A stretch of DNA of 64,000 nucleotides from the IMG/VR virus record IMGVR_UViG_3300015615_000196, positions 32,001 through 96,000 of that record; one strand, 5' to 3'. Source of the stretch: a virus (taxonomy: Duplodnaviria > Caudoviricetes). This document shows, piece by piece, positions 1 to 64,000 of the stretch. The position numbers and the translations under genes are program-made. Positions within the stretch are counted from its first letter, which is position 1. Every line of letters starts with the position of its first letter. A model generated the notes under the pieces. It did not search any database and was not told the DNA's origin. It worked only from the letters and a program-made list of their open reading frames with translations.

Positions 1-453
1 AAGCCGACAAGGTGAAGAAAGCGAGAGAGGCCCAAATAGCCTCTAATTTGCGTATGAATGATCCACAAACGATGATGAACCAAATCGTGACCAGAGACCC
101 CTCTGGACAATGGGTGTCTGCAAAGCCAATAGAAATGGTCTGTGAGCATGAGGGTTGCGCCAACATACACGGCAGGGAGTATAAACGCCCTGAAACCGGG
201 GATTCTTGGGATGGAGAGCCTATTTTCCTCTGTGATAAGCATTCTGTAGGCCATGAACCGTTTTCGACCTAATGGAGCAGAAAGTAGTCCTTTGTGGTAT
301 CTGCCCCTACCTGTACACAGTTGACGGGGTAAAGCCGTACACTCCTACCGAAAAAGAAAAAGAGATTTTTCTTGACAATATGAAAAAGGGGTTGCCGGAA
401 GATACCGTTGTCGTTTACTCACCAGTGCCATTACAACCTCCCTTTATCAAGAA

Positions 454-1365
454 ATGAAAAAGAAAAGAATTGCAATACTTTTTTCAGGTGGACTTGATTC
501 TACCTATTTGGTTTACAAAGCCCTCAAGGACGGACATGATGTAACTCCCGTGTACATCGAAATACTCAACAACCCCGGCAAGTCTACAATTGAGAAGCAA
601 GCAATCTTTCAGCAGTTTCTTGTTTTCAAAACACAAAACAAAGAATTAACTGGAAAGTTAATGTCACCACAATTAGTTGGGAAGATGGAAGTCTGGAAAT
701 CATGGGACAGTGATCTTCAATTCAATCAAGTACCGATCTGGTTATTGTGTATTCAGTATATGGATTATCGTGACTTCGATGAAATTCAAATTGGATATGT
801 TGCCAACGATGATGCGAATGCATTTCTCTCCGACATTTCCAAGACCTTCAAGCAACTTATGTGGATGCGCAGTACTGATGGAAGACCAAAAGCTAAATTG
901 ACTTTCCCTCTTGCACGTATTCAGAAACAAGAGATCATCGAAGAATTACCATATGCATTTAGAGAGCATCTTTATTCTTGCGAGACTCCGATTCTTCTTG
1001 AAACAAAACACAAGATTGAGATACCAGAGTTGGATATGAATAGTCAGTTTCAACGAACTTTCTTAGGCAACGATGAAGGGATGGTTGAAGATTATGAAGT
1101 CTGTGGTAGTTGCAGTTCCTGTCACAAGATATTCACCAATGAGTATCTGTATGATAGATACCAATCGATTCATCATACTGACTATCAAAAAGTCCAGACT
1201 AAGATGACTTTACGAATGCACGATAAACTTCTCAGTGAAGCAAAACACGACAGCAGACTCAAGTCTTATCTTGATGATCACGAGCGTAGAAAGACCGAAG
1301 GGTTTGAATACGCAGTGAAAGAAGAATTCAAGGACGTTGCTCTCGTAGATAAAGCCGAAGCATAA
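454..1365 (+). CDS. queC: QueC-like 7-cyano-7-deazaguanine synthase / PP-loop ATPase
   Basis: N-terminal LFSGGLDS PP-loop; C-terminal YSCE...CGSCSSC zinc motif typical of QueC. Confidence 0.75.
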   Translation: MKKKRIAILFSGGLDSTYLVYKALKDGHDVTPVYIEILNNPGKSTIEKQAIFQQFLVFKTQNKELTGKLMSPQLVGKMEVWKSWDSDLQFNQVPIWLLCIQYMDYRDFDEIQIGYVANDDANAFLSDISKTFKQLMWMRSTDGRPKAKLTFPLARIQKQEIIEELPYAFREHLYSCETPILLETKHKIEIPELDMNSQFQRTFLGNDEGMVEDYEVCGSCSSCHKIFTNEYLYDRYQSIHHTDYQKVQTKMTLRMHDKLLSEAKHDSRLKSYLDDHERRKTEGFEYAVKEEFKDVALVDKAEA

Positions 1366-2409
1366 TTACTTCGAGTCCCAATACTGTTTAAAGATCGGAA
1401 TAGCTAACAAGTAGTTCAAGTCTACTTGGATCATTCTCAATGTCTCAGCAATGAGATCGTGGTCGATGTACGCATCTTCATCATCAGTTCTGAAAATCTT
1501 ATCTAAGGTTTCGACATAGCTTTCGGCATCACCGACAAACTCCCATTCAAGGATGTGAACCTGATTTGAATTTTGAGCAGGGACTACGGCAACATCCGAG
1601 TACGTTGCTCCATCCAATATGTCATCTACGACATAATTTTTTCCATCCTTTACTGCTTGCTGCATTACCGTTGGCGGGTGATGACTTTGTGTTGGATTTG
1701 GCACAAGGTTGTCGATAGTGACGTGTACCACAAAGTATTCAGTATAGAAATCGGCATTCTGTTTTTCACTGGTAAAGAAGAATCCACCGTAGGGGTTTCC
1801 GCTACTTACGATACCTGTTCCGATCAATCTTGGGTCAAATTGTTTGAACGGCAACGGGGTTCTGCTTCCATGATAATAAATCTTATTTAAAATATTACCA
1901 TCTTCGTTAAGTTCTCCTTTATCACTTTTACCGAAGTTAAGTCCTCCTTTATCAATTTTACCAAACGAATCAAGTTTTGGATATGAAGGATCGCCAGTGA
2001 TCTTTGCTTTCTTTTTCTGTTGAATAACATCCCATACGTGAGACTTAACTTTCATGTGATTTGCCACAATATATTTAACTACAGCAGGATTACCGCCCAT
2101 CGATGTAATCCAGTCACGGTACTTATCAACAAACTTTTCAGATTCCTTTTCATGACCGTGTGCAGTTGGGTTTCCGTTTTTAAAGTCGAGTGTAAATGCC
2201 TTACCAAGATCATGAAAGAGTGCAGCAAGAATGATGTCCATATCATCTGGATGTTGGCGAATTGCTCTGGTTACCACCACAGCAATATGTTTCAAAGTAT
2301 TACCTTCTGGATGGTGAACAGGATTTTGAGGTGCTTTCCATTGCTGCCAAAATAGGTTTTGGAGGTCTTTTGGTGCTGAACGGACTAAATCTTTGAAACT
2401 TTGGATCAT
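1366..2409 (-). CDS. HD-domain phosphohydrolase fused to a putative ADP-ribosyltransferase-like domain
   Basis: HHPEGNTLKH...LAALFHDLGK...HGHE (HD of the CCA-enzyme type); C-terminal YYHGS...FDP...GFFFTS pattern; start moved to MIQSF (2409), just after a GTATTTAT motif. Confidence 0.6.
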   Translation of the reverse strand: MIQSFKDLVRSAPKDLQNLFWQQWKAPQNPVHHPEGNTLKHIAVVVTRAIRQHPDDMDIILAALFHDLGKAFTLDFKNGNPTAHGHEKESEKFVDKYRDWITSMGGNPAVVKYIVANHMKVKSHVWDVIQQKKKAKITGDPSYPKLDSFGKIDKGGLNFGKSDKGELNEDGNILNKIYYHGSRTPLPFKQFDPRLIGTGIVSSGNPYGGFFFTSEKQNADFYTEYFVVHVTIDNLVPNPTQSHHPPTVMQQAVKDGKNYVVDDILDGATYSDVAVVPAQNSNQVHILEWEFVGDAESYVETLDKIFRTDDEDAYIDHDLIAETLRMIQVDLNYLLAIPIFKQYWDSK

Positions 2410-2460
2410 AGCTATAAATACAGAAAAAAAGGTGGCAGTATTTATGGGAAATTCTACGTT

Positions 2461-3165
2461 ATGCAATACACTGACAATCTTTTAAGTGTAGGCGAATTCT
2501 ACAATGAGGTTTTTGAAAAGAATACGATCTACCTACACCACACCGCAGGGGCACACAGACCCGATTTAGTTATCAACTATTGGGATGGCGATGACACCGT
2601 TGACGCAAAAACAGGAAAGAAAATTCCGTACCCGATTGCAACAGCCTATGTAATTGGTGGAGTATCAACCCGTGACAAGAATGACATCAAATATGATGGT
2701 AAAATCTATCGTGCATTCGATGACACTCTTTGGGCGCATCACCTTGGTACGACATACCCGAACAACCGTGCACTTAACAAGCAGTCAGTTGCAGTAGAAA
2801 TTTGTAACTACGGCCCTCTCAAGTTATCGAATGATGGCAAGTTTTACACTTACGTGCAGAGCATCGTTCCACCAGAGCAAGTGATAAAGTTGGACAAACC
2901 TTTTAGAGGTTTCACCTACTATCATGCGTATACGGACAAGCAGATTGCAGCTACGAAAGATTTCATTGTTGCAATGAAGGCAAAGTTTCCGAAAATTGAA
3001 TTAAAGTCTCCGCTTTTGACTGTCGAAGGTTTTGAGTTAAATGACAAGGCGAAAGCAGGAGTACCGGGAGTTTACTCTCACAGTAACGTTAGAACTGACA
3101 AGTTCGACCTTACGCCACAACCGAAAATGTTGGCAATGCTGAAAGAAGTATTGTCCCCTCTCTAA
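2461..3165 (+). CDS. N-acetylmuramoyl-L-alanine amidase (Amidase_2, endolysin-like)
   Basis: IYLHHTAG, WAHHLG, SVAVEICN and YSHSNVRTDKFD zinc-amidase motifs. Confidence 0.8.
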   Translation: MQYTDNLLSVGEFYNEVFEKNTIYLHHTAGAHRPDLVINYWDGDDTVDAKTGKKIPYPIATAYVIGGVSTRDKNDIKYDGKIYRAFDDTLWAHHLGTTYPNNRALNKQSVAVEICNYGPLKLSNDGKFYTYVQSIVPPEQVIKLDKPFRGFTYYHAYTDKQIAATKDFIVAMKAKFPKIELKSPLLTVEGFELNDKAKAGVPGVYSHSNVRTDKFDLTPQPKMLAMLKEVLSPL

Positions 3166-3192
3166 AAGTTTGACACAACTTTGACTCGGTTG

Positions 3193-3221
3193 GAACCCGT
3201 GCAGAAATGTGCGGGTTTTTT
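3193..3221 (+). terminator. Intrinsic terminator
   Basis: AACCCGTGCA-gaaa-TGTGCGGGTT hairpin followed by a T run, after the amidase. Confidence 0.7.
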
Positions 3222-3278
3222 ATTCTACGCAGATTATGCGGTGAATAAGGGGTCTATTCTACGCAAAATATGCGGTGA

Positions 3279-3734
3279 TTACCACCAGAGTCTCATGTAG
3301 ACTCTGCCAAATGATTTCATTCCTCTTTGGAATTCTTTCCATTCGGTTTTAGTCATCCAGCCACCATCGGTGTCTTTGATGGCCAATTCAAAAGCACGGA
3401 TTGCACGGTCAATGTCTTCGTAGAGTTCCCCTTCGTTGACGATAGTACCTTCAATGATTTCACGATGGCGTTTGAGACGTGGCAGAACAAAGTTTGCAAT
3501 GGTTGCGCTGAGACACCATGTTTCGGTATCGTCAAAACCACGTTCCATTCTTTGTTGTTGGAATCGTGGTTCACGTTCATCGTGTGGATCAGTCAACGAG
3601 AAGTTGATGTTCGGGATGTTGAGATATTTCGGATCAGCTTTTGGCGCAGTTGCCAAAGCAAATCTTGCTTTCACTTTTTCTGATGCAGTGAGTTCTTTTT
3701 TAGGCGTTGCTTTCTTTTTGGCCATAGAGTTCAT
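3279..3734 (-). CDS. Hypothetical phage protein
   Basis: ORF in a packed minus-strand run. Confidence 0.6.
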   Translation of the reverse strand: MNSMAKKKATPKKELTASEKVKARFALATAPKADPKYLNIPNINFSLTDPHDEREPRFQQQRMERGFDDTETWCLSATIANFVLPRLKRHREIIEGTIVNEGELYEDIDRAIRAFELAIKDTDGGWMTKTEWKEFQRGMKSFGRVYMRLWW

Positions 3735-4314
3735 TCAATTTCGGAAACGCATCCGTATACTGTTTCAACGTAGGCCAAGTCTTGTCTCTTTTATTGAGAA
3801 TCATCTTGTCCCACTTGAGATCGTGTACTACCGTATGCAAGTTGTTTGCGATACGAAGTTCAGGATCGTGAGGATTTATTCCACCTTCATATTCTTTACT
3901 GTAGTAGTTATCACACTTGTACTGAAAGATTGCATGAGGTGAAAGCGTAAGAAATCCGTGTCCGAATCCTTTCGGTACAAACATCTGCTTACGGTTTTCA
4001 TCATTCAAAATTTCCATGTGTACATTACCATAGCTTCTTTCTTCTGGACGGAGATCGACAACAATGTCAAGCACCGAACCTGATACCACACGTACAAGTT
4101 TTGATTGTGCGTAGGCTCCATACTGAAAGTGGAATCCTCTGAATACATTTCTGTACGAGATAGATTGGTTCTCCTGTACGAATTTCACCGGATACCCAAG
4201 TGCACGGTCAAGAACATAGTCACGGTAAGTTTCAAAAAACAAACCACGATCATCTTCATAGATGACGGGTTCAAGAACAATCAGTCCTTTAAAACCAGTT
4301 TCGATTATGTTCAT
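3700..4314 (-). CDS. rfbC: dTDP-4-dehydrorhamnose 3,5-epimerase
   Basis: DDRGLFFETY, FVQENQSIS, RGFHFQ, QSKLVRVVSG, VPKGFGHGF and YKCDNYY motifs. Confidence 0.95.
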   Translation of the reverse strand: MNIIETGFKGLIVLEPVIYEDDRGLFFETYRDYVLDRALGYPVKFVQENQSISYRNVFRGFHFQYGAYAQSKLVRVVSGSVLDIVVDLRPEERSYGNVHMEILNDENRKQMFVPKGFGHGFLTLSPHAIFQYKCDNYYSKEYEGGINPHDPELRIANNLHTVVHDLKWDKMILNKRDKTWPTLKQYTDAFPKLNELYGQKESNA

Positions 4315-4558
4315 TCAAGTTCTTTTTTATCGATTTGCGCTGGCATCCAGTGCGTTATATCCATCCAAGTTGATGTGATCGCACGATCCATCGGCCCCGG
4401 ATATTTTTCTACTTCAAACACTCCCCTGTATTCTGTTCCCTTCGTTTCAGTGTTGAAATAATTTCGTTTTACATATTTTGCTGCAACGAGCCTTTTACCG
4501 TTGTAGCCAATTACGTCTTGGTTTTCTTCTGGAAGACTTTCGGTTATTGGAATGAGTC

Positions 4559-5050
4559 TCATAGGATATACTTGCTTTCTAAGTTGATACCGCACATTTT
4601 GCAGAATTCAATGAAGTCCGCATATGTGAAGTCGTTTTTAAAATATACCACAAGTTCATATCTGTCATGTGGGAAGATCAATGTTTGATCATCGTCAATT
4701 GAGATAATGTGAACTTTGTTTTTAACCTTGTCATGCACTTCAATTTCAAATGCCCAATCCTTGTGACTGCAAGGATAACCGCCACCACAATCACAAGAAT
4801 CATAGTTTACCTTCACGTTGGTGAAGAGCAATTCTGATTTTGCCTTGTAGTATTTTTCGACTTGTTCATCGTAGATGCTTTGCGACATGATCTCTTTATC
4901 GCTTTCAGCAGGAAGCCACAATTGATTCATGTCCATTCTGGACAAATCATTGGTATCGAATGGGATTTTGAAAAAGTCCATTTGTTCGTAGATTTTTGGT
5001 TTGTATTCTCCGTGTTGGAGAACCGTCTTCATTTCAGTAGTGTTGTCCAT
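4559..5050 (-). CDS. Hypothetical protein
   Basis: ORF with CDC...CSH motif in a packed operon. Confidence 0.55.
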   Translation of the reverse strand: MDNTTEMKTVLQHGEYKPKIYEQMDFFKIPFDTNDLSRMDMNQLWLPAESDKEIMSQSIYDEQVEKYYKAKSELLFTNVKVNYDSCDCGGGYPCSHKDWAFEIEVHDKVKNKVHIISIDDDQTLIFPHDRYELVVYFKNDFTYADFIEFCKMCGINLESKYIL

Positions 5051-6921
5051 CTATAAAATCTTGAGGGTCGTGTCCTTCTTTTATTTTTTGACTCGGTGGG
5101 GGTGTTGTATCCACAGGCCCACGTTCTCCTTTGGGTCTTTCTTCAATTTCCACAATTACCACTTGGTCTTTCTTTTTCAAGATGTTTAAAATCGCGAAAT
5201 GAAGTTGAAGCAATTCAGCACCAAGCGTGGCGAACAATGAAAGAATGATTGCAATGGATGACTTCATATCAAAACTCAACACCCAATTAAACGGCTTCAA
5301 CATTAACATAAAGAACAGGTAGAAGACTACCATGATTAAGAAGTTCCTTACGAAGTATGTTTTCAGCAATGCTTTCATGCAAGAGGTTTGAAACGTTCAG
5401 TTATCGATTCTTTCTCTTCTTCGTTGTCGCTTTGATCCAACATAATGAAATATTCAATCACTACTTCGGCAGCAAAATTTTGAGCATAGTGTTCTCCATC
5501 CTTGCTACGGATGTTAAGCGGTGAAACAGATTCAAGAATCCAGTTGTACTTTTCTAAGAGTACAGCAATGTCATCGTAATTCATTTGCGTTTTTAAGTTT
5601 CGGTTCTTCTTTCTTCGTAAAGCCGAAGAGATTACCAATAAATTTAATGACGTGCCAAATTGCCCAAATTGCAACAACTCCGAATCCGATGGAGATTAGA
5701 GCGATGACACTTACGTGTAAATTTGCAGCTAAGTCTTGTGGGTCTATCATATTACCATTTTCCTTTGGTGACGTTTACAGCAGGATCAGAAATCTTTGCA
5801 TGATCTTTCGGAAAAATTTTCTTGGCGTTTTCACGTTGCATGAAAATTCTTTCGATACCACCAACGAGAAAATCCTTCAACACTTCGTAGTGAACAAAGT
5901 CTGGTTGTGATGGATCGTCAACGGCAATGACATCTTTCGAATAGATCGGATCGTTGTCCTGAAAAATTGTGATGTTGTAGGAGAAGCCAATTTTCTTGAC
6001 TTCGTATTTGAATGCTGTGTTGTACTTGAGACTCAATCTCCCAAGCACGTTATCAACTAACAGTATGTAGGGGTCTTTCTTGTCCATAGTACAAATATCT
6101 TATGGACAAAGATAATGATTTTTTAGAGTATTGCAATTCTGTTGATATAAAACTTTGTGTCTTTTTCAACGTTCAAAACCTCTGTAATCGAATAGATTAC
6201 GTCTAAGGTTTGGGTTTTGACAAGAATCAATCCTGAACGTCTGAACACATTTCTGATCTCAACGTTCGAGCATTTGGTAAGCTGCGTTAAGACAGAATCA
6301 ATGTTTTCATTCAATACTCGCAAATTATAATTTGCTGCTGCTATGGACATAGGTCTGGCCGTTATAATATATTATAAATACCAAACCAGACAGGCTTTGG
6401 TCAAATAGCCTTAACTGACCTTACCAAAGCGGTTTTTAACTACTTTGGTACGTCCATCCGTATCGACAAATACAACCACATCGTCAGTGAGCATTACTCC
6501 GGTCTGAGCCAAATGAAAATATTTCCATTCGATAACTTCGAAAGGAAAACCAGCGTAAATGTCGAGAAGGTCTTTCCTCTCCAACAGTAGTCCTTGAAAT
6601 GATTTCATTTGTTGTATTTCTTTTTTAGTCTTTCCAATTCAGCCAATTCTTTCGACTCGTTTTCCTGTCGTTTAATTTCGGCAGCTTCTTTGTCGAATTG
6701 TGCATACCAAGTATTCACATCGACTTCGTAAGAGGCTTTCACTTCGTAGAACATGATGTTGCTCAACTTTGTCTCTTCGTGGTTGTTGTTCTCCTTGACG
6801 TATTTCTTGAGAAACTGAGTTGCTTCGGCAGAAGTCTCTGCATCAAATTTAATGGTCTTCACACCACATCCAATTGTGTAATCACAACCTTCTGCTTCTT
6901 GTTTTAGTATTGCAACGAATT

Positions 6922-7734
6922 TCATGCTTCTTGTTTTTTGTAGTAGTTAATTATTCTCTTGAATTGCTTTTCCAGATCAAGGTCTTTCTTATTTAATTTT
7001 CTGTGATAAGACGTGAGTACCACACCGCTCATGTCATCTGCATGATTAATGCCGTGACTTTCAAACCATGCATTCAATGCTGGTTTAACTTGAGGGTAGG
7101 TATCATCGTTTTCATTAACAGAATTCTTTGCGTAGTTCTCTGACCACCACAAACGCCATCTGTTACGAATCCACATTCCCAACGTCATATGGGCAAGTCC
7201 CATCATTTCTTTTTCAGGACAGGTCTGGAAGGCTTCTTTGTCTTGAAGGAATTTATCCAGATATGCAAATGCTTCATCGAGTGTTTCAGGTTTGTAATCA
7301 ACGTGCATGATCTGTCTCTGAATTCTTTTTTGAAGAAGCTGATAACGTTCCAGCGTTTTAAATTCTCTTGCTCTCTCAGAGAACAAAATATATTCTCTGT
7401 TGGATTGCTCATACTCCGACATCGCAATCTCGTCCTGAATTTCTTTTGCCCACTGATCCTTTGTCAAGTCGATGATCGTACCATCTGAAATCACGTTCCA
7501 GTAATGATGATGTTTTTTATTGTAGAGGATCAATCCTCCAAAGAAGTCATTCACGATCAATGCAGTTACTGCACAGTGTCCGAAACTTGGATTCTCCCGT
7601 GTCCATTTATCTTTGTTTGCCGGAAAACTTGTATCGCTGTCCCATGCATTCAGGAACAGTCCACGTAAGTTTTCAATGTCAACACTTTCTTTCATCTTAT
7701 TTGTGATTGAATTTAATTGATGGCATAAAGCCAA
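6922..7734 (-). CDS. Two-domain hypothetical protein (YunG-like N-terminus, DUF6794-like C-terminus)
   Basis: NPSFGHCAVTALIVNDFFGG...HYWN; LGMWIRNRWRLW...HADDMS. Confidence 0.5.
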   Translation of the reverse strand: MALCHQLNSITNKMKESVDIENLRGLFLNAWDSDTSFPANKDKWTRENPSFGHCAVTALIVNDFFGGLILYNKKHHHYWNVISDGTIIDLTKDQWAKEIQDEIAMSEYEQSNREYILFSERAREFKTLERYQLLQKRIQRQIMHVDYKPETLDEAFAYLDKFLQDKEAFQTCPEKEMMGLAHMTLGMWIRNRWRLWWSENYAKNSVNENDDTYPQVKPALNAWFESHGINHADDMSGVVLTSYHRKLNKKDLDLEKQFKRIINYYKKQEA

Positions 7735-7943
7735 TCGTAACTTTCTCTTTTGTTCTGTGCTGTTTGAGGAATTTGAAAACGATCATTGCCAGTGCAGCAC
7801 CGCCCCACGATCCGATTGCCCACCAGATACTACCGTTGCCGATTGCAGCAAGTAGTGCAAAGGGAACGATACACGCTCCGATGTTTGCAATGATCAAACA
7901 AATCTTTTCTGGAAGCGGAGATATTCTGATCAAGTCCAGTATG

Positions 7944-8414
7944 TTATTTACTTTCTGGTTCTGTTCCGGTGTCATCTTTTTTCTCTTCGTTCTTTTCTTC
8001 TTCAATTGATTTTAATTCCAACTCGGCTAAGTTCGCCACCGTAAGAAGGGTGGTGTATGCTTGTCCAAGTCCTGCACGGTCATCCAAAAAAATGTTGGCG
8101 TAGATTTTCCCGTTGTTGCCGTACTGCATATCAATCACATTTTGATTGATGCCGTCAACTTCAATTCCATTCTTCTGAAAGAATTCTTTAATGAACGGGT
8201 AGCGTTCAACTTTGGATGCGGTGAAGACCACGACATAGAAACCCAACTCTTTACATTTCTTCAAGAGATTGAGTACCATCGTGTGTGAGGTGTTTCGGTT
8301 ATGGGTATCGTAGACTGTTTCATCGAAATCACAGGCCACAATCAGTTTGGGGTGCTTTTTCCACTCGTTAAAGAGTCGGACAACAGCATTATCGGTTTTA
8401 AAATAGGTATCCAT
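7944..8414 (-). CDS. HAD-superfamily hydrolase-like protein
   Basis: VACDFDETV motif I; IFLDDRAG motif IV. Confidence 0.65.
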   Translation of the reverse strand: MDTYFKTDNAVVRLFNEWKKHPKLIVACDFDETVYDTHNRNTSHTMVLNLLKKCKELGFYVVVFTASKVERYPFIKEFFQKNGIEVDGINQNVIDMQYGNNGKIYANIFLDDRAGLGQAYTTLLTVANLAELELKSIEEEKNEEKKDDTGTEPESK

Positions 8415-8503
8415 ACGGTTTCCAAATTTAGGAAATTTCCTAATATCTGGTTAGAATTTGTCCAGTTTTTTTTCGACCTTTGAATCCTTAAATTTAAAGG
8501 CTT

Positions 8504-9334
8504 ATGAAAGACGATCTTGGCGACCGAATGAAAACCTACTACGAAGACCGTACACGGATTTCATTGCCCCGTAGAACCTTTACCATTATCCGTATTGATG
8601 GTAAGGCATTCCACACCTACACAAAGGGTCTTACCAGACCATTTGATAACGATCTCATTGATGACTTGAATGAGACCACTAAGTTCCTGTGCCAAAGCAT
8701 TCAAGGAGTAAAGATGGGCTATGTTCAGTCAGACGAGATTTCGTTGGTGTTGACGGATTTCGAGAAACATTCAACTGATGCTTGGTTTGATGGCAATCTT
8801 CAAAAAATGGCCTCAATCTCAGCAAGTATGGCAACATCGAAATTCAACCAATTGAGAACGGTGCGTTTCTTGAGAAATACGATGCACACCTTATACTTGG
8901 AGAAGTTCAAGATGGCACATTTCGATAGCCGTGTGTTCACCATTCCATCATTGGAGGAAGTGATCAACTACTTTATTTGGAGACAGCAAGATGCTTCTCG
9001 CAACTCGGTATCGTCTGTTGCTCAGTCTTTGTATTCACACAAAGAATTGAACGGTAAGACTACCAGTGATATGCAAGAATTGATTTTCCAGAAAGGTCAG
9101 AACTGGAACGACTTTCCTGCTGGTCAGAAGCGTGGCCGTACCATTGTGAAGAGAACCGTTGTCGTTCCTACTACGAAGGATATTGTTGAGAAAGCACGAG
9201 ACAAATCAGCTTTCGTATGGGATGATGTGAAGGGTTATGGAATCAACCGTAACCAGTGGGTGATTGAAGAACCACCGATTTTCACAGAAGACAAGGATTA
9301 TATCCGATTGACAGTAATGAAAAAGGAGGCGTAA
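8504..9334 (+). CDS. thg1: tRNA(His) guanylyltransferase (Thg1-like)
   Basis: IRIDGKAFHTYT, GYVQSDEISL, FDSRVF and WRQQDASRNS motifs. Confidence 0.95.
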   Translation: MKDDLGDRMKTYYEDRTRISLPRRTFTIIRIDGKAFHTYTKGLTRPFDNDLIDDLNETTKFLCQSIQGVKMGYVQSDEISLVLTDFEKHSTDAWFDGNLQKMASISASMATSKFNQLRTVRFLRNTMHTLYLEKFKMAHFDSRVFTIPSLEEVINYFIWRQQDASRNSVSSVAQSLYSHKELNGKTTSDMQELIFQKGQNWNDFPAGQKRGRTIVKRTVVVPTTKDIVEKARDKSAFVWDDVKGYGINRNQWVIEEPPIFTEDKDYIRLTVMKKEA

Positions 9335-9351
9335 ACCTCCTTTTTTTATTT
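9320..9351. terminator. Bidirectional intrinsic terminator
   Basis: AAAAAGGAGG-cgtaaa-CCTCCTTTTTTT between convergent genes. Confidence 0.75.
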
Positions 9352-11045
9352 TGGGCCGTACTTCTTGTACAATTCGTCTCGAAATACAAGTTGAGACAAT
9401 CCGTAGACCTTGCATGAGTCTTTGAACTCAATCGACTTCATATCATTCCAGACTAAGCATTCACCCCACGATACTGCCTTATAGTAACAAGTGTAGTTAT
9501 CGATCTGAGTTTTTACTCTGATCTGGTAACGAATATAATCGCAGTCCTCAAAGTACCTGCAAGAATTCGTTGCGAAAAAAATTAACAGGTATGGGAATAT
9601 CTTCTTTAACATGTCACAATCGGGCCAGTTAAAGTGCATCCACATATCCCACTACCACCATTGGCTGGATTACAGCCACAACGTTCAGCAATTCCTGCAC
9701 GTTTTTCCATTTCTTCATCGATCCATGATTTCTGCTTGAATGGCTTAATCGCTGGCATCGGAATCATCGGATAGCTTGGCGTAGGTGATGGAATGTATTG
9801 AATTTCCTTTTCTTCTTTCTTGCGAAGCAGTGCTGCTTCGTCACGAGTGATTTTACCCTCGTTTAAGAGTCTGGTAATAAGACTCTCTTTGCTTGCATCC
9901 ATTTCTCATAACGGATTAAAATAAAGTGATGGGGATTTCTTTCTTTACATTCCCCGCATCCCAAACACTAAAGAACTGACTTTTGTTCTTGTCGCTGATC
10001 AGAATGTTTCCTTTCAATTGTAAATACCCCTTCAAAACTAAATTGTAATGACGGATGATTTCAATAAAGATACTGATGATACTTCCGGCAAAGCGACCAA
10101 CGGGCATATCAACGTCCATTTCAATGCTGTAGAGAGACACGGCATTGTAGGCCATAATCTTTTCTTCCAGTGTAATAGCGTTTAAATCCTGACGAAGGGC
10201 TTTGTAGTAGTAGGATTCGACCAGCTTGACGATCTCGTCAAATTCGTTCGTTTGAGTTGAGTAGTATACCAGCCAGTCCTGAAATGACTTTATCTTTTTC
10301 TCTTGAAGATCGTTGCAAATTTCGGAAAAAAGGAACTTGGCCAACTTATCTTCCCTGTCAGGGGAAGCATTGATGGTATCAGCATAGAATGCGTTAAATC
10401 GCTCCTTTATTTGGTCGATGTTACTCTTCATATACACCCTTATACGTAAAAAGGGGCTATTTGTTGCTCTTTTTCTTGACCTCTACAAAATCGGCTATGA
10501 TCATTAATTTCAGCCTGTTTTTAGGGTCAGAAAGGTTTTCAAGAACCCAACAAAACTCTTTGGAATCGTAGTCGATGCGATATTCCTCCCCCTTATACAT
10601 AACTACATCCCGGTAGAAAAGTTTCTTGCCGTTCTTGTCTGTGTACTCGGTTTGGACTGCATTAACGAACACGGGTTTAACCGTGCTATTCATTGGAATG
10701 CCCCCTTCCTTTATGCGGATGTGATCAAAAAGGTGATCGTTTTCTGGTCGCAAATATGGATGCTTACCAGCATTAGAACTTACTTTGTTCATTGATTTAC
10801 ACCCCCCGCAAATGATACAAACATCTTATCCATGATTTCATCTAATTGAAACTCATTGATGATTGCATCCTTCTTTAACACAATGGCTGTCTTGATGGGT
10901 GTTGAAAATTTTTGATTCGATAATCGAACCAACTTGAATCTATGGTACTCTGCTCTTCCTCTTGTTTCTTCCTCCACTATGAACTCAACATGTGGAAACT
11001 CTAATTTTAATTCGGCTAAAACATCGACTACATCGTACATGAATT

Positions 11046-12290
11046 CTATTTGTTAAATCGGTTGAACGCATTAGTTGTGATCAAGGTATAATCTACTTTT
11101 CCAACGAAGTTGCGTAAACTGTTTGCGTTGCAGTAACTCATTGTACTTCTCAGATAATCCTCGAAATTTTTTGTCCACTGTTCAAGAGTATACTCCACAG
11201 TCAACCTTCTAACAACACCCTCAGAAGTTTTCAGTACTTTGTTGCCCAATGCTCTTTGTGCACCTTTCGTACTCATGCCTCTGAATTCTTTCTTTATTGT
11301 GAATCCTCTCTCGTACAAAAACTTTGCAATAGTAGGATTTATTTTGATACCACGCCAATAATTTTGACCAGAACTTTCAAGTGCTTTGGTGAACATACTG
11401 CCAACCATCACATAATCAGCACCAAGCGCAAGTGCTTTTATTATGTCAGAATATTTTTTCATTCCACCATCGGCAACAATCTTCACTGGATTCTTGTGTT
11501 TTTGTTTTATTGCATTACATTCTGCAATCAAACTTGCCATCGGATAACCTACTCCCGTTTGTTGGGTGGTTAAGCAACCATTACCGTTGCCGATACCAAC
11601 ACGAGCATAATCGATTATGCCGGAGTCACAATACACTTGATATGTTTGAGGATTGGCAATGTTACCTGCCATGATCTTCACTTGCGGATATTTCTTCTTG
11701 ACCTTTACACACCATTCCAATACCATGCTCATGTGACCATTGGCAATATCCAATAGTACATGTTTAACGTCAGTGAAGTCCGGGATTTCATTCAAACCAT
11801 ATGAGGTGAATGTGCCGTTAATCATATTCTTGTTGGAAGTTCTCGGCAGAACTACTCCAATTTTATTTTGAGAAAACTGATATGCATTATGGAGCGAAAC
11901 TACCGTGTCCATCGGAGCGGTGAACAAAGGGAGAACATCCTGATCCCAACCAAAATCTGTTTTGTGGTAAGGGTTAATTAAGTTTCCTTCGTATCGACTA
12001 CGGATATTCGTTTGTGCTTTTGGAATGAGCGTGATGTCATCAAAGTCGAATCTTACTCCTGATCTCAAGCCCTGCAATTGCATCGAACCAATTTCAATTG
12101 TTGGTACAGGCGGTATCGGAGTATCAATTAACTCCTTCGGTATTTCACTGTGAGAAACAAATTGCTCTGTAAGTGTTTCATTTGCAGGAGATTCAATTCC
12201 TTGATTCGGCATTTTCACATCTATGCTTTTGTCTTGCACAGACATGCTTCTGTCCCCGTTGGGGTCTTTCAACTTGTGCGATGAAGCCAT
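11046..12290 (-). CDS. GMP reductase / IMP dehydrogenase family protein
   Basis: FDDITLIP, APMDTV, DIANGH, AGNIA, RVGIGNGNGCLTT, IVADGG and ALGADYVMVGS motifs. Confidence 0.9.
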   Translation of the reverse strand: MASSHKLKDPNGDRSMSVQDKSIDVKMPNQGIESPANETLTEQFVSHSEIPKELIDTPIPPVPTIEIGSMQLQGLRSGVRFDFDDITLIPKAQTNIRSRYEGNLINPYHKTDFGWDQDVLPLFTAPMDTVVSLHNAYQFSQNKIGVVLPRTSNKNMINGTFTSYGLNEIPDFTDVKHVLLDIANGHMSMVLEWCVKVKKKYPQVKIMAGNIANPQTYQVYCDSGIIDYARVGIGNGNGCLTTQQTGVGYPMASLIAECNAIKQKHKNPVKIVADGGMKKYSDIIKALALGADYVMVGSMFTKALESSGQNYWRGIKINPTIAKFLYERGFTIKKEFRGMSTKGAQRALGNKVLKTSEGVVRRLTVEYTLEQWTKNFEDYLRSTMSYCNANSLRNFVGKVDYTLITTNAFNRFNK

Positions 12291-12292
12291 GA

Positions 12293-12790
12293 TTAAGCGA
12301 GTCTGAACTTAGATAAGAATTCCTTTAGCAGGAAATTTTTTTCTCCACCGATTTGCTGTTTGAATGCTACTTCATCGAAGATGATGTGTATTGCAGGAAC
12401 AACTTCCATTGTACCATACTTAATAGGCTTCAACGCTGCTGCTGCATCGGGATACTTCTCACGATTCCAGATACGTTCATCTGCCAAGAAACAGAATGCA
12501 GTCATGCCGTTGTAGAGATCGGGTTCTTTGAAGAACGCAAGATCAACAATTTGATTATCGACCAAGTAACGGAAATGTTCGTTCAATGAAATTGATGAAC
12601 CACCATTTAGAATAATGATGGTTTTATCGCGTCCAGCCCAAGTCTGGTATTCTTCGGTATGACCGAATGCTCGTGCATGTTCAACAATTGCGTGAGCAGC
12701 TTGAATGCCCTGTTGAATTGGACTGAGGTTGTATAGAACAATGACATACATTCTTTGTTCTAACGGAGTGGCTTCTTTTTGTTCGTCCAT
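12293..12790 (-). CDS. Peptidyl-tRNA hydrolase Pth2-like protein
   Basis: RMYVIV..LSPIQQGIQAAHA, KTIIIL and FKEPDL..MTA pattern of phage Pth2-like proteins. Confidence 0.7.
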   Translation of the reverse strand: MDEQKEATPLEQRMYVIVLYNLSPIQQGIQAAHAIVEHARAFGHTEEYQTWAGRDKTIIILNGGSSISLNEHFRYLVDNQIVDLAFFKEPDLYNGMTAFCFLADERIWNREKYPDAAAALKPIKYGTMEVVPAIHIIFDEVAFKQQIGGEKNFLLKEFLSKFRLA

Positions 12791-13273
12791 TTTAAATATG
12801 GATTTCTCTCAAGTTATTCCCGACCATTGCACCAGCAATATCAAAGTCAACATCGAAGTCACCGTGTTCATCCCAAAATCCACCGCCTCTGTATGTTATA
12901 TCTATAATCAGATATTCAGCAGATGGTAGTATTCTGAAAAGATCATCACGAGTGTGCTTGGTGAAGTGATCCAGATAAGGGCGAAGATCGACATTTTTTA
13001 CCATATCTTCAAGTCCCATGTTCGATAATTCTTCGCTCAATAGTTTGTCTACTGTGGCGACATCGAACAGGATCAAAGATTCCTCGCCATCATCAGTAAA
13101 TTGAAGCCAATAATCTGCATTGTGAATTTTACCTTCACTATCAATACAAAATTTTGGCAATACACTGGTTAAATAGCGATCATGGGAAAACTGCTTCCGT
13201 AGTTGCCCGATCTCGTTCCCTGTCATTTGATAGACCTCAAGGGAAAGAAGTGTTCTGTGTTTAGTTCTCATAG

Positions 13274-13467
13274 TAAATGAAATGAGCGTACCCTGAATTC
13301 TGTTCTATTGTGTCATTTATCTGTTTGCAGCAACCCGATTAATAGGCTTGGTCAACCCTAATCTGTTAGCCTTGCATCTTCGCGGTGATAACGGCTTTCG
13401 CCTCCCGCAAGCCAAATTGATGTTCAAAGTTCCTCTCCGTAGAGCGACACATCCTCTGTTTCATTTA
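13274..13467 (-). ncRNA. rnpB: Minimal RNase P RNA (catalytic domain with truncated S-domain)
   Basis: P1 UAAAUGAAA/UUUCAUUUA; P2 UGUGUCG/UGACACA; GAGGAACUUUGAA and ACAGAAUUCAGGGUAC (P4 strands); P5 CAUC/GAUG followed by CAAGGC; P6 GGCUUG/CAAGCC; AGAUAAAUGA. Confidence 0.8.
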
Positions 13468-13870
13468 ATGAGTCCCATGAACCAGCATGTGATAACGAAT
13501 AGATGGCCACTGAATATCACAATATAGTTCAAAAGAAGCACCGTTGGTGATATATACGGCTTTCTGTAGAAAAGGTTGCTCACTCCTACAGATACCACAA
13601 TAATCAAAGGTACAACCCATAAATTAGTAAACAAAGTGAGTGCAAACCAAGGAACAAATGCTGATTGCACAAATGTCCGCAACTCCGTATTATCTCTCCG
13701 ATATTCTACAGCAAGTTTCATACGATACAATTGCGGTAGAATTTTCATTTTTGAAATGTACCTTCTCTTCAACTCCAACATGTAGGAGAACTCAAAGTTG
13801 TACATTGCAAACAGTGCGTCTATTGCAAGGAATATACTTAGAAAAAATATTATGTGTGCGAACAGTGTCA

Positions 13871-14401
13871 TTAACCTACCTTCACCTTGTTGGCTATTTC
13901 TTTGTGGAACGCAGCCAAGAATGCTTCTTTAGCTTCTTTCGGTGACATACAACGCATTGGTGGATATTCTGTGTCTGGCTTTTCAAGCATGACAACTTCC
14001 CACTCCCACTTCAACAGAAGAATATCAACTCTTTCAACTTCCGGTGATTTTGGATAATTGAAGTTGAACTTCTTCGCCAGCACATTCATCAAGTTGTCCT
14101 CGATTGAATTGTACTCTGCCAATTCAAGTTTGATTGGCTTCGGCATATCCAGCAAGTATGCTTCACTTGCATCGTGCATTAAAGCATCGAACTTGTAAGG
14201 CTCTTTTGCAACTTCATAGCATAACAATGAATGCTGTGCTACGGAATAGAATCTTGGGAGGTGTCCACCGAATCGACATTGATTTGACAATGCGTGTGCA
14301 ATGTCCTCAATGAGTAACGTGTCTGGATTAGGCTCAAATACGTTTACGTACTGCCCTGAAATCGTTCTTATAGAACGAACAGCATACAAATTCTCTGTCA
14401 T
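13871..14401 (-). CDS. HD-domain (YfbR/YfdR-like) deoxynucleotide phosphohydrolase
   Basis: DIAHALSNQCRFGGH, YSVAQHS and ALMHDASEAY motifs. Confidence 0.85.
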   Translation of the reverse strand: MTENLYAVRSIRTISGQYVNVFEPNPDTLLIEDIAHALSNQCRFGGHLPRFYSVAQHSLLCYEVAKEPYKFDALMHDASEAYLLDMPKPIKLELAEYNSIEDNLMNVLAKKFNFNYPKSPEVERVDILLLKWEWEVVMLEKPDTEYPPMRCMSPKEAKEAFLAAFHKEIANKVKVG

Positions 14402-15102
14402 TGTAGTAAATTAAAGTGGCGTAACATTTCTGTTACTTTGGTTTCGAGTTCTTCGAGAGTACCATCGTTCACGATAACGTAGTCCCAATTCGTGTAATCG
14501 TTGAGTGCCGTTTCGCTTGGATGTGATGATGTGGAAACTTTTGAAGGACGAATGATTTTAATAACAATGCCCTTCTTTCTTTTGATACCCTCAACTTCGT
14601 TCGGGAATCTGGTGTCTGTGATGATTACTCTATCGTTGTCGGTAAGATCGCCAAGAGTAGCATTCACCCAAATGTTGGGATGAATTACATCCCGTCCACC
14701 TTCTGTACCCAAGAGTTGAAGTATTAATCGTGGAGTAAGAATTTGACTGGTGGGTTCTTTGTGTTCGAGAAAATTCCATCCACGTTCTTTAACAAACTTC
14801 ATTACGTCTTCTGGATTCGAGAAGAATGGTGTAACTCTGCCATCTTCTGTTTCATCCAATAGATTTTCATCTACCAGATACCAACGTCTCCATTCCTCGC
14901 CCAATGGTTTGTTTTTGAATTCGATGTCTTCGAAATCTTCCACTTTGCAGCCAAGGAGTATTGCACTCATTTCTTTTAACTTGCCAGCAAAGCGTCTTGT
15001 TCTCCAATCTCGATTGTTTGTGTTCTTCATGATCAGTGCAGCAACAGTATCCTTACCGTTTTGCAATTGAGCAGCAAGCCCAATGATATGTGGTGTATCC
15101 AT
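14398..15102 (-). CDS. Deoxynucleoside monophosphate kinase (T4 gp1-like)
   Basis: GLAAQLQNGKDT, PRLILQLLGTE, ITDTRFPNE and HPSE motifs. Confidence 0.85.
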   Translation of the reverse strand: MDTPHIIGLAAQLQNGKDTVAALIMKNTNNRDWRTRRFAGKLKEMSAILLGCKVEDFEDIEFKNKPLGEEWRRWYLVDENLLDETEDGRVTPFFSNPEDVMKFVKERGWNFLEHKEPTSQILTPRLILQLLGTEGGRDVIHPNIWVNATLGDLTDNDRVIITDTRFPNEVEGIKRKKGIVIKIIRPSKVSTSSHPSETALNDYTNWDYVIVNDGTLEELETKVTEMLRHFNLLQ

Positions 15103-15749
15103 TATCCGAAAATTTTAACGTTATACAATTTTTCCAAGTTTTGTTTTTTGTCCATTGACTCACTGTCCCAAGTACTTACATGTTCATTCACGTTGTAGGC
15201 TTCAAGTTCACCTGCAACTTGTTTCATCATCTGCTGTAGTTCGGGCACTGAGATCGGTTCTTGATAATTCACAACTGAGAATTCATCACCGTTGACATTT
15301 GTTCTTACGTTGATTTTGCTCTTGAGAATGTCACTCTCTTTCAACGGCTCAGTGTAATGAATCACAGGTTTACCATTGACCATATTGACGCTCTTCGTCC
15401 TGTAAATCACATTGTTATACAAGTAGTACGATTGAGCATCCTTTATTTTGTAGAAGACACCCTTATGGTACGACAAATTGATTTCATCGAGTAGTCCATA
15501 GTTCTCAAGTGTCTTTGCCAGTTCATCCGTTGTCTTTGGCAAACGTTTAGTAACGATGCTGACGAATGATTTTAAATGACCGGGTGGAAGATCAGGGTGA
15601 CTTACGATACGCAAGCTACCTTGAGGACGTGAGTCGTTTGGATAATAAAGTATCCATCGTGCATCCACGTCAAATTCAGAAACGTGACCGAACTTTCGTT
15701 GCCACGTTCCTTGAACTACTGTACCACTGTCATCATCTTCCTCAGCCAT
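15102..15749 (-). CDS. Hypothetical protein
   Basis: ORF coupled to its neighbours. Confidence 0.6.
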   Translation of the reverse strand: MAEEDDDSGTVVQGTWQRKFGHVSEFDVDARWILYYPNDSRPQGSLRIVSHPDLPPGHLKSFVSIVTKRLPKTTDELAKTLENYGLLDEINLSYHKGVFYKIKDAQSYYLYNNVIYRTKSVNMVNGKPVIHYTEPLKESDILKSKINVRTNVNGDEFSVVNYQEPISVPELQQMMKQVAGELEAYNVNEHVSTWDSESMDKKQNLEKLYNVKIFG

Positions 15750-16426
15750 TACTTACGAGTTCTTTTATCGTAAACGTCATCAATGATGCCGTATTCTTTT
15801 GCTTCGTTTGAACGCATCCATTTGTCACGGTTTGCATCCTTACTGATTTGCTCAACAGTCTTGCCAGTAGCATTTGCAAGAATCTCATAGAGGTCTTTGG
15901 TAACTTCTTGAGTTTCCTTCAATGCAATCTCCATATCAGAGACCACACCACGCATACCACTTGACGGTTGGTGAATCATTACCCGTGAATGTTTCAATGC
16001 TCCACGCATTCCCTTCTCACCACAAGCGAGTAACACTGCTGCCATTGATGCAGCCATACCAGTACACAAAGTACCAACTTTTGGTTGGATGTAGTTCATC
16101 GTATCGTAGATACCGAACCCATCGTATACTGAACCACCCGGAGAGTTGATGTACATCAAGATGTCTGACTTTGAATCAGTTGATTCAAGATACAACAATT
16201 GTGCTGTGATCAAGTTGGATACCAAGTCATCGATCCCCATGCCGAGAAAAATAATTCGGTCGGCAATTAATCTGGTGAAAACGTCAATAGGTCTGAAATT
16301 GTTTGGACGTTCCTCAATGATGTAGGGAGTCATATTCGAAACGTAGTTGTTGTAGGAGTCAACGGCATTACCGCTCATTCCCAAATGGTGAACCGCATAT
16401 TTGCGGAAATCATTTTCTTTGTTCAT
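15749..16426 (-). CDS. clpP: ATP-dependent Clp protease proteolytic subunit
   Basis: YINSPGGSV, GMAASMAA and RVMIHQP motifs; Bacteroidota-like N-terminus. Confidence 0.95.
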   Translation of the reverse strand: MNKENDFRKYAVHHLGMSGNAVDSYNNYVSNMTPYIIEERPNNFRPIDVFTRLIADRIIFLGMGIDDLVSNLITAQLLYLESTDSKSDILMYINSPGGSVYDGFGIYDTMNYIQPKVGTLCTGMAASMAAVLLACGEKGMRGALKHSRVMIHQPSSGMRGVVSDMEIALKETQEVTKDLYEILANATGKTVEQISKDANRDKWMRSNEAKEYGIIDDVYDKRTRK

Positions 16427-17298
16427 TTATCTATTTGCTTTACGTGATTGATTCGACATACGTCTCTTGTGACGTTTCTTTTTGTTTTGTCTCGTGTTCA
16501 ATTGCTTGAGCGGACGAGAGCCATGATGTTTCGCACGGACAAAATATAATGCGAGTGCAGCCTTCTCAGTTTCGTTCATGTCTTCTTCTTTCTTCATGAG
16601 AAGAATCTGAACCTCCTTATTGGTGAGAACTTGCTGTGGGTGACGGAAGATAACCTCTTTGGGAGGTTCTTGATTTTCAGCAGCTTCGGCTGCATTCTGT
16701 GCTTCTACGTCTTCGGCACTTTCAATTAGTTGAGAATAAGAATGAAGTTCTTGTGGTTTTTCGTTCGGTTGGATTTGATCGTCTTCGTTCATTTTTAGAT
16801 CATAAACAATAAGATTATTTCTCCAAATATACGAATTTAAATTTCATCTGCAATACCATAGATAAATTTTCTTATTATTGAATAGTTCTCAAAACTACTT
16901 GAAAAGGTCTTAAATTGCCCGTTTTCTTTACCGACTTGGTAGATGTATTTCTCGTTCTCTTTGATGACACTTTTCAATGACTTAGTGTCAACACCCCAAC
17001 TGATTCTTTGTTCTTCGGTGGTGCTTTCCATCAGGTATTTGTATGCATCGCATTCGCGATCTGATGTCGATATGGGATAGGTTCGTTTTAAGAGAATGAA
17101 TTCATCCATAGAGTTTAACTATGTGATCTGCAATGAACTGCGCTTTGTTCAAGGGATCAATAGATAAATACTCTCTCAATGGAGGTTGATTTTTGGATGC
17201 AACCTTCATGAGTTCACGAATGAATTCGTATCTGCCTTGAGTGAATAAAGTTTCTTTACTCTGCTCTTTCAGAATTCTAAGAACCTCTTTTTTCATAG

Positions 17299-17370
17299 AG
17301 GCGGGAGAAGTGCTTGCATCTTCGTATTAGGTCTTGCAAACCTACGACTCTCTATCTCGTCCATCCCGCC
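17299..17370 (-). tRNA. tRNA-Cys(GCA), atypical T-loop
   Basis: Acceptor GGCGGGA/UCCCGCC, U73; UAGGU-UUGCAAG-ACCUA. Confidence 0.65.
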
Positions 17371-17430
17371 TTATTGTCCTAAAAATGTCCCAAATATTTT
17401 TACAACAGTATTTATTAAGAAATCAATATT

Positions 17431-17841
17431 ATGAAAAAACTATGTTCCAAATGTAAAACAAAAAAAGAACTCAAGCAATTTTCTCGTAATCGTTTTAATT
17501 CAGATGGTTATCATCATTACTGTAAATCCTGTAAAAATAAGGATGCTAAACATCGATATTCAACAAATGAAGAATATCGTTTAAAACGTCAAAGAAAACA
17601 ATTAAATTATCTATACGCACTATCTGAAACTGATTACGATCAACTACTAACAAATCAAAATCATTCATGTGCAATTTGTCTACTTCCATTTGAATCAAAA
17701 AGAAAGACCTTCGTTGATCATTGTCACAAATCAGGCAAAGTCAGAGGACTACTTTGCCCGAAATGTAACAATTTATTGGGTCAATGCCACGATGATACTT
17801 TGATTTTAAATTCAGCAATCGAATATCTCACCAAAATTTAG
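17431..17841 (+). CDS. Endonuclease VII-family HNH endonuclease (probable homing endonuclease)
   Basis: CAIC...VDHCH..GKVRGLLCPKCNNLLG; opposite strand to its neighbours and lower GC. Confidence 0.85.
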   Translation: MKKLCSKCKTKKELKQFSRNRFNSDGYHHYCKSCKNKDAKHRYSTNEEYRLKRQRKQLNYLYALSETDYDQLLTNQNHSCAICLLPFESKRKTFVDHCHKSGKVRGLLCPKCNNLLGQCHDDTLILNSAIEYLTKI

Positions 17842-18443
17842 TGTACTGCAACATTACTTACAATGTGTTTTCCACGTCTGTCAATTTGTTTCCATTTGAT
17901 TTTGAAGGACGTAGACTCGATACCACCGAACATTGAAGCATTTGCATGAATCTCACAAAGACCTGTGATCAATAAACTTACTGCCAACGGACTTTTGCAG
18001 AATTCATCGAGTTCCTCATTCTTAATGGTATGGATCACCATATCATTCTTGATCAACTCGGCAACAACATTGTCATTCTTAAATAACTTTTTCCACACTT
18101 CATACGATGCATTCGCATGATCAGGAAAATGTTGCTTACCGTTTTCGTCAAGACAACGGACATAAGGCTTTCCACAATCGTGATACACTTGGTAGCGCAT
18201 CATCGTATCGTCATCCAGTACGTTACTGATAACTTCGTAACCATACTGATCAAGCCAATCAGGAAGTTTCCATTCGTATTTCAATGGTGATCCTGTACGT
18301 AAATGAGCAATCAAGTCACGATAGTACTCGTTGACCAACTTACCGTGATCGAGAACAGACATTCCTTTTGTCTGCTCACAAGCAATCATATCATCAATGA
18401 GTTCCTTGAAACCCAAGTTCTCAGGTATTATTTTAGTTTCCAT
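17838..18443 (-). CDS. HD-domain protein
   Basis: HG...YHDCGKP...HFPDHA motifs. Confidence 0.65.
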   Translation of the reverse strand: METKIIPENLGFKELIDDMIACEQTKGMSVLDHGKLVNEYYRDLIAHLRTGSPLKYEWKLPDWLDQYGYEVISNVLDDDTMMRYQVYHDCGKPYVRCLDENGKQHFPDHANASYEVWKKLFKNDNVVAELIKNDMVIHTIKNEELDEFCKSPLAVSLLITGLCEIHANASMFGGIESTSFKIKWKQIDRRGKHIVSNVAVH

Positions 18444-19069
18444 ACTTGTCCTTTTTCAGGGTCATAATGCCAAACATAAAACTCGGCTTTCTTTTCAGGA
18501 TAGAACTTCCCGCTTTCGATTACTGCCATGCATTCACCTTGGCAGAAAGTTTCTTTTGTGAGTCCAAGCCATCCGTGTGCGGTCATCGTATTGAACTGAC
18601 CGATCTTACTGGTAAGTGGTTGGCGTACTTCCCAACCACCAGAGAAATATTTGTCGATGGTTCTGGTTGTCCACTCGGCAATTGATTTCTCGTGTACGTT
18701 TCTCGCATACGCAGCTTCATCTTCGATATGCTTCCAGTATGAGGCTTTGCGTTCCTCATTATGAACATATGTGAGATCATAGCGAATGCGTTTTTTGATT
18801 CGTTCGAGATCACCTTCTTCATCCCAAATGATACTGTCGATGTCCATTGTATGAATGTCAACTTTGTATCCTTGTGTTGAAGTGACCAGCACCGAATCGT
18901 GAGGATAGAATCGTTTCTCTTCTCCCAATTCTAAATACTGGTAGGGGCCATCCCAATAACCTTCCTTCGGTTCTGCAAACCAAGGTGCACCCCCACCGGG
19001 AAGGCGAACGTAGCCTTCACCAGTAGGGTCTGCTTCCTGCAACATCTTTATGAAGTCTTTTGTTTTCAT
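18428..19069 (-). CDS. Hypothetical protein
   Basis: ORF overlapping its neighbours in an operon. Confidence 0.6.
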   Translation of the reverse strand: MKTKDFIKMLQEADPTGEGYVRLPGGGAPWFAEPKEGYWDGPYQYLELGEEKRFYPHDSVLVTSTQGYKVDIHTMDIDSIIWDEEGDLERIKKRIRYDLTYVHNEERKASYWKHIEDEAAYARNVHEKSIAEWTTRTIDKYFSGGWEVRQPLTSKIGQFNTMTAHGWLGLTKETFCQGECMAVIESGKFYPEKKAEFYVWHYDPEKGQVWKLK

Positions 19070-19521
19070 GATATTGCTTGGTTCTTCTCTAATCTTATTT
19101 TGTAGAAGTCACCTTTCTCCTGCTTGTAGTCAGCATACGCAGCTTGCATTTTTGCCAATGCTTCTTTGTATGCCTTTCTCTTTTCTTGGATGGCGATTTC
19201 CTTGTCAGACTTGATGACACGCACTCGTAAGTCGGACTTCAAAATTGTCTTCATCAAGAAGTGTAAGAACTTGTTGATCCCTGCCAACGTAGGACGGTTG
19301 TAAATCATCCAGATGTAGTTCGCAAGTTTCTTTCTTTTCTTCTTGCTTGCGTTGATCAAAGCTGCATTGAATTCTGCTTCTGTGATCTTGTCAAAGTTAT
19401 CTCGGTCTTTGAACTGGTAATCGTTTTTCTTAACGAAGTCCTCGATCTTACCGAAAGCTGATTTAATGAACTGATAGTTAATAGCAGTTGCATGTACGTG
19501 ATTTGAGATTGTGTTTTCCAT
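19066..19521 (-). CDS. Basic hypothetical protein downstream of the TAG-containing mini-ORF
   Basis: ORF with an AT-rich translation-initiation region. Confidence 0.65.
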   Translation of the reverse strand: MENTISNHVHATAINYQFIKSAFGKIEDFVKKNDYQFKDRDNFDKITEAEFNAALINASKKKRKKLANYIWMIYNRPTLAGINKFLHFLMKTILKSDLRVRVIKSDKEIAIQEKRKAYKEALAKMQAAYADYKQEKGDFYKIRLEKNQAIS

Positions 19522-19602
19522 AACTGAAAATTGTTAAATTGTTAAATGATTATTTTCTTTCGTTACTTGGACACTGTGTCCGAGTAAATGTCCAAGTTCA
19601 GT

Positions 19603-19638
19603 TTATGGAGGTCGTTCGATGATCTATAACTTTTTCAT
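19603..19638 (-). promoter_or_regulatory. Leader mini-ORF MKKL*IIERPP* with in-frame TAG
   Basis: ATG AAA AAG TTA TAG ATC ATC GAA CGA CCT CCA TAA, followed by alternative hairpins at 19563-19597. Confidence 0.6.
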
Positions 19639-19654
19639 GATTGTAGTGTTTAAT

Positions 19655-20026
19655 TTATTTAAATGATTTTAATGCCAGTGGTAGGTTCGAAAGCATCTTT
19701 CGAATTTCAGGTGTGGCGTATACGGCAAGAGCAGTTGCTTGATCCTGAATATCAGGTTCACGGAAAAGTGTGACGTAAGGCGTTGTCTCCCTTAATCGAT
19801 TGTACCAATCGATCAAAGACGCTTCGTCTTTAACTGCAAGTGTGATAATTGAATTGGATTCTTCTTTCCATTGCTTCGCAATAGCAGGATGCTCGTGTAT
19901 GAAGTCAGCAATGGCGTGGGCGGTCTGGACGACCTGATAACCCGGTGAAATATCCTGTCTGGTAAGTGTTACCAGCTTGGATTCGGTAAATCTCGAAATC
20001 TACCCGATGTTGTGATCTTTTTTCAT
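19655..20026 (-). CDS. Pth2-like peptidyl-tRNA hydrolase with in-frame TAG at codon 9 (not in ORF track)
   Basis: MKKDHNIG*ISRFTESKLVTLTRQDISPGYQVVQTAHAIADF...NSIITL...FREPDIQDQATALAV...LSNLPLAL; TAG at 20000-20002. Confidence 0.8.
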
Positions 20027-20080
20027 GACAGTTGTTTTTAAATTGTGTTTCGTTTAAATCTAAGTGCCTTGTAACTATAT

Positions 20081-20104
20081 ATACGCAAAGGAGGGAAAAA
20101 GGTT
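20081..20104 (-). promoter_or_regulatory. AACCTTTT-N11-CGTAT promoter (ECF-sigma-like)
   Basis: One of six copies with identical spacing, all upstream of operons. Confidence 0.7.
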
Positions 20105-20160
20105 TCAATAAAAAAAGGGTTTTTTTCAAAACCCTCTTTTCAGTCGAATTTAAACGATTT

Positions 20161-20928
20161 TTAGTTCTCGTCTTCGTCAGAAAGTAATGATTCCGAATTT
20201 ACAGATGCCAAACTTGCACTCATACCTCTGTATGAAGCTGCTGCTCTTGACACTTTACTGTAAAGGACTTGATTACCAAGTGATGTGTTTTGGAACTGGA
20301 AGGTATTACCTTGAGAGATATTTAAACCCTTGCTCACAGTAACTGCGTCCTCAGTTGAACATAAGAACAAAAACTGCCAGTTGTTTTTCTTTTGATACGC
20401 AATCAAATCGGCAATGTCTGTTTGTTTGAACTCTGTGCTGGAATTTTCTCCACCATCTGTTACGATGATACACAAAACCTTTGTAGGTCTCTGTGATTCC
20501 TTCACATTCTGCATAGTTGCTTTGTATCCAGTGACACTCTTTCCAATTGCATCATACAATGCAGTCATGCCTCTCGGTACAAAGGTAGCAGTAGTCAACT
20601 CAGGTACATCTTGAATGTCAATGCTCTTACCCTCATACAACGGTTCGAATCTGTCATCAAATAACGTTCCTGATAAAGTTGCTTTATCTTTCAGTTTCTT
20701 CTGCTCACTAATGAAATTATTGTATCCACCGATTGCGTCATTTACTACAGGTCGCATTGAACCAGAACGGTCGAGAATTGCGATGATGTGAGTGGATTCT
20801 TTTTTACGTGCTGTGGTTTTTTTAGCCTTCACAGTGGGCTTTTTTGCCTTAGCTTTTACCGCTTTTTTTGCTGCGGTTTTTTTAGCTTTGGCCGTAGTCT
20901 TCTTTGGTCGTGCCATAAAAGTTGTCAT
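20161..20928 (-). CDS. vWA-domain protein with Lys/Ala-rich N-terminal tail
   Basis: ILDRSGSM MIDAS, TALYDAIG, IVTDGGENSS; histone-H1-like KKTTAKAKK repeats. Confidence 0.85.
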   Translation of the reverse strand: MTTFMARPKKTTAKAKKTAAKKAVKAKAKKPTVKAKKTTARKKESTHIIAILDRSGSMRPVVNDAIGGYNNFISEQKKLKDKATLSGTLFDDRFEPLYEGKSIDIQDVPELTTATFVPRGMTALYDAIGKSVTGYKATMQNVKESQRPTKVLCIIVTDGGENSSTEFKQTDIADLIAYQKKNNWQFLFLCSTEDAVTVSKGLNISQGNTFQFQNTSLGNQVLYSKVSRAAASYRGMSASLASVNSESLLSDEDEN

Positions 20929-21051
20929 TAAATAAGGTTATACGCTGGTAAATACAGCACCTACAAATTTAATTAAGGATTTGTTCACCACCAAGGAAAC
21001 TTAATTAAAATTTTGCCGTAAATGCCTGAAATTCTGTTGTATTTATAGGAT

Positions 21052-21447
21052 ATGATTACAATCCACAAGAAAGATGGGCTTCAAACAGACGAGAACTACC
21101 TCAACTATATTACTGATTTCGTCAAATTTGCTGCTGCCATCCTGAACATGAAGGACGACTTCAACCTTTTCCTTCTTGGAAAGGGTCAGGATGGGGAGTC
21201 TACGACAGGTGGATACAGTCCGAGCGAAAATACGATCCGTGTTCTTTATCAGGACAGAGCATTAGTGGACATCTTGAGAAGTATCGCTCACGAAATGGAG
21301 CATCAGCGTCAGAATAATCACGAACTCATTCAAGGAAAACCACAGAATATCGGTGGGTTCTTGGAGAATGATGCAAACATCATTGCTGGAATCTTAATTA
21401 AACTTTACGTCAAAGCGACAAACAATCACAACCTATACTGGATGTAA
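21052..21447 (+). CDS. Zincin-type metallopeptidase-like protein
   Basis: IAHEMEHQRQ (HExxH), then a downstream E (ENDAN). Confidence 0.6.
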   Translation: MITIHKKDGLQTDENYLNYITDFVKFAAAILNMKDDFNLFLLGKGQDGESTTGGYSPSENTIRVLYQDRALVDILRSIAHEMEHQRQNNHELIQGKPQNIGGFLENDANIIAGILIKLYVKATNNHNLYWM

Positions 21448-21472
21448 TTGTCACGCTTGACTATTACACTGT

Positions 21473-21817
21473 ATGGAGAAGATTTCTAAAGTCATCAGAT
21501 CACACGCGAATGGATCAATGTTCGAGTACGTGTTCTTTTGTCCGGGATGTGGTTGTGCACACGGGATTCGTACTACAAGTTGGCCGATGCCAACCGGATT
21601 AACAGAAGAGTACATTGAACTCTTCCAGAACAAATGGACTTTTAATGGTGATGTTGAGAAGCCTACTATACACCCTTCCATTCATGTATGGCATAAAGAT
21701 AAGAAAGGCAATAAAACTACAACTTGCCATTCGTTCGTTACGGAAGGTAAAATCCAATACCTCAATGATTGTATCCACGATTTAAAGGGACAGACAATCG
21801 ACTTGCCGGATTTTTGA
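21473..21817 (+). CDS. Zn-binding DUF6527-like protein
   Basis: FCPGCGCAH, PTIHPSI and CHSFVTEGKIQYLNDCIH. Confidence 0.6.
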   Translation: MEKISKVIRSHANGSMFEYVFFCPGCGCAHGIRTTSWPMPTGLTEEYIELFQNKWTFNGDVEKPTIHPSIHVWHKDKKGNKTTTCHSFVTEGKIQYLNDCIHDLKGQTIDLPDF

Positions 21818-21893
21818 GCACAAGGTGGGATTCGAACCCACGACATATGCCTGTTTTGCAGACAGGAGCCTTGAACCACTTGGCGACATGTGC
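21817..21893 (-). tRNA. tRNA-Cys(GCA)
   Basis: Cloverleaf, CCUGU-CUGCAAA-ACAGG. Confidence 0.9.
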
Positions 21894-21898
21894 GTGTG

Positions 21899-21980
21899 TA
21901 CCCCCGACAGGATTCGAACCTGTACGCCTTTCGGCACTACGTTCTAAGCGTAGCATGACTACCATTTCCAACACGGGGGC
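21899..21980 (-). tRNA. tRNA-Leu(TAG)
   Basis: Type II cloverleaf, loop CUUAGAA. Confidence 0.92.
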
Positions 21981-22516
21981 ATTTTAATCTCTTTCTAATA
22001 AGTATTTATGGGTATGCAGGGAGTAAACGAAATAACCAACATTTTCAAGGACGACCAAGAATACATTCCGGTCATTGCTGATCACGGAACGGTTGATGAT
22101 GCCATTTTCGGTGCTGCACTTCGTAAGGGTCATCTACCCAAATCCAATGTTACTACCGAATCTTTCAACATTGTCAAGAAGAATATCTACAAGATACACA
22201 AGCATGACGTGCCAAAGTTACTCAAGCTGCTCGAAGGTCTCAACAAAAGGCATCAAAATCAATTTCAGCCTCACATTGACGACATTTCTTACCACTTCAA
22301 CTCAATCAAAAAGAAGAACTAATCCTTATCTACATCGTTGAGTACGTACTTCACAAGAAGCACAACTGCGATTGTACTGAAAGGAATAAACAGTATGATC
22401 AAATCGATCAAGAAAAGAACTGGATTAATGAATCCATGATTCTTCAACTTGTAGTAAGTTGTCAACGGGAGGATTATTCTCCACCAGTTGAATTGCTTGA
22501 TCTTATCCATCATATG

Positions 22517-22598
22517 TACCCTTGGAGGGACTCGAACCCCCACGCCTCACGGCACTGGCTTCTTAGACCAGCGTGGCTACCAATTACACCACAAGGGC
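22517..22598 (-). tRNA. tRNA-Leu(AAG)
   Basis: Type II cloverleaf, CUGGU-CUAAGAA-GCCAG. Confidence 0.88.
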
Positions 22599-22627
22599 AT
22601 GTACATTTAAATACTGAGAAGTATTTG

Positions 22628-22698
22628 AGCCTTGACTGAGAATTGAACTCAGATTCTTTGTTTACGAAACAAAAGTTTTGCCGTTAAACTATCAAGGC
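22628..22698 (-). tRNA. tRNA-Thr(CGT)
   Basis: Loop UUCGUAA. Confidence 0.85.
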
Positions 22699-22705
22699 AA
22701 TTTTT

Positions 22706-22780
22706 TGGAGCCTCCAATGAGAATCGAACTCATGTTTCTCCCTTACCAAGGGAATGTTCTACCATTGCAACTATGGAGGC
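22706..22780 (-). tRNA. tRNA-Thr(GGT)
   Basis: Loop UUGGUAA; encoded CCA. Confidence 0.92.
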
Positions 22781-22786
22781 TTATAC

Positions 22787-22872
22787 AAAGTATTGTTCTG
22801 ACATTGAACTACGCCCTTACGTCATGATCGTAATTTGAGGATCGGTGGGACTCCAACCCACAACTATACTTC
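22787..22872 (-). ncRNA. Circularly permuted tRNA-like (Y RNA/YrlA-like) RNA 2
   Basis: T-arm GUGGG-UUGGAGU-CCCAC lies 5' of D-arm GUUC-AAUGUCA-GAAC; closed by AAGUAU/AUACUU. Confidence 0.6.
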
Positions 22873-22874
22873 TG

Positions 22875-22947
22875 AGACCGTAACGGGACTCAAACCCGTA
22901 GCTTTTCGTTTTAGGGACGACCACTCTATCAGTTGAGTTATACGGCC
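22875..22947 (-). tRNA. Amber suppressor tRNA(CUA)
   Basis: GGCCGUA/UACGGUC acceptor, U73; GUCGU-CCCUAAA-ACGAA; C33 instead of U33. Confidence 0.75.
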
Positions 22948-22956
22948 AAATATTAG

Positions 22957-23161
22957 AACAACAAGCACTCTGACATTGAGTTACATCCGTGCAGTGGCCA
23001 CTGTACATGTCAAACTTTGGATTCTTCCCTGATGACTTGACGTTGTAAGGGGAATTCTCATATTGCTACAAGAATTACAACATCTTTATAACGCCTTTGC
23101 TCTGGTATCGAACTTTCAGCTTGGTGGATGATGGGAATCCAACCCACAACTTCTTGTTGTT
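22957..23161 (-). ncRNA. Circularly permuted tRNA-like (Y RNA/YrlA-like) RNA 1
   Basis: AACAACAAG/CUUGUUGUU closing stem; T-arm GUGGG-UUGGAUU-CCCAU; CAUCC/GGAUG acceptor-like stem with ~140-nt insert; D-arm ACUC-AAUGUCA-GAGU. Confidence 0.6.
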
Positions 23162-23164
23162 TTG

Positions 23165-23237
23165 TGCGGAAGGTGAGAATCGAACTCACATTACTGGTTT
23201 TTCAAACCAGCACCTTGACCACGTTGGTAACAACCGC
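23165..23237 (-). tRNA. tRNA-Phe(GAA)
   Basis: Loop UUGAAAA. Confidence 0.85.
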
Positions 23238-23243
23238 ATATCG

Positions 23244-23315
23244 TGGAGATAATGGGAATCGAACCCACTTGTGATGTCGTCTGACACCAAACTCGTCCAT
23301 TGAGTAACTATCCCC
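23244..23315 (-). tRNA. tRNA-like RNA with Ala acceptor identity and non-canonical anticodon arm
   Basis: GGGGAUA/UAUCUCC (G3:U70), A73, normal T-arm; 7-bp stem capped by AGAC. Confidence 0.55.
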
Positions 23316-23818
23316 TACTAAATAATTTCTTCAAAAATTTCCATTTGGTATCGACACCCGTTGTCGGATATGTCTCTACATCAAAAACCTCTTTGTAACC
23401 TGACCAGCAATCGTCTGGCATTTTTGTCCAGACACAGAACATTCCAATTGCCGGAGTGTCTTTTCCGAGTTTCAACAATCGCCACGTTCCACCATATATT
23501 TTGCGATACCATTTCTTATCCAAGAAATTGCTACCCCAATACATGTTCTCTTGTTTCCGTAGCAGGTCTAACGATTCTGTTACCATTTGTCGTAGTCGGT
23601 TAAGTTGATTTTTTTACCGTCTGCTCTTTCTACTTCTACAACAGTTCCAAGTCCTGTTGGTGTAAACATGAAGGTGTACCCACCACCGATTGTAGCAGGA
23701 GGAAGTTTCTTCAACTTCTTATTCCATGCTTCGAGTTTTTTGATTTCATCTTCATCCAGTTCAAACTTGTAACTGGTTAAGATTTTTCCTGTATTTGCTT
23801 TCATACAAATAATTTATG

Positions 23819-23907
23819 CTCTTCCTATAGGATTCGAACCTATGCGGGGTGATTGCCACCCACCTGATTAACAGTCAGGACTTTTCGGCCACTAAAGCAA
23901 AGGAAGA
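23819..23907 (-). tRNA. tRNA-Asn(GTT) with long variable arm
   Basis: Loop CUGUUAA; GGGUG-gcaau-CACCC extra arm. Confidence 0.8.
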
Positions 23908-24112
23908 ATTTATTCATCAAATCCGGTTTCGTAAAAACCAGTCGTAATGAAGTCTGTATTATTCAATCCGATAAATCTGAATTTCTCCACAAGTTCGGGA
24001 TTGATCTTAACAACGTTTCCGTTGTCGTCAAGAAACTGGATGTCCTTCAAGTCAACCTTGTTGATCTCTCGTCTACGGGCATCCAGTTCTAAAATTTCGC
24101 TTATTTTTACTT

Positions 24113-24478
24113 TCATACTTCTGAAACTACTGCAAAGTAGATTTCTTTTGGCATTTCTCCAAATATGAATGCAGTTACATCACACAACCACATATTGAAA
24201 TCATAATCGATGCTCTTGTACGATTTGAGGTTGTACACTGCACCACCAACTTCTTCCATATCCGGCACACCGTTGCAAACCCATGTGAGTTTGTCGGCCC
24301 CGCCAAAATCTTCATCAGCAAATCTCAACTTAATTTCTCCTTGTCCTTGAGAAAGTATGTCAAGAAAACTATCAGCACCAAGAACCATTTGGAGTGCATC
24401 TTTACCACCTTCCCATTCAGGAAGATCAATATACCAGTTCCCCGATGTCTCTTTGTAAAACTTGCATGTCCTTTCCAT
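24113..24478 (-). CDS. Hypothetical protein (DUF6717-like)
   Basis: WYIDLPEW...LQMVLGAD...WLCDVT..FGEMPK.IY. Confidence 0.55.
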   Translation of the reverse strand: MERTCKFYKETSGNWYIDLPEWEGGKDALQMVLGADSFLDILSQGQGEIKLRFADEDFGGADKLTWVCNGVPDMEEVGGAVYNLKSYKSIDYDFNMWLCDVTAFIFGEMPKEIYFAVVSEV

Positions 24479-24795
24479 AGTGCTTCTTTATTTTGTTCAG
24501 AAGAGCAAGGTCTTCTGCGTTGTAATCATCATCTTTTTTCTTCTTGTTCATTTCTTCGATTGATTCGTAGAAACGAATTCGGTGTCTCCACACGTACTTT
24601 GCACCAACTGCTTTCTTGAATGTTCTTAAATCCAGATCATCGTGTAACCAGTAAAGTGCGTAATCTTGTCCTGCGTAACCTTCAATGAAATCTTGTCCTT
24701 CAATTAATTCTGATTTTAGTATTGCCTTGCGAATGTATTTCTTGTAGTGTGTAAGTCCCTTAATGTAAATCGTTCTCATTGTTTTGTTTCATATG

Positions 24796-24883
24796 CAGAG
24801 AGTGAGGGATTCGAACCCCCGTTACCCGCAAGGGGTAATCCAGTTTTCAAGACTGGTGCAATCATCCACTCTGCCAACTCTCT
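24796..24883 (-). tRNA. tRNA-Ser(TGA)
   Basis: Type II, loop CUUGAAA. Confidence 0.92.
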
Positions 24884-24902
24884 ATTGTAGTAATACATAC
24901 TC

Positions 24903-25406
24903 TCATATTAGTGAAAGTATTGATTCTGTCGCGTTTTTCAAACTGATTTCAACATACGGTACTTTGAACCATTCCAGACAACGAAGCACTTCTTCGTCTA
25001 CTTTGATCGCGTCTTCAAGTTTCTGCGATCTCCCGTGTTCTTTGTATTCAGTCTCACGTTTCAAGAAGAAGTTCAAGTTCTGGTATCTCTTGAATTCGTG
25101 AAAGACGTTTGCATGGAAGTGTTTGTTGTCGTCACCTTTTCCACTGTACACGATTGAATTGAACAGTGGTGCATCGGTTACGGCAATGTCAATCGTATCT
25201 TTCAGACGGAAGAATTTCTGGTGCTGATTCGCGAAAATCATTTGCTGATTTTCCATCATTTTGAATGACTGGTTCCACGTAAGTTCTTTTGCGTACTCGT
25301 CAACATATTCAACTTTGAGTTGCTTCATGTTTAGTTCCGTGAAAACCCTCATTGCAACCGTTGTCTTACCGACTCCGGGGCCACCAAAAAGATTGATTAC
25401 CTTCAT
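24903..25406 (-). CDS. P-loop kinase (NadR/AAA_28-like)
   Basis: MKVINLFGGPGVGKTT, EYAKE and TDAPL; true start lies after the tRNA. Confidence 0.75.
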   Translation of the reverse strand: MKVINLFGGPGVGKTTVAMRVFTELNMKQLKVEYVDEYAKELTWNQSFKMMENQQMIFANQHQKFFRLKDTIDIAVTDAPLFNSIVYSGKGDDNKHFHANVFHEFKRYQNLNFFLKRETEYKEHGRSQKLEDAIKVDEEVLRCLEWFKVPYVEISLKNATESILSLI

Positions 25407-25447
25407 AAGATTTGCTTTCCACAAATATATGAAATCTCTTTTGAATT

Positions 25448-25540
25448 TGGAAGAGGGTGTGGGACTCGAACCCACAAATCGGAATGGTTACCGACTTGCT
25501 CGTTTTCAAGACGAGTTCTTCATCCAGCCAGATACCCTCT
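25448..25540 (-). tRNA. tRNA-Ser(TGA), atypical D-arm
   Basis: Loop CUUGAAA; long variable arm; CCA. Confidence 0.75.
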
Positions 25541-25546
25541 ATGGTT

Positions 25547-25636
25547 TGGCAGAGAGTACAGGACTCGAACCTGTAAGACGTTTTACCGTCACGCCTGTTT
25601 TCGAGACAGGTGCATTGCCAATTATGCTAACTCTCT
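25547..25636 (-). tRNA. tRNA-Ser(CGA)
   Basis: Loop CUCGAAA; CCA. Confidence 0.9.
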
Positions 25637-25644
25637 GTGTATTG

Positions 25645-25733
25645 AGGAAAAGATGGGAGTCGAACCCACATTGGCGGTTCGTTGCCAGTGACGGCCCGGT
25701 TTCCTCCATATTAACCAGTTATAAGACCTTCCC
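25645..25733 (-). tRNA. Atypical tRNA-like RNA, anticodon unresolved
   Basis: Acceptor GGGAAGG/CUUUUCC and T-arm present; no canonical anticodon arm. Confidence 0.45.
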
Positions 25734-25870
25734 AAGTTAAATGTGTTGTTGTAAGTAGTAAGGGGTCGAACCTTTTTATGCCGTCCTCTTCTTTCCGTTT
25801 TCACTGTTCGAACAGTTACTAACGTGTCTGCGCAGACCAACACCGAAGTTATAAGCCCCGGCCACATTTG

Positions 25871-25943
25871 AGCGAGTGAAGGGACTCGAACCCTCAACTC
25901 CTGATTGGAAGTCAGGTGTGTTAGCCATTAGCACCACACTCGC
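25871..25943 (-). tRNA. tRNA-Gly(TCC)
   Basis: Loop CUUCCAA. Confidence 0.92.
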
Positions 25944-26098
25944 AGATGTCAAAACTTATTGTTTGGTATTTTGACTGGATGCCCATCATACCCTGCCGGA
26001 TATAAAAGTTTCCTGATTCTCTCAACATCACCATTGTCCACCAGTTCTAATCAACTGAAACAATCCTTGCATAGATGAATAGTCTACACAAGCCCGTG

Positions 26099-26170
26099 AG
26101 CAGATAGAGGGAATCGAACCCTCGTCCGTGCCTTGGCAAGGCACTATAATAACCACTATACGACATCTGC
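26099..26170 (-). tRNA. tRNA-Gly(GCC)
   Basis: Loop UUGCCAA. Confidence 0.9.
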
Positions 26171-26331
26171 GGATCAAAGCAGCATTGTTTTTTCAGGGTG
26201 ATCAAACCCTCTGGCTCCACGCATCACCACTGACCCACTTCACATTGATCAAATGTTCATCATGGTTCGCTGACACTTAAACGGTTTAAACATTCACTTA
26301 CGCCACGCGAGTAAGCTACACTACTTCAAAG

Positions 26332-26405
26332 AGCGAATAGTGGGGTTCGAACCCACGAGCCTTCTCCTTGGCAAGGAGACGTTCTACCAACTGAACTACA
26401 TTCGC
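26332..26405 (-). tRNA. tRNA-Gly(GCC)
   Basis: Loop UUGCCAA. Confidence 0.92.
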
Positions 26406-26468
26406 ATGGAGGCAGAGAGGCAGTGCTCCCACTGTGAGTCCCTTTTAAACTCTGCCATTTAATTATTG

Positions 26469-26542
26469 CTGGTTGGGTGAGAGTCGAACTCACATCTTAC
26501 AAGTTAACAGCTTGCCGTTTTACCAATTAGTACTACCAACCA
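26469..26542 (-). tRNA. tRNA-Asn(GTT)
   Basis: Loop CUGUUAA. Confidence 0.85.
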
Positions 26543-26547
26543 AAGTG

Positions 26548-26638
26548 CGGAGAGTGAGGGATTTGAACCCCCGGAACCCTTTTACGGGTTCGCCTGTTTA
26601 GCAAACAGGTGCAATCGGCCAGACTCTGCCAACTCTCC
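26548..26638 (-). tRNA. tRNA-Ser(GCT)
   Basis: Type II, loop UUGCUAA. Confidence 0.92.
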
Positions 26639-26642
26639 ATTA

Positions 26643-26727
26643 TGCATCGTATACGATTCGAACGTATGATTCTTTAAAGGAATGTCCGCTACACGCAGAC
26701 CGTCTTAAACCACTCAACCAACGATAC
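26643..26727 (-). tRNA. Leu-type tRNA body with aberrant anticodon loop (CGUGUAG)
   Basis: A73, long variable arm; GUCUG-CGUGUAG-CGGAC. Confidence 0.55.
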
Positions 26728-26733
26728 ATGTTG

Positions 26734-26806
26734 TAGGCAATGAAGGACTCGAACCTTCCTGACCACTTTATAAGAGTGGCATAATCCACCCATATATGAA
26801 TTGCCC
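26734..26806 (-). tRNA. tRNA-Ile(TAT)
   Basis: CCACU-CUUAUAA-AGUGG. Confidence 0.85.
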
Positions 26807-27159
26807 ATTTATTTTTTTCGACCACCATTCAAAATTTCGACTTTGAATTTTGTCTTGATCACATTCAAGATCAAAGTCTTTACAAACTCTGGTAGTTTGC
26901 TGTTGTTTTTTACTTCCTCTTCAAACTGATGAACCATCAATGATCCATAGTAGTTCTTGTTTCTTATGGTTTTCAAATCAACAAAGAATTTGTTGTATCT
27001 CTGCATGATTCGATTCACAGACCAAGTGATGTCCGGTCGATTCAATTCTTCCAGAACTTCTTCTAAGACAACGGCACATCTGTATTCTCTTGATGTGTAT
27101 GCATCTGCCCTAAATTTTTTCTCATACGGTTTGTGTTCCATAAATTTATTTAAGTTTTG

Positions 27160-27272
27160 CTGTACCAGTAGGATTCGAACCTACATAAGGAGATTAGGAC
27201 GTTACTGTCTTTCTCTCTTTTTCCTCTCCCCTGAGACAGAGGGGAAATGTCTGCCAGTTCCACCACAGTACA
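27160..27272 (-). tRNA. tRNA-Asp(GTC)-like with ~40-nt variable insert
   Basis: CCCCU-CUGUCUC-AGGGG, G73, purine-rich insert. Confidence 0.6.
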
Positions 27273-27279
27273 ATTTATG

Positions 27280-27352
27280 TCGTCAAGGTAGGATTCGAAC
27301 CTACAGTCTCCAAGGTATCAGCTTGGCGATTTAACCGTTAATCTACATGACG
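27280..27352 (-). tRNA. tRNA-Ile(GAT)
   Basis: Loop CUGAUAC. Confidence 0.88.
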
Positions 27353-27397
27353 ATAGCAAGTGCCATTTATTTTACCTGAATATGGCGAACAGTTTAG

Positions 27398-27469
27398 TAG
27401 GCAGTGAAGGAGTCGAGCCTTCGTGACGAACTTATCAGGTTCGCATAATAACCCTTATATGAACCGCCC
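27398..27469 (-). tRNA. tRNA-Ile(GAT)
   Basis: Loop CUGAUAA. Confidence 0.82.
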
Positions 27470-28055
27470 ATTTATTTTCTTGTTTTGAATTCTTCTACGT
27501 ACTCTTTTGCTTCCGGGTCTTTACCCCAACCTTCGTTTCCGCTTGAATGTGCACCAACAAAACCAAAATTTACTATAGTTGTAGTGAATCTAAAGGTGTA
27601 GTTACCAACCTGAAATTCTTTTGCCTCCGGGTCTTCCGTGATCGCAATCGTATCGACCTCTCTCACTTTGAATTTCTTTAGTGAGTCTTTGAAGGACTTG
27701 ATGTTTATGTTACAGACTTCCATTTTACATGTATTTTTTTACCCATTCTTCTCTGGATGCAATTGCTTCTATCATCATTTTCATCATGAGTGCAACATTC
27801 TCTTCACTGCTTGACGAATCATCGGCTTGTCTTGCCAACATTACTTGATGCTTCTTATTCAGAAGATAGTACTCCAAGATCGTTCCGTTTCCGTTGTTTT
27901 GTGCACCAACTAATTCGAAATTCAAAAGAGGTTTGTCTCTCTTTGTCAAGAGCCTCAACTTTCGTGTATTGATGAAACATAAATCCATTGTTTAGGTTTT
28001 ATTCGTCAAGTAATCGGTTATTCAACCCATCCCCCAATTCAGGATGCAACCAGAG

Positions 28056-28129
28056 TACTCTCGGAGGGACTCGAACCCCCAACCCTTTCGTTCGAAGCGA
28101 ATCGTTCTTCCAATTGAAACTACGAGAGC
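28056..28129 (-). tRNA. tRNA-Arg(TCG)
   Basis: Loop CUUCGAA. Confidence 0.88.
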
Positions 28130-28134
28130 ATATG

Positions 28135-28207
28135 TACCTTCGGAGGGAATCGAACCCCCATTTGATCGTTCGTAGCGACCCGTTCTGATCCGTTAAACTA
28201 CGAAGGC
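28135..28207 (-). tRNA. tRNA-Arg(ACG)
   Basis: Loop CUACGAA. Confidence 0.9.
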
Positions 28208-28218
28208 ATATTTTGTTG

Positions 28219-28291
28219 AACATCTGATGGGACTCGAACCCACAACTACCCGTTTAGGAAACAGGGGTTCTTCCAATTGAACTACAGATGC
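28219..28291 (-). tRNA. tRNA-Arg(CCT)
   Basis: Loop UUCCUAA. Confidence 0.9.
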
Positions 28292-28295
28292 TTAT

Positions 28296-28371
28296 TGGTA
28301 CACTCGGAGGGACTCGAACCCCCAACGACTTGTTTAGAAGACAAGCGTTCTTCCGGTTGAACTACGAGTGC
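28296..28371 (-). tRNA. tRNA-Arg(TCT)
   Basis: Loop CUUCUAA; CCA. Confidence 0.92.
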
Positions 28372-28668
28372 ATATTAATGTTCGAAACAATCATACACAT
28401 AGATAGGAGTTTGTTCTCCCATGTACGCACCTGAAATGTTGAACTCGAAAAATTCTATGGCTTCTTCGTGCGTCATACCATCCCTGCTCATTAGCTTTTG
28501 GATGATCTTACCCACAGAGTAACACAGTCTCATTTTTGATTCATCAACTCCGATGACTGCATCATCGTGACCGTCAACTGTCAAAAAATTTTCTTCTAAA
28601 TAATATTCCAAAATCTCTTTAAGCATTTTTTGAATATTTGAGTCAGTGTTAATTAGAATAATCCATTG

Positions 28669-28740
28669 TACCCCTGACAGGAATCGAACCTGTATCAAAT
28701 GATTAGAAGTCACTTATTCTGTCCATTGAACTACGGGGGC
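28669..28740 (-). tRNA. tRNA-Arg(TCT)
   Basis: Loop CUUCUAA. Confidence 0.92.
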
Positions 28741-29000
28741 AGATCGGTTTAAACTCCGAACGTGAATTGGAAGTTCTCCCCTAAATCTCTTTTCACCTTT
28801 TGTCTGATGATGTTCTTGAAGTTTCCTTCGAACAAGAATGCAGTCAAGCCAACGTGAGCAATCACTCTTTTTTGTTTTCCACTCTCTACGATTGTGGATA
28901 CTGAGTTGATGCCTTCGACTTCAACTAAATTCATTTCGTTCAACAGAACAAACTTGTCAGAGACTAAATCTTTGATTGTATACATGCATTTAATTTTTAG

Positions 29001-29083
29001 AGCCAACTGTGGGATTCGAACCCACGCGACCTCACGGTTCCTGATTACAAATCAGGTGCAATCGTCCTCTATGCGAAGTTGGC
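29001..29083 (-). tRNA. tRNA-Thr(TGT) with extra arm
   Basis: Loop UUUGUAA; ACC-gtga-GGU variable hairpin. Confidence 0.85.
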
Positions 29084-29260
29084 GTTTAATGTCAGTAAAT
29101 ATCTTGCCACAGATAAATACTGGCACTATTATGCGTAATTATACGGATTTTATCCCGCATACGCAAATAATACTTCTCAACATGTCAATGATCAAATGAG
29201 ACCAGTGAATAAGGCTGTGCTTCGGCAAGCACATTTACGGCAACCTTATTCAAGGTTTCG

Positions 29261-29332
29261 TGGGACTAACAGGAATCGAACCTGTGCTGCGAGATTTTCA
29301 GTCTCGTACTCTACCTACTGAGTTATAGTCCC
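29261..29332 (-). tRNA. tRNA-Phe(GAA)
   Basis: Loop CUGAAAA. Confidence 0.92.
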
Positions 29333-29337
29333 AAATG

Positions 29338-29466
29338 CACAAAGGGTGGGAGTCGAACCCACAAGATACTTGAACCTACTACGAGTCACCTTCGCTTGAA
29401 GGCTTCTCTTTTTTGTTCGTTCTCACCGTTTTGGAGACGGGTTACCTCACCAATGGTGGCCGATGT
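29338..29466 (-). tRNA. tRNA-Trp(CCA)-like with ~60-nt variable insert
   Basis: CCGU-CUCCAAA-ACGG; T-arm intact; acceptor has two mismatches. Confidence 0.55.
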
Positions 29467-29471
29467 GTGTG

Positions 29472-29542
29472 CACAGGTAGTAGGATTCGAACCCACATCA
29501 ACGGTTTTGGAGACCGCTATACTGCCGTTGTACGATACCTGT
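29472..29542 (-). tRNA. tRNA-Trp(CCA)
   Basis: Loop CUCCAAA. Confidence 0.9.
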
Positions 29543-29579
29543 AAAATAAAAAACCCGATCTTTTGGATCGGGTCTTTTT
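29543..29579 (-). terminator. Attenuator terminator of tRNA array 1
   Basis: ACCCGAUC-caaaa-GAUCGGGU followed by a U tract, ending at the 5' end of tRNA-Trp. Confidence 0.85.
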
Positions 29580-29601
29580 GATTCTTTATTCTATCTACGA
29601 C

Positions 29602-29730
29602 TTAGATAGTGTTTAAGTCAAACGACCCGATATGAGAATTACTGCCTCTAAAATTGAGCGTAGAAATTCCTCCTGTTATGGTTGAACCACACCAGTTAAT
29701 GCGGGAAATATTTGACATTAGACTTTTCAT
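29602..29730 (-). CDS. Leader peptide of tRNA array 1 (42 aa)
   Basis: MKSLMSNISRINWCGSTITGGISTLNFRGSNSHIGSFDLNTI; contains the antiterminator AUCGGGUC (29624-29631). Confidence 0.75.
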   Translation of the reverse strand: MKSLMSNISRINWCGSTITGGISTLNFRGSNSHIGSFDLNTI

Positions 29731-29748
29731 TTTTTCTTAAATCTTGAG

Positions 29749-29787
29749 CAAATGTACAGATAAATACGCAATGCGCAAGAAAAGGTT
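29749..29787 (-). promoter_or_regulatory. Tandem promoters: AACCTTTT-N11-CGTAT and Bacteroidota TAnnTTTG
   Basis: 29764-29787, and TACATTTG at 29749-29756. Confidence 0.7.
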
Positions 29788-30073
29788 TCAATATTTTTCG
29801 AAAATCTTTTACAAGGTCTTTTTGATGGTACGGACGATCCTCGAAATCACGATACTCACAACCAATACTATGATGCTAATATCCAACCACTTAGGGGCCA
29901 ATTGCCAGTCCCGGACATCCACTTGGGCGAACGAAAACGGCAGGGCAATGGCAAACATGAAGAACAAAAATCGGTACGGCTCTTTGATGGCATCGTACCA
30001 GACATTGAATACAGTGAATGGATTTCTCATAGAAAAAAACGTTGCAGGAGTTACCCTGCAACGTTGGTTATGA

Positions 30074-32356
30074 TTAGAGATTGACTTGCTTCTCAGCCAT
30101 TTCGAACTTGAAGGTCAACTCCTTGCCATCAATCTTCTGGACAAGTGTGTCTTCTTCGAAAGACTTGAATTCAGCAAACCACTTCTTCGATAAAATCAAC
30201 GCAAATTTGATCTGCGCGATTTCTTGAAGAGCAGCCTTACGCTGTGTAGATACGTCAGCGTTTACGGTCTTCAACCAGTTCTCAAGGATTTCATCCTTCT
30301 TCTTCTGGTCTTTCAAAGACGTGTAAATCTTTGAAGTGATTTGAGTGTTGTAGTCCTCAATTGCTGGCTTGAGCAATTCGTCAGCCGGAGTCAACGTCTT
30401 GCCATCTTCCAGTTTCTTGATCACACTGGCAACCGTAGGAATGCTTGAGTACTTGGCAATCTTCGTGTTGAGTTCAACTGCCATGTAGAAGTCTTGACTT
30501 TTTTCAGTCAACATCTTCGGAGCAAATCCGTTGTAGGTTGTGATACCGAGTTCTTTCAACCAAGCCTCTGCTTCCGATCCGTATTTTTCAACGAAACCTT
30601 GTGAGGTCTTAGGGAAGTGTTCCTCATTGAAGTACTTGTAGGCTTTTGCAAGACCTTGAAGTTTCAATAAGTTGAATTCGATTTCTGCAAGTTTCTTTGC
30701 AGAGATTGACTTCACCATCTTTCTGTTGATCACAGGAAGAGCAGAGAAATCAAGCACAACAATTTGATTTGGCAGATAGCTTTCTGCTGAATCAATGATT
30801 CCGTTTGCTTGGAACAATGCGAAAGTTGCCTTCGACAAAGTCACCGGAAGTTTCGTGATGTTCAAGATACCATCCTTGATGATCGTGTAGTTACGGAAGA
30901 TGAACGTATCGATACGCTCAATTCCAAACTTGTTCTTCGGTAAGTTGATGTAACCATCGAAGCGAACGTTGATCGATAAGTTGGCTCTTTCAGATGACCA
31001 CACAAGATTTGAGATCGTGTAACCTTTGGTCTTGTCGTTGTACTCGAACTTGACCGCATCTTGATTGGTCTGTGCAAATGAATCAGTCAAGGCTTTCAAT
31101 TCCTCAACGGTCTTCGCACCTGCAAGCTGTGACTTTTGGCTCTCATTGAGTTCGCCAGTAGATGTTGCTTGCACTTTCTTCGCACCGATTCTCTTGTACG
31201 TGAAGTTTTCGTTCAACGGATAAACAAGAGCATTTTCATCGGCAGTCAAGTCATTGATGAAGTTCATCACGCAGTATGCGTTTTCATCAACAACCAATTT
31301 CTCAACACGGCCTTTCAAGAATTGTTTCGTATTATCGAAGACACATTCCTTCACCATGTTCTTGAAGCTGAACAACTTTTGCTTTCCGTATGCGTTAACG
31401 AACACATCATAAAGGTTCTTGTCGCCCAACACCTTGAACACATCGTCAGCGTAATCGTTTTGAAGTTTTTCCATCAAAACGTAGAGACTGGTGTAAACGA
31501 GTTTGTTGAGTTCAGGTTTGTTCTCGTAGTTAAGTACGAGACCAGTGTTTGCCTTCTCTGCGAACCAAAGAAGTGAGAGAGTGTCTTCTGGTACTAATAC
31601 CTGATCGTCCGTGACACTGTAGAGAATGATTTCGTTGGTGGGTGATACCGTGAAAACGAAATCGAAAATTCTGTTGCTCGGAATGTCAACAAGAATCTTT
31701 TTCGAAGAACCGTAGGTCTTTTGAAGTTTTGCTTCGAAGACTACATCGTAATCATCGAACTGCTCGGCTTCAACCTTCTCACCACCGACAAGTTCTGCCA
31801 TCTTTGCGATTGCATTGCTGTCAGCATAGTAGCCGTATTCAACGAAAGTTGAAGCAGCAAGGTCGCCTTCGAGAGTCTTCAATGACTTCATTACATCCGA
31901 CCAGTTACAGTCGTTGTTACCACCATCAGTCAAGAAGATCAAAGAAAAGACTCCGTCTTTACGGTTCTTTCTGATTCTTCCGATTGCTTCTTTTGCAAGA
32001 ACCAATGGCTTGTTGAATGCTGTCAGACCAACAGGTTTCAAGAAACGGTCGATTGCCGTGTTGATTTCTTGAAGGTTCTTCAAGGTCTTGATCTCAATTT
32101 CTTCCATCAAGATACCAGCTTCACGATTACCTGAGAACCAGATGATCGTTACGGTGTCCTCGTCTTTAACGAGTTTCGGAAGTTTGTTTTTGAGTTGTTT
32201 ACGAATGTATTCAAGGTCGTTTGACATTGAACCTGATACATCAATCACAAAGATGTGATTTGTGGGAAATGATTTGGGTACTAACTGTACCTCTGCGAGA
32301 GTCTTTACGTCTTTGATAGACAAAAAGAACTTCTCATTGAACTTAATGTTCTGCAT
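30074..32356 (-). CDS. Large vWA-domain protein
   Basis: FVIDVSGSM MIDAS, GLTAF and FLTDGGNN; C-terminal ~530 aa unknown. Confidence 0.8.
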   Translation of the reverse strand: MQNIKFNEKFFLSIKDVKTLAEVQLVPKSFPTNHIFVIDVSGSMSNDLEYIRKQLKNKLPKLVKDEDTVTIIWFSGNREAGILMEEIEIKTLKNLQEINTAIDRFLKPVGLTAFNKPLVLAKEAIGRIRKNRKDGVFSLIFLTDGGNNDCNWSDVMKSLKTLEGDLAASTFVEYGYYADSNAIAKMAELVGGEKVEAEQFDDYDVVFEAKLQKTYGSSKKILVDIPSNRIFDFVFTVSPTNEIILYSVTDDQVLVPEDTLSLLWFAEKANTGLVLNYENKPELNKLVYTSLYVLMEKLQNDYADDVFKVLGDKNLYDVFVNAYGKQKLFSFKNMVKECVFDNTKQFLKGRVEKLVVDENAYCVMNFINDLTADENALVYPLNENFTYKRIGAKKVQATSTGELNESQKSQLAGAKTVEELKALTDSFAQTNQDAVKFEYNDKTKGYTISNLVWSSERANLSINVRFDGYINLPKNKFGIERIDTFIFRNYTIIKDGILNITKLPVTLSKATFALFQANGIIDSAESYLPNQIVVLDFSALPVINRKMVKSISAKKLAEIEFNLLKLQGLAKAYKYFNEEHFPKTSQGFVEKYGSEAEAWLKELGITTYNGFAPKMLTEKSQDFYMAVELNTKIAKYSSIPTVASVIKKLEDGKTLTPADELLKPAIEDYNTQITSKIYTSLKDQKKKDEILENWLKTVNADVSTQRKAALQEIAQIKFALILSKKWFAEFKSFEEDTLVQKIDGKELTFKFEMAEKQVNL

Positions 32357-32459
32357 ACTACTACAAATTTTAAATAAAATAATTACAACAAAAATGAATA
32401 AAACAACAGTTTTTTCAGCTACTAATATACACTATTAAATACTGAAAAACAAGTAATAT

Positions 32460-32828
32460 TTACTTTTGTACAAGGAAAAATGCGAAGAAATTCTTGTTGT
32501 TGTCAACAAAAAATTCGTGGCAAATGACGTTCTGTAGTTTTGATGCAATCTTTTCCAAAGATGCTTCCAGTTTTGGTAAGGATGAAGAGTTTTCAAACGT
32601 ACCTACCTTTTTTACAACCAGATCATAATTGGTTGCATTCTTCTTTTCGGAGTAACCGAAGCTAACAAGAAGCGTATTGGATTCCTCCAAGAATTCTACT
32701 CCCACGCTTTTTGCTACGGTTTTAGCACCGTTAAGAAATGATAAGAATTCTTTCTTATCCTTTACGGTTAATTTTCCTTCTGAAAAATTAACCTCGAACA
32801 ATTTGAATTTGTTGTGTACTTGTGACAT
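32460..32828 (-). CDS. Hypothetical protein
   Basis: ORF at the end of the ABC operon. Confidence 0.55.
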   Translation of the reverse strand: MSQVHNKFKLFEVNFSEGKLTVKDKKEFLSFLNGAKTVAKSVGVEFLEESNTLLVSFGYSEKKNATNYDLVVKKVGTFENSSSLPKLEASLEKIASKLQNVICHEFFVDNNKNFFAFFLVQK

Positions 32829-32852
32829 TTTGATTTGAAATTTAAGTTTTAA

Positions 32853-33677
32853 TTATAACATTTTGAATGCCGATTTTATTGTGTTCACTTTCGCCTGAAA
32901 CTCAGGCATTTGGAACACGTTTGGATAGTTCCAAGCGATCCCCTCTGCCATCAAATCTTCCACAGCACGAATGGTCGCACCTTCAATCTTTTTTCCATCC
33001 TGTTCGTACTCATATCCGAGTATCCAAAGGTTGGTTGAGATCGCCACCGTATTCGTAATGTCGTGAGATACAATGATGATCGTATTCAGTTCATTGAGTG
33101 CAGCGATTTCAAGAATGACATCGGACACTTCTCTGATCATATTGATGTCAAGACCCGAAAACGGTTCGTCAAGCAGCAAGAAACTTTCAGAACAAAGAAG
33201 CTGCTGAATGATTGCCACCCGTTGACGTTGACCCCCTGACAGTGATGCAGGGTAAAAATCTTTCTTGTCCGATAACTTGAACTTCTCAAGATACAATGCA
33301 ATTTTGTCCAGTTTGTCTTTCTTTGAAATGTTCAGTTGACTTGTGCCCAATTCCAAGTTGCCTTGAATTGTTCTGTGCATGAAGAGCGGATAGTTTTGTG
33401 CAACAACACCAACCACGCCAGCTTCCACAGGTTTGTTCATCACAGTCACCTTGCCAGTCGTAGGCTTGTTCAAGCCAGCGATAATTTTGAAAAGCTGTGT
33501 CTTCCCACGACCAGATGGCCCCAAGAACCCAACAACTTGTCCGGTGGTAATGTTTGGACGAACCACATCCTTTATTGAAACGTTGATGTCTCTCAGGATC
33601 AATTTATCTCCGTATTGCAATGAGACATCCTCAAGTTTGAGAATTTCAGTATCCAGAATGCTATACTCCTGTTTCAT
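32853..33677 (-). CDS. ABC transporter ATP-binding protein (NitT/TauT-like)
   Basis: GPSGRGKT Walker A, LSGGQRQR signature, LLLDEPF Walker B, VSHD. Confidence 0.92.
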   Translation of the reverse strand: MKQEYSILDTEILKLEDVSLQYGDKLILRDINVSIKDVVRPNITTGQVVGFLGPSGRGKTQLFKIIAGLNKPTTGKVTVMNKPVEAGVVGVVAQNYPLFMHRTIQGNLELGTSQLNISKKDKLDKIALYLEKFKLSDKKDFYPASLSGGQRQRVAIIQQLLCSESFLLLDEPFSGLDINMIREVSDVILEIAALNELNTIIIVSHDITNTVAISTNLWILGYEYEQDGKKIEGATIRAVEDLMAEGIAWNYPNVFQMPEFQAKVNTIKSAFKML

Positions 33678-33844
33678 TTTTTTCTTCTTTTAGTTTGTCC
33701 TTCACAATCGAAAAAACTTCCTTCACAACTTGCTTGGGTACTTTCGATACTGACTTGGCAACCTTCCTGATCACCAGATATACTCCAAGCAGGAACAATG
33801 CGATGATCACCACAAAAATAATTGCTATCGTAGTCCACATATCC

Positions 33845-34630
33845 TTACTTGTTTAGAACCAGTACTGAATATGGACAGAAGCCTCTTCGAACTAACCCCA
33901 ACAACCAGTCAAGGAGAATTCCAACGAGTAATACGATCAAAAGGATGGCATACACTGAATCCAAATGGAACTGCTTGTTCTCTTGGAATAACAGTACACC
34001 GATTCCACCTTCTGCACGACAAAGATTTTCAACCATCGGAAGCATAATCCAAGCGATTGCAAAATTTTGTTTAACGGCTTCAAGGTATTGATCTGCCTTG
34101 CCTAAAATAATCACTTCCCACAAGGTCTTCCACGAACTCATTTTCAGAGTACGGGCGTAGTCAAGTTCTTCCTTCTTCACTTCGAAAATAATTCCGAGAA
34201 ATGAAGTCAGCATGAACACTACGATACAGAACACGAGCAATGTTACCTTGAGTGAATTTGTGTCTGGTGTAATCTCGGCAAAAATGAAAGTCAAACCAAC
34301 GGTAGATAAAAATCTTGCTTTACCTAAAACGTTGATGACCGGATTTAATGCGGGAATGACCCACAACAATGCAACGAACAGAGAAATGATTGTCGAATAG
34401 AAAATTGCTTTGATACACAAACTGGTACTGATCAACAGGTGAGTCAAGAAGTCATGCTTGGCGATCAACGTTGTCGTAGCAGTGTAAATGTCCAGTGGGG
34501 AAGGAACGAATTTGTTTGTGTTAAAGAACCAAAACAACCCCACGACAACAATCCAAAGTGTGACAATCAGGTTCTTATGGGAACCACCGATTGATTTGTT
34601 CGGTGTAAAAAAGTGAAGTAGTGTTTTCAT
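33845..34630 (-). CDS. ABC transporter permease
   Basis: Several TM helices; ELDYARTLKMS (EAA-like loop); AEGGIG. Confidence 0.85.
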   Translation of the reverse strand: MKTLLHFFTPNKSIGGSHKNLIVTLWIVVVGLFWFFNTNKFVPSPLDIYTATTTLIAKHDFLTHLLISTSLCIKAIFYSTIISLFVALLWVIPALNPVINVLGKARFLSTVGLTFIFAEITPDTNSLKVTLLVFCIVVFMLTSFLGIIFEVKKEELDYARTLKMSSWKTLWEVIILGKADQYLEAVKQNFAIAWIMLPMVENLCRAEGGIGVLLFQENKQFHLDSVYAILLIVLLVGILLDWLLGLVRRGFCPYSVLVLNK

Positions 34631-34701
34631 TTTGTCTTTTAAAAGAAGGGGGTGCAGAGAGAAACCCTACACCCCCCATTCAACATAAACCCAAATCGAA
34701 A

Positions 34702-36501
34702 TTAACGTCTGCCCAATTTGATTTCAACACGTCTGTTCTTTGCACGACCAGTCGCAGTTGAGTTATCAGCAATCGGCATGTCTTGTCCGAAACCGTTGGT
34801 AGTAATTTTTGCAGCGAAATCCGCATCTTTTGCAATCAGCCAGTTACGTACAGAGTTTGCACGAGCCTGTGACAGATTACGGTTGTCTTCTGCTCTACCA
34901 GTATTGTCAGTGTGACCGTTGATAGTCACCAAAAGGTTCTCAGCAACAACAAGGTCATTCAACAACTTGTTGAGTGTTTCAGTTGATCTCGGAGAGATCG
35001 TAGCACTACCAGTTTCGAACTCGATAGTTACGGCCTTCGAAGATACAAGGCTTGACATGGTCTCACCTTCTTTGAAAGTCTGCGTACTTGCTACTGTCAT
35101 TTCCGCATTATTCCTGTTGGCATTGTATACCGAAGTCAGGTATGAAAGATCAAGTATGTCCGTGAACGGAGTGTATGTAGGAAGTCTTTCAGGGTACGAT
35201 GCGGTTGCAATGTCACCGAAAGTAGTGTATACGGCTTCGTACTTGTTAACACCACCGTTCAAACCGAAGTAGACGGCATTGTCAGCTAAGTTGAATACAC
35301 GCGAACCACCAAGTTCTACAATGTTACCTTGTGCATCAGAATATTGGAAGCCTTTGAAGTACTTCTCCCATTCCTGTGCGGTAAGGTCACCGTAAAGTTC
35401 GGCAGCTACACCAGTTGCATAAGTAAGTGCTTGTGAGTGTGATTTTACTTGGTCACCACCTAAAGCAGCAGCCAAGATAAAGTTCTCAACTTTCTTACGA
35501 TTGCTTTCCAACCAGTCGCCACAAGCAAGCCATGCGTTCGGCATTTGTGCACCGTAGTCTTTAGTTGAAGCAAGTGAAACAAGTCCACCTTTCTGTTGAA
35601 CTGCGTTTACGTCACCGGGAGTCCATGTTACCACGCCATCAACGACAACAGTAGTATCACGACCAGTACGCTTTCCGTTGATTACAACAGGACGCTTTTC
35701 TTTTTGACCAGCGATGTACAACTTAGATGCAAGAAGATAGTCATCAACTGCAAGCCAGTTTACGGCATTAGGATCGTAAGTAGTAGGATCGTTGTTAACA
35801 GGGATTTGGTTGTCAGAGCAATATTTCATTGCAATGTTCCAGTCACCGTCAAGGATAACACCAGCTACAAGTGAACCACGAAGATTCTGAGGATCACGCT
35901 TTGCAGAAGGACGGCCAAGAAACTTGTCTTCACCGAATGATGCACCACCAGCATAGAATACTTTGATCTGATACTTTTCACCAAGAGTTTTCTTGATGGT
36001 TTCGTTCAAACCAGATGCGAGACCGGGAACACCGTCACCCATCCATGCGATCATGTGGTAACCCTTTCCAGAGTTTACATTGCCTTGCGCATAGTCCTGA
36101 ATGAAGGCATACAGTTGATTAGCTTGCTCAGTACAGTTGTTTTGGGTGATCAACTTGAGTTTCACACCGTGTTCTTCCATGAGCGAACCTTTGGTAGTTG
36201 TGATACCACCGTTTGCGTAAAGGATACCAGATTGAGCGTTCCAGCCCATGATACCTGCACGAATTACACCACCGCCCATGTCCGACACATCGTGTGAAGG
36301 AAGTGCACGGGTAGGTGCGTTTGCGGTCTTGTCATACTCCAACGGAGGAAGATCATTTACCGTTACGACCTGTGATGCTTTGACGGTCTTCGGGATCAAG
36401 CCACTGTCAACGACAACGTACTTCACTCCGTAACCGACTGCGAATACTGAAACTGCGAGTAGCAATTTACTGAACAACGTCAGATTTTTGAAAAACTTCA
36501 T
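34702..36501 (-). CDS. Substrate-binding protein fused to an OmpA C-terminal peptidoglycan-binding domain
   Basis: N-terminal TM anchor; C-terminal IEFETGSA, GHTDNTG, LSQARANSV and NRRVEI. Confidence 0.85.
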   Translation of the reverse strand: MKFFKNLTLFSKLLLAVSVFAVGYGVKYVVVDSGLIPKTVKASQVVTVNDLPPLEYDKTANAPTRALPSHDVSDMGGGVIRAGIMGWNAQSGILYANGGITTTKGSLMEEHGVKLKLITQNNCTEQANQLYAFIQDYAQGNVNSGKGYHMIAWMGDGVPGLASGLNETIKKTLGEKYQIKVFYAGGASFGEDKFLGRPSAKRDPQNLRGSLVAGVILDGDWNIAMKYCSDNQIPVNNDPTTYDPNAVNWLAVDDYLLASKLYIAGQKEKRPVVINGKRTGRDTTVVVDGVVTWTPGDVNAVQQKGGLVSLASTKDYGAQMPNAWLACGDWLESNRKKVENFILAAALGGDQVKSHSQALTYATGVAAELYGDLTAQEWEKYFKGFQYSDAQGNIVELGGSRVFNLADNAVYFGLNGGVNKYEAVYTTFGDIATASYPERLPTYTPFTDILDLSYLTSVYNANRNNAEMTVASTQTFKEGETMSSLVSSKAVTIEFETGSATISPRSTETLNKLLNDLVVAENLLVTINGHTDNTGRAEDNRNLSQARANSVRNWLIAKDADFAAKITTNGFGQDMPIADNSTATGRAKNRRVEIKLGRR

Positions 36502-36565
36502 ACTTTTTTAAGGTTTAAATTGAACAATTAATATATGTGCTTATACGTGTTAAGCCAATCAAAGT

Positions 36566-37555
36566 TTAGTTCTTCTTCAAAAGTTTTGCAAAAGAACTTT
36601 CTTTCGGAACAGATGACAAGATCGAAACCTCGCCAGTAGCACTCGGTACTTCAAGGAACAGACCACCATTGTCTTCGTATTCCTCAAGCAACTTCAAGCC
36701 ATCATCGTTCATCATCTGCTTTTCGATGTCGATGCCATCCATCACACCCTTCGATCTCTTTTCGAAATCGTCAATGAATGCGATCTTCTGCGTTACACTT
36801 TCTTCAAGAGCCAAAAGTGATTCTTGGAAGATACGAGCCTTCTCGTTGTCGGTGCTTGCAAACAGTTCTGCATCCGAAAGACCCTTGTACATTTCACGAA
36901 TGGTTTCGTACTCTGTACGCTTACGCTTGATTTCGTGCTCCAACTTGGTAATTGAGTAGCCCCAATTTTCGTCAAGTTTTTCAAGGAACGTAAGGTTCTT
37001 CTTCATACGATCATAGATCGGCTGATAAAGTTTCACAGACTCATTGTCGCTACTTGCCATGCTTGCAAACAAAGATGCTTGCTCAGTCTTGTTGACACTT
37101 TTTGCAGCTTTTGCTTTGCGCATGTTTTCATCAATGCCTTTTACCAAGTCAGTGATTTGACGTTCGAGTTTTACCTTCTTGCCTTCGATCTTAGTCTTGG
37201 TAACTTGAAGGTTGTGACGCTTCTCTTTCAGGTTTTCGACATACCGATCAAGGTACGACAAGAAATCCATCTTAATGAAGAAACTTGTGATCTTCCGGCA
37301 GATGTTTTTGTAGGTCATGGCAATGAAGTCCGGGTTTTGCAGTACATAGAGTACGACAAAGATCAACGGAATTGTTACCAATGCTGCTGCCCAAATACTT
37401 CCCACAAGAGAAGTAATGTTGTCGAAGAACGAGATCAGGGTTGAGGCAATCTTGTTGAAGAACAAGATACCAAGTCCTGCCAGTGCCACAGGTATACCGT
37501 AACGAACGATTTTTTCCTGCGGTGTGCCACCATTTGCTGAATTAAATCCTTGCAT
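36566..37555 (-). CDS. Membrane-anchored coiled-coil protein (PspA/IM30-like)
   Basis: Two TM helices, then a long coiled coil. Confidence 0.55.
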   Translation of the reverse strand: MQGFNSANGGTPQEKIVRYGIPVALAGLGILFFNKIASTLISFFDNITSLVGSIWAAALVTIPLIFVVLYVLQNPDFIAMTYKNICRKITSFFIKMDFLSYLDRYVENLKEKRHNLQVTKTKIEGKKVKLERQITDLVKGIDENMRKAKAAKSVNKTEQASLFASMASSDNESVKLYQPIYDRMKKNLTFLEKLDENWGYSITKLEHEIKRKRTEYETIREMYKGLSDAELFASTDNEKARIFQESLLALEESVTQKIAFIDDFEKRSKGVMDGIDIEKQMMNDDGLKLLEEYEDNGGLFLEVPSATGEVSILSSVPKESSFAKLLKKN

Positions 37556-37592
37556 AAATTTTTGTTTTAGAGTTATGTTGAATTGGGTACGA

Positions 37593-38246
37593 CTATGCTA
37601 TGTACAAGTTCATCTTTTCGATGTTGCCACGAATATCCGTGACGAAGTCTTCGGCAGCAGCTTCGAATGCTGCTTTCTTGCTTTGCAATGAAAGGGTTTG
37701 TTCATTGATCTCATTGTTGATTTTGAAAATCAACTCTGCGTTTTTGTCTTTCTTATCTCTCAATGCCTGAATTTGTTTTTCAATTTCACCATTTTCTGAG
37801 GTAAGAAGATCGGCCTTCTTTTTCTTGTCGCCAACTTGGGTAGTTAATACCCCATTGATCTCATTGGTAAACCCTGATACTTGAGAATTAATCAGGTCTA
37901 CATATTTCTGGCCAGTTTCAAGCAAACGTGCTTTGGTCAAGCCTTGTGCTTGAAGGATTGAGAACACAGTCGTGAACTTGATGTTCTCCGGGATTTGTTG
38001 TCCTGCAAGATTTTTCAGTGCATCGGTGAACTCCTGAAAATCAGGGCCAGCGAAATTACCTTTCTTGTAGACTTCGTTCAAAAATTCAGTGAACTCGTTT
38101 TTCTCGGTCTGAGTTACTGTTACTGCTCCGTTTACGAGATTGTTAACGTTGCTCGGAGTTGCTGCTTTGTGAGTCGGTTTCGCCAATGGCTTCTTTTCTT
38201 CTACTGGCATTTCTTCGCTCTTCACAAAAAGGTCTTTCAGGCCCAT
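37593..38246 (-). CDS. Coiled-coil hypothetical protein
   Basis: First gene of the ABC/OmpA operon, after TAAATTTG. Confidence 0.6.
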   Translation of the reverse strand: MGLKDLFVKSEEMPVEEKKPLAKPTHKAATPSNVNNLVNGAVTVTQTEKNEFTEFLNEVYKKGNFAGPDFQEFTDALKNLAGQQIPENIKFTTVFSILQAQGLTKARLLETGQKYVDLINSQVSGFTNEINGVLTTQVGDKKKKADLLTSENGEIEKQIQALRDKKDKNAELIFKINNEINEQTLSLQSKKAAFEAAAEDFVTDIRGNIEKMNLYIA

Positions 38247-38306
38247 AATTGTCGTGTTTTAGAGTTTTGACTTCGTTTTTGTTACACAAATTTAGTAAGA
38301 TAATTT

Positions 38307-39506
38307 TTATCTCCTACTTTTGATGAATATTTTTTTCACAGCCTGTTTAAAGGCTTCGTTCAATTCTTCATCGTCATCAATATCGTTATTTACGACCCAA
38401 TAGGCCAGCCCGACATTGATAATAAGCGTTAAGACATAGATTATGATGATCTGAGTTATGGTTGGCTCAATGTTAAGGTAGTCGAAATCGTGGAAGTCTT
38501 TACGCTTCCATTCGAACTTAACTTCATCGTCAATCATGTCAATGATCTGGTTTAAATCGAGTTTTTGTTCGTCCTCAATTCTATGCTTGATCTTCACCTT
38601 CACTTCGGTCTTTTCAGTCCATGAGAAAGTATGACCCCACATAATATTTTTGTCGTGGTCAATTCCAACACATACCACGATCTCATTCATGTTACCACCC
38701 TGCCAGTATCTTTCCTGAACAAGTCCTGCTTCTCTTGGTTGATCGGTGAAGACCAGAAGGTATACACGCACTTGTTTGCTTGCACCCATTCTTGAGTTGA
38801 GAACTTGCAGTCGTTGTGCAGCAGAATTATCGTTATAGCCCAACAACACTTCTTGGTGAAACTGTCTTACGACCGGAGGATAATCGAAAGGCTTGTATTG
38901 CTTGATCTCCATGCTATCCAATTCTTGGAAGTGGAAAATCGAATGGGAAGCCTTCGGACGATTCTCGTATGATTCAGATTCGGCAACTGGTTCAAGTGTT
39001 TCATCTTTATTGTCCCACTTGGTCGAATACATGTCACCATCAATTGAATGGTAGTGACGGTTCATGTCCACGAATTGCTTTCCTGTTCCGAATTGTGCAA
39101 CCAGTTCATTGTACCTTGTCTTGCTGATACCGTAGTCGCTCAATGTTGTGATTGCTTCCCAATGTTCGGGGTGATAATCAACATCGTAAGGGTGCATGTG
39201 ACCACAGACATATGTCGTACACGATCTGGTTTTTCCACTACCACTGCAACGTGTGCAGTATATTGGATGTCGGCACGATACTCGTTCATCCCATGCTTCA
39301 TAGAAGCGAACTTCCGTCACATATCCACCCAACCATTCTTCGTCAGCAGTAAGCGAGTGAACGCAGATTGCTTTGGCAATGAGTACCATGATCACAGTAG
39401 TCACTATCGGAATGATTATCTCCCACCAAACCACTTTCTTGTGGTAGAAACTCAGCAAAATGATTGCTGAAATGATTGGTATGAGGAATGCTAAGTAAAC
39501 GGCCAT
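38307..39506 (-). CDS. Membrane protein (possibly TPM-domain-like)
   Basis: Two N-terminal and one C-terminal TM helices; YWQGGNMNEIVVCVG. Confidence 0.55.
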   Translation of the reverse strand: MAVYLAFLIPIISAIILLSFYHKKVVWWEIIIPIVTTVIMVLIAKAICVHSLTADEEWLGGYVTEVRFYEAWDERVSCRHPIYCTRCSGSGKTRSCTTYVCGHMHPYDVDYHPEHWEAITTLSDYGISKTRYNELVAQFGTGKQFVDMNRHYHSIDGDMYSTKWDNKDETLEPVAESESYENRPKASHSIFHFQELDSMEIKQYKPFDYPPVVRQFHQEVLLGYNDNSAAQRLQVLNSRMGASKQVRVYLLVFTDQPREAGLVQERYWQGGNMNEIVVCVGIDHDKNIMWGHTFSWTEKTEVKVKIKHRIEDEQKLDLNQIIDMIDDEVKFEWKRKDFHDFDYLNIEPTITQIIIIYVLTLIINVGLAYWVVNNDIDDDEELNEAFKQAVKKIFIKSRR

Positions 39507-39676
39507 TTTGTTATCGTTGTTTAAATGTGTCGCAGGACTCCCGATTCTCCACCTGCTTAACCTTGGTGAAAACTCCCTTCATGTTTTCGTTTTGGATTTT
39601 AACACACATAGTGCGCTACCGACAGTGTAAAGGTTAAAATTTTTGGATCGTATCTTAATATGACACACTTAATGAC

Positions 39677-40216
39677 TTACTTCTTTTCAAACAAGTCAGT
39701 ATCGTCATCTTTGCCAGTCTCGAAGGCTTTGTCAGTACGTGTGCTGGTAACGATGTTAAGTTCCGGCAGTACATGGCCACCAAGTGTGCTAACAAAAAAT
39801 CGACTTGGGAAAAGCGTGAGCAGGTTCTTCATTTCATTGTGAATCGAAATGAGTTTGCTTTGAACCATTGTAAATTTCGTTCGATACGTTTCGATGCTGA
39901 TCATCAAAGTCTTGTAGAGCGATGCATCGAAATTGGGATTGGACTCCGTGATCCACTTCATCATTTCTCCACCGTAATTGCGGGAACTCATGATTCGTGA
40001 ATAGTTCTTTTCGAAACTCTCAGAATATTGATCTGTCACCCCGGCTTGTTGCTTGAGGATTTTCCACATTTCATCGTGGACGAGTTTGTCTTGTTCGACT
40101 TGAGCCTCATACAGGTTGTTGAGGGTTACGTACTTGTTGTCGTAAACGAAGTACATGATTACACCAGTGAGGCCGATGAAGGCAGCAATGATGATAGCGA
40201 TAAGCGATTTATTCAT
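39677..40216 (-). CDS. LemA-like membrane-anchored protein
   Basis: N-terminal TM helix, helical body, FPSRFF. Confidence 0.5.
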   Translation of the reverse strand: MNKSLIAIIIAAFIGLTGVIMYFVYDNKYVTLNNLYEAQVEQDKLVHDEMWKILKQQAGVTDQYSESFEKNYSRIMSSRNYGGEMMKWITESNPNFDASLYKTLMISIETYRTKFTMVQSKLISIHNEMKNLLTLFPSRFFVSTLGGHVLPELNIVTSTRTDKAFETGKDDDTDLFEKK

Positions 40217-40237
40217 AATTTAGCGTTGTTTTCAGTT

Positions 40238-40261
40238 ATACGTAAGTTTCTGGAAAAGGTT
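40238..40261 (-). promoter_or_regulatory. AACCTTTT-N11-CGTAT promoter
   Basis: Motif copy upstream of the LemA-like gene. Confidence 0.7.
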
Positions 40262-40922
40262 ATATATCAAACACAAAAGGTTTATTAATCGGGTCGTAGC
40301 TTCTGGTCATGAAGCTGGCGTTGTAGAATTTGACCCCATTGACTTCTGCCTCACCGTACCCTTCATGAATGTGTCCAAAGATATTAACTTTCAAGTCCTT
40401 CAACTCTCCGATCTTATTGAGCAGGTCTTTACATCCTACTTTCTTCTCAGGATTGTAACGGCTATCGTAAAGAACTTCATCGAGAATATTGTATGGAGGG
40501 CCGTGTGTGATCAATACGTTCGTGTCCAACGGAATCAAATCCCAATGTTTCTTTATTTCTTCGCCACGATCACGATTGAATGCCCAATTGTGAAACCAAG
40601 GAGTTATTGGTGATCCCCAAAACTTTACTCCGTCAATGGTCACACCACTATCATTCAGATAGTGTACATTATCCGGGAGAATTGTTTTCGCCATTCTTTC
40701 AGGATGACGTTCAAACCAGAAATCGTGATTTCCAGCAATGAAAATTTTGTGACCAAAGCCTTCCAATTTCAGAAACCAATCAAGAAAGTTTTTCACTTCT
40801 TGTTCAGTACCACGATAGGAAATGTCACCACCGCAGATTAATACATCAGCAGGGGGAAGCAAATCTAAATTAGAAAGGAGTTTGTGTTCAGTATGGGGGT
40901 CTGAGAATGCTGTAATTTTCAT
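40260..40922 (-). CDS. Calcineurin-like metallophosphoesterase
   Basis: SDPH, GGD, AGNHD, THGPP and FGHIHE motifs. Confidence 0.92.
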   Translation of the reverse strand: MKITAFSDPHTEHKLLSNLDLLPPADVLICGGDISYRGTEQEVKNFLDWFLKLEGFGHKIFIAGNHDFWFERHPERMAKTILPDNVHYLNDSGVTIDGVKFWGSPITPWFHNWAFNRDRGEEIKKHWDLIPLDTNVLITHGPPYNILDEVLYDSRYNPEKKVGCKDLLNKIGELKDLKVNIFGHIHEGYGEAEVNGVKFYNASFMTRSYDPINKPFVFDI

Positions 40923-41303
40923 TTAGTGTCGGTGTCTTCTTGATCTGATTCCTCTTCGTCATCATCTTCATCAATGACTTCTGTATTACTGCCATCAGCG
41001 AAATTCCATTCGTATCGTGCAGCGTTTTGTTTGTAGTCATTGATTTCTACCTTATCAACACTGAATGAAATGGTGCTACCCTGCGTGAGCGTTTGAGCAA
41101 TGTATCCATGAAGTTGATCAGAAGGAATCAAATGAAATTTCTCAACTGGACAATAGAAGCCCTCACTGCCATCGTTGGCATAGACGACTTCCATGTATTC
41201 CTCTGGCTTCTCTTCTCGCTTTTCAATTTCGCGTTTTACCCGGCCTTGCAGCCAACTTAGTTCGTACTCATTGAGTAGACCAAAGTCTATGTCATCAATA
41301 TTT

Positions 41304-42050
41304 CTACCCATTCCTTAGAATCTGAAAGTATCTATCTTTCAGTAATCGGAGGTAAATATCGTTAGGAATTCCGTAATTTCCAATAGCCCACATATCGTTA
41401 AATTCAACGACTGCGTTTTCATTGCTGTGTGACCACGTACTGTTCTCAGGGTCGCCCATAAACACACCAATATCGATGGTATAGGCATCCGGGAAATCGG
41501 CCTTATTTTCCTGAATAACTTGTTCAACGTAATAGGGGTTAAACATCAGGCAGTAGTCTCCTGAATAGTTTCGAGCATCGACCATCTTATTGTGATGGAC
41601 ATAGACTCTCCATTCGCTTTCAAGTTTTCTCGAAAACGGCTGATACGCGAAAACCTTTGTGTCGTCCGGCAGGTCGTTGAGTATCGTGTACTTCATTCCA
41701 TCAAGAACGAGTCCAGTGAATATTTTCAATTCCAATGGTTTGATGAAAAGTTTCTCACCAGCATCGGCACGAGTCTTTGCTTCGAGCAATGTGATGATCT
41801 CGGATTTACGATTTGAATTCCGGGGAAGGCGTATTTCTCCCTTACCCAACTGTCTGAAAACTTCACGCATGAAGTCAGTTGAACCAACGGCAAGATTTTG
41901 ACGCAATAAACCATTTAGACGACCAGATTGTACTTCTTCAAACGAAGTCAATCGAACGTCCATGCAATTGTCCATTGCACCGTACCACGCACAAGCAGCA
42001 TCGAAATGATGGGCGTGTGTTCTCTCGCTATTTGACTGAACTAATACCAT
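41304..42050 (-). CDS. ATP-grasp domain protein (DUF4343/R2K-like)
   Basis: FIKP...K.FTG, SEWRVYV, YTIDIG and VVEFND motifs. Confidence 0.75.
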   Translation of the reverse strand: MVLVQSNSERTHAHHFDAACAWYGAMDNCMDVRLTSFEEVQSGRLNGLLRQNLAVGSTDFMREVFRQLGKGEIRLPRNSNRKSEIITLLEAKTRADAGEKLFIKPLELKIFTGLVLDGMKYTILNDLPDDTKVFAYQPFSRKLESEWRVYVHHNKMVDARNYSGDYCLMFNPYYVEQVIQENKADFPDAYTIDIGVFMGDPENSTWSHSNENAVVEFNDMWAIGNYGIPNDIYLRLLKDRYFQILRNG

Positions 42051-43062
42051 GCTTTAATTCGTTAGGCGTTACTTTATCGTGCATCCAATGTGTGTCTCCG
42101 ATTTGAAATCTTGAGGAAACAAATTTTGCAACTGATGTTGAAAATTCATCGTACTCAAATTCTCCTGCCAATCGAATCACATAACCTTCGCAAGGGTCTC
42201 CATCGTATTCGGGTTTGTAGAGATCACGAATTTGATCGTAATCAAAAATTCCCCGATACAACACCGGAACAGGAGTGAGTCCAAACAACTCACAAATGTC
42301 AAGTGTGTCGTCCCATGACATGCACATTGTTTCTCGCCATATTGAATAGACGTAGAAATATGTGCTCAAATTTTTGTAATGAATGGTGTGCTTGGCAAAC
42401 ATATTCTCGCCACAGATACGATCACGTTCATCGAGAATGTAATTAATGTTTCCCCACAAGCCCTTCACCCAATCACGGGACGGATGCTTTCCAGAATTGA
42501 TTGATCTGGCGTGAATGTGATCTTTGTACATGGTTGTGTTCTCTCCATCAAGTTTCACCGTCACAATTACTTCCTTCCCTGTAAAATGCGTTATCGAGTC
42601 GAGAACCCTGTCGTCCTTCGTCATCTTTTCACTCCAAGGCAAATGTGGAGTTCTCGGATATTTTACGTGTTTCATCAAAAACTTATTTAAGATTTCGGCA
42701 GGTAAGATTTTCTGAACTTGTTCTGCCGAGAACATTTCTCCCGGTATTCGATACCCCTCTTCCAGAACAATATTACCCCACTTGTCGTATACGTAATCCG
42801 GGTCAAAATGTTGCGGGAGAACCAATATTTTTATCCCTGCCCGTGTCCGCAAATCCTCACAGGACAGCACGGTTTGTTCGGCCAGAATATGACATTTGGC
42901 ACACAAAGAAACGCCATTTTCCATATAGTAGCCACCATCTTCGAACAATTTTCGCTCAATGATATGGTGGGCATCTACGGCAATATCTCCACACCAGACG
43001 CACTTTTGCTTGTCCCGCTTGAAAATATTTTCCCTGAAATCGTCTCTTTTTAACAAAACCAT
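42028..43062 (-). CDS. HNH domain fused to RNA ligase (Rnl2-like family)
   Basis: CVWCG...DAHHI...NGVSLCAKCH; KYPRTPHLPWS, TVKLDGENT and EGYVIR. Confidence 0.85.
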   Translation of the reverse strand: MVLLKRDDFRENIFKRDKQKCVWCGDIAVDAHHIIERKLFEDGGYYMENGVSLCAKCHILAEQTVLSCEDLRTRAGIKILVLPQHFDPDYVYDKWGNIVLEEGYRIPGEMFSAEQVQKILPAEILNKFLMKHVKYPRTPHLPWSEKMTKDDRVLDSITHFTGKEVIVTVKLDGENTTMYKDHIHARSINSGKHPSRDWVKGLWGNINYILDERDRICGENMFAKHTIHYKNLSTYFYVYSIWRETMCMSWDDTLDICELFGLTPVPVLYRGIFDYDQIRDLYKPEYDGDPCEGYVIRLAGEFEYDEFSTSVAKFVSSRFQIGDTHWMHDKVTPNELKHGISSVK

Positions 43063-43098
43063 GCAACAAAATTAATAGATTTGCGTATAACAGAAAAT

Positions 43099-44010
43099 AT
43101 GGATAGAAGAGTTTTAGAAGTTATTGCCACTGTCGGCATCCCTGCAAGCGGGAAGAGTACTTGGTCGATTCAAAAGATCAAGAACGATCCTTCTTTTGTC
43201 AGAATTAATCGTGACGATTTTCGTTTCATGATGAAGGATGCCCCTGTGTGCGATCCAAAGATTGAAGGTATCATTTCCAAGTTGGTCTTGAATGCCGTTG
43301 ACGTTTGCTTGATGAAGAATCTCAGCGTCATCGTTGATCAGACTCACTTGAAGGCTGAGTATATCGAAGCCCTTGCTGAACACGTAAAGTATCGTGCAAA
43401 CTTCCGTGTGCAGTTGTTCGACATTTCGCTTGACAAAGCGATTGAGCGTGACAACGCCCGTGAGAAGAAGGTCGGTGAAGCCGTGATCAGAAAGATGTGG
43501 AAGGACTACCGTAGTCTTGTTGACGGTAACGGAAAGATTTTCGAAAGCAGATCGATCCAGAAGCATGTCTACAAGAACCCGGTTTACGTTCCTACTCTTG
43601 AGGAAGTGATCTTGTGTGACCTTGACGGTACACTTGCTCACATGAACGGAAAGAGAGGGCCATTCGAATGGTTGAAGACTGACATCGATGACCTTGATGA
43701 AATTGTCGCAAAGACAATCAAGGATCACGTTGCGCTTGGACATAAGGTCATCTTTATGTCTGGTCGTGATGAAGAAGGTCGTGAGAAGACTGAGCAGTGG
43801 CTCGAATTCTACGGCTTCAAGTATCATGCATTGTACATGCGTAAGCGTGGAGACTTCCGTAAGGATAACATCGTGAAGGAAGAACTCTACAATGAGCATA
43901 TCAAGGGCAAGTACAACGTCCGTGTCATCTACGATGACCGACAACAAGTTGTAGATATGTGGAGATCGCTTGGTCTCAAGGTTTTCCAAGTTGAAAAGGG
44001 AGATTTTTAA
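43099..44010 (+). CDS. pseT: Polynucleotide 5'-kinase / 3'-phosphatase (T4 PseT-like)
   Basis: GIPASGKST, INRDDFR, CDLDGTLA, SGR and DDRQQVV motifs. Confidence 0.93.
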   Translation: MDRRVLEVIATVGIPASGKSTWSIQKIKNDPSFVRINRDDFRFMMKDAPVCDPKIEGIISKLVLNAVDVCLMKNLSVIVDQTHLKAEYIEALAEHVKYRANFRVQLFDISLDKAIERDNAREKKVGEAVIRKMWKDYRSLVDGNGKIFESRSIQKHVYKNPVYVPTLEEVILCDLDGTLAHMNGKRGPFEWLKTDIDDLDEIVAKTIKDHVALGHKVIFMSGRDEEGREKTEQWLEFYGFKYHALYMRKRGDFRKDNIVKEELYNEHIKGKYNVRVIYDDRQQVVDMWRSLGLKVFQVEKGDF

Positions 44011-44021
44011 TCTCCCTTTTT
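43994..44021 (+). terminator. Intrinsic terminator
   Basis: AAAAGGGAGA-tttttaa-TCTCCCTTTTT. Confidence 0.7.
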
Positions 44022-44235
44022 CTTTGTAGTTTTGGGGGTTCTACAACTATTTATACCTATATCATGGACACACAAGAGCCAAAAAAACTCACTGCATCCG
44101 ATGTGGCGAAATTCTTGGGGGTTGAGAAAGAATTCAAAGATGCTCTTTTCGAGCAGGAAATGAAGGAAACCTACGAGAATTTCAAAAACGGGGAAGAAGT
44201 GAGTGTTAATCTTACCCCGGATGATGAACAAGTAA

Positions 44236-45741
44236 ATGAGCCAAATCAATGAAGCCTTTTCGGTCAGTAGAGGAAAAGACGAACGTGGAAACGTAATTGC
44301 ATTTATAGACCCTTCGAAACCAGAGAACGCAAAGAGTTTCGACTACAGACAGGTCTTCAAAGATCACGGGGCAAAGTGGAATCCAAACAGTAAATTCTGG
44401 TACTGGTATGTTGGTAAAACCGAAGACCAGTGGAGAAACGTTTTCAGCAAATTCATTGAACCAGCACTTAAAGCCGTACACGGTAAAGAAGGTGCAAGCG
44501 AAGATGACAGCAAAGCAGCAGTCATTGCATCATTGGATGCTCTCATTTCTCAAATTGAGACAACTCCTATCGCTTCAACTGATGTGAAACTTTCACCTCA
44601 GCAAGAAGAAACAATCAAGAACAAACTTTTACAATTCAAGCAACGACTTGTTAACATCGAAAACGATGAAGACTTCAAAGCAGCCGTTGCAGCAGTAATC
44701 AAATTCAAGAACGCACAGGGTTACAAATTTTCATTCGGTAACTCTATTTTAATTCTTATCCAGAATCCTCGTGCAACCATCGTCAACAGCAAGACCAATT
44801 GGGAGAAGTACTACAATCGTACTGTGAAACCAGATGCGCAGCCGTTGATGGTCTATGCTCCTAATAGCGTAGGTGGTGGTATGTCTGCCGACAAGAAAGA
44901 AGAAGCAGAGAAAAATTACCTTGCAAAGATCGGCAAGACCAAAGACAAAATGAGTCCACATGAAAAGATCGTTCTTCAAAGTCTTCAAAGAGGTTACGGT
45001 TATGCAAAGTCATTTACATTCGTAAGCGTATATGACGTTGCTGACACGCAACAGATCGAAGGCAAAGAAGACTTCATCAAAGGCACTGAGGACAGAAATA
45101 AATTAAAGTGGCACGAAGAAAACAACATCACCGAAGAAGTAAGACCTCTTTATACTGCATTGCTTAATATCGCAAAAGAGAAAGGCATTGACGTAAGCAT
45201 GGCCGACACTCTTGGTGGTGCAAGAGGTGTGAGCAGCAGTGGACGTATTCAAATTTTAAAGAACGAAGGTAATGACGTTGGTTTAACCAAGACCCTTGCC
45301 CATGAACTTGCTCACGAATTTCTCCACCAGACCTATCTTGGTACAAGAGATAAAGAACTCGGTAAGTTCTTCATCGGTAAAACAGAAGGTAAAGATGCCA
45401 TTGAACAGCAAGCGGAAATCGCTGCATGGATGATCATGGATGCCTTTGGATTCGATGTAAAAACTACTTCATTAAACTACGCAGTCATTTGGGGTGGTGA
45501 CAAAGAAAAGATGGTTAAAGTATTTGATACGGTTGCTGGTGTTGTAAACAAAATTATTGACGACATCAACTCACAGTTGAAAAAGAATGTATCGGAAAAT
45601 ACTGGCCAGCCAAGACTTGGTCAACACGTTTCACCGCAAGAAATCGCAAATTTCATTGGCGTTGGAAACGAGTATTCACAAGAAGCCAAGCGTGAATCGA
45701 TGCTTGAAAACTTCTATCGAAAGGTTAACATCATTCGATAA
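44236..45741 (+). CDS. ArdC-like protein (ssDNA-binding region plus HExxH metallopeptidase domain)
   Basis: FSFGNSILILIQNPRAT, VYDVADT and LAHELAHE...EQQAE motifs. Confidence 0.7.
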   Translation: MSQINEAFSVSRGKDERGNVIAFIDPSKPENAKSFDYRQVFKDHGAKWNPNSKFWYWYVGKTEDQWRNVFSKFIEPALKAVHGKEGASEDDSKAAVIASLDALISQIETTPIASTDVKLSPQQEETIKNKLLQFKQRLVNIENDEDFKAAVAAVIKFKNAQGYKFSFGNSILILIQNPRATIVNSKTNWEKYYNRTVKPDAQPLMVYAPNSVGGGMSADKKEEAEKNYLAKIGKTKDKMSPHEKIVLQSLQRGYGYAKSFTFVSVYDVADTQQIEGKEDFIKGTEDRNKLKWHEENNITEEVRPLYTALLNIAKEKGIDVSMADTLGGARGVSSSGRIQILKNEGNDVGLTKTLAHELAHEFLHQTYLGTRDKELGKFFIGKTEGKDAIEQQAEIAAWMIMDAFGFDVKTTSLNYAVIWGGDKEKMVKVFDTVAGVVNKIIDDINSQLKKNVSENTGQPRLGQHVSPQEIANFIGVGNEYSQEAKRESMLENFYRKVNIIR

Positions 45742-46065
45742 AATAAATCACAAAATCCGGGCTGAAAGTTCTTACTTACAGTATGTATATGTAAGGTAAG
45801 AAAGCTATGAAAAAAATTTTCAACAAGGCCACTTTGTCACTGACAATTCTGGCCCTAATTGTCGTATCGACAGAATGTTCTCCAACATTCAAATCAAAAT
45901 TCTATCACGATAAGTTTAATCCCTGCTCTCCCGGCCCATATCAAGACAACATTGAGTGTGAGAACTGGAAAAAACTTTTCCCAAAAGAATATCAGAAGTA
46001 TCAACAGAGAATCAAAAACGCTGCTAAAGGCAGTTAATTAATTTAATTATTCAAAATAAAAAACT

Positions 46066-47571
46066 ATGGCTATTACGTCAATCTCTCCAAATAGTGGTGT
46101 TGGTGGCGATCCGTTCACAATTATCGGAACTGATTTTAATGCACTTTACGCAAACAATGCAACTGTTGAAGTTAAGGCACTCCTAAGTATAACCTACCAA
46201 TGGACTGCTGAGACTCGCACTTATGGTTACAACGTTTCAGGTTCACACACAAACACAACTATTTCTTGTGTCGCACCAAACTACAATGGTAGAGGCACAA
46301 TGTCATTTAGTGTATTCCAAAACAATAATATTGTTGGTACATTCGCATACTCTTATCCGAATTCTACAGTTACATCTTGTAGTTTAGATACGAATAGTGT
46401 CCTTACACCGGGAAGTAGTACAATTACAGTAAATGGCACTAATCTACAATATTTGACCCTTAATCTTATTTATTTTTTGGGGATGATGACTTTAGGGACT
46501 CCTACTGTTACTGGCATTACCTACAATGGAGATTATTCACAGTTATCATTCACATTACCATACGATCCATATGTAACACAATCACACGGAATTAGATTAA
46601 TGATCGGCACAGGCGGTGGATATGGTTACAATAGTACTGAAAATCTCTACAATCACGCAATTACTTATCCAAGCCCAACCATTCAAAGCATAGTACCAGC
46701 AGGTGGTACTACATATGGAGGTTGGTATGGAAACAATAGTTTCAATACTATCACCATATATGGACAAAATTTATGGGGAATGGGATATGCGAAGGTTGGT
46801 AGCGAGTCTTGTAACGTAGTTAGTATTTCACCAGATGGAACACAAATGGTGATTTTTAAACCAACTGGAAATCTTAATGGCAGTAGTAGTGGCTATGTAA
46901 GTATTGGAACTGCTTCAAGTAATATTTTGGTAACAGGCACTCAATGGTATCCTTGTATCTTAACACCATTCATTGATTCATTCTATCCTCAAAGTGGCCC
47001 TGCTGGAACTACAGTTGACATTTATGGCTACAACTTAGTCAGAAATAATCCTCAGTGGGTTGTTCCAAGTGTTACATTTAATGGCGTTCCGGCTGTTGTT
47101 GACACTAACTTTAATGGTGGTGGTCATATTAGAGTGACTGCACCACTTTCGTACACTGGTAGAATCGTTGTAACTAATAATGTTACAGGTTCACATACAA
47201 GTGCAATTGATTATACGTATCCACCAGTAGCAATTAACGTAAATTTTTCAACCAATATAATGGGTGGTGGTGGATCAATCACATCGATTCAGTATTCTAA
47301 AAACGGTGGAGCATGGACGACAATGGGAAGAGGGACAAACATCTATAATACTGACTACATGCAATACAGAGCAACGTTTACAAAGGCAAGTGGATACAAT
47401 TATATGGATGTTCAAATCACGGTTCCACCAGTTGGAAATTGCATGAATGATTCTTCATCAACATCCCCAATTACAAGAAGTACGTGGGGTAGTTTCAGAA
47501 GCCTTTCAAGTTACACTGTTTACTTTGGTGTAAACAGCTACGGGACAGGTGGCGGTGGAGGAATTCACTAA
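46066..47571 (+). CDS. IPT/TIG-repeat (Ig-like) protein, probably virion surface
   Basis: ITSISPNSG...FTIIG, PTIQSIVPAGG and IDSFYPQSGPAGTTVDIYG repeats; G/S/T/N-rich. Confidence 0.75.
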   Translation: MAITSISPNSGVGGDPFTIIGTDFNALYANNATVEVKALLSITYQWTAETRTYGYNVSGSHTNTTISCVAPNYNGRGTMSFSVFQNNNIVGTFAYSYPNSTVTSCSLDTNSVLTPGSSTITVNGTNLQYLTLNLIYFLGMMTLGTPTVTGITYNGDYSQLSFTLPYDPYVTQSHGIRLMIGTGGGYGYNSTENLYNHAITYPSPTIQSIVPAGGTTYGGWYGNNSFNTITIYGQNLWGMGYAKVGSESCNVVSISPDGTQMVIFKPTGNLNGSSSGYVSIGTASSNILVTGTQWYPCILTPFIDSFYPQSGPAGTTVDIYGYNLVRNNPQWVVPSVTFNGVPAVVDTNFNGGGHIRVTAPLSYTGRIVVTNNVTGSHTSAIDYTYPPVAINVNFSTNIMGGGGSITSIQYSKNGGAWTTMGRGTNIYNTDYMQYRATFTKASGYNYMDVQITVPPVGNCMNDSSSTSPITRSTWGSFRSLSSYTVYFGVNSYGTGGGGGIH

Positions 47572-47574
47572 AAA

Positions 47575-47607
47575 TAAAAAGGGGCTTTAAAGCCCCTTTA
47601 TTTTTTT
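47575..47607. terminator. Bidirectional terminator
   Basis: AAAAAGGGGC-tttaaa-GCCCCTTTATTTTTT between convergent genes. Confidence 0.75.
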
Positions 47608-48090
47608 CAGGATAATTGGATCACTCAGGATAATGACTTTGTTGTCAAGTGTTCCATCGAAAGATGTTACACTTACCCAACTACCATCATACGGATTTAC
47701 CATATTCGCATGACTGGTCATTTCTGTGAATGTGGCGTTAGGAACAAACTTACTCAGTTGTGTAAAATTACCTGAACAAACAGGGCATGTACCAATGTTG
47801 TTTTGAAATGAGAAGCTATACGTTCCGTTTTCATAAGCAACCTTTTGTTGATCGCCTACGGTCACGGCATATGCAGTCTTGCCCAAGTAAGTGACACGGT
47901 TATTCGTTGTGAAAAGAGAATCACCCTTTACTGGTGATTTGATTTTTATGATGTCGAAGGTGATTACCACATCACTGTTTTCGATTTGCCATGTACCAAG
48001 AATTGGATTCACATACACCGGGGTCGGATCGTTCTTCTGGCAAGCCGATACCAACATCACAAAAACACCCAAAATCAGTGCCTTTTTCAT
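47587..48090 (-). CDS. Lipoprotein
   Basis: Signal peptide with lipobox VSAC followed by QKND. Confidence 0.7.
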   Translation of the reverse strand: MKKALILGVFVMLVSACQKNDPTPVYVNPILGTWQIENSDVVITFDIIKIKSPVKGDSLFTTNNRVTYLGKTAYAVTVGDQQKVAYENGTYSFSFQNNIGTCPVCSGNFTQLSKFVPNATFTEMTSHANMVNPYDGSWVSVTSFDGTLDNKVIILSDPIILKKIKGL

Positions 48091-48105
48091 AGTCTTTTTT
48101 TATTT

Positions 48106-48129
48106 ATACGGCTAAACCATGAAAAGGTT
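48106..48129 (-). promoter_or_regulatory. AACCTTTT-N11-CGTAT promoter
   Basis: Motif copy upstream of the lipoprotein. Confidence 0.7.
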
Positions 48130-48858
48130 TCCCAAAACGGGAATTAAATTATATGTTCTTCTCTCGGTATGGTTTCCTTTATTGGAACAAATCCAGCTTG
48201 AATTTCGTCATCGATGTCAGGGAGAAAACTTAATTTAGTTTTCTTCTTCCTGTTACCTTCGTTTTCCCAAAACCAAAAACACATTGCTGCGCTATCCCAC
48301 ATCGCTACGATCATAGGTTGATCTTTTGAATAGACTGTATAATTCTGCATTATATAGCCCGAATAATAATACCCATCTTTCAGGGTTGCTTTCTGCAACA
48401 CGTTAATCATACGTCACAAATTTAAAAATGAAATAAAAAGTCCACCCTGAGCGACCTGTTCAATGGGAAGGCGGGTGGACATGTTAAGGATAAATACTGA
48501 CCCTGAGAACGATTCACAACTAAAGTAGAATTAATGCCAGATGTTTCACCAGCACGTTTGGTCAGGAATATTACCAGTATCTATACCTTATTCTCTCGAT
48601 TCTTTCCTAAATGATAACCGTCACACCAGAGGCATTTATAGTTACTGAAATAAACGCCCCTCTTCTCAGACATTTTCTTTGCTGATTTTTGAGCCGTCTC
48701 TTTCGTGTTGTAACTCACCTTCGGTTCACCATTATCTCTCAAATGGCTGCGCTTATCAATCAGACCAAGTAAGTGACCTTTGAAAAGATTTCTCATTAAT
48801 CTCTTCATCGGTAGCTGGTCTTTAAACGCCAGTCTTATGTTTCTTAACTTGATCATAG

Positions 48859-48940
48859 TGGGAGCAGTAGGACTCGAACCTACGAAGCCCGGAGGCGACA
48901 GATTTACAGTCTGTTGTAATTGCCGCTATACGATACTCCC
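48859..48940 (-). tRNA. tRNA-Tyr(GTA)
   Basis: Type II, loop CUGUAAA. Confidence 0.9.
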
Positions 48941-48946
48941 AACGGT

Positions 48947-49318
48947 TTATCGCAGTTCAACCTCAGCACCAGCATTCAACAACTGGTTCTTGATGTTCTC
49001 TGCATTCTCTTTCGAGACACCTTCCGAAATTACTTTTGGCGCACCGTCCACAAGGTCTTTCGATTCCTTCAAGCCGATGTTAAGAAGGTCTTTCACCAAC
49101 TTAACGATTTGAAGTTTGTTTGCACCTGCTGATTTAAGAACGATGTCAAAATTTGACTTTTCTGCTGGTACATAGTCCCCATCACCCGGTGGATGATAAA
49201 TTGGTGCTGCGACTGATTGCTCAATCCCATACGTCTCCTTTAAATACTCTGCAAGTTCTTTTACCTCTTTGACAGAGAGATTCACAAGTTGATCACCGAG
49301 TGCTTTTACATCTTTCAT
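48947..49318 (-). CDS. rplL: Ribosomal protein bL12 (L7/L12)
   Basis: QLVNLSVKEVKELAEYLKETYGIE; FDIVLKSAGANKL...GLKESKDLVDGAP...AGAEVEL. Confidence 0.95.
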   Translation of the reverse strand: MKDVKALGDQLVNLSVKEVKELAEYLKETYGIEQSVAAPIYHPPGDGDYVPAEKSNFDIVLKSAGANKLQIVKLVKDLLNIGLKESKDLVDGAPKVISEGVSKENAENIKNQLLNAGAEVELR

Positions 49319-49959
49319 ACAGTTACAAGTTTTACGTCCTTCATTTCTGATTCAAACAAAGATACGTCTTTTTTTCTTAATCTTTCAAACCAGTCATCGG
49401 TTTTGATTTTACAGTAGTACAATTCAGGTCTCCCTTTCTTCGTTACTGAAACACCCTTACAGATGACTCCTTCCGTCAAGTTGAATTCGTTGGCTTTTAC
49501 TCGCGCAACCAATTCCTTATTTAAGTTTCCTTCATACACCACTCGCGGTATTCCAACCGATCCGAAATCCTTGACGAAATCTCTCGGTGGTACAAATCCG
49601 TTTTTGTATTGATCAACGTCAAAAAGAACGATGTCAAATTCATCGTTACCAAATTCGTGCTGACCAAATGCTGACTTCGTTCCAACCAGTTCAGCGTAGC
49701 AAACGAAACTCAAAATATTTCTGTACTCCCGTGATCGAAATATCTTGGAGAGAGATTCGTTGTACTTGTTCATGAACAAATCAATTGCGAATCCGAACTC
49801 GGAATTTTTGTCGATCATTTGTTTCCGAGTACCGAACTTGTAGAAGCCACGCTTGTGCGAGTATTCAAATCGCAAGTTCGATCCATCCAATTTATCAAAT
49901 GCAACTATTGGTAGTCCCCAATAATCACCGTAGTACTCAATACTATCGTACTGTTTCAT
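49315..49959 (-). CDS. RNA ligase-family nucleotidyltransferase
   Basis: DKLDGSN (KxDG), AELVG, LFDV, EGVICK and KIKT; start at MKQYD after tRNA-Tyr. Confidence 0.7.
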   Translation of the reverse strand: MKQYDSIEYYGDYWGLPIVAFDKLDGSNLRFEYSHKRGFYKFGTRKQMIDKNSEFGFAIDLFMNKYNESLSKIFRSREYRNILSFVCYAELVGTKSAFGQHEFGNDEFDIVLFDVDQYKNGFVPPRDFVKDFGSVGIPRVVYEGNLNKELVARVKANEFNLTEGVICKGVSVTKKGRPELYYCKIKTDDWFERLRKKDVSLFESEMKDVKLVTV

Positions 49960-49968
49960 AAATAAAGT

Positions 49969-50054
49969 TGGTGGGCAGGGAGGGATTCGAACCCCCGAAC
50001 TCCGAAGAGGACGCATTTACAGTGCGTTGCCGTTAACCACTTGGCTACCTACCC
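49969..50054 (-). tRNA. tRNA-Tyr(GTA)
   Basis: Type II; CCA. Confidence 0.93.
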
Positions 50055-50061
50055 ATTGATG

Positions 50062-50133
50062 TACCCTCGGAGAGATTCGAACTCTCGACTCGCTGATTAA
50101 GAGTCAGCTACTCTACCACTGAGTTACGAAGGT
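50062..50133 (-). tRNA. tRNA-Lys(CTT)
   Basis: Loop CUCUUAA. Confidence 0.9.
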
Positions 50134-50138
50134 ATCTG

Positions 50139-50211
50139 TTCCCCTGTTTGGAATCGAACCAAACCCCACTGATTAAGAGTCAGTTGCCTACAGCCAGTTT
50201 GCTACAGAGGA
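50139..50211 (-). tRNA. tRNA-Lys(CTT)
   Basis: Loop CUCUUAA. Confidence 0.85.
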
Positions 50212-50218
50212 ATATAAG

Positions 50219-50365
50219 TGGGATAGAGGGGAATTGCACCAATCGAAAGCCACAGCTAAATCTTTATGTACAATATTACAAATAGCCTAATCTTTCTTTT
50301 ATTTACCTTAGCCTTTTGAGCACCGTCTTCATGACGGCTCCGTTCATTTCACGAAAAGCTATCCC
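50219..50365 (-). ncRNA. tRNA-like RNA with a long insert
   Basis: GGGAUAG/CUAUCCC acceptor with A73; GCCGUC/GACGGU arm; degenerate T-arm. Confidence 0.4.
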
Positions 50366-50449
50366 ATATTTCAAAGAACGTGGGGATTGTACTGTGGCGA
50401 TTTCTCGATCTGACTGAACAGATTGCACATACTACTTCGTCCCCGAAAG

Positions 50450-50522
50450 TACCCCCATTTGGAATCGAACCAAACCCTTCTGGTTAAAAGCCAGAAGCCC
50501 ACGACCAGTCTGCTATGGAGGC
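50450..50522 (-). tRNA. tRNA-Lys(TTT)
   Basis: Loop CUUUUAA. Confidence 0.85.
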
Positions 50523-50531
50523 ATAACTGTG

Positions 50532-50604
50532 TGTCCCCGGAGAGGTTCGAACTCTCGACTCCCACATTAAAAGTGTGGTACTCTACCAACTGAGTTACAG
50601 AGAC
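50532..50604 (-). tRNA. tRNA-Lys(TTT)
   Basis: Loop CUUUUAA. Confidence 0.92.
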
Positions 50605-50621
50605 TTTATTTAAGTTTTCTG

Positions 50622-50709
50622 TGCACCCGGTGGGAATCGAACCCACTTTATGCTTGCGCCTTTATTGATTAAAAGTCAATTGCCTCAATCTCCGGTCGGC
50701 CACGAGTGC
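50622..50709 (-). tRNA. tRNA-Lys(TTT) with long variable region
   Basis: Loop CUUUUAA; ~17-nt variable region. Confidence 0.78.
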
Positions 50710-50805
50710 AGAGTTTTATCATCCACTCCCGTGTACGGGGTGGAGACTAAGGTTTTCGTTTCAATCTTAAAGCGTAATACATAAAATGTTCGTTCAAATG
50801 TTCTG

Positions 50806-50876
50806 TGGGTTAGGAGGGATTCGAACCCTCGTGCCTACGTTTTACAGACGTTGCCCAATGCCCCGTTGTCCAACCC
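50806..50876 (-). tRNA. tRNA-Tyr(GTA), short variable loop, atypical D-arm
   Basis: ACGU-CUGUAAA-ACGU. Confidence 0.7.
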
Positions 50877-50880
50877 GTAT

Positions 50881-50915
50881 AAAATAAAAAACCCGATCTT
50901 TTTCAGGGATCGGGT
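50881..50915 (-). terminator. Attenuator terminator of tRNA array 2
   Basis: ACCCGAUC...GAUCGGGU followed by a U tract; same stem as 29543-29579. Confidence 0.85.
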
Positions 50916-50941
50916 ATGTTCATATTGTTATGAAATGTCAA

Positions 50942-51007
50942 TTACATACTTTTTCCCTGTCTACTGAAAGACTTCTTATAGGTTTTATATGAATATGACT
51001 TTTTCAT
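50942..51007 (-). CDS. Leader peptide of the Lys/Tyr tRNA array (21 aa)
   Basis: MKKSYSYKTYKKSFSRQGKSM; contains the antiterminator CAGGGA-aaaa-GUAUG. Confidence 0.78.
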   Translation of the reverse strand: MKKSYSYKTYKKSFSRQGKSM

Positions 51008-51027
51008 TGTCGTTGTCAATTGTGGTA

Positions 51028-51066
51028 CAAATGTACACTTAAATACGGGGAAGTCAAGAAAAGGTT
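51028..51066 (-). promoter_or_regulatory. Tandem promoters: AACCTTTT-N11-CGTAT and TAnnTTTG
   Basis: 51043-51066, and TACATTTG at 51028-51035; same layout as array 1. Confidence 0.7.
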
Positions 51067-51281
51067 GCGAAAATTTCTGTCTTTTTTTCCTCAGTAGGTT
51101 TGTTGAAGAACCGTTCGTACTCTCTTATGGAACCTCTGAGCCTTCCTAAAGGACACGGAAGTATCGGGTAACACACCCAATATTCCAGCATTTTTTAAAT
51201 TCTGATTGGCTTGCGCCAGTGCATCTTGAAGGTGTACGATTTGCTCACCGAGTTTATACACCTGCATTTCTCTCAAGTTTC

Positions 51282-51986
51282 TCATATGTCAAAATTGAAT
51301 CCACCTTTTTTCAATTGTTCGTATTTTTCTTTGTTGAACTGGAAGATGATCGCTCGTCTTCCGATGTGACCAGATGTTTTCTTTCTTGTGTTTCGAAGAA
51401 GGTTGTATCCGTTGATCTTCTTCATGAAGTTTCTTCGATCAAGACCTTCTCCAAGAATCGCTTCATAAAGTGCAAAGAGATCACTCATGGTAAATTCTTC
51501 CGGCAAGAGATCAAATCCAATCGGCTCATACTTAATCTTGTTCTGCAATCTTTCGAAAGCATAGGCCATGATCTTGTAATGATCAAATGCAAATTGCAGT
51601 TTGAGGGTGTCTTTGAGTGGGAACCACTTTACTTCTTTTGCATGAAGATTCGGTGACAGAGAATGATTCTCTGGATTGATCAACACGTAGTATGAGATTG
51701 AAATGATTCTTTCTCGTGGATCACGTTTCACATCCGTGAACGTGTAGAGTTGTTCAAGGTACGTGAGATCGATGTTGGTTTCTTCTTTAAGTTTTCGGAT
51801 GACTGCTTTCTCAGCATTCTCCGTGTCCTCAATGAAACCACCGGGTAACGCCCACTTGTTGAGGTACGGCTCAAATGCTCTCTTGATCAAGAGGACATTC
51901 AGCTTCTTCTCAATGTAAGCAAAAACTATCGCGTCAACAGTAACCTTCATTTTCAACAAATTTATCAATTTTTCCTTGAATTCCAA
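51282..51986 (-). CDS. nrtR: Nudix-related transcriptional regulator NrtR
   Basis: VTVDAIVF, WALPGGF, LEQLYTF..RDPR, AFDH; C-terminal wHTH FTMSDL...DRRNF. Confidence 0.9.
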   Translation of the reverse strand: MEFKEKLINLLKMKVTVDAIVFAYIEKKLNVLLIKRAFEPYLNKWALPGGFIEDTENAEKAVIRKLKEETNIDLTYLEQLYTFTDVKRDPRERIISISYYVLINPENHSLSPNLHAKEVKWFPLKDTLKLQFAFDHYKIMAYAFERLQNKIKYEPIGFDLLPEEFTMSDLFALYEAILGEGLDRRNFMKKINGYNLLRNTRKKTSGHIGRRAIIFQFNKEKYEQLKKGGFNFDI

Positions 51987-52389
51987 AGTACTTTTTTATC
52001 GGTAACCAGTCGGTTTCCGCATCGAAACCTGCCTTGTCTTCAAACAGTACGTTGAAGTACGGCTTGTCTTCGTAGTACCCGTAGGTTGTGTTTTTCACAT
52101 CGGGGTTGTTGTTCACGTACTCGAACAGAATACCATGTGAAGCAAAGAAGCCCATATAACGGTCGATCTCCTTCGGATATGAACAGGTAAAGAGTGCAAT
52201 CGTCACGTCCTTACGTCTTGAAAGGTATTGCAGTACTTCCTTGGCGTGAGGATAGAACTTCAACGGATCAGCGTTATTGTAATCCGGGTAGAGGATCGTT
52301 TCGTGAATATCAAAGTAGAAATATACTTTGTCCCATCCACGCTTCTGCATGTTCTTGAATGTCTTGTCGATTGCTTTGAGTACGCTCAT
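51934..52389 (-). CDS. HAD-like hypothetical protein
   Basis: FDIHETIL...KPYFNVLFEDKAGF. Confidence 0.6.
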   Translation of the reverse strand: MSVLKAIDKTFKNMQKRGWDKVYFYFDIHETILYPDYNNADPLKFYPHAKEVLQYLSRRKDVTIALFTCSYPKEIDRYMGFFASHGILFEYVNNNPDVKNTTYGYYEDKPYFNVLFEDKAGFDAETDWLPIKKYFGIQGKIDKFVENEGYC

Positions 52390-53297
52390 TGTGTCAAAAT
52401 TGTTTTAAGTGCTTTATGGAATTCTCCTGCTACTTCAACTTCTTTGAAGCCGATGTAGCTTTTTGCTTGCTCTGGATATGGCAATGTATTTGTTGTATAC
52501 ACAAACGGTGTATGAGGGCATACAGCAAACTTAGTCACTGCAACACCAGAAAACAAACCGTGTGCAGCAAAAACATATACGTTTTTCGCTCCGTTTTCTT
52601 TTAGGGTATCGATTGCTTTCAGGATCGTTCCACCTGTGTCGATCATGTCGTCCACAAGAATTACATCACAATCAGTAACGTCTCCTATCAAGGTCATCTT
52701 CTCAACCTTGTTTGCTTCCTTTCTTTCCTTGTCGATTATCGCGAAACCACAACCTAATGCCTGTGCATATTTCTTTGCACGTTTCATTCCACCCAAGTCA
52801 GGAGAAATGATTTTCGGGTTCTTGAGATCGATGGCTTTGATTTCATCAACCAGCAATCCCATTGGATCGAGATTGTAGAATGGTATCTTGTAGAACCCTT
52901 CAATGGCTGTTGTGTGAACATCCATTGTAACCAGTCGATCAAGACCAGCTACTTGAAGCATATCAGCAAGCAAACGTGCTGAGATCGTAGTCCTAACCTT
53001 TTCTTCTCTGCGTTCCTGACGAGAGTGTGGAAGGTATGGGATAATGCCAATGATCTCCCGTGCACTTGCTCTACGAGCAGCGTCAATGGTTTCAAGAAGT
53101 TCGAAAATGTCTTCATACGTTCTTGGTTGTGACACAACCACAATCGATTCATTACGAACCGATTCTTCAATGACAACGGTGATCTCACCATTGGCAAATT
53201 TGGTTTTGTGAATTTGACCAAGAGTATATCCAGCATTACACTTTACAAGTTTCTTGGTGAATTCTTCGCTGTTCGATTGTGGGAATATCTTTACCAT
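52386..53297 (-). CDS. prs: Ribose-phosphate pyrophosphokinase
   Basis: FANGE, PYLPHSRQER, MDVH, SPDLGG and VDDMIDTGGT motifs. Confidence 0.93.
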   Translation of the reverse strand: MVKIFPQSNSEEFTKKLVKCNAGYTLGQIHKTKFANGEITVVIEESVRNESIVVVSQPRTYEDIFELLETIDAARRASAREIIGIIPYLPHSRQERREEKVRTTISARLLADMLQVAGLDRLVTMDVHTTAIEGFYKIPFYNLDPMGLLVDEIKAIDLKNPKIISPDLGGMKRAKKYAQALGCGFAIIDKERKEANKVEKMTLIGDVTDCDVILVDDMIDTGGTILKAIDTLKENGAKNVYVFAAHGLFSGVAVTKFAVCPHTPFVYTTNTLPYPEQAKSYIGFKEVEVAGEFHKALKTILTQ

Positions 53298-53604
53298 GAT
53301 TACATGAATTTAATGACTTTCAAAATTTGTTCGTAGGACATTTCGTTTAGCATGTTCTCGGCTTTCTCCAAGTACTGCCTTCTTGACGATCCCGGATTCT
53401 TCCAGCTTTCGTAAAACCAACCACACTGGTCTTCGTGTGCCCAATGACATTGTTTCTCGTGCAAGAGTTCTGCAACCCTTTGTACTTCTGTCAAACCATT
53501 GAAAGCAACTCTCTGTGCTTTCAAATCTCGAATTTGTTTTTCGAGTTCAAGGATTTTGTCGTCAATATCAAAAATCTTCATAACCGTAAGTTTAAAGAAG
53601 TGGC

Positions 53605-55245
53605 TTACGCAGCCACTTCTTGATGTTGATACTTATTCAGCAATGCTTCTCTTGTGTCGAGTACGAACTTGCTTGCAGGGTAGTTCTTGTTCTCTGCGGT
53701 TTCGAGAGAATTCGGCATCGAATTGAATTGCTCTTTAATTCTTGCCTTTATCGTCAAGAAATCATCATCTTGACCTACACCATATGGTTCTTCAATTCGA
53801 GCACCGTTGAAGTACTCAACCATTGCGTTCTCGCCTTCTTCATTTGCGTTCACGATGGTTTCTTTGTTTGCAATGGCTTCGGCAGAACGAAGAACTTTGA
53901 ATGGGCCGGGTAATGTGGTCTTACCCACTTCACCGAATTTAACCACTGGCTTGTCATCAGTTCCAACTGCACAAAGTGCGTATTTGGCAGAAAGGTTGTC
54001 GCGTTTCAGTGCGTTTCTCAAACCACCACCAACACCGAACAATCCCCATGAGTAAGGCATGAAACCTCTTTCGATCATTGCATCGATGATGGTTTTCATT
54101 TCACCGAAGGTCATACCGTCCCCTTCAATGAAGTGGAGAGTAGTAGCGAATTTCCATTCTTTACCTGCAATTACTTTGGTTGTAAACAAACCATTGTCCA
54201 CTGCAAGTTGGCAAGTCCAAAGAACTTGTTCAAGTGCATCACCAGAGTCAGGACGAGCAACTACGATCTTGCCGTTGTTTTCGGCAACGCTACGCTTTGC
54301 AAGCGGGAGGTGATAGTTCTTTACTGCATAGAAGTAATCGTAGCAGTCACCAACCATTGAAACAAGTTCATCGTTAGCAGATGCTTCGTAGATTGCAGTG
54401 TAGCAATCACCTTCGAATTCGTATGATTGAACGTTTCTGTGTGCAAGTGCATTCACAGAAGAGAAAATTCCAGTCGTGTCTTTTCCTTCACTGTTCTTGT
54501 ATGCTTGGTATGCACCAGCAAACGTGTCAGTTCCACCGAAGGTGTACAGGTGAACCATTCCGAGCATTTCTGATTCCTCAGCAACGATACCAGCACGATC
54601 ACCAAAGTCGTGAAGCATGATACTGGCAAAGAAGTCAGCTTCGGCATCACTCAATTCAGGATTGATTCTCTTGAAGGTACTCTTCAAGTATGCAAACCAG
54701 TGTTGATTTTGCGTTACACGCTCACTTGCTGCCCATACGTGCAAAAGTTTGCTTTCAAACCATGCACCAAGTACACCAACTTGTTCTTCGGTCAAACCGA
54801 CACTGGTAACTTGAATTACGGGTTCGTTCGGGTATACCACGCTACCTTCCGGCATGGCAAGGATTTGAATCGGAGGACGACCGTTGTATTTGTCAACAAC
54901 CAATCTCCACAGTTCTTCCGGCACATAGAATCTCTTGAATCCTTTGGTAGTGACTTTCGCCATCTTCAAGAATTCAATTGCTTCATCGATCTCAGCATGT
55001 GTGATCGGTTCGTAGAACAGTTTATCCAGAATTGGTTGCAGACCATTGAAAATGATCTTGTCATTTCCCTTCACATAAAGTTCAGGGTTGATCGATGCCA
55101 ATCGTCTGCGGAAGGTAATGTAGTAGGTCGATTTATCTTTTGCATCTTGGCTTTCGAATGGATTTGAACCAATCGTGTATGCGTCTGCAACTAAAAGTCT
55201 CGGAGTTTTGTGGACTCTGCGCTTGGGTAATTTAACGGTTTTCAT
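53605..55245 (-). CDS. nadV: Nicotinamide phosphoribosyltransferase (NAMPT/NadV-like)
   Basis: LHDFGDRA, GTDT, VGDCYD, RPDSGD, IEGDG, FGVGGGL and RDNLSAK motifs. Confidence 0.88.
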   Translation of the reverse strand: MKTVKLPKRRVHKTPRLLVADAYTIGSNPFESQDAKDKSTYYITFRRRLASINPELYVKGNDKIIFNGLQPILDKLFYEPITHAEIDEAIEFLKMAKVTTKGFKRFYVPEELWRLVVDKYNGRPPIQILAMPEGSVVYPNEPVIQVTSVGLTEEQVGVLGAWFESKLLHVWAASERVTQNQHWFAYLKSTFKRINPELSDAEADFFASIMLHDFGDRAGIVAEESEMLGMVHLYTFGGTDTFAGAYQAYKNSEGKDTTGIFSSVNALAHRNVQSYEFEGDCYTAIYEASANDELVSMVGDCYDYFYAVKNYHLPLAKRSVAENNGKIVVARPDSGDALEQVLWTCQLAVDNGLFTTKVIAGKEWKFATTLHFIEGDGMTFGEMKTIIDAMIERGFMPYSWGLFGVGGGLRNALKRDNLSAKYALCAVGTDDKPVVKFGEVGKTTLPGPFKVLRSAEAIANKETIVNANEEGENAMVEYFNGARIEEPYGVGQDDDFLTIKARIKEQFNSMPNSLETAENKNYPASKFVLDTREALLNKYQHQEVAA

Positions 55246-55269
55246 ATCAGTAAGTGTTTATTGTAATTG

Positions 55270-56184
55270 TTATTTCGTGAGTTTGTGCTTCAAGAGTGCA
55301 AGCAAATGTTGATGTTCCCCAACTACTTCGGTAGCGTTGAGTGTCTTCACATTGAACCAACGTACTTCTGTGATGTCATCATTTGCTTTTTCTGAACCAC
55401 CACCGAAAACTTTCTTTGCTTTGAAGAACGTAGTCATGATTGATCTTCCGTTTTCCGAACGGTATCTCCAATCTTTTACTTTTGCCGAAGCGATGTACTG
55501 GATGTCATCGATTTCAACACCAGTTTCTTCGTATGCTTCTCTGCGAACAGTTTGTTCGAGACTTTCATCTGCAACATCAGCGAAACCACCAATGAAACGG
55601 AATTCAACTTCGTCTTTCTTACGGCCAAGCAGAACCTGACTTTCGTCTTCATTCATGATGGCTACATCGATTGTCGGGTGAACGAAGTCGTAGGTATTGT
55701 AGCAAGCGTAGATTACACCAGCACGAAATTCTTTGATACGTTCCACCTTCTTTGAAACCGACTTTCTGATTTCGGTAGCAGACACCATTGATTGTGGAAC
55801 AAGTTCGTTTACATCAAATTTGCCGTGATAGTGAGGGATGAATGAATCGCGTGATCCGTAAAGAACGACTGAACCAAGTGGAAATACTTCTCTGATCTTG
55901 GTATCAACTTGTGCTGACCATACGTTGTCTGATTTCTTGTCGTGTAACGGAAGAATCATTGAGATTTTGTTTCCGTAGACTTCTTCAAACATTACCTTTC
56001 TTGACATGAAGTCAAGTGGATTTGTTTTTGTTGAGAGTGTGGGTGATACCCCTAAGAAAAGGAGAACCCTTTCGTGGCGACTGATAACTTCATCGATCAG
56101 TGCCTTGTGTGCTTCGTGGAGTTCATGGATTTGAAAACGTCCGATGATGACTCCGATGTCGTATTTTTTCTTTAAGTCTTCCAT
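55270..56184 (-). CDS. nadM: Bifunctional NMN adenylyltransferase / ADP-ribose Nudix hydrolase
   Basis: IGRFQIHELHEAH, NPL and SATEIR; Nudix box GG...ESLEQTVRREAYEETG. Confidence 0.9.
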   Translation of the reverse strand: MEDLKKKYDIGVIIGRFQIHELHEAHKALIDEVISRHERVLLFLGVSPTLSTKTNPLDFMSRKVMFEEVYGNKISMILPLHDKKSDNVWSAQVDTKIREVFPLGSVVLYGSRDSFIPHYHGKFDVNELVPQSMVSATEIRKSVSKKVERIKEFRAGVIYACYNTYDFVHPTIDVAIMNEDESQVLLGRKKDEVEFRFIGGFADVADESLEQTVRREAYEETGVEIDDIQYIASAKVKDWRYRSENGRSIMTTFFKAKKVFGGGSEKANDDITEVRWFNVKTLNATEVVGEHQHLLALLKHKLTK

Positions 56185-57013
56185 ACTACTTTTGGATTAA
56201 TAAGCGTGATTCTTCGTTGAGTTTATTTTCGTTGACCATCAATACGATGTCTTCAACTGAGAAGTGCGGATTTGCAATACGCACGTTTTTGTATTTGAAA
56301 AATTCTCTGGTCTCGTGATCTTCGGCAGCTTGAATTGCTTTGAGTACGCTGTAGACGATTTCAGTGGTGGTCATGTGGAATGACATTGCCCACTTTCTAC
56401 ATTTTTGTTTTTCAAGGTTTCCGGTCTTTTCATCTTCACCATCAAAAATCACCTGAATCATAGGGCGATCTCCATCCATAAAGGTCAGTACTTCCCATCC
56501 CTTTTTATAGGTGATGTTAGCTACTACGTTCTTTATGTCTTCGAGTGTATTCATATTCCTGTAATTTTTACACAAATTCAAGTGGTCAAATAAAAATGGC
56601 TCTTTCGCCATCATCTATAAATACGTGTAATTCATGTCAAAGTTACACAAATTACTTACGCTGTCAACAAAAATCTTCAAATATCTCATAAGTGCCTGAT
56701 ATTCAGGCCAATTATTTTCAACACATGTTCTCGATTTCGTCCTGAAAAAGGAAGATTTGCTCCTTATACCACAGTATGTTGTCGTAATTGGGACGTTCTT
56801 CATCGGTGAACTTTTTGATTAGGACTTCCACCCTCTTTAACTGGTCAGTACCCTCAAAAATGTCCTTGTACCAGAATTGGGTATAGCAGTAGAAATACCC
56901 GATTTCACTCAGCATTATTGTGCGGAGTTGCTTTGTATCATCCGGCAGGTGTTTGTAGGTATTGGGGTCATCCAAATCTACCGTTTGTCCAAAGGGACTG
57001 GTTCTGAATTCTC

Positions 57014-57619
57014 TCATTTGAATAGGGTAGCAATCATCAGGAAATGTTCTCCTTCGGTTGCTGGTAATGTGGTGTAACCGTCTTTGAGACGAATACCTTT
57101 GATCGTATCACCAAACTTGTCATGGAAGTCAATTTGGTCGATCACTTCACCGATGTCCGGTTTCAAGAAGAATCGTGAACTTGATTTTACGAGAAACATG
57201 ATGTCCTTGTATTCCCTCAAACCTTCAACGAGTTTCTCTTCCGTTTTTGTTGCATCAAAAGTCAATGAAACGTTTCTCGGCTTTTCCAGTACTTTTTTCA
57301 TTGCCTCTTCATTGAGAGGATAGTAGCCATGTACAGTACCAACTCCTTTGTTTTCAAGAACAACAATCTTGGCATGACTCAGGAACTTGCGAATGTCTTC
57401 GTCAGTAGACTTACCGTACTTGTAGTACAGTCCGCTCAAATCGTAAGGAGGAAGTTTTTTCTTCTGCTCCTGCTCGAACGCAAACTCTTGGTGTGCATCC
57501 CCCAAGAAATGAAGACACGCAGTCTTTATTTTTTCGGGATCGGGATGTTGCAGAAAATACGACCGGAGGTCTTCAATGCTGTTGAATTGATCCACCGTGA
57601 TTTTTTCAGTCGTTTCCAT
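57014..57619 (-). CDS. Hypothetical protein
   Basis: ORF in a packed operon. Confidence 0.6.
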   Translation of the reverse strand: METTEKITVDQFNSIEDLRSYFLQHPDPEKIKTACLHFLGDAHQEFAFEQEQKKKLPPYDLSGLYYKYGKSTDEDIRKFLSHAKIVVLENKGVGTVHGYYPLNEEAMKKVLEKPRNVSLTFDATKTEEKLVEGLREYKDIMFLVKSSSRFFLKPDIGEVIDQIDFHDKFGDTIKGIRLKDGYTTLPATEGEHFLMIATLFK

Positions 57620-58185
57620 TATTGAGTTGTTTTAAGATTTCCTTCTTTCCTTGTTGCCGTGCACTTTTCTTGAGTGAACGGTTTGCATTACGGGCTTCAT
57701 CCCGTGATGCTTTGGTAGCGTATTTACGTTCACCGATGATCTCTCCTTCAAACTTACCCTTCTTGCCTTTGGCATTGTAAGGGGTTAAATTCTTCGTCCT
57801 ACTCATGACGATTTCGTTTTTTTGAAATTATGGCTCTCACTTTTTTCCGAGACAAAACAGCTTCGCTCAGTTCTTCTTTTGTTATACGCTTCTCGGCCAA
57901 AAGTTTATCCGTAAACTTATTGAAAAGATACAAACTATGGTTCCTGACTTCCAGTTGATCTATCGCCTTGTTCATTTTCTTGCGATAGTGATTGACTTTC
58001 TTGTCAAGAGTCGATATGCTTTTCTTCGTTATCATTTGGTTTTTCGGTCTTTGCTTTTTCAAAAGCAGTGGAGATCGTGTTGACAATCTCCACCACTTGT
58101 TTATGTAAGTAACTATTTTGGTTCACACCAAAAAACTTGGCAGCACTTGCAGAATGAACCAGCCGATATATTTCTTCCTTGTCCA

Positions 58186-59295
58186 TTACGCTTCATCATC
58201 TTGGAAGAATGGCTTCGACCATTCCGGTTCAAGTACTCTCCAAATAAGGTTCGCATATTCTCTTCCTTCAAACATTTTGAAAGCCACAGCAGAGTTACCA
58301 ACTTTGTTTCTCAAAATGATTTCAGCAAACTCCTTCTTTGAAGTTGGGTCTTTCATGGTTTGCTTTACAAGATCAACACGAGCCTTTTCTCTCCATTCCA
58401 TGTCCTTGTATTGCTCTGTAAGCAAAGCAACTTGCTTTCTGACCCATTCATCGAATTCGTCAGGTGTACGATCAAGCAATTCGTTGATGCTTCTACCGTC
58501 TCTCAAACACATCCAAATATCTTTGGTAGATACGTTGGTGATGATCGAGTGCAAACGGCAGTAGTCTTCGAACTTCAATTTCATACGGAAGTTACCACGT
58601 CTCATGACATAACCTTCTTCGTTAAGAACGTTACGTGCCTTCAATTCAGCGATGTCGGTAATCGGACTGTATCTCTTTACGATTTCCATCTGTGGACATT
58701 CCACAGCCATCTTAGCGACCATTTCATCGTAAGTGAAGTCGTAACCAGTTCCCCGGTCGATGATTCCCAACAACACCAATCTTTCAGCACCGTTGTAGTC
58801 AACCACAATTCGGTTTGTTGGATAAATGATTTCAACCAAGTACGTGTTGTGCTTGTTCATTTTAGACAACTCATATCTCTTCAACATTTCTGTTGCATAG
58901 ATCGCCTGATCTGACTTGAAGCTACCTCTGGTTGCGATGTGCCAAATATCTGCGTAGTTGAAAATGATTCCAAGAGAACCATCCATCTTGTCGTAGATTT
59001 CGTAGGCATTGAACGGAAGCAATGACTTCAATCCGTAAAATTGTTCAGCGTAGGATGAACCAGCAACTGTCAATAGTTCTTCGTAGTTGAAAAACTTCAT
59101 GAACGGAATAGCTACCGTGTCGTAGTTCTGGTCGATGACAAGTCCACGAGAAAGCAAAGTATATTCGTTCCACATACGTTCAAACTGTGCTTGACGTGTG
59201 TAGTTCAAAATCTGCAAAGGATAGTCAGGATGGGTGTTCGCCATCAAATATCCTTCGGCAATCATGGACAATATCTTATCCTTATCGAGTCTCAT
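58186..59295 (-). CDS. rnlA: RNA ligase 1 (T4 RnlA-like)
   Basis: SRGLV, KFFNY, DKMDGSLG, ATRGSF, EGYV and MKLKFEDY motifs. Confidence 0.92.
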   Translation of the reverse strand: MRLDKDKILSMIAEGYLMANTHPDYPLQILNYTRQAQFERMWNEYTLLSRGLVIDQNYDTVAIPFMKFFNYEELLTVAGSSYAEQFYGLKSLLPFNAYEIYDKMDGSLGIIFNYADIWHIATRGSFKSDQAIYATEMLKRYELSKMNKHNTYLVEIIYPTNRIVVDYNGAERLVLLGIIDRGTGYDFTYDEMVAKMAVECPQMEIVKRYSPITDIAELKARNVLNEEGYVMRRGNFRMKLKFEDYCRLHSIITNVSTKDIWMCLRDGRSINELLDRTPDEFDEWVRKQVALLTEQYKDMEWREKARVDLVKQTMKDPTSKKEFAEIILRNKVGNSAVAFKMFEGREYANLIWRVLEPEWSKPFFQDDEA

Positions 59296-59305
59296 ACCCG
59301 TAATT

Positions 59306-59329
59306 ATACGCAAAACTTGTCAAAAGGTT
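59306..59329 (-). promoter_or_regulatory. AACCTTTT-N11-CGTAT promoter
   Basis: Motif copy directly upstream of rnlA. Confidence 0.7.
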
Positions 59330-60504
59330 GCATTAGGCTTTACCGAATTTCTTGAAGTACTCTTTGCAGTACTTCTCAGAAACAGACTGTACACAAATCC
59401 CCGTAACAAAGATTCCTGTAAGGGTATTGTATGCCACGTACTGTTCGTTCTGACGGTCGAATGCAATGTGGATGGTCTTATGTTTGGCAGTCTTAGACAT
59501 TTTCTTCTGTTAAAAGCAGAATGATTGAACGCAATCTCTCTGCGGTGTTGACGTGATGTGCGATAGCTGTAGTAAACGCTTTTGATTTGACCGTGTACTT
59601 TTTCAACTTCCCACTTTTCAATTGTTTGAATCCCACTGCCTCAGTTTCCGGTTCGTGGATCATCAAGATACCACAATTCGGATTTTGAGCAGGGAATCGT
59701 TTCGTTCCATTAATGAAACGAAATTCATAACGGTAGAATGGGGGTTGCATTCGCCACACTGTTCGTCCAATCACATCCGGCTTCTCCATCGGAGTGAAGC
59801 CGTAGTTCTTTAAGATTTCATCCGTGATCTTGTTGTATCTGGTCAACGGATAACCGACAATATCGTATGCCCGTTTACGGGTTTCTTCTTTCTGTGCTGT
59901 CTTTTTCATAAAGTTCAAGTTTACGTTTTAATGCTTCTACGGTAAGACTGTCTTTAACATATTGCATTCGGTCATATTTTTTGTCTCGTCTATTGCTTTC
60001 TTCAATGTGGTCGCTTATCGCAGTCGCGAAGGACACCGCACCAACAATGAAGGTCAATGCAGCAATCACAACGATAAACACCTGCACGTATAACCAAATG
60101 TCCTTTAATATTTTAACGAGCCTATCCATTCTTCAATTTTGATTTGATCTGTTTTATTTTCAAGAAGATCATATCTCTTGAAAGTGCTGTGTTCTTGAAT
60201 TGACTCAGGTACTTTCCATCTTGATACGGATAGCAAGTCAGCACATCGTACAGATTATAGGTTCCTTTTCGTTTCTTGGCGATGAAAATTACGTTCTCCG
60301 CTTTGATTATGGTTAACCCCAACTGCCCATACTTCTCATACAGGTAGAGGATATATCGGGGACAATCATCGTAAACTTTGTTCGTGATGTCTGCTCCGGT
60401 AATCATCTGCTTGATGATTGTGATATTGAGATTGTCAACAGAGTTTAGTCCATTGAGAATACGTTCAACGTATCTTTCTCGGCAGTGTTGTGTTAACCAG
60501 AATT

Positions 60505-61230
60505 TCATAACTCAAGTTCGTAAAAGAATTTCCACAATGGTAAATTATCCGTCTCACGATCCAAGTACTTTCTCAACACATCAATGTAGGTGATAGAACC
60601 ATGCTCGTCTCCAAATTTTGTGATGAAGTCGATTGGTGTGTGTCCTACGATTTGGTGATACCCCGGCAAATATCTGTGCATGGTCTCTTTACGATCTGCC
60701 CATGTGATACCCCCATGTTCCAAATATCCACCACGAAGTTCACCGACTTGATGAAGGATTTCATTGTCCTTTGTTTGCATGATCAAGTTCAACGTCTCAG
60801 CAAGATTCTTTGTCTCGAATTTTTGAGCATAATCATCAATCATTGCTTTGTTGTATTCGTACCATCCTTTGCTGATGCCAGCGTGTGTCCAAATGTAATT
60901 GTCAATTTGAAACGCCATCTGGAACAGATGTTTTTTCTCCATGAACAACTCATGAGCGAACGCATATATCTCAGGACGAAAACCAGTACAACCAAAGTAA
61001 TCGTGACTCCAAAAATATTGGGCATCATGATTGCCGAGAAGATTGACAATCTTATCTGGATGTGCTTCTCTAAATGCAATAATGTCCCGTAAGTTCTCCA
61101 ATGTTTTTTGTGCATTGTAAACATACGAATCCATGTAATCTCCGTTGAACACAATTTTATCGTACTTCGATGGATCGATGTCTTTCCAGTACGGCCTTCC
61201 GTGAATATCTCCTATAGAAACTATTTTCAT
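60505..61230 (-). CDS. Metallophosphoesterase
   Basis: GDIHG, GDYMD, LGNHD, THAG and GHTP motifs. Confidence 0.92.
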   Translation of the reverse strand: MKIVSIGDIHGRPYWKDIDPSKYDKIVFNGDYMDSYVYNAQKTLENLRDIIAFREAHPDKIVNLLGNHDAQYFWSHDYFGCTGFRPEIYAFAHELFMEKKHLFQMAFQIDNYIWTHAGISKGWYEYNKAMIDDYAQKFETKNLAETLNLIMQTKDNEILHQVGELRGGYLEHGGITWADRKETMHRYLPGYHQIVGHTPIDFITKFGDEHGSITYIDVLRKYLDRETDNLPLWKFFYELEL

Positions 61231-61487
61231 GCTTTCTTAAACCTCTCGGTTTTTGCTTCTCTGTTTAAGTTATCTTTGGTTTCAACTTCTTCAAACCATT
61301 CGCTCAAAGGACGAACGTGTACACTACCAAATAAAACTGATCGGTAGACAACTACAGGGGAATCATCCCTTGAATCCGTTGCCATACTGATCACTGTATA
61401 CAATCCACCTTTGTAGTGCTGGTACACTTCTTCCGGCTTTGGATAGTTTACCCAAGCCTGTGATTCACTTTGACCCATGTGTCTCAT
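61227..61487 (-). CDS. DUF1653-like protein
   Basis: YQHYKGGLY...VVYR...VRPLSEW. Confidence 0.75.
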   Translation of the reverse strand: MRHMGQSESQAWVNYPKPEEVYQHYKGGLYTVISMATDSRDDSPVVVYRSVLFGSVHVRPLSEWFEEVETKDNLNREAKTERFKKA

Positions 61488-62576
61488 ACTAAACCAAGTC
61501 TTCTCATAATGTCATTGTTTGACTCCATCACCAAGTAGATGCTTTGGAATCTCCAATAGTTACTTCTGTCTTTTCCTGCCTTGATGTCGTTCAATTTTTC
61601 TTTGAACTTTTCAATAACCTGCGGATGCTTCTTCGGCAACTTCAATTCTCTTGTGATGTTTTTCAAGAGGCCAAGAAGTTCACGATCTGCTTTCGTCTTG
61701 CTTCCTTGCTTACGACTTGCAGCAGCAAGCATTTGACGATACTTCGGAATTGCACGAACTTGTTCTTCGTTCAGTTGGTTCTCCGACATCAACTTTCGTA
61801 ACATCTTCGCCTCATTTTTATTGGGCAAGTGTACGTCAGGTGGCAGCGATAATTTCAGTTGGTGTCTCGGATCGTTGCTAAAATTTCTGTAGTAACCATT
61901 CTCTTCATCGTCCAGATACATTGCTCTTTAATTTATATGTGAAAACTCGTTCAAGTATTTCCTTCAATTCATTGCCTTTATCAACATGAATCATATTCCA
62001 AAGAATCATGTCGATATGTCCACCAACATTCTTATCTGTTTTGAATGAACGTTTTCGAGTTGAAAGATCGAGAAATCTTTTGTATTCATCATTGAAAAGT
62101 TGACCCACAACTTTTGATTCTTTCACGTATTCTTCTTTTGATACTTTGTTTAAAAGAAACCTATACTCTGCCAGTTCATTTTCAGTTAAACTTTCGTCAC
62201 GCTTACGAAAAACGCCATTGAAAAAATCAGTCTGTCTTACTGATTTATGGAAAGAATGAAACCATTCTTTTTTACCTGATTTTTTATAGTAGGAATCTTT
62301 TCCTGTCGCAACATCTTTGAGATATTGAAGATATGTCTCCAATTCGGATGGCTCGATCAATGAAAAAAGATGATGGTAGATTGCAACCAGAGAACCAAAA
62401 TCGTGGATTCTTTCTTGAGCCTTTTTCAGTTCGAACATTAGGGCTTCTTGAAGTGGAAACCGCTCTGGCTGGTTAATTTTTGGGTTTTTCATGATGGTAT
62501 ACGTATGTACTGCAATATACGTAAATTCATCAGAAAAGTTATTCCAAGACGAAAATTAACATTCTGATTTGAGTAG

Positions 62577-62650
62577 TACCCCGTGAGAGAATCGAACTCC
62601 CGACCTTCTGTTTGTAAGACAGACGTTCTAAACCACTGAACTAACGGGGC
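62577..62650 (-). tRNA. tRNA-Val(TAC)
   Basis: Loop CUUACAA. Confidence 0.92.
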
Positions 62651-62877
62651 ATCTTTTTTCTTTCTTCCATCAACTGTGCCATGAAATCTGCAATGTCTCG
62701 AAGACAAGTTTTTTCAAAGACAGTATGTTCTGCCGGATAAAAAGAATATTGTCGAAATGAACCAAACCAACGTACAGTGCCGAGAACTACACCGTTCTCT
62801 TTATTCTGTACCACAAACACTTTTGTTTTCCTATCAGGAAAATCTTGTTCGATGAATTCAATCCATTTAGCCATATG

Positions 62878-62950
62878 TAGTCCGGGTGGGACTCGAACCC
62901 ACGATAGCTGCTTTGTAGGAGCAGTGCTTTTGCCACTAAGCTACCAGACT
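62878..62950 (-). tRNA. tRNA-Val(TAC), C33
   Basis: Loop CCUACAA. Confidence 0.85.
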
Positions 62951-63049
62951 ATGTAACAGCATACTTCATTCAGAGCCGTCAATCAAGACGATCCCAAGCG
63001 GGAGCCGAGTCCGTTTAAGAAGTTTCCAGCTTTACGCAAACTGTTATTG

Positions 63050-63120
63050 TACCCGATGAAAGAATCGAACTTTCGTACTTCGCATGTCAAACGAATACTC
63101 TTCCATTGAGTTAATCGGGC
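63050..63120 (-). tRNA. tRNA-Val(GAC)
   Basis: Loop UUGACAU. Confidence 0.85.
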
Positions 63121-63125
63121 ATATG

Positions 63126-63210
63126 CGGTGAATTAAGGACTCGAACCTCGCCTCCCTTTTTGCGCTTAGGGTATGCTACCTATCCCGAAGGACAATTACA
63201 CTAAATCACC
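63126..63210 (-). tRNA. Atypical tRNA-like RNA (enlarged D and anticodon loops)
   Basis: GGUGA/UCACC acceptor, T-loop GGUUCGAGUCC, 10-nt anticodon-position loop. Confidence 0.45.
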
Positions 63211-63279
63211 ATTTGGAACAATCGAAACTGTTCGAACTACTTTGACTACGTGTCTAAGTTGTTCCGATTATTTCCGTTG

Positions 63280-63352
63280 TAGCGGGTGTGGGACTTGCAC
63301 CACACGACCTCAAGGTTATGAGCCTTGCGAGATACTACTTCTCCAACCCGCG
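63280..63352 (-). tRNA. tRNA-fMet(CAT)
   Basis: C1:U72 mismatch; loop CUCAUAA. Confidence 0.85.
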
Positions 63353-63429
63353 ATATAATGTTGTCTTTCCAACTGCCAATAGTCTCAATTCTGTACGTCA
63401 TTCAGGTAGAGCACTACACCACCTTATTG

Positions 63430-63520
63430 TAGCGGGGGTGGGAATCGAACCCACGAGGTCAATTTTTTTAGACACAAGGTTATGAGCCTTGACTGCTACC
63501 GTCTACAGGGCTACCCCGCG
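63430..63520 (-). tRNA. tRNA-fMet(CAT)-like with long variable arm
   Basis: C1:U72; loop CUCAUAA; GUC-uaaaaaaauu-GAC extra arm. Confidence 0.7.
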
Positions 63521-63760
63521 ATATAATTTTAATGACTTCACTTTTCTTTCCACACTTGTGACAAACATATTGAAATTCACTCCAACGTTTCTCTGTGAAA
63601 ATATTTCTGAATTCAACTCTTCCTAATGGTGTGTAAATCATTGGTAGATTACAATCAACACATTTCATTGAATCTCCCGCAGGAGTTATCGTCAATGGAA
63701 TGTAAGGTATAAACCAATATCCACAAGAAAAAATTTCTTTCAATGTGAAACCTTTCATAG

Positions 63761-63840
63761 TATCGACAAGGGGAATCGAACCTCCGGCCACTTCCAAAGA
63801 AACAGAAGCCACAAGCACCACTTGTGTATTGATTGTCGAA
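63761..63840 (-). tRNA. Degenerate tRNA-like RNA
   Basis: Acceptor UCGACA/UGUCGA and T-arm; anticodon unclear. Confidence 0.4.
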
Positions 63841-63841
63841 G

Positions 63842-63913
63842 TAGCGATACACAGAATCGAACTGTGGTTTTCCCCTTATGAGAGGGACGTACTGGCCGTT
63901 GTACTATATCGCT
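63842..63913 (-). tRNA. tRNA-Met/Ile2(CAT)
   Basis: Paired 1:72; loop CUCAUAA. Confidence 0.88.
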
Positions 63914-64000
63914 ATATATCTCCGTTGCCGGAGAATATGTTTAATGTTCTTTTGGTGTTGTCTCACCAGCACTACCTTTTACGTTACCGTGATCCGTAGA

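Follow-up and report, generated by a model that had tools for sequence, protein, structure and literature searches.

Why would a phage place a short open reading frame (ORF) and a transcription terminator directly in front of a long array of tRNA genes? We examined this question at a locus within a 64,000-nucleotide window, which covers bases 32,001 to 96,000 of a complete 362,603-bp viral record (IMGVR_UViG_3300015615_000196). The genome is that of a Bacteroidota-type jumbo phage with 40.5% GC, 61 tRNA genes, a Gp23-type capsid protein, a T4-like terminase, and two sigma-70-like factors. No close cultured relative was found, as the best capsid and terminase matches were only 25 to 42% identical and included Flavobacterium phage immuto. 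In contrast, IMG/VR holds at least 146 relatives, of which the best 80 are 70 to 91% identical in the capsid protein. TAnnTTTG promoters (consensus in PMC9723704) point to a Bacteroidota host by inference. The standard genetic code is used, and a genome-wide alternative code was rejected because TAG accounted for 16 of 247 stops. The initial annotation had proposed from the letters alone that the leader ORF is an attenuator matched to the whole downstream array of about 30 tRNAs.

First, we confirmed the layout of the locus, all of which lies on the minus strand. A Bacteroidota sigmaA-type promoter (29749 to 29778) consists of TTG (29778-29776), a 19-nt spacer, and the -7 box TACATTTG (29756-29749). 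It overlaps the motif CGTATTTA (29768-29761), which is found at all four tRNA leaders of this genome and is a candidate phage-specific promoter. The 42-codon leader ORF (29730-29602) starts 18 nt after the -7 box; it is not on record as a called gene and showed no Pfam match. Downstream of the ORF, an intrinsic terminator (29543 to 29574) consists of a GC stem with a 5-nt loop at 29574-29552 and a U-tract to 29543, ending one base before tRNA-Trp. The promoter layout is the same as that of array 2, and the terminator stem is the same ACCCGATC/GATCGGGT. The array (array 1, 21816 to 29542) contains 28 tRNAs detected by ARAGORN, for Trp, Phe, Thr, Arg, Ile, Ser, Asn, Gly, Leu(CUN), and Cys (20 anticodons), together with a CUA tRNA (22947-22875), three odd tRNA-like elements, and small ORFs. 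The tRNA-like elements (29338-29469, 27150-27265, and 23241-23315, minus strand) have proper acceptor and T arms but abnormal anticodon arms or long inserts, and could be decoys, intron-bearing tRNAs, or other RNAs.

The observation made in the initial annotation held, although four details were corrected. The codon inventory was right: the ORF uses all 4 Thr, all 4 Gly, all 3 Ile, 5 of 6 Ser, and both Asn codons and lacks Ala, Val, Glu, Gln, Pro, and Tyr. However, no canonical tRNA-Asp lies in array 1, because both tRNA-Asp(GTC) genes are in array 3, so the match is 37 of 41 codons after the start rather than the 38 of 42 residues claimed. The Leu-type element at 27150-27265 with loop CTGTCTC may be what had been counted as tRNA-Asp. 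In addition, TCG, GGG, and ACT lie in or after the antiterminator strand, where stalling cannot antiterminate, and AGA, which had been listed among codons matching rare isoacceptors, is the commonest Arg codon of the phage (42%). Finally, the array has 28 ARAGORN tRNAs, the CUA tRNA, and the three tRNA-like elements.

We next tested whether the codon match exceeded chance, which had been set beforehand as a condition for the attenuator reading. Against a phage background of 0.516, the binomial probability of 37 of 41 cognate codons was 1.5e-7. Empirically, 74 of 72,958 41-codon windows in real genes reached 37 (1e-3), and the ORF ranked second of 1,659 small ORFs in the genome. Overall codon diversity was also raised (30 distinct codons versus 25.5 expected, p=0.006). 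The 5' strand of the predicted antiterminator (29617 to 29631, codons 34-38) pairs with a 3' strand (29567 to 29582) that overlaps the 5' arm of the terminator, as had been claimed. The pairing comprises 8+5 bp plus further pairs, encloses an inner hairpin that holds the leader stop codon (29591 to 29609), and forms a domain of -22.4 kcal/mol (z -4.45) versus -17.5 kcal/mol for the terminator. Synonymous shuffling of the leader gave p=0.003.

A scan for a -7 box plus terminator returned four sites genome-wide, three of which were tRNA leaders, and the fourth leader was identified by direct reading. Besides the present leader, a 21-codon Lys/Tyr leader (51007-50942) lies in a sister unit (50881 to 51060, minus strand) with its own promoter and a terminator with the same stem. 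It precedes array 2 (48858 to 50876, minus strand), which contains 5 tRNA-Lys and 3 tRNA-Tyr genes; RNA ligase (PF09414) and ribosomal protein bL12 genes lie inside this operon (48947-50016, minus strand) and would thus be under the Lys/Tyr attenuator. A 39-codon Leu(UUR)/Glu/Asp/Ala/Val/Met leader (genome 98646-98527) lies beyond the window and precedes array 3, whose distal end (Val, Met) is at window 62576 to 63913 on the minus strand. The fourth leader, PQPQHQPQ (genome 101214-101297), precedes Pro/His/Gln tRNAs. Each leader was enriched only for its own array (p 1.5e-7, 2.7e-4, 4.5e-4, and 1.3e-3; off-diagonal p>=0.6). The array 3 leader uses only TTA/TTG and its array has only UAA/CAA tRNAs, while the sensing region of the present leader uses CTA and CTC and its array has UAG and AAG. 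Nearly all tRNA genes of the phage are split among four such units. Outside them, a separate cluster (genome 297132-299292, minus strand) with a second CUA tRNA, tRNA-Leu(UAA), and several tRNA-like elements, and a lone tRNA-Gln (genome 191735, plus strand), showed no matching leader.

To examine the switch geometry, we masked a ribosome footprint codon by codon on model RNA cut before the 3' arm of the terminator. The antiterminator held (0.96) with the ribosome at codons 2-30 and was lost from codon 31-32, and in the other three leaders it was lost at the end of the cognate run. This result was stable across four footprint sizes. Codons 2-30 (29641 to 29727) thus form the predicted sensing region, in which all codons but Lys2 and Met5 are cognate to array 1 and all ten amino acids occur; however, the part after the switch is also cognate-rich in this leader (9/11). 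In the model, at equilibrium on full-length RNA, the terminator wins at nearly every ribosome position, so the switch must be kinetic. With the ribosome at the stop codon, the model lets the antiterminator re-form unless pairing across the ribosome is barred. With no ribosome, the modeled nascent RNA folds as antiterminator, so translation failure also predicts read-through. A possible anti-antiterminator segment (29702 to 29719, codons 4-10) pairs with codons 34-39 in the full-length fold but loses to the antiterminator in nascent RNA, according to the folding model only, and no polymerase pause site was identified.

In addition to this genome, we investigated related viral contigs, in which about 80 distinct units occur. 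A search for the terminator pattern alone, blind to leaders and tRNAs, gave 119 viral loci, of which about 45 had a leader upstream and tRNAs downstream. A promoter-pattern search and a second terminator pattern gave few extra units. Across 42 dereplicated units, 98% of array amino acids occurred in the own leader versus 66% when permuted (p<=5e-5; still 2.5e-4 at 9 clusters). Whole tRNA regions from seven more records showed different partitions of the tRNA set. For example, one record (G007) has Ser/His/Trp/Ile/Met/Asn/Arg, Cys/Val/Leu, Phe/Glu/Asp/Ala, and Pro/Lys/Gly/Gln/Tyr/Thr operons, and in two others (G005 and G008) the present array is split in two (Thr/Arg/Ile and Asn/Phe/Ser/Gly/Leu/Cys). 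The true leader-array pairing ranked first in all eight genomes tested, including this one (2.5e-7), and the pooled cognate fraction was 78% before the switch point and 34% after, although a few switch points were misplaced by upstream ATGs. In six genomes picked only by capsid similarity, five have arrays, and the true pairing ranked first in 5/5 (1.3e-4). Every array in these five has a leader, those missed by the script being found on inspection; the sixth has three scattered tRNAs, and the two examined have none. Because the compared phages are related, the permutation p-values overstate independence; the within-genome test is least affected.

Leader content followed the tRNAs when operons were repartitioned. 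Trp and Leu CUN/UUR codons move with their tRNAs between operons; Trp sits in the Asp/Glu/Leu operon and its leader in most relatives, but here it has moved to array 1 and to the present leader. Over 80 leaders and 32 terminator arms, the leader strand changed in step with the arm (0.82 of a perfect duplex versus a permutation maximum of 0.69), indicating that the antiterminator and terminator co-vary. Related operons include a UCA-anticodon tRNA and a UUA-anticodon tRNA (loci L484, in G007; L073; and L596, in huge phage LR756511). BLAST of the leader and array against cultured phages hit only tRNA bodies. However, the cultured Cellulophaga phages phi4:1 and phi17:2 have three units each (Pro/Glu/Gln/His/Leu/Arg; Ala/Lys/Ile/Gly/Met/Asp/Thr/Val/Arg; and Tyr/Ser/Asn/Trp/Phe/Cys), mostly unannotated, with matching leaders, and modeling of phi4:1 showed the same switch geometry. 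Phage phi38:1 has the same three units, at record positions of about 35,200-38,800 of KC821614, and phi10:1 has one before Tyr/Phe. A published infection time-course transcriptome of phi38:1 (PMC5335546) mentions neither leaders nor attenuation of these genes. No clear leader was found before the tRNAs of Flavobacterium phage immuto_2-6A or at the main cluster of LR756511, although the Ser/Leu/Tyr cluster of the latter has a GTG-start Ser/Leu/Tyr-rich frame before a terminator.

Altogether, these results strongly support a ribosome-mediated transcription attenuator that makes synthesis of the phage tRNAs depend on how fast the host ribosome decodes the codons those tRNAs read, and we hold this reading with high confidence on sequence and computational evidence alone, with no sequencing run listed for this locus (which is no evidence either way). 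In this view, host RNA polymerase would start at the sigmaA promoter and a ribosome would translate the leader. If the ribosome passes codon 30-31 in time, it would cover the antiterminator strand, the terminator would fold, and transcription would stop one base before tRNA-Trp. If it is held anywhere in codons 2-30, because a Trp, Phe, Thr, Arg, Ile, Ser, Asn, Gly, Leu(CUN), or Cys tRNA is cleaved, uncharged, or overdrawn, the antiterminator would form first and the 7.7-kb array would be transcribed. New tRNAs would then restore decoding and close the loop. The layout, the codon match, the mutually exclusive helices, and their co-variation across phages rest on the sequence and computation, whereas translation of the leader, kinetic switching, the response of read-through to cognate aminoacyl-tRNA supply in vivo, negative feedback, and tRNA destruction by host anticodon nucleases as the main trigger are inferred.

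The interpretation given in the initial annotation was partly supported. Its codon-sensing component survived the conditions that could have refuted it: the match is above chance, array 3 has a matching leader, and no second terminator and no more promoter-like sites than chance lie inside array 1. TAnnTTTG occurs twice (at 25429 and 22220; 3.6 expected by chance) and GTATTTA twice (at 29120 and 22614; about 1 expected). GTATTTA is enriched just upstream of genes, so a late internal promoter at 29120 or 22614 is not excluded. The site at 29120, a 12-nt copy of the promoter motif of the leader, overlaps a long stable hairpin between tRNA-Phe and tRNA-Thr (29085-29175, minus strand; z -3.8). In contrast, the claim that depletion of any one isoacceptor induces the array was overstated. 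Only 17 of 20 anticodons have a cognate codon in the sensing region (p=0.054 given the peptide), which is merely suggestive. Arg CCU, Arg UCG, and Ser CGA have none; AGG and CGA/CGG are absent, and TCG lies in or beyond the antiterminator strand. Theory predicts that diluted regulatory codons lower sensitivity until decoding is very slow (PMC1183508). A race model with the rates of that paper gave, at the middle setting, 2% basal read-through, 9% for one codon slowed 5-fold, 25% at 10-fold, 60% at 30-fold, and 49% for four codons slowed 5-fold, although these are E. coli rates and illustrative only. The leader would thus sum delays and act as an OR gate only for severe, near-complete loss of a tRNA (10- to 30-fold slowing or more), which by inference fits nuclease destruction better than mild starvation.

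We considered three alternatives. The first, which differs only in the trigger and remains a tentative and less likely possibility, is that the same attenuator responds to amino acid starvation or to general overload of the host tRNA pool late in infection (uncharged or scarce tRNA) rather than to tRNA cleavage by defense systems. A leader cannot tell uncharged from destroyed tRNA, as established for attenuators (PMC1183508), and the bacterial look-alikes sense Trp for trpE. However, making more tRNA would not relieve a lack of amino acids, and sampling of one codon per isoacceptor responds mainly to near-complete loss. In addition, array 2 co-transcribes an RNA ligase, and the genome has a CCA-adding-type nucleotidyltransferase domain (CCA-adding/poly(A) polymerase head domain in a 992-aa open frame; genome 230396-230779, plus strand) but no match to two synthetase families. 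Phage tRNAs are also proposed to counter host tRNases (PMC10264068). The second alternative, which is unlikely, is that the leader gauges translation speed or ribosome-polymerase coupling in general, so that the array opens on any slowdown or when the leader is not translated and codon identity matters little. The ten amino acids of this leader cover 52% of phage codons, and untranslated RNA folds as antiterminator, but leader content tracks operon content across many different partitions, down to two-amino-acid leaders, which needs codon-specific selection. The third, a terminator that is constitutive or overridden by a phage antiterminator or by internal late promoters, with the ORF a small protein or a chance frame, is very improbable, because, despite the internal promoter-like sites, the two sigma factors, and one small ORF in the genome that scores as high by chance, it does not explain the diagonal match, the compensatory antiterminator changes, or peptides whose sequence varies freely while composition follows the array.

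Next, we compared the unit with related systems. Multivalent leader-peptide attenuators of amino acid operons, such as E. coli thrL (Thr/Ile) and the ilvGMEDA leader (Leu/Ile/Val), and also trpL, hisL, and pheL, share with the phage unit a short leader ORF with regulatory codons, an antiterminator strand in its 3' part, and an overlapping intrinsic terminator, with stalling predicting read-through. The best reading of the phage unit is trp/ilv-type ribosome-mediated attenuation applied to tRNA genes. The theory of such attenuators is given in PMC1183508. The phage unit differs in that it is phage encoded, precedes tRNA genes rather than biosynthetic or synthetase genes, and samples ten amino acids mostly with one to four scattered codons instead of runs. 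Furthermore, its product is the sensed molecule (direct feedback), and its untranslated RNA is predicted to read through rather than to superattenuate. Among 120 of at least 120 bacterial loci with the same terminator, no leader preceded tRNA genes and four preceded trpE. Bacteroidota trpE leaders (Pedobacter/Sphingobacteriales loci L287, L294, L328, and L340), in which a Trp-codon leader precedes anthranilate synthase, share the promoter type, the ACCCGAY/RTCGGGT terminator stem, and a similar stop-to-stem spacing, and leader-peptide attenuation has been inferred for F. psychrophilum biosynthetic operons (PMC9723704). These leaders sense a single amino acid and have a protein-coding target; by inference, they are a plausible source of the module. 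T-box riboswitches also choose between terminator and antiterminator by tRNA charging state, but they bind tRNA directly and need no translation. No Rfam T-box match was found here at gathering or at E<=1, and none was found in Bacteroidetes in PMC2494555, so T-box membership was rejected. Membership in Rfam Thr_leader (RF00506) was likewise rejected, with 23.8 bits versus a gathering threshold of 55 (E 0.67) over the terminator only. Phage tRNAs that counter tRNA-cleaving defenses (PARIS, retron/PrrC, and Schlafen; PMC11464382, PMC11555353, and PMC10264068) share the likely purpose of replacing depleted host tRNA, but those reports, as far as we could see, do not describe demand-gated transcription of the tRNA genes. 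We found no description of leader-peptide attenuation of tRNA genes in the literature, in searches that reached few subscription papers.

Why phages carry large tRNA sets has been an open question for 50 years (PMC10264068). A sensor wired to each set would mean that the genes are made on demand when decoding of those codons fails, which favors replacement of depleted tRNA over plain codon-bias compensation and would make each leader a ready reporter of which tRNAs a host destroys. It would also extend attenuation to tRNA genes as a direct feedback loop, in a design that is accessible in cultured Cellulophaga baltica phages. A broader hypothesis, which we regard as no more than evenly balanced, is that Bacteroidota phages carry a modular surveillance system for the host tRNA pool, in which each tRNA operon is transcribed only when its own codons stall, so that cleavage of a tRNA by a host defense nuclease would switch on the operon holding its replacement. 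The present leader would be an extreme case, one sensor for ten amino acids and 17 of 20 anticodons, formed as operons fuse and swap tRNAs. In the same hypothesis, the CUA suppressor tRNA of array 1 may pass the alarm on to an amber-interrupted gene. A PTH2-like peptidyl-tRNA hydrolase gene (20026-19655, minus strand; PF01981, E 1.5e-6 when read through) has an in-frame TAG at codon 9, and many relatives also end this array with a CUA tRNA, making it a possible suppressor-gated gene. Searches with the PTH2-like protein and with the neighboring vWA protein found no close viral relatives. Elsewhere in the window, two adjacent 501-aa ORFs of equal length on the plus strand (44236-45741 and 46066-47571), the first with a weak metalloprotease match, possibly represent a tandem duplication.

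Follow-up and report, generated by a model that had tools for sequence, protein, structure and literature searches.

Matched leader peptides and terminators before four tRNA arrays of a jumbo phage suggest attenuation as feedback on tRNA supply

Whether phages carry tRNA genes because of codon bias or to replace destroyed host tRNAs is a decades-old open question. An array of Lys and Tyr tRNA genes located behind a short, Lys- and Tyr-rich ORF and an intrinsic terminator raises a related one: does a phage gauge the supply of particular tRNAs before making more of them? We examined this array within a window of 64,000 nucleotides (C1:32001-96000) of a 362,603-bp virus record, which has direct terminal repeats and is estimated to be a complete jumbo phage genome of 362.6 kb. 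The genome encodes terminase, a CCA-adding/poly(A)-polymerase-type domain and two sigma70-family proteins of ~190 aa, the size of ECF sigma factors (C1:9870-10073, minus strand, and 254276-254485, plus strand). ARAGORN detected 61 tRNAs, 57 of which are located within four arrays (A1 to A4, the Lys/Tyr array being A2). A search of the genome for a Tyr/Trp-type (TyrRS/TrpRS) or class II Lys/Asp/Asn synthetase found none. The host is probably a member of the Bacteroidota, because the best named relatives of the phage-encoded ribosomal protein bL12 are from Cytophagales and the promoters carry the TAnnTTTG motif; a look-up of bL12 by identity gave no match, and a search for related loci via the neighbouring NrtR gene gave none. 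As described below, we consider it likely that all four arrays are under ribosome-read transcription attenuation that serves as feedback on tRNA supply.

The control region of A2 is organized on the minus strand as promoter motifs (51068-51028), ORF, a gap of 27 nt to the terminator core, terminator and, 4 nt further on, the first tRNA. A preliminary description of the locus had placed a tandem promoter upstream of the ORF, and two overlapping motifs were indeed present there. One is an ECF-sigma-like motif, AAC-N16-CGTATTTA (AAC-N16-CGTA; 51040..51068), whose promoter function is predicted from the motif match. The other is a Bacteroidota-type housekeeping motif, TTG-N20-TAnnTTTG (-33 TTG and -7 TAnnTTTG; 51028..51057), named after what we take to be the Bacteroidota promoter consensus (TTG / TAnnTTTG). 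The AAC-N16-CGTA motif had 12 matches in the genome versus 0-4 in shuffled sequences; these included all four leaders and eight other sites, and its combination with a downstream TAnnTTTG was found in a genome scan before A1, A2 and A4 only. It was also kept in the Lys/Tyr orthologues discussed below, and the -7 motif TAnnTTTG was found upstream of 27 of 35 non-redundant leaders. The two ECF-sized sigma factors are candidate readers of AAC-N16-CGTA. This motif also precedes two long stretches that have no credible ORFs and contain isolated or odd tRNAs (C1:190600-191850, plus, and 298250-299330, minus); these are probably large non-coding RNAs.

The leader ORF of A2 (50942..51007, minus) has 21 codons followed by TAA and agrees with the earlier account, in that 8 of its first 12 codons are Lys or Tyr and both AAA and AAG are used. 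The sensor region, codons 2-12 (50972..51004, minus), contains five Lys (two AAA and three AAG) and three Tyr (TAT) codons, and the two Lys codons match the TTT and CTT tRNAs of the array. Altogether, 9 of the 20 non-start codons are Lys or Tyr, compared with 12% expected from the genome (binomial P=2.7e-4). The leader is followed by an intrinsic terminator (50881..50915, minus) with an 8-bp stem and a 9-nt loop (50915-50891) and a U-tract extending to 50881; the terminator region (59 nt) folds at z=-4.1. The 3' end of the leader forms the 5' strand of an antiterminator (50944..50959, minus), and the 3' strand (50904..50919, minus) overlaps the 5' arm of the terminator, such that 50959-50954 and 50949-50944 pair with 50909-50904 and 50919-50914, respectively. 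This duplex has a computed energy of -16.0 kcal/mol (z=-3.5 versus codon shuffles), and a transcript ending before the 3' arm of the terminator folds into the antiterminator (z=-2.9), which reproduces the pairing that had been described. As for a protector/pause (1:2) hairpin, A2 shows only a weak one of 4 bp (50972-50959), and longer candidates were found in A1, A3 and A4. The leader peptide itself probably has no function as a product. Thus, A2 has the short leader ORF, the matching control codons, the intrinsic terminator and, in computed folds, the mutually exclusive antiterminator of a classical leader-peptide attenuator, and it differs from one in that tRNA genes, not genes for amino-acid biosynthesis, transport or a synthetase, are located downstream. 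An Rfam search over the whole window returned tRNA matches only, with no T-box and no family for the leader.

The composition reported earlier for the array was recovered with ARAGORN and domain searches. In the order of transcription on the minus strand, the array contains an atypical tRNA-Tyr(GTA) with a short variable arm and a weak D-arm (50805..50876), which was detected by ARAGORN only and fell below the Rfam threshold; three tRNA-Lys(TTT) (50449..50709); two tRNA-Lys(CTT) (50061..50211); a tRNA-Tyr(GTA) (49969..50054); an RNA ligase (PF09414; 49315..49959), whose likely start is the second ATG, just after this tRNA-Tyr; bL12 (PF00542/PF16320; 48947..49318); and the last tRNA-Tyr(GTA) (48858..48940). 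All tRNAs other than the first were detected by both ARAGORN and Rfam. The ligase and bL12 are absent from the Lys/Tyr arrays of three relatives (L098, L051 and L122) and hence were viewed as cargo. The array also contains tRNA-like remnants with acceptor and T-arm ends and abnormal middles (50370-50447 and about 50215-50352, minus), and similar remnants occur at C1:97880-98150 and in array A1. Directly upstream of the A2 leader is an NAD-salvage cluster (51282-56184, minus) comprising NadM-Nudix, nicotinamide/nicotinate phosphoribosyltransferase, Prs and the NrtR regulator, which we take to resemble phage NAD-reconstitution counter-defence pathways. In addition, the array is flanked by genes for a T4 Rnl1-like RNA ligase (58186-59313, minus) and a T4 Pnkp-like kinase-phosphatase (43081-44010, plus); in T4, Rnl1 and Pnkp are the pair that repairs PrrC-cut tRNA-Lys.

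Each of the four arrays is located behind a promoter motif, a leader and a terminator of the same layout, and jointly they cover all 20 amino acids. The A1 leader (29602..29730, minus) has 42 codons and is followed by a terminator with the same stem core as in A2 (29543..29578, minus) and by 28 ARAGORN tRNAs for Trp, Phe, Thr, Arg, Ile, Ser, Asn, Gly, Leu(CUN) and Cys (21816..29542, minus). Array A3 serves Asp, Leu, Ala, Glu, Met and Val; its distal part (Val, Met) is in the window (62576..63913, minus), and its leader is outside it (C1:98646-98527, minus). The A4 leader is at genome position 101214 (plus) and precedes tRNAs for Pro, His and Gln. Codons for amino acids of the own array made up 37 of 41, 9 of 20, 24 of 38 and 8 of 26 leader codons in A1, A2, A3 and A4, respectively, and every amino acid of an array was present in its leader. 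Each leader was enriched for its own array only (P of 1.5e-7, 2.7e-4, 4.5e-4 and 1.3e-3, versus P>=0.6 in all 12 cross pairs). The correspondence extends to the way in which Leu is divided: A1 encodes CUN readers and has two Leu codons in its sensor region, both of them CUN, whereas A3 encodes UUR readers and all of its Leu codons are UUR. Two tRNA-like genes with a CUA anticodon, resembling amber suppressors, were also observed, one in array A1 (22875-22947, minus; detected by Rfam, not by ARAGORN) and the other at C1:299220-299292 (minus). They prompted a check for stop-codon recoding, which was rejected, as long ORFs end in all three stops (table 11) and TAG serves as a stop across the genome as a whole. 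Recoding is irrelevant to the leaders in any case because all four end in TAA.

When viral contigs were scanned for the terminator motif alone, at least 118 loci were identified. Among the matches listed, 84 of 119 had a tRNA within 700 nt, and in 76 units a short ORF ended 23-37 nt before the terminator. Co-variation was analyzed in 31 non-redundant viral units, chosen among the matches listed by a rule blind to composition. Own-array codons accounted for 54% of leader codons versus 36% +/- 1.7 after permutation, and 98% of array amino acids occurred in the leader versus 74% +/- 3. Neither value was reached in any of 100,000 permutations; these units are related phages rather than independent events, and some arrays were cut by locus ends. 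The 4x4 comparison within the genome is free of this lack of independence. The partitions of amino acids also varied among phages, e.g., Lys/Tyr, Phe/Trp/Tyr, Pro/Gln/Tyr/Thr/Gly/Lys or 17-18 amino acids at once, which indicates that leader and array change together. With regard to isoacceptors, leaders used seven UUR and no CUN Leu codons where the array had UUR readers only, and none versus three where it had CUN readers only; the match was significant for Leu only and rests on three units, and comparisons for Ser and Arg showed no significant match.

Orthologues of the Lys/Tyr leader were found at five viral loci (L098, L051, L121, L122 and L123; L121 and L123 are incomplete downstream). 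Promoter, sensor core and terminator are retained in all of them, and an antiterminator is likewise present in each, with three different sequences among the five. The conserved sensor core is Tyr-Lys-x-Tyr-Lys-Lys. This core was itself used in searching for L098 and L121-L123, whereas L051 was identified independently of it; a Lys/Tyr search pattern starting with TAC had no match. The L098 ORF ends three codons earlier but its pairing strand is preserved, an indication that selection acts on the RNA and not on the peptide. Thus, the co-variation of leader and array in related phages and the conservation of ORF and pairing, both of which the preliminary description had proposed to look for, were observed.

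How these elements could work together was analyzed with computed folds. In 29 of 35 units, the leader formed a stronger duplex with the terminator arm than did codon-shuffled versions (median z -2.6). Matched codons were denser upstream of the antiterminator strand than beyond it (0.62 versus 0.40, p=1.8e-6), a contrast that is biased and partly forced because the pairing strand constrains its own codons. We also moved a ribosome of assumed footprint along the leaders and computed the folds at each step. In A2, the 5' arm of the terminator was captured (mean pairing 0.69) with the ribosome at codons 2-13 and was released (0.13 or less) once the ribosome reached codon 17, with Lys12 being the last sensor codon. 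In all four leaders, the modelled protection of the terminator arm likewise collapsed only a few codons from where the main sensor run ends; A1 and A3 carry further matching codons downstream of this run. At equilibrium, the terminator was always the preferred structure in A4 and mostly so in A2, where its probability along the sensor was 0.33-0.94, and because of this preference the switch would have to be kinetic, i.e., co-transcriptional. Textbook attenuators likewise switch co-transcriptionally.

These folds suggest the following sequence of events. RNA polymerase would start at the A2 leader promoter, and a ribosome would follow, translating the leader. With charged tRNA-Lys and tRNA-Tyr in plentiful supply, the ribosome would pass codon 12 fast and cover the 5' strand of the antiterminator, the terminator would form and no tRNAs would be made. 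If either tRNA were short, the ribosome would stall in codons 2-12 and the antiterminator would capture the emerging 5' arm of the terminator, allowing transcription of the Lys/Tyr tRNAs, the ligase and bL12. The three sister units would act alike for the other 18 amino acids, with negative feedback on tRNA supply as the net effect. Transcription, translation and switching of the units are predicted here from sequence; the anatomy, codon match, pairing potential, geometry and conservation that we observed agree with one another and are consistent with the trp/his-type attenuator architecture proposed earlier. Each tRNA set would then probably be made by the phage only at times when it is in short supply for the ribosomes.

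The same terminator motif was also found at 120 bacterial genome loci, mostly in Bacteroidota, where only 1 of 124 terminator matches precedes a tRNA. In chromosomes of the FCB group it closes leaders that are rich in Trp, His, Tyr or Phe/Tyr and are followed by protein genes (L127, L133, L173, L214 and L231); by eye, these genes were recognised as trpE-, hisG-, aro- and phenylalanine-hydroxylase-like. Since several bacterial matches close leaders of protein genes, we infer that the phage units use a host attenuator grammar. The tRNA-associated match belongs to Chitinophaga agrisoli (G001; L216:7163-7470, minus), in which a Ser/Trp-rich leader with three AGT codons precedes tRNA-Trp and tRNA-Ser(GCT). 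These tRNAs appear to be spares, as other Trp and Ser(GCT) genes exist in the genome, and no leader-terminator was found before the first called tRNA of the other tRNA clusters in this organism. One of its loci, a 13-gene tRNA array (L257; G001:C1:538425-539482), lies downstream of tandem repeats, each about 65-70 nt long and apparently derived from tRNA. Narrow queries among about 400 family members revealed three further cassettes. In G171 (L264), the tRNAs are Trp, Ser, Gln and Tyr, and the leader has Gln, Tyr, Ser and Trp and no Phe; the cassette of G272 (L265) adds Phe, and its leader has two Phe codons and only AGY codons for Ser; and in G148 (L266), the tRNAs are Trp, Phe and Cys, and the leader has Cys and Phe and no Gln. 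Thus, four genomes of the Chitinophagaceae family carry small tRNA cassettes with matched leaders and show the same co-variation. The cassette of G148 has a phage lysozyme on one side and an integrase on the other and was therefore counted as a prophage. The cassette of G171 is between a catalase-peroxidase and a Na+/H+ exchanger and that of G001 between an oxidase and a hydrolase, and no recognisable phage gene was seen in the 3 kb that hold the G272 cassette. These chromosomal cassettes may be phage-derived. A phylum-wide pattern match (L267) was rejected for lack of a tRNA.

Could the leaders be no sensors at all, with the hairpin acting as a constitutive partial terminator or a processing site and the ORF being a peptide gene or a chance occurrence? 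Short ORFs are common and the terminator is the equilibrium structure; however, matched leaders before four of four arrays in one genome, the permutation result, the fixed gap between stop codon and terminator, the conserved antiterminator and the early stop of the L098 orthologue with its pairing strand kept make this very improbable. A second possibility is that the leaders respond to amino acids through uncharged tRNA and do not specifically control tRNA supply. It is established for the trp and his leaders that an attenuator is blind to the difference between missing and uncharged tRNA, and host-type leaders with the same terminator appear to control amino-acid genes; a tRNA array of Anabaena is also induced by translational stress (PMC8421152). 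Yet sensing of amino acids would not need the Leu partition between two arrays to be mirrored in codon family, and separate units for each tRNA set argue for specific supply control, so that we regard amino-acid sensing as unlikely.

A further question is what the feedback on tRNA supply was selected for. The preliminary description interpreted the A2 switch as an inducible Lys/Tyr counter-defence against PrrC and PARIS. As a trigger, tRNA cleavage is plausible, but the Lys/Tyr specificity was too narrow, as the same device precedes four arrays covering all 20 amino acids and partitions differ elsewhere. Host anticodon nucleases, general tRNA decay and translational load are all plausible causes of a shortage; since all 20 amino acids are covered, decay or load would trip the switch too, and the system is not specific to PrrC, AriB or Retron-Eco7. 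Selection of the same switch specifically as an inducible counter-defence against anticodon nucleases (PrrC, PARIS AriB and Retron-Eco7 PtuAB) seems possible to us, although we lean against it. Published reports indicate that tRNA-Lys is cut by PrrC and AriB and tRNA-Tyr by Retron-Eco7, and that rescue by phage tRNAs depends on promoter strength (PMC11555353, PMC12409363). Moreover, several phages have a unit devoted to Lys and Tyr, A2 encodes tRNAs of the targeted species (three each of Lys(TTT) and Tyr), an RNA ligase is located inside this array with T4-like Rnl1, Pnkp and NAD-salvage genes within 10 kb, and making more tRNA helps if a tRNA is missing, not if an amino acid is. On the other hand, gating spans all 20 amino acids, partitions differ between phages, the Lys/Tyr arrays of the three relatives lack the ligase, and some bacterial chromosomes have cassettes of a similar kind with no phage genes close by; Thr and Asn tRNAs, which are encoded here in another unit, are cut by AriB as well (PMC12409363). 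A broader proposal, that Bacteroidota phages and some chromosomes use codon-resolved tRNA feedback in which only the depleted block is turned on and which answers tRNA-cleaving immunity in real time, falls just short of an even chance in our judgement.

If the leaders are indeed sensors, tRNAs would be made on demand when decoding slows, the leader codons would list what the phage monitors, attenuation would extend from enzymes to tRNA genes, and the leaders would be ready-made reporters of isoacceptor depletion. Because the C. agrisoli chromosome carries a cassette, the mechanism is testable in a cultured bacterium without isolation of a phage. A full-text literature search, which had most subscription journals outside its reach, did not turn up any description of tRNA genes controlled by leader attenuation, in agreement with the preliminary description, which was unaware of such control for phage tRNA arrays; similarly, attenuators, leaders and terminators go unmentioned in a survey of phage tRNAs from 2026 (PMC13015707). 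Thus, the mechanism is classical, and the gating of tRNA genes by leader attenuation is apparently a new use of it.

Known leaders of this kind include trpL, hisL, pheL, leuL, thrL and that of ilvGMEDA, the last two being multivalent. In these, as in the phage units, a short leader is translated, its control codons precede the antiterminator strand, and the antiterminator overlaps an intrinsic terminator (background on attenuators of amino-acid operons is given in PMC4833913). In contrast to them, the phage units are phage-encoded, regulate tRNAs and not enzymes, cover as many as 10 amino acids per leader in this phage and 17-18 in relatives, match Leu at the level of isoacceptors and form a partitioned set that spans all 20 amino acids. 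The E. coli pheST attenuator, with the pheM leader, tunes a translation component to the level of charged tRNA. It is alike in sensing charged tRNA and differs in that it is cellular, targets a synthetase and responds to one amino acid. T-box riboswitches bind uncharged tRNA directly and need no ribosome. They share with the phage units a terminator/antiterminator switch that reports tRNA status, and differ in being ribosome-free; as noted, Rfam detected none in the window. The trn operon of Anabaena is a tRNA array induced by translational stress through the repressor TrcR (PMC8421152, PMC10272220) and resembles the phage arrays as a spare set turned on when translation is impaired; however, it depends on a DNA-binding repressor at initiation, is not codon-specific, and neither attenuation nor a leader is mentioned (PMC8421152). 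Phage T5 and SP15 tRNAs (Lys, Thr, Asn and Tyr) rescue from PARIS, PrrC and Retron-Eco7 (PMC11464382, PMC12409363, PMC11555353). Here too, phage tRNAs replace host tRNAs, with Lys and Tyr the best-documented targets, but the accessible parts of these reports ascribe rescue to a strong promoter and a cleavage-resistant sequence and describe no sensing element. Further counterparts are the leaders in Bacteroidota and other FCB chromosomes, which have the same terminator motif and a similar gap and promoter type and differ in that proteins are encoded downstream; these chromosomal leaders are the likely source of the grammar of the phage units.
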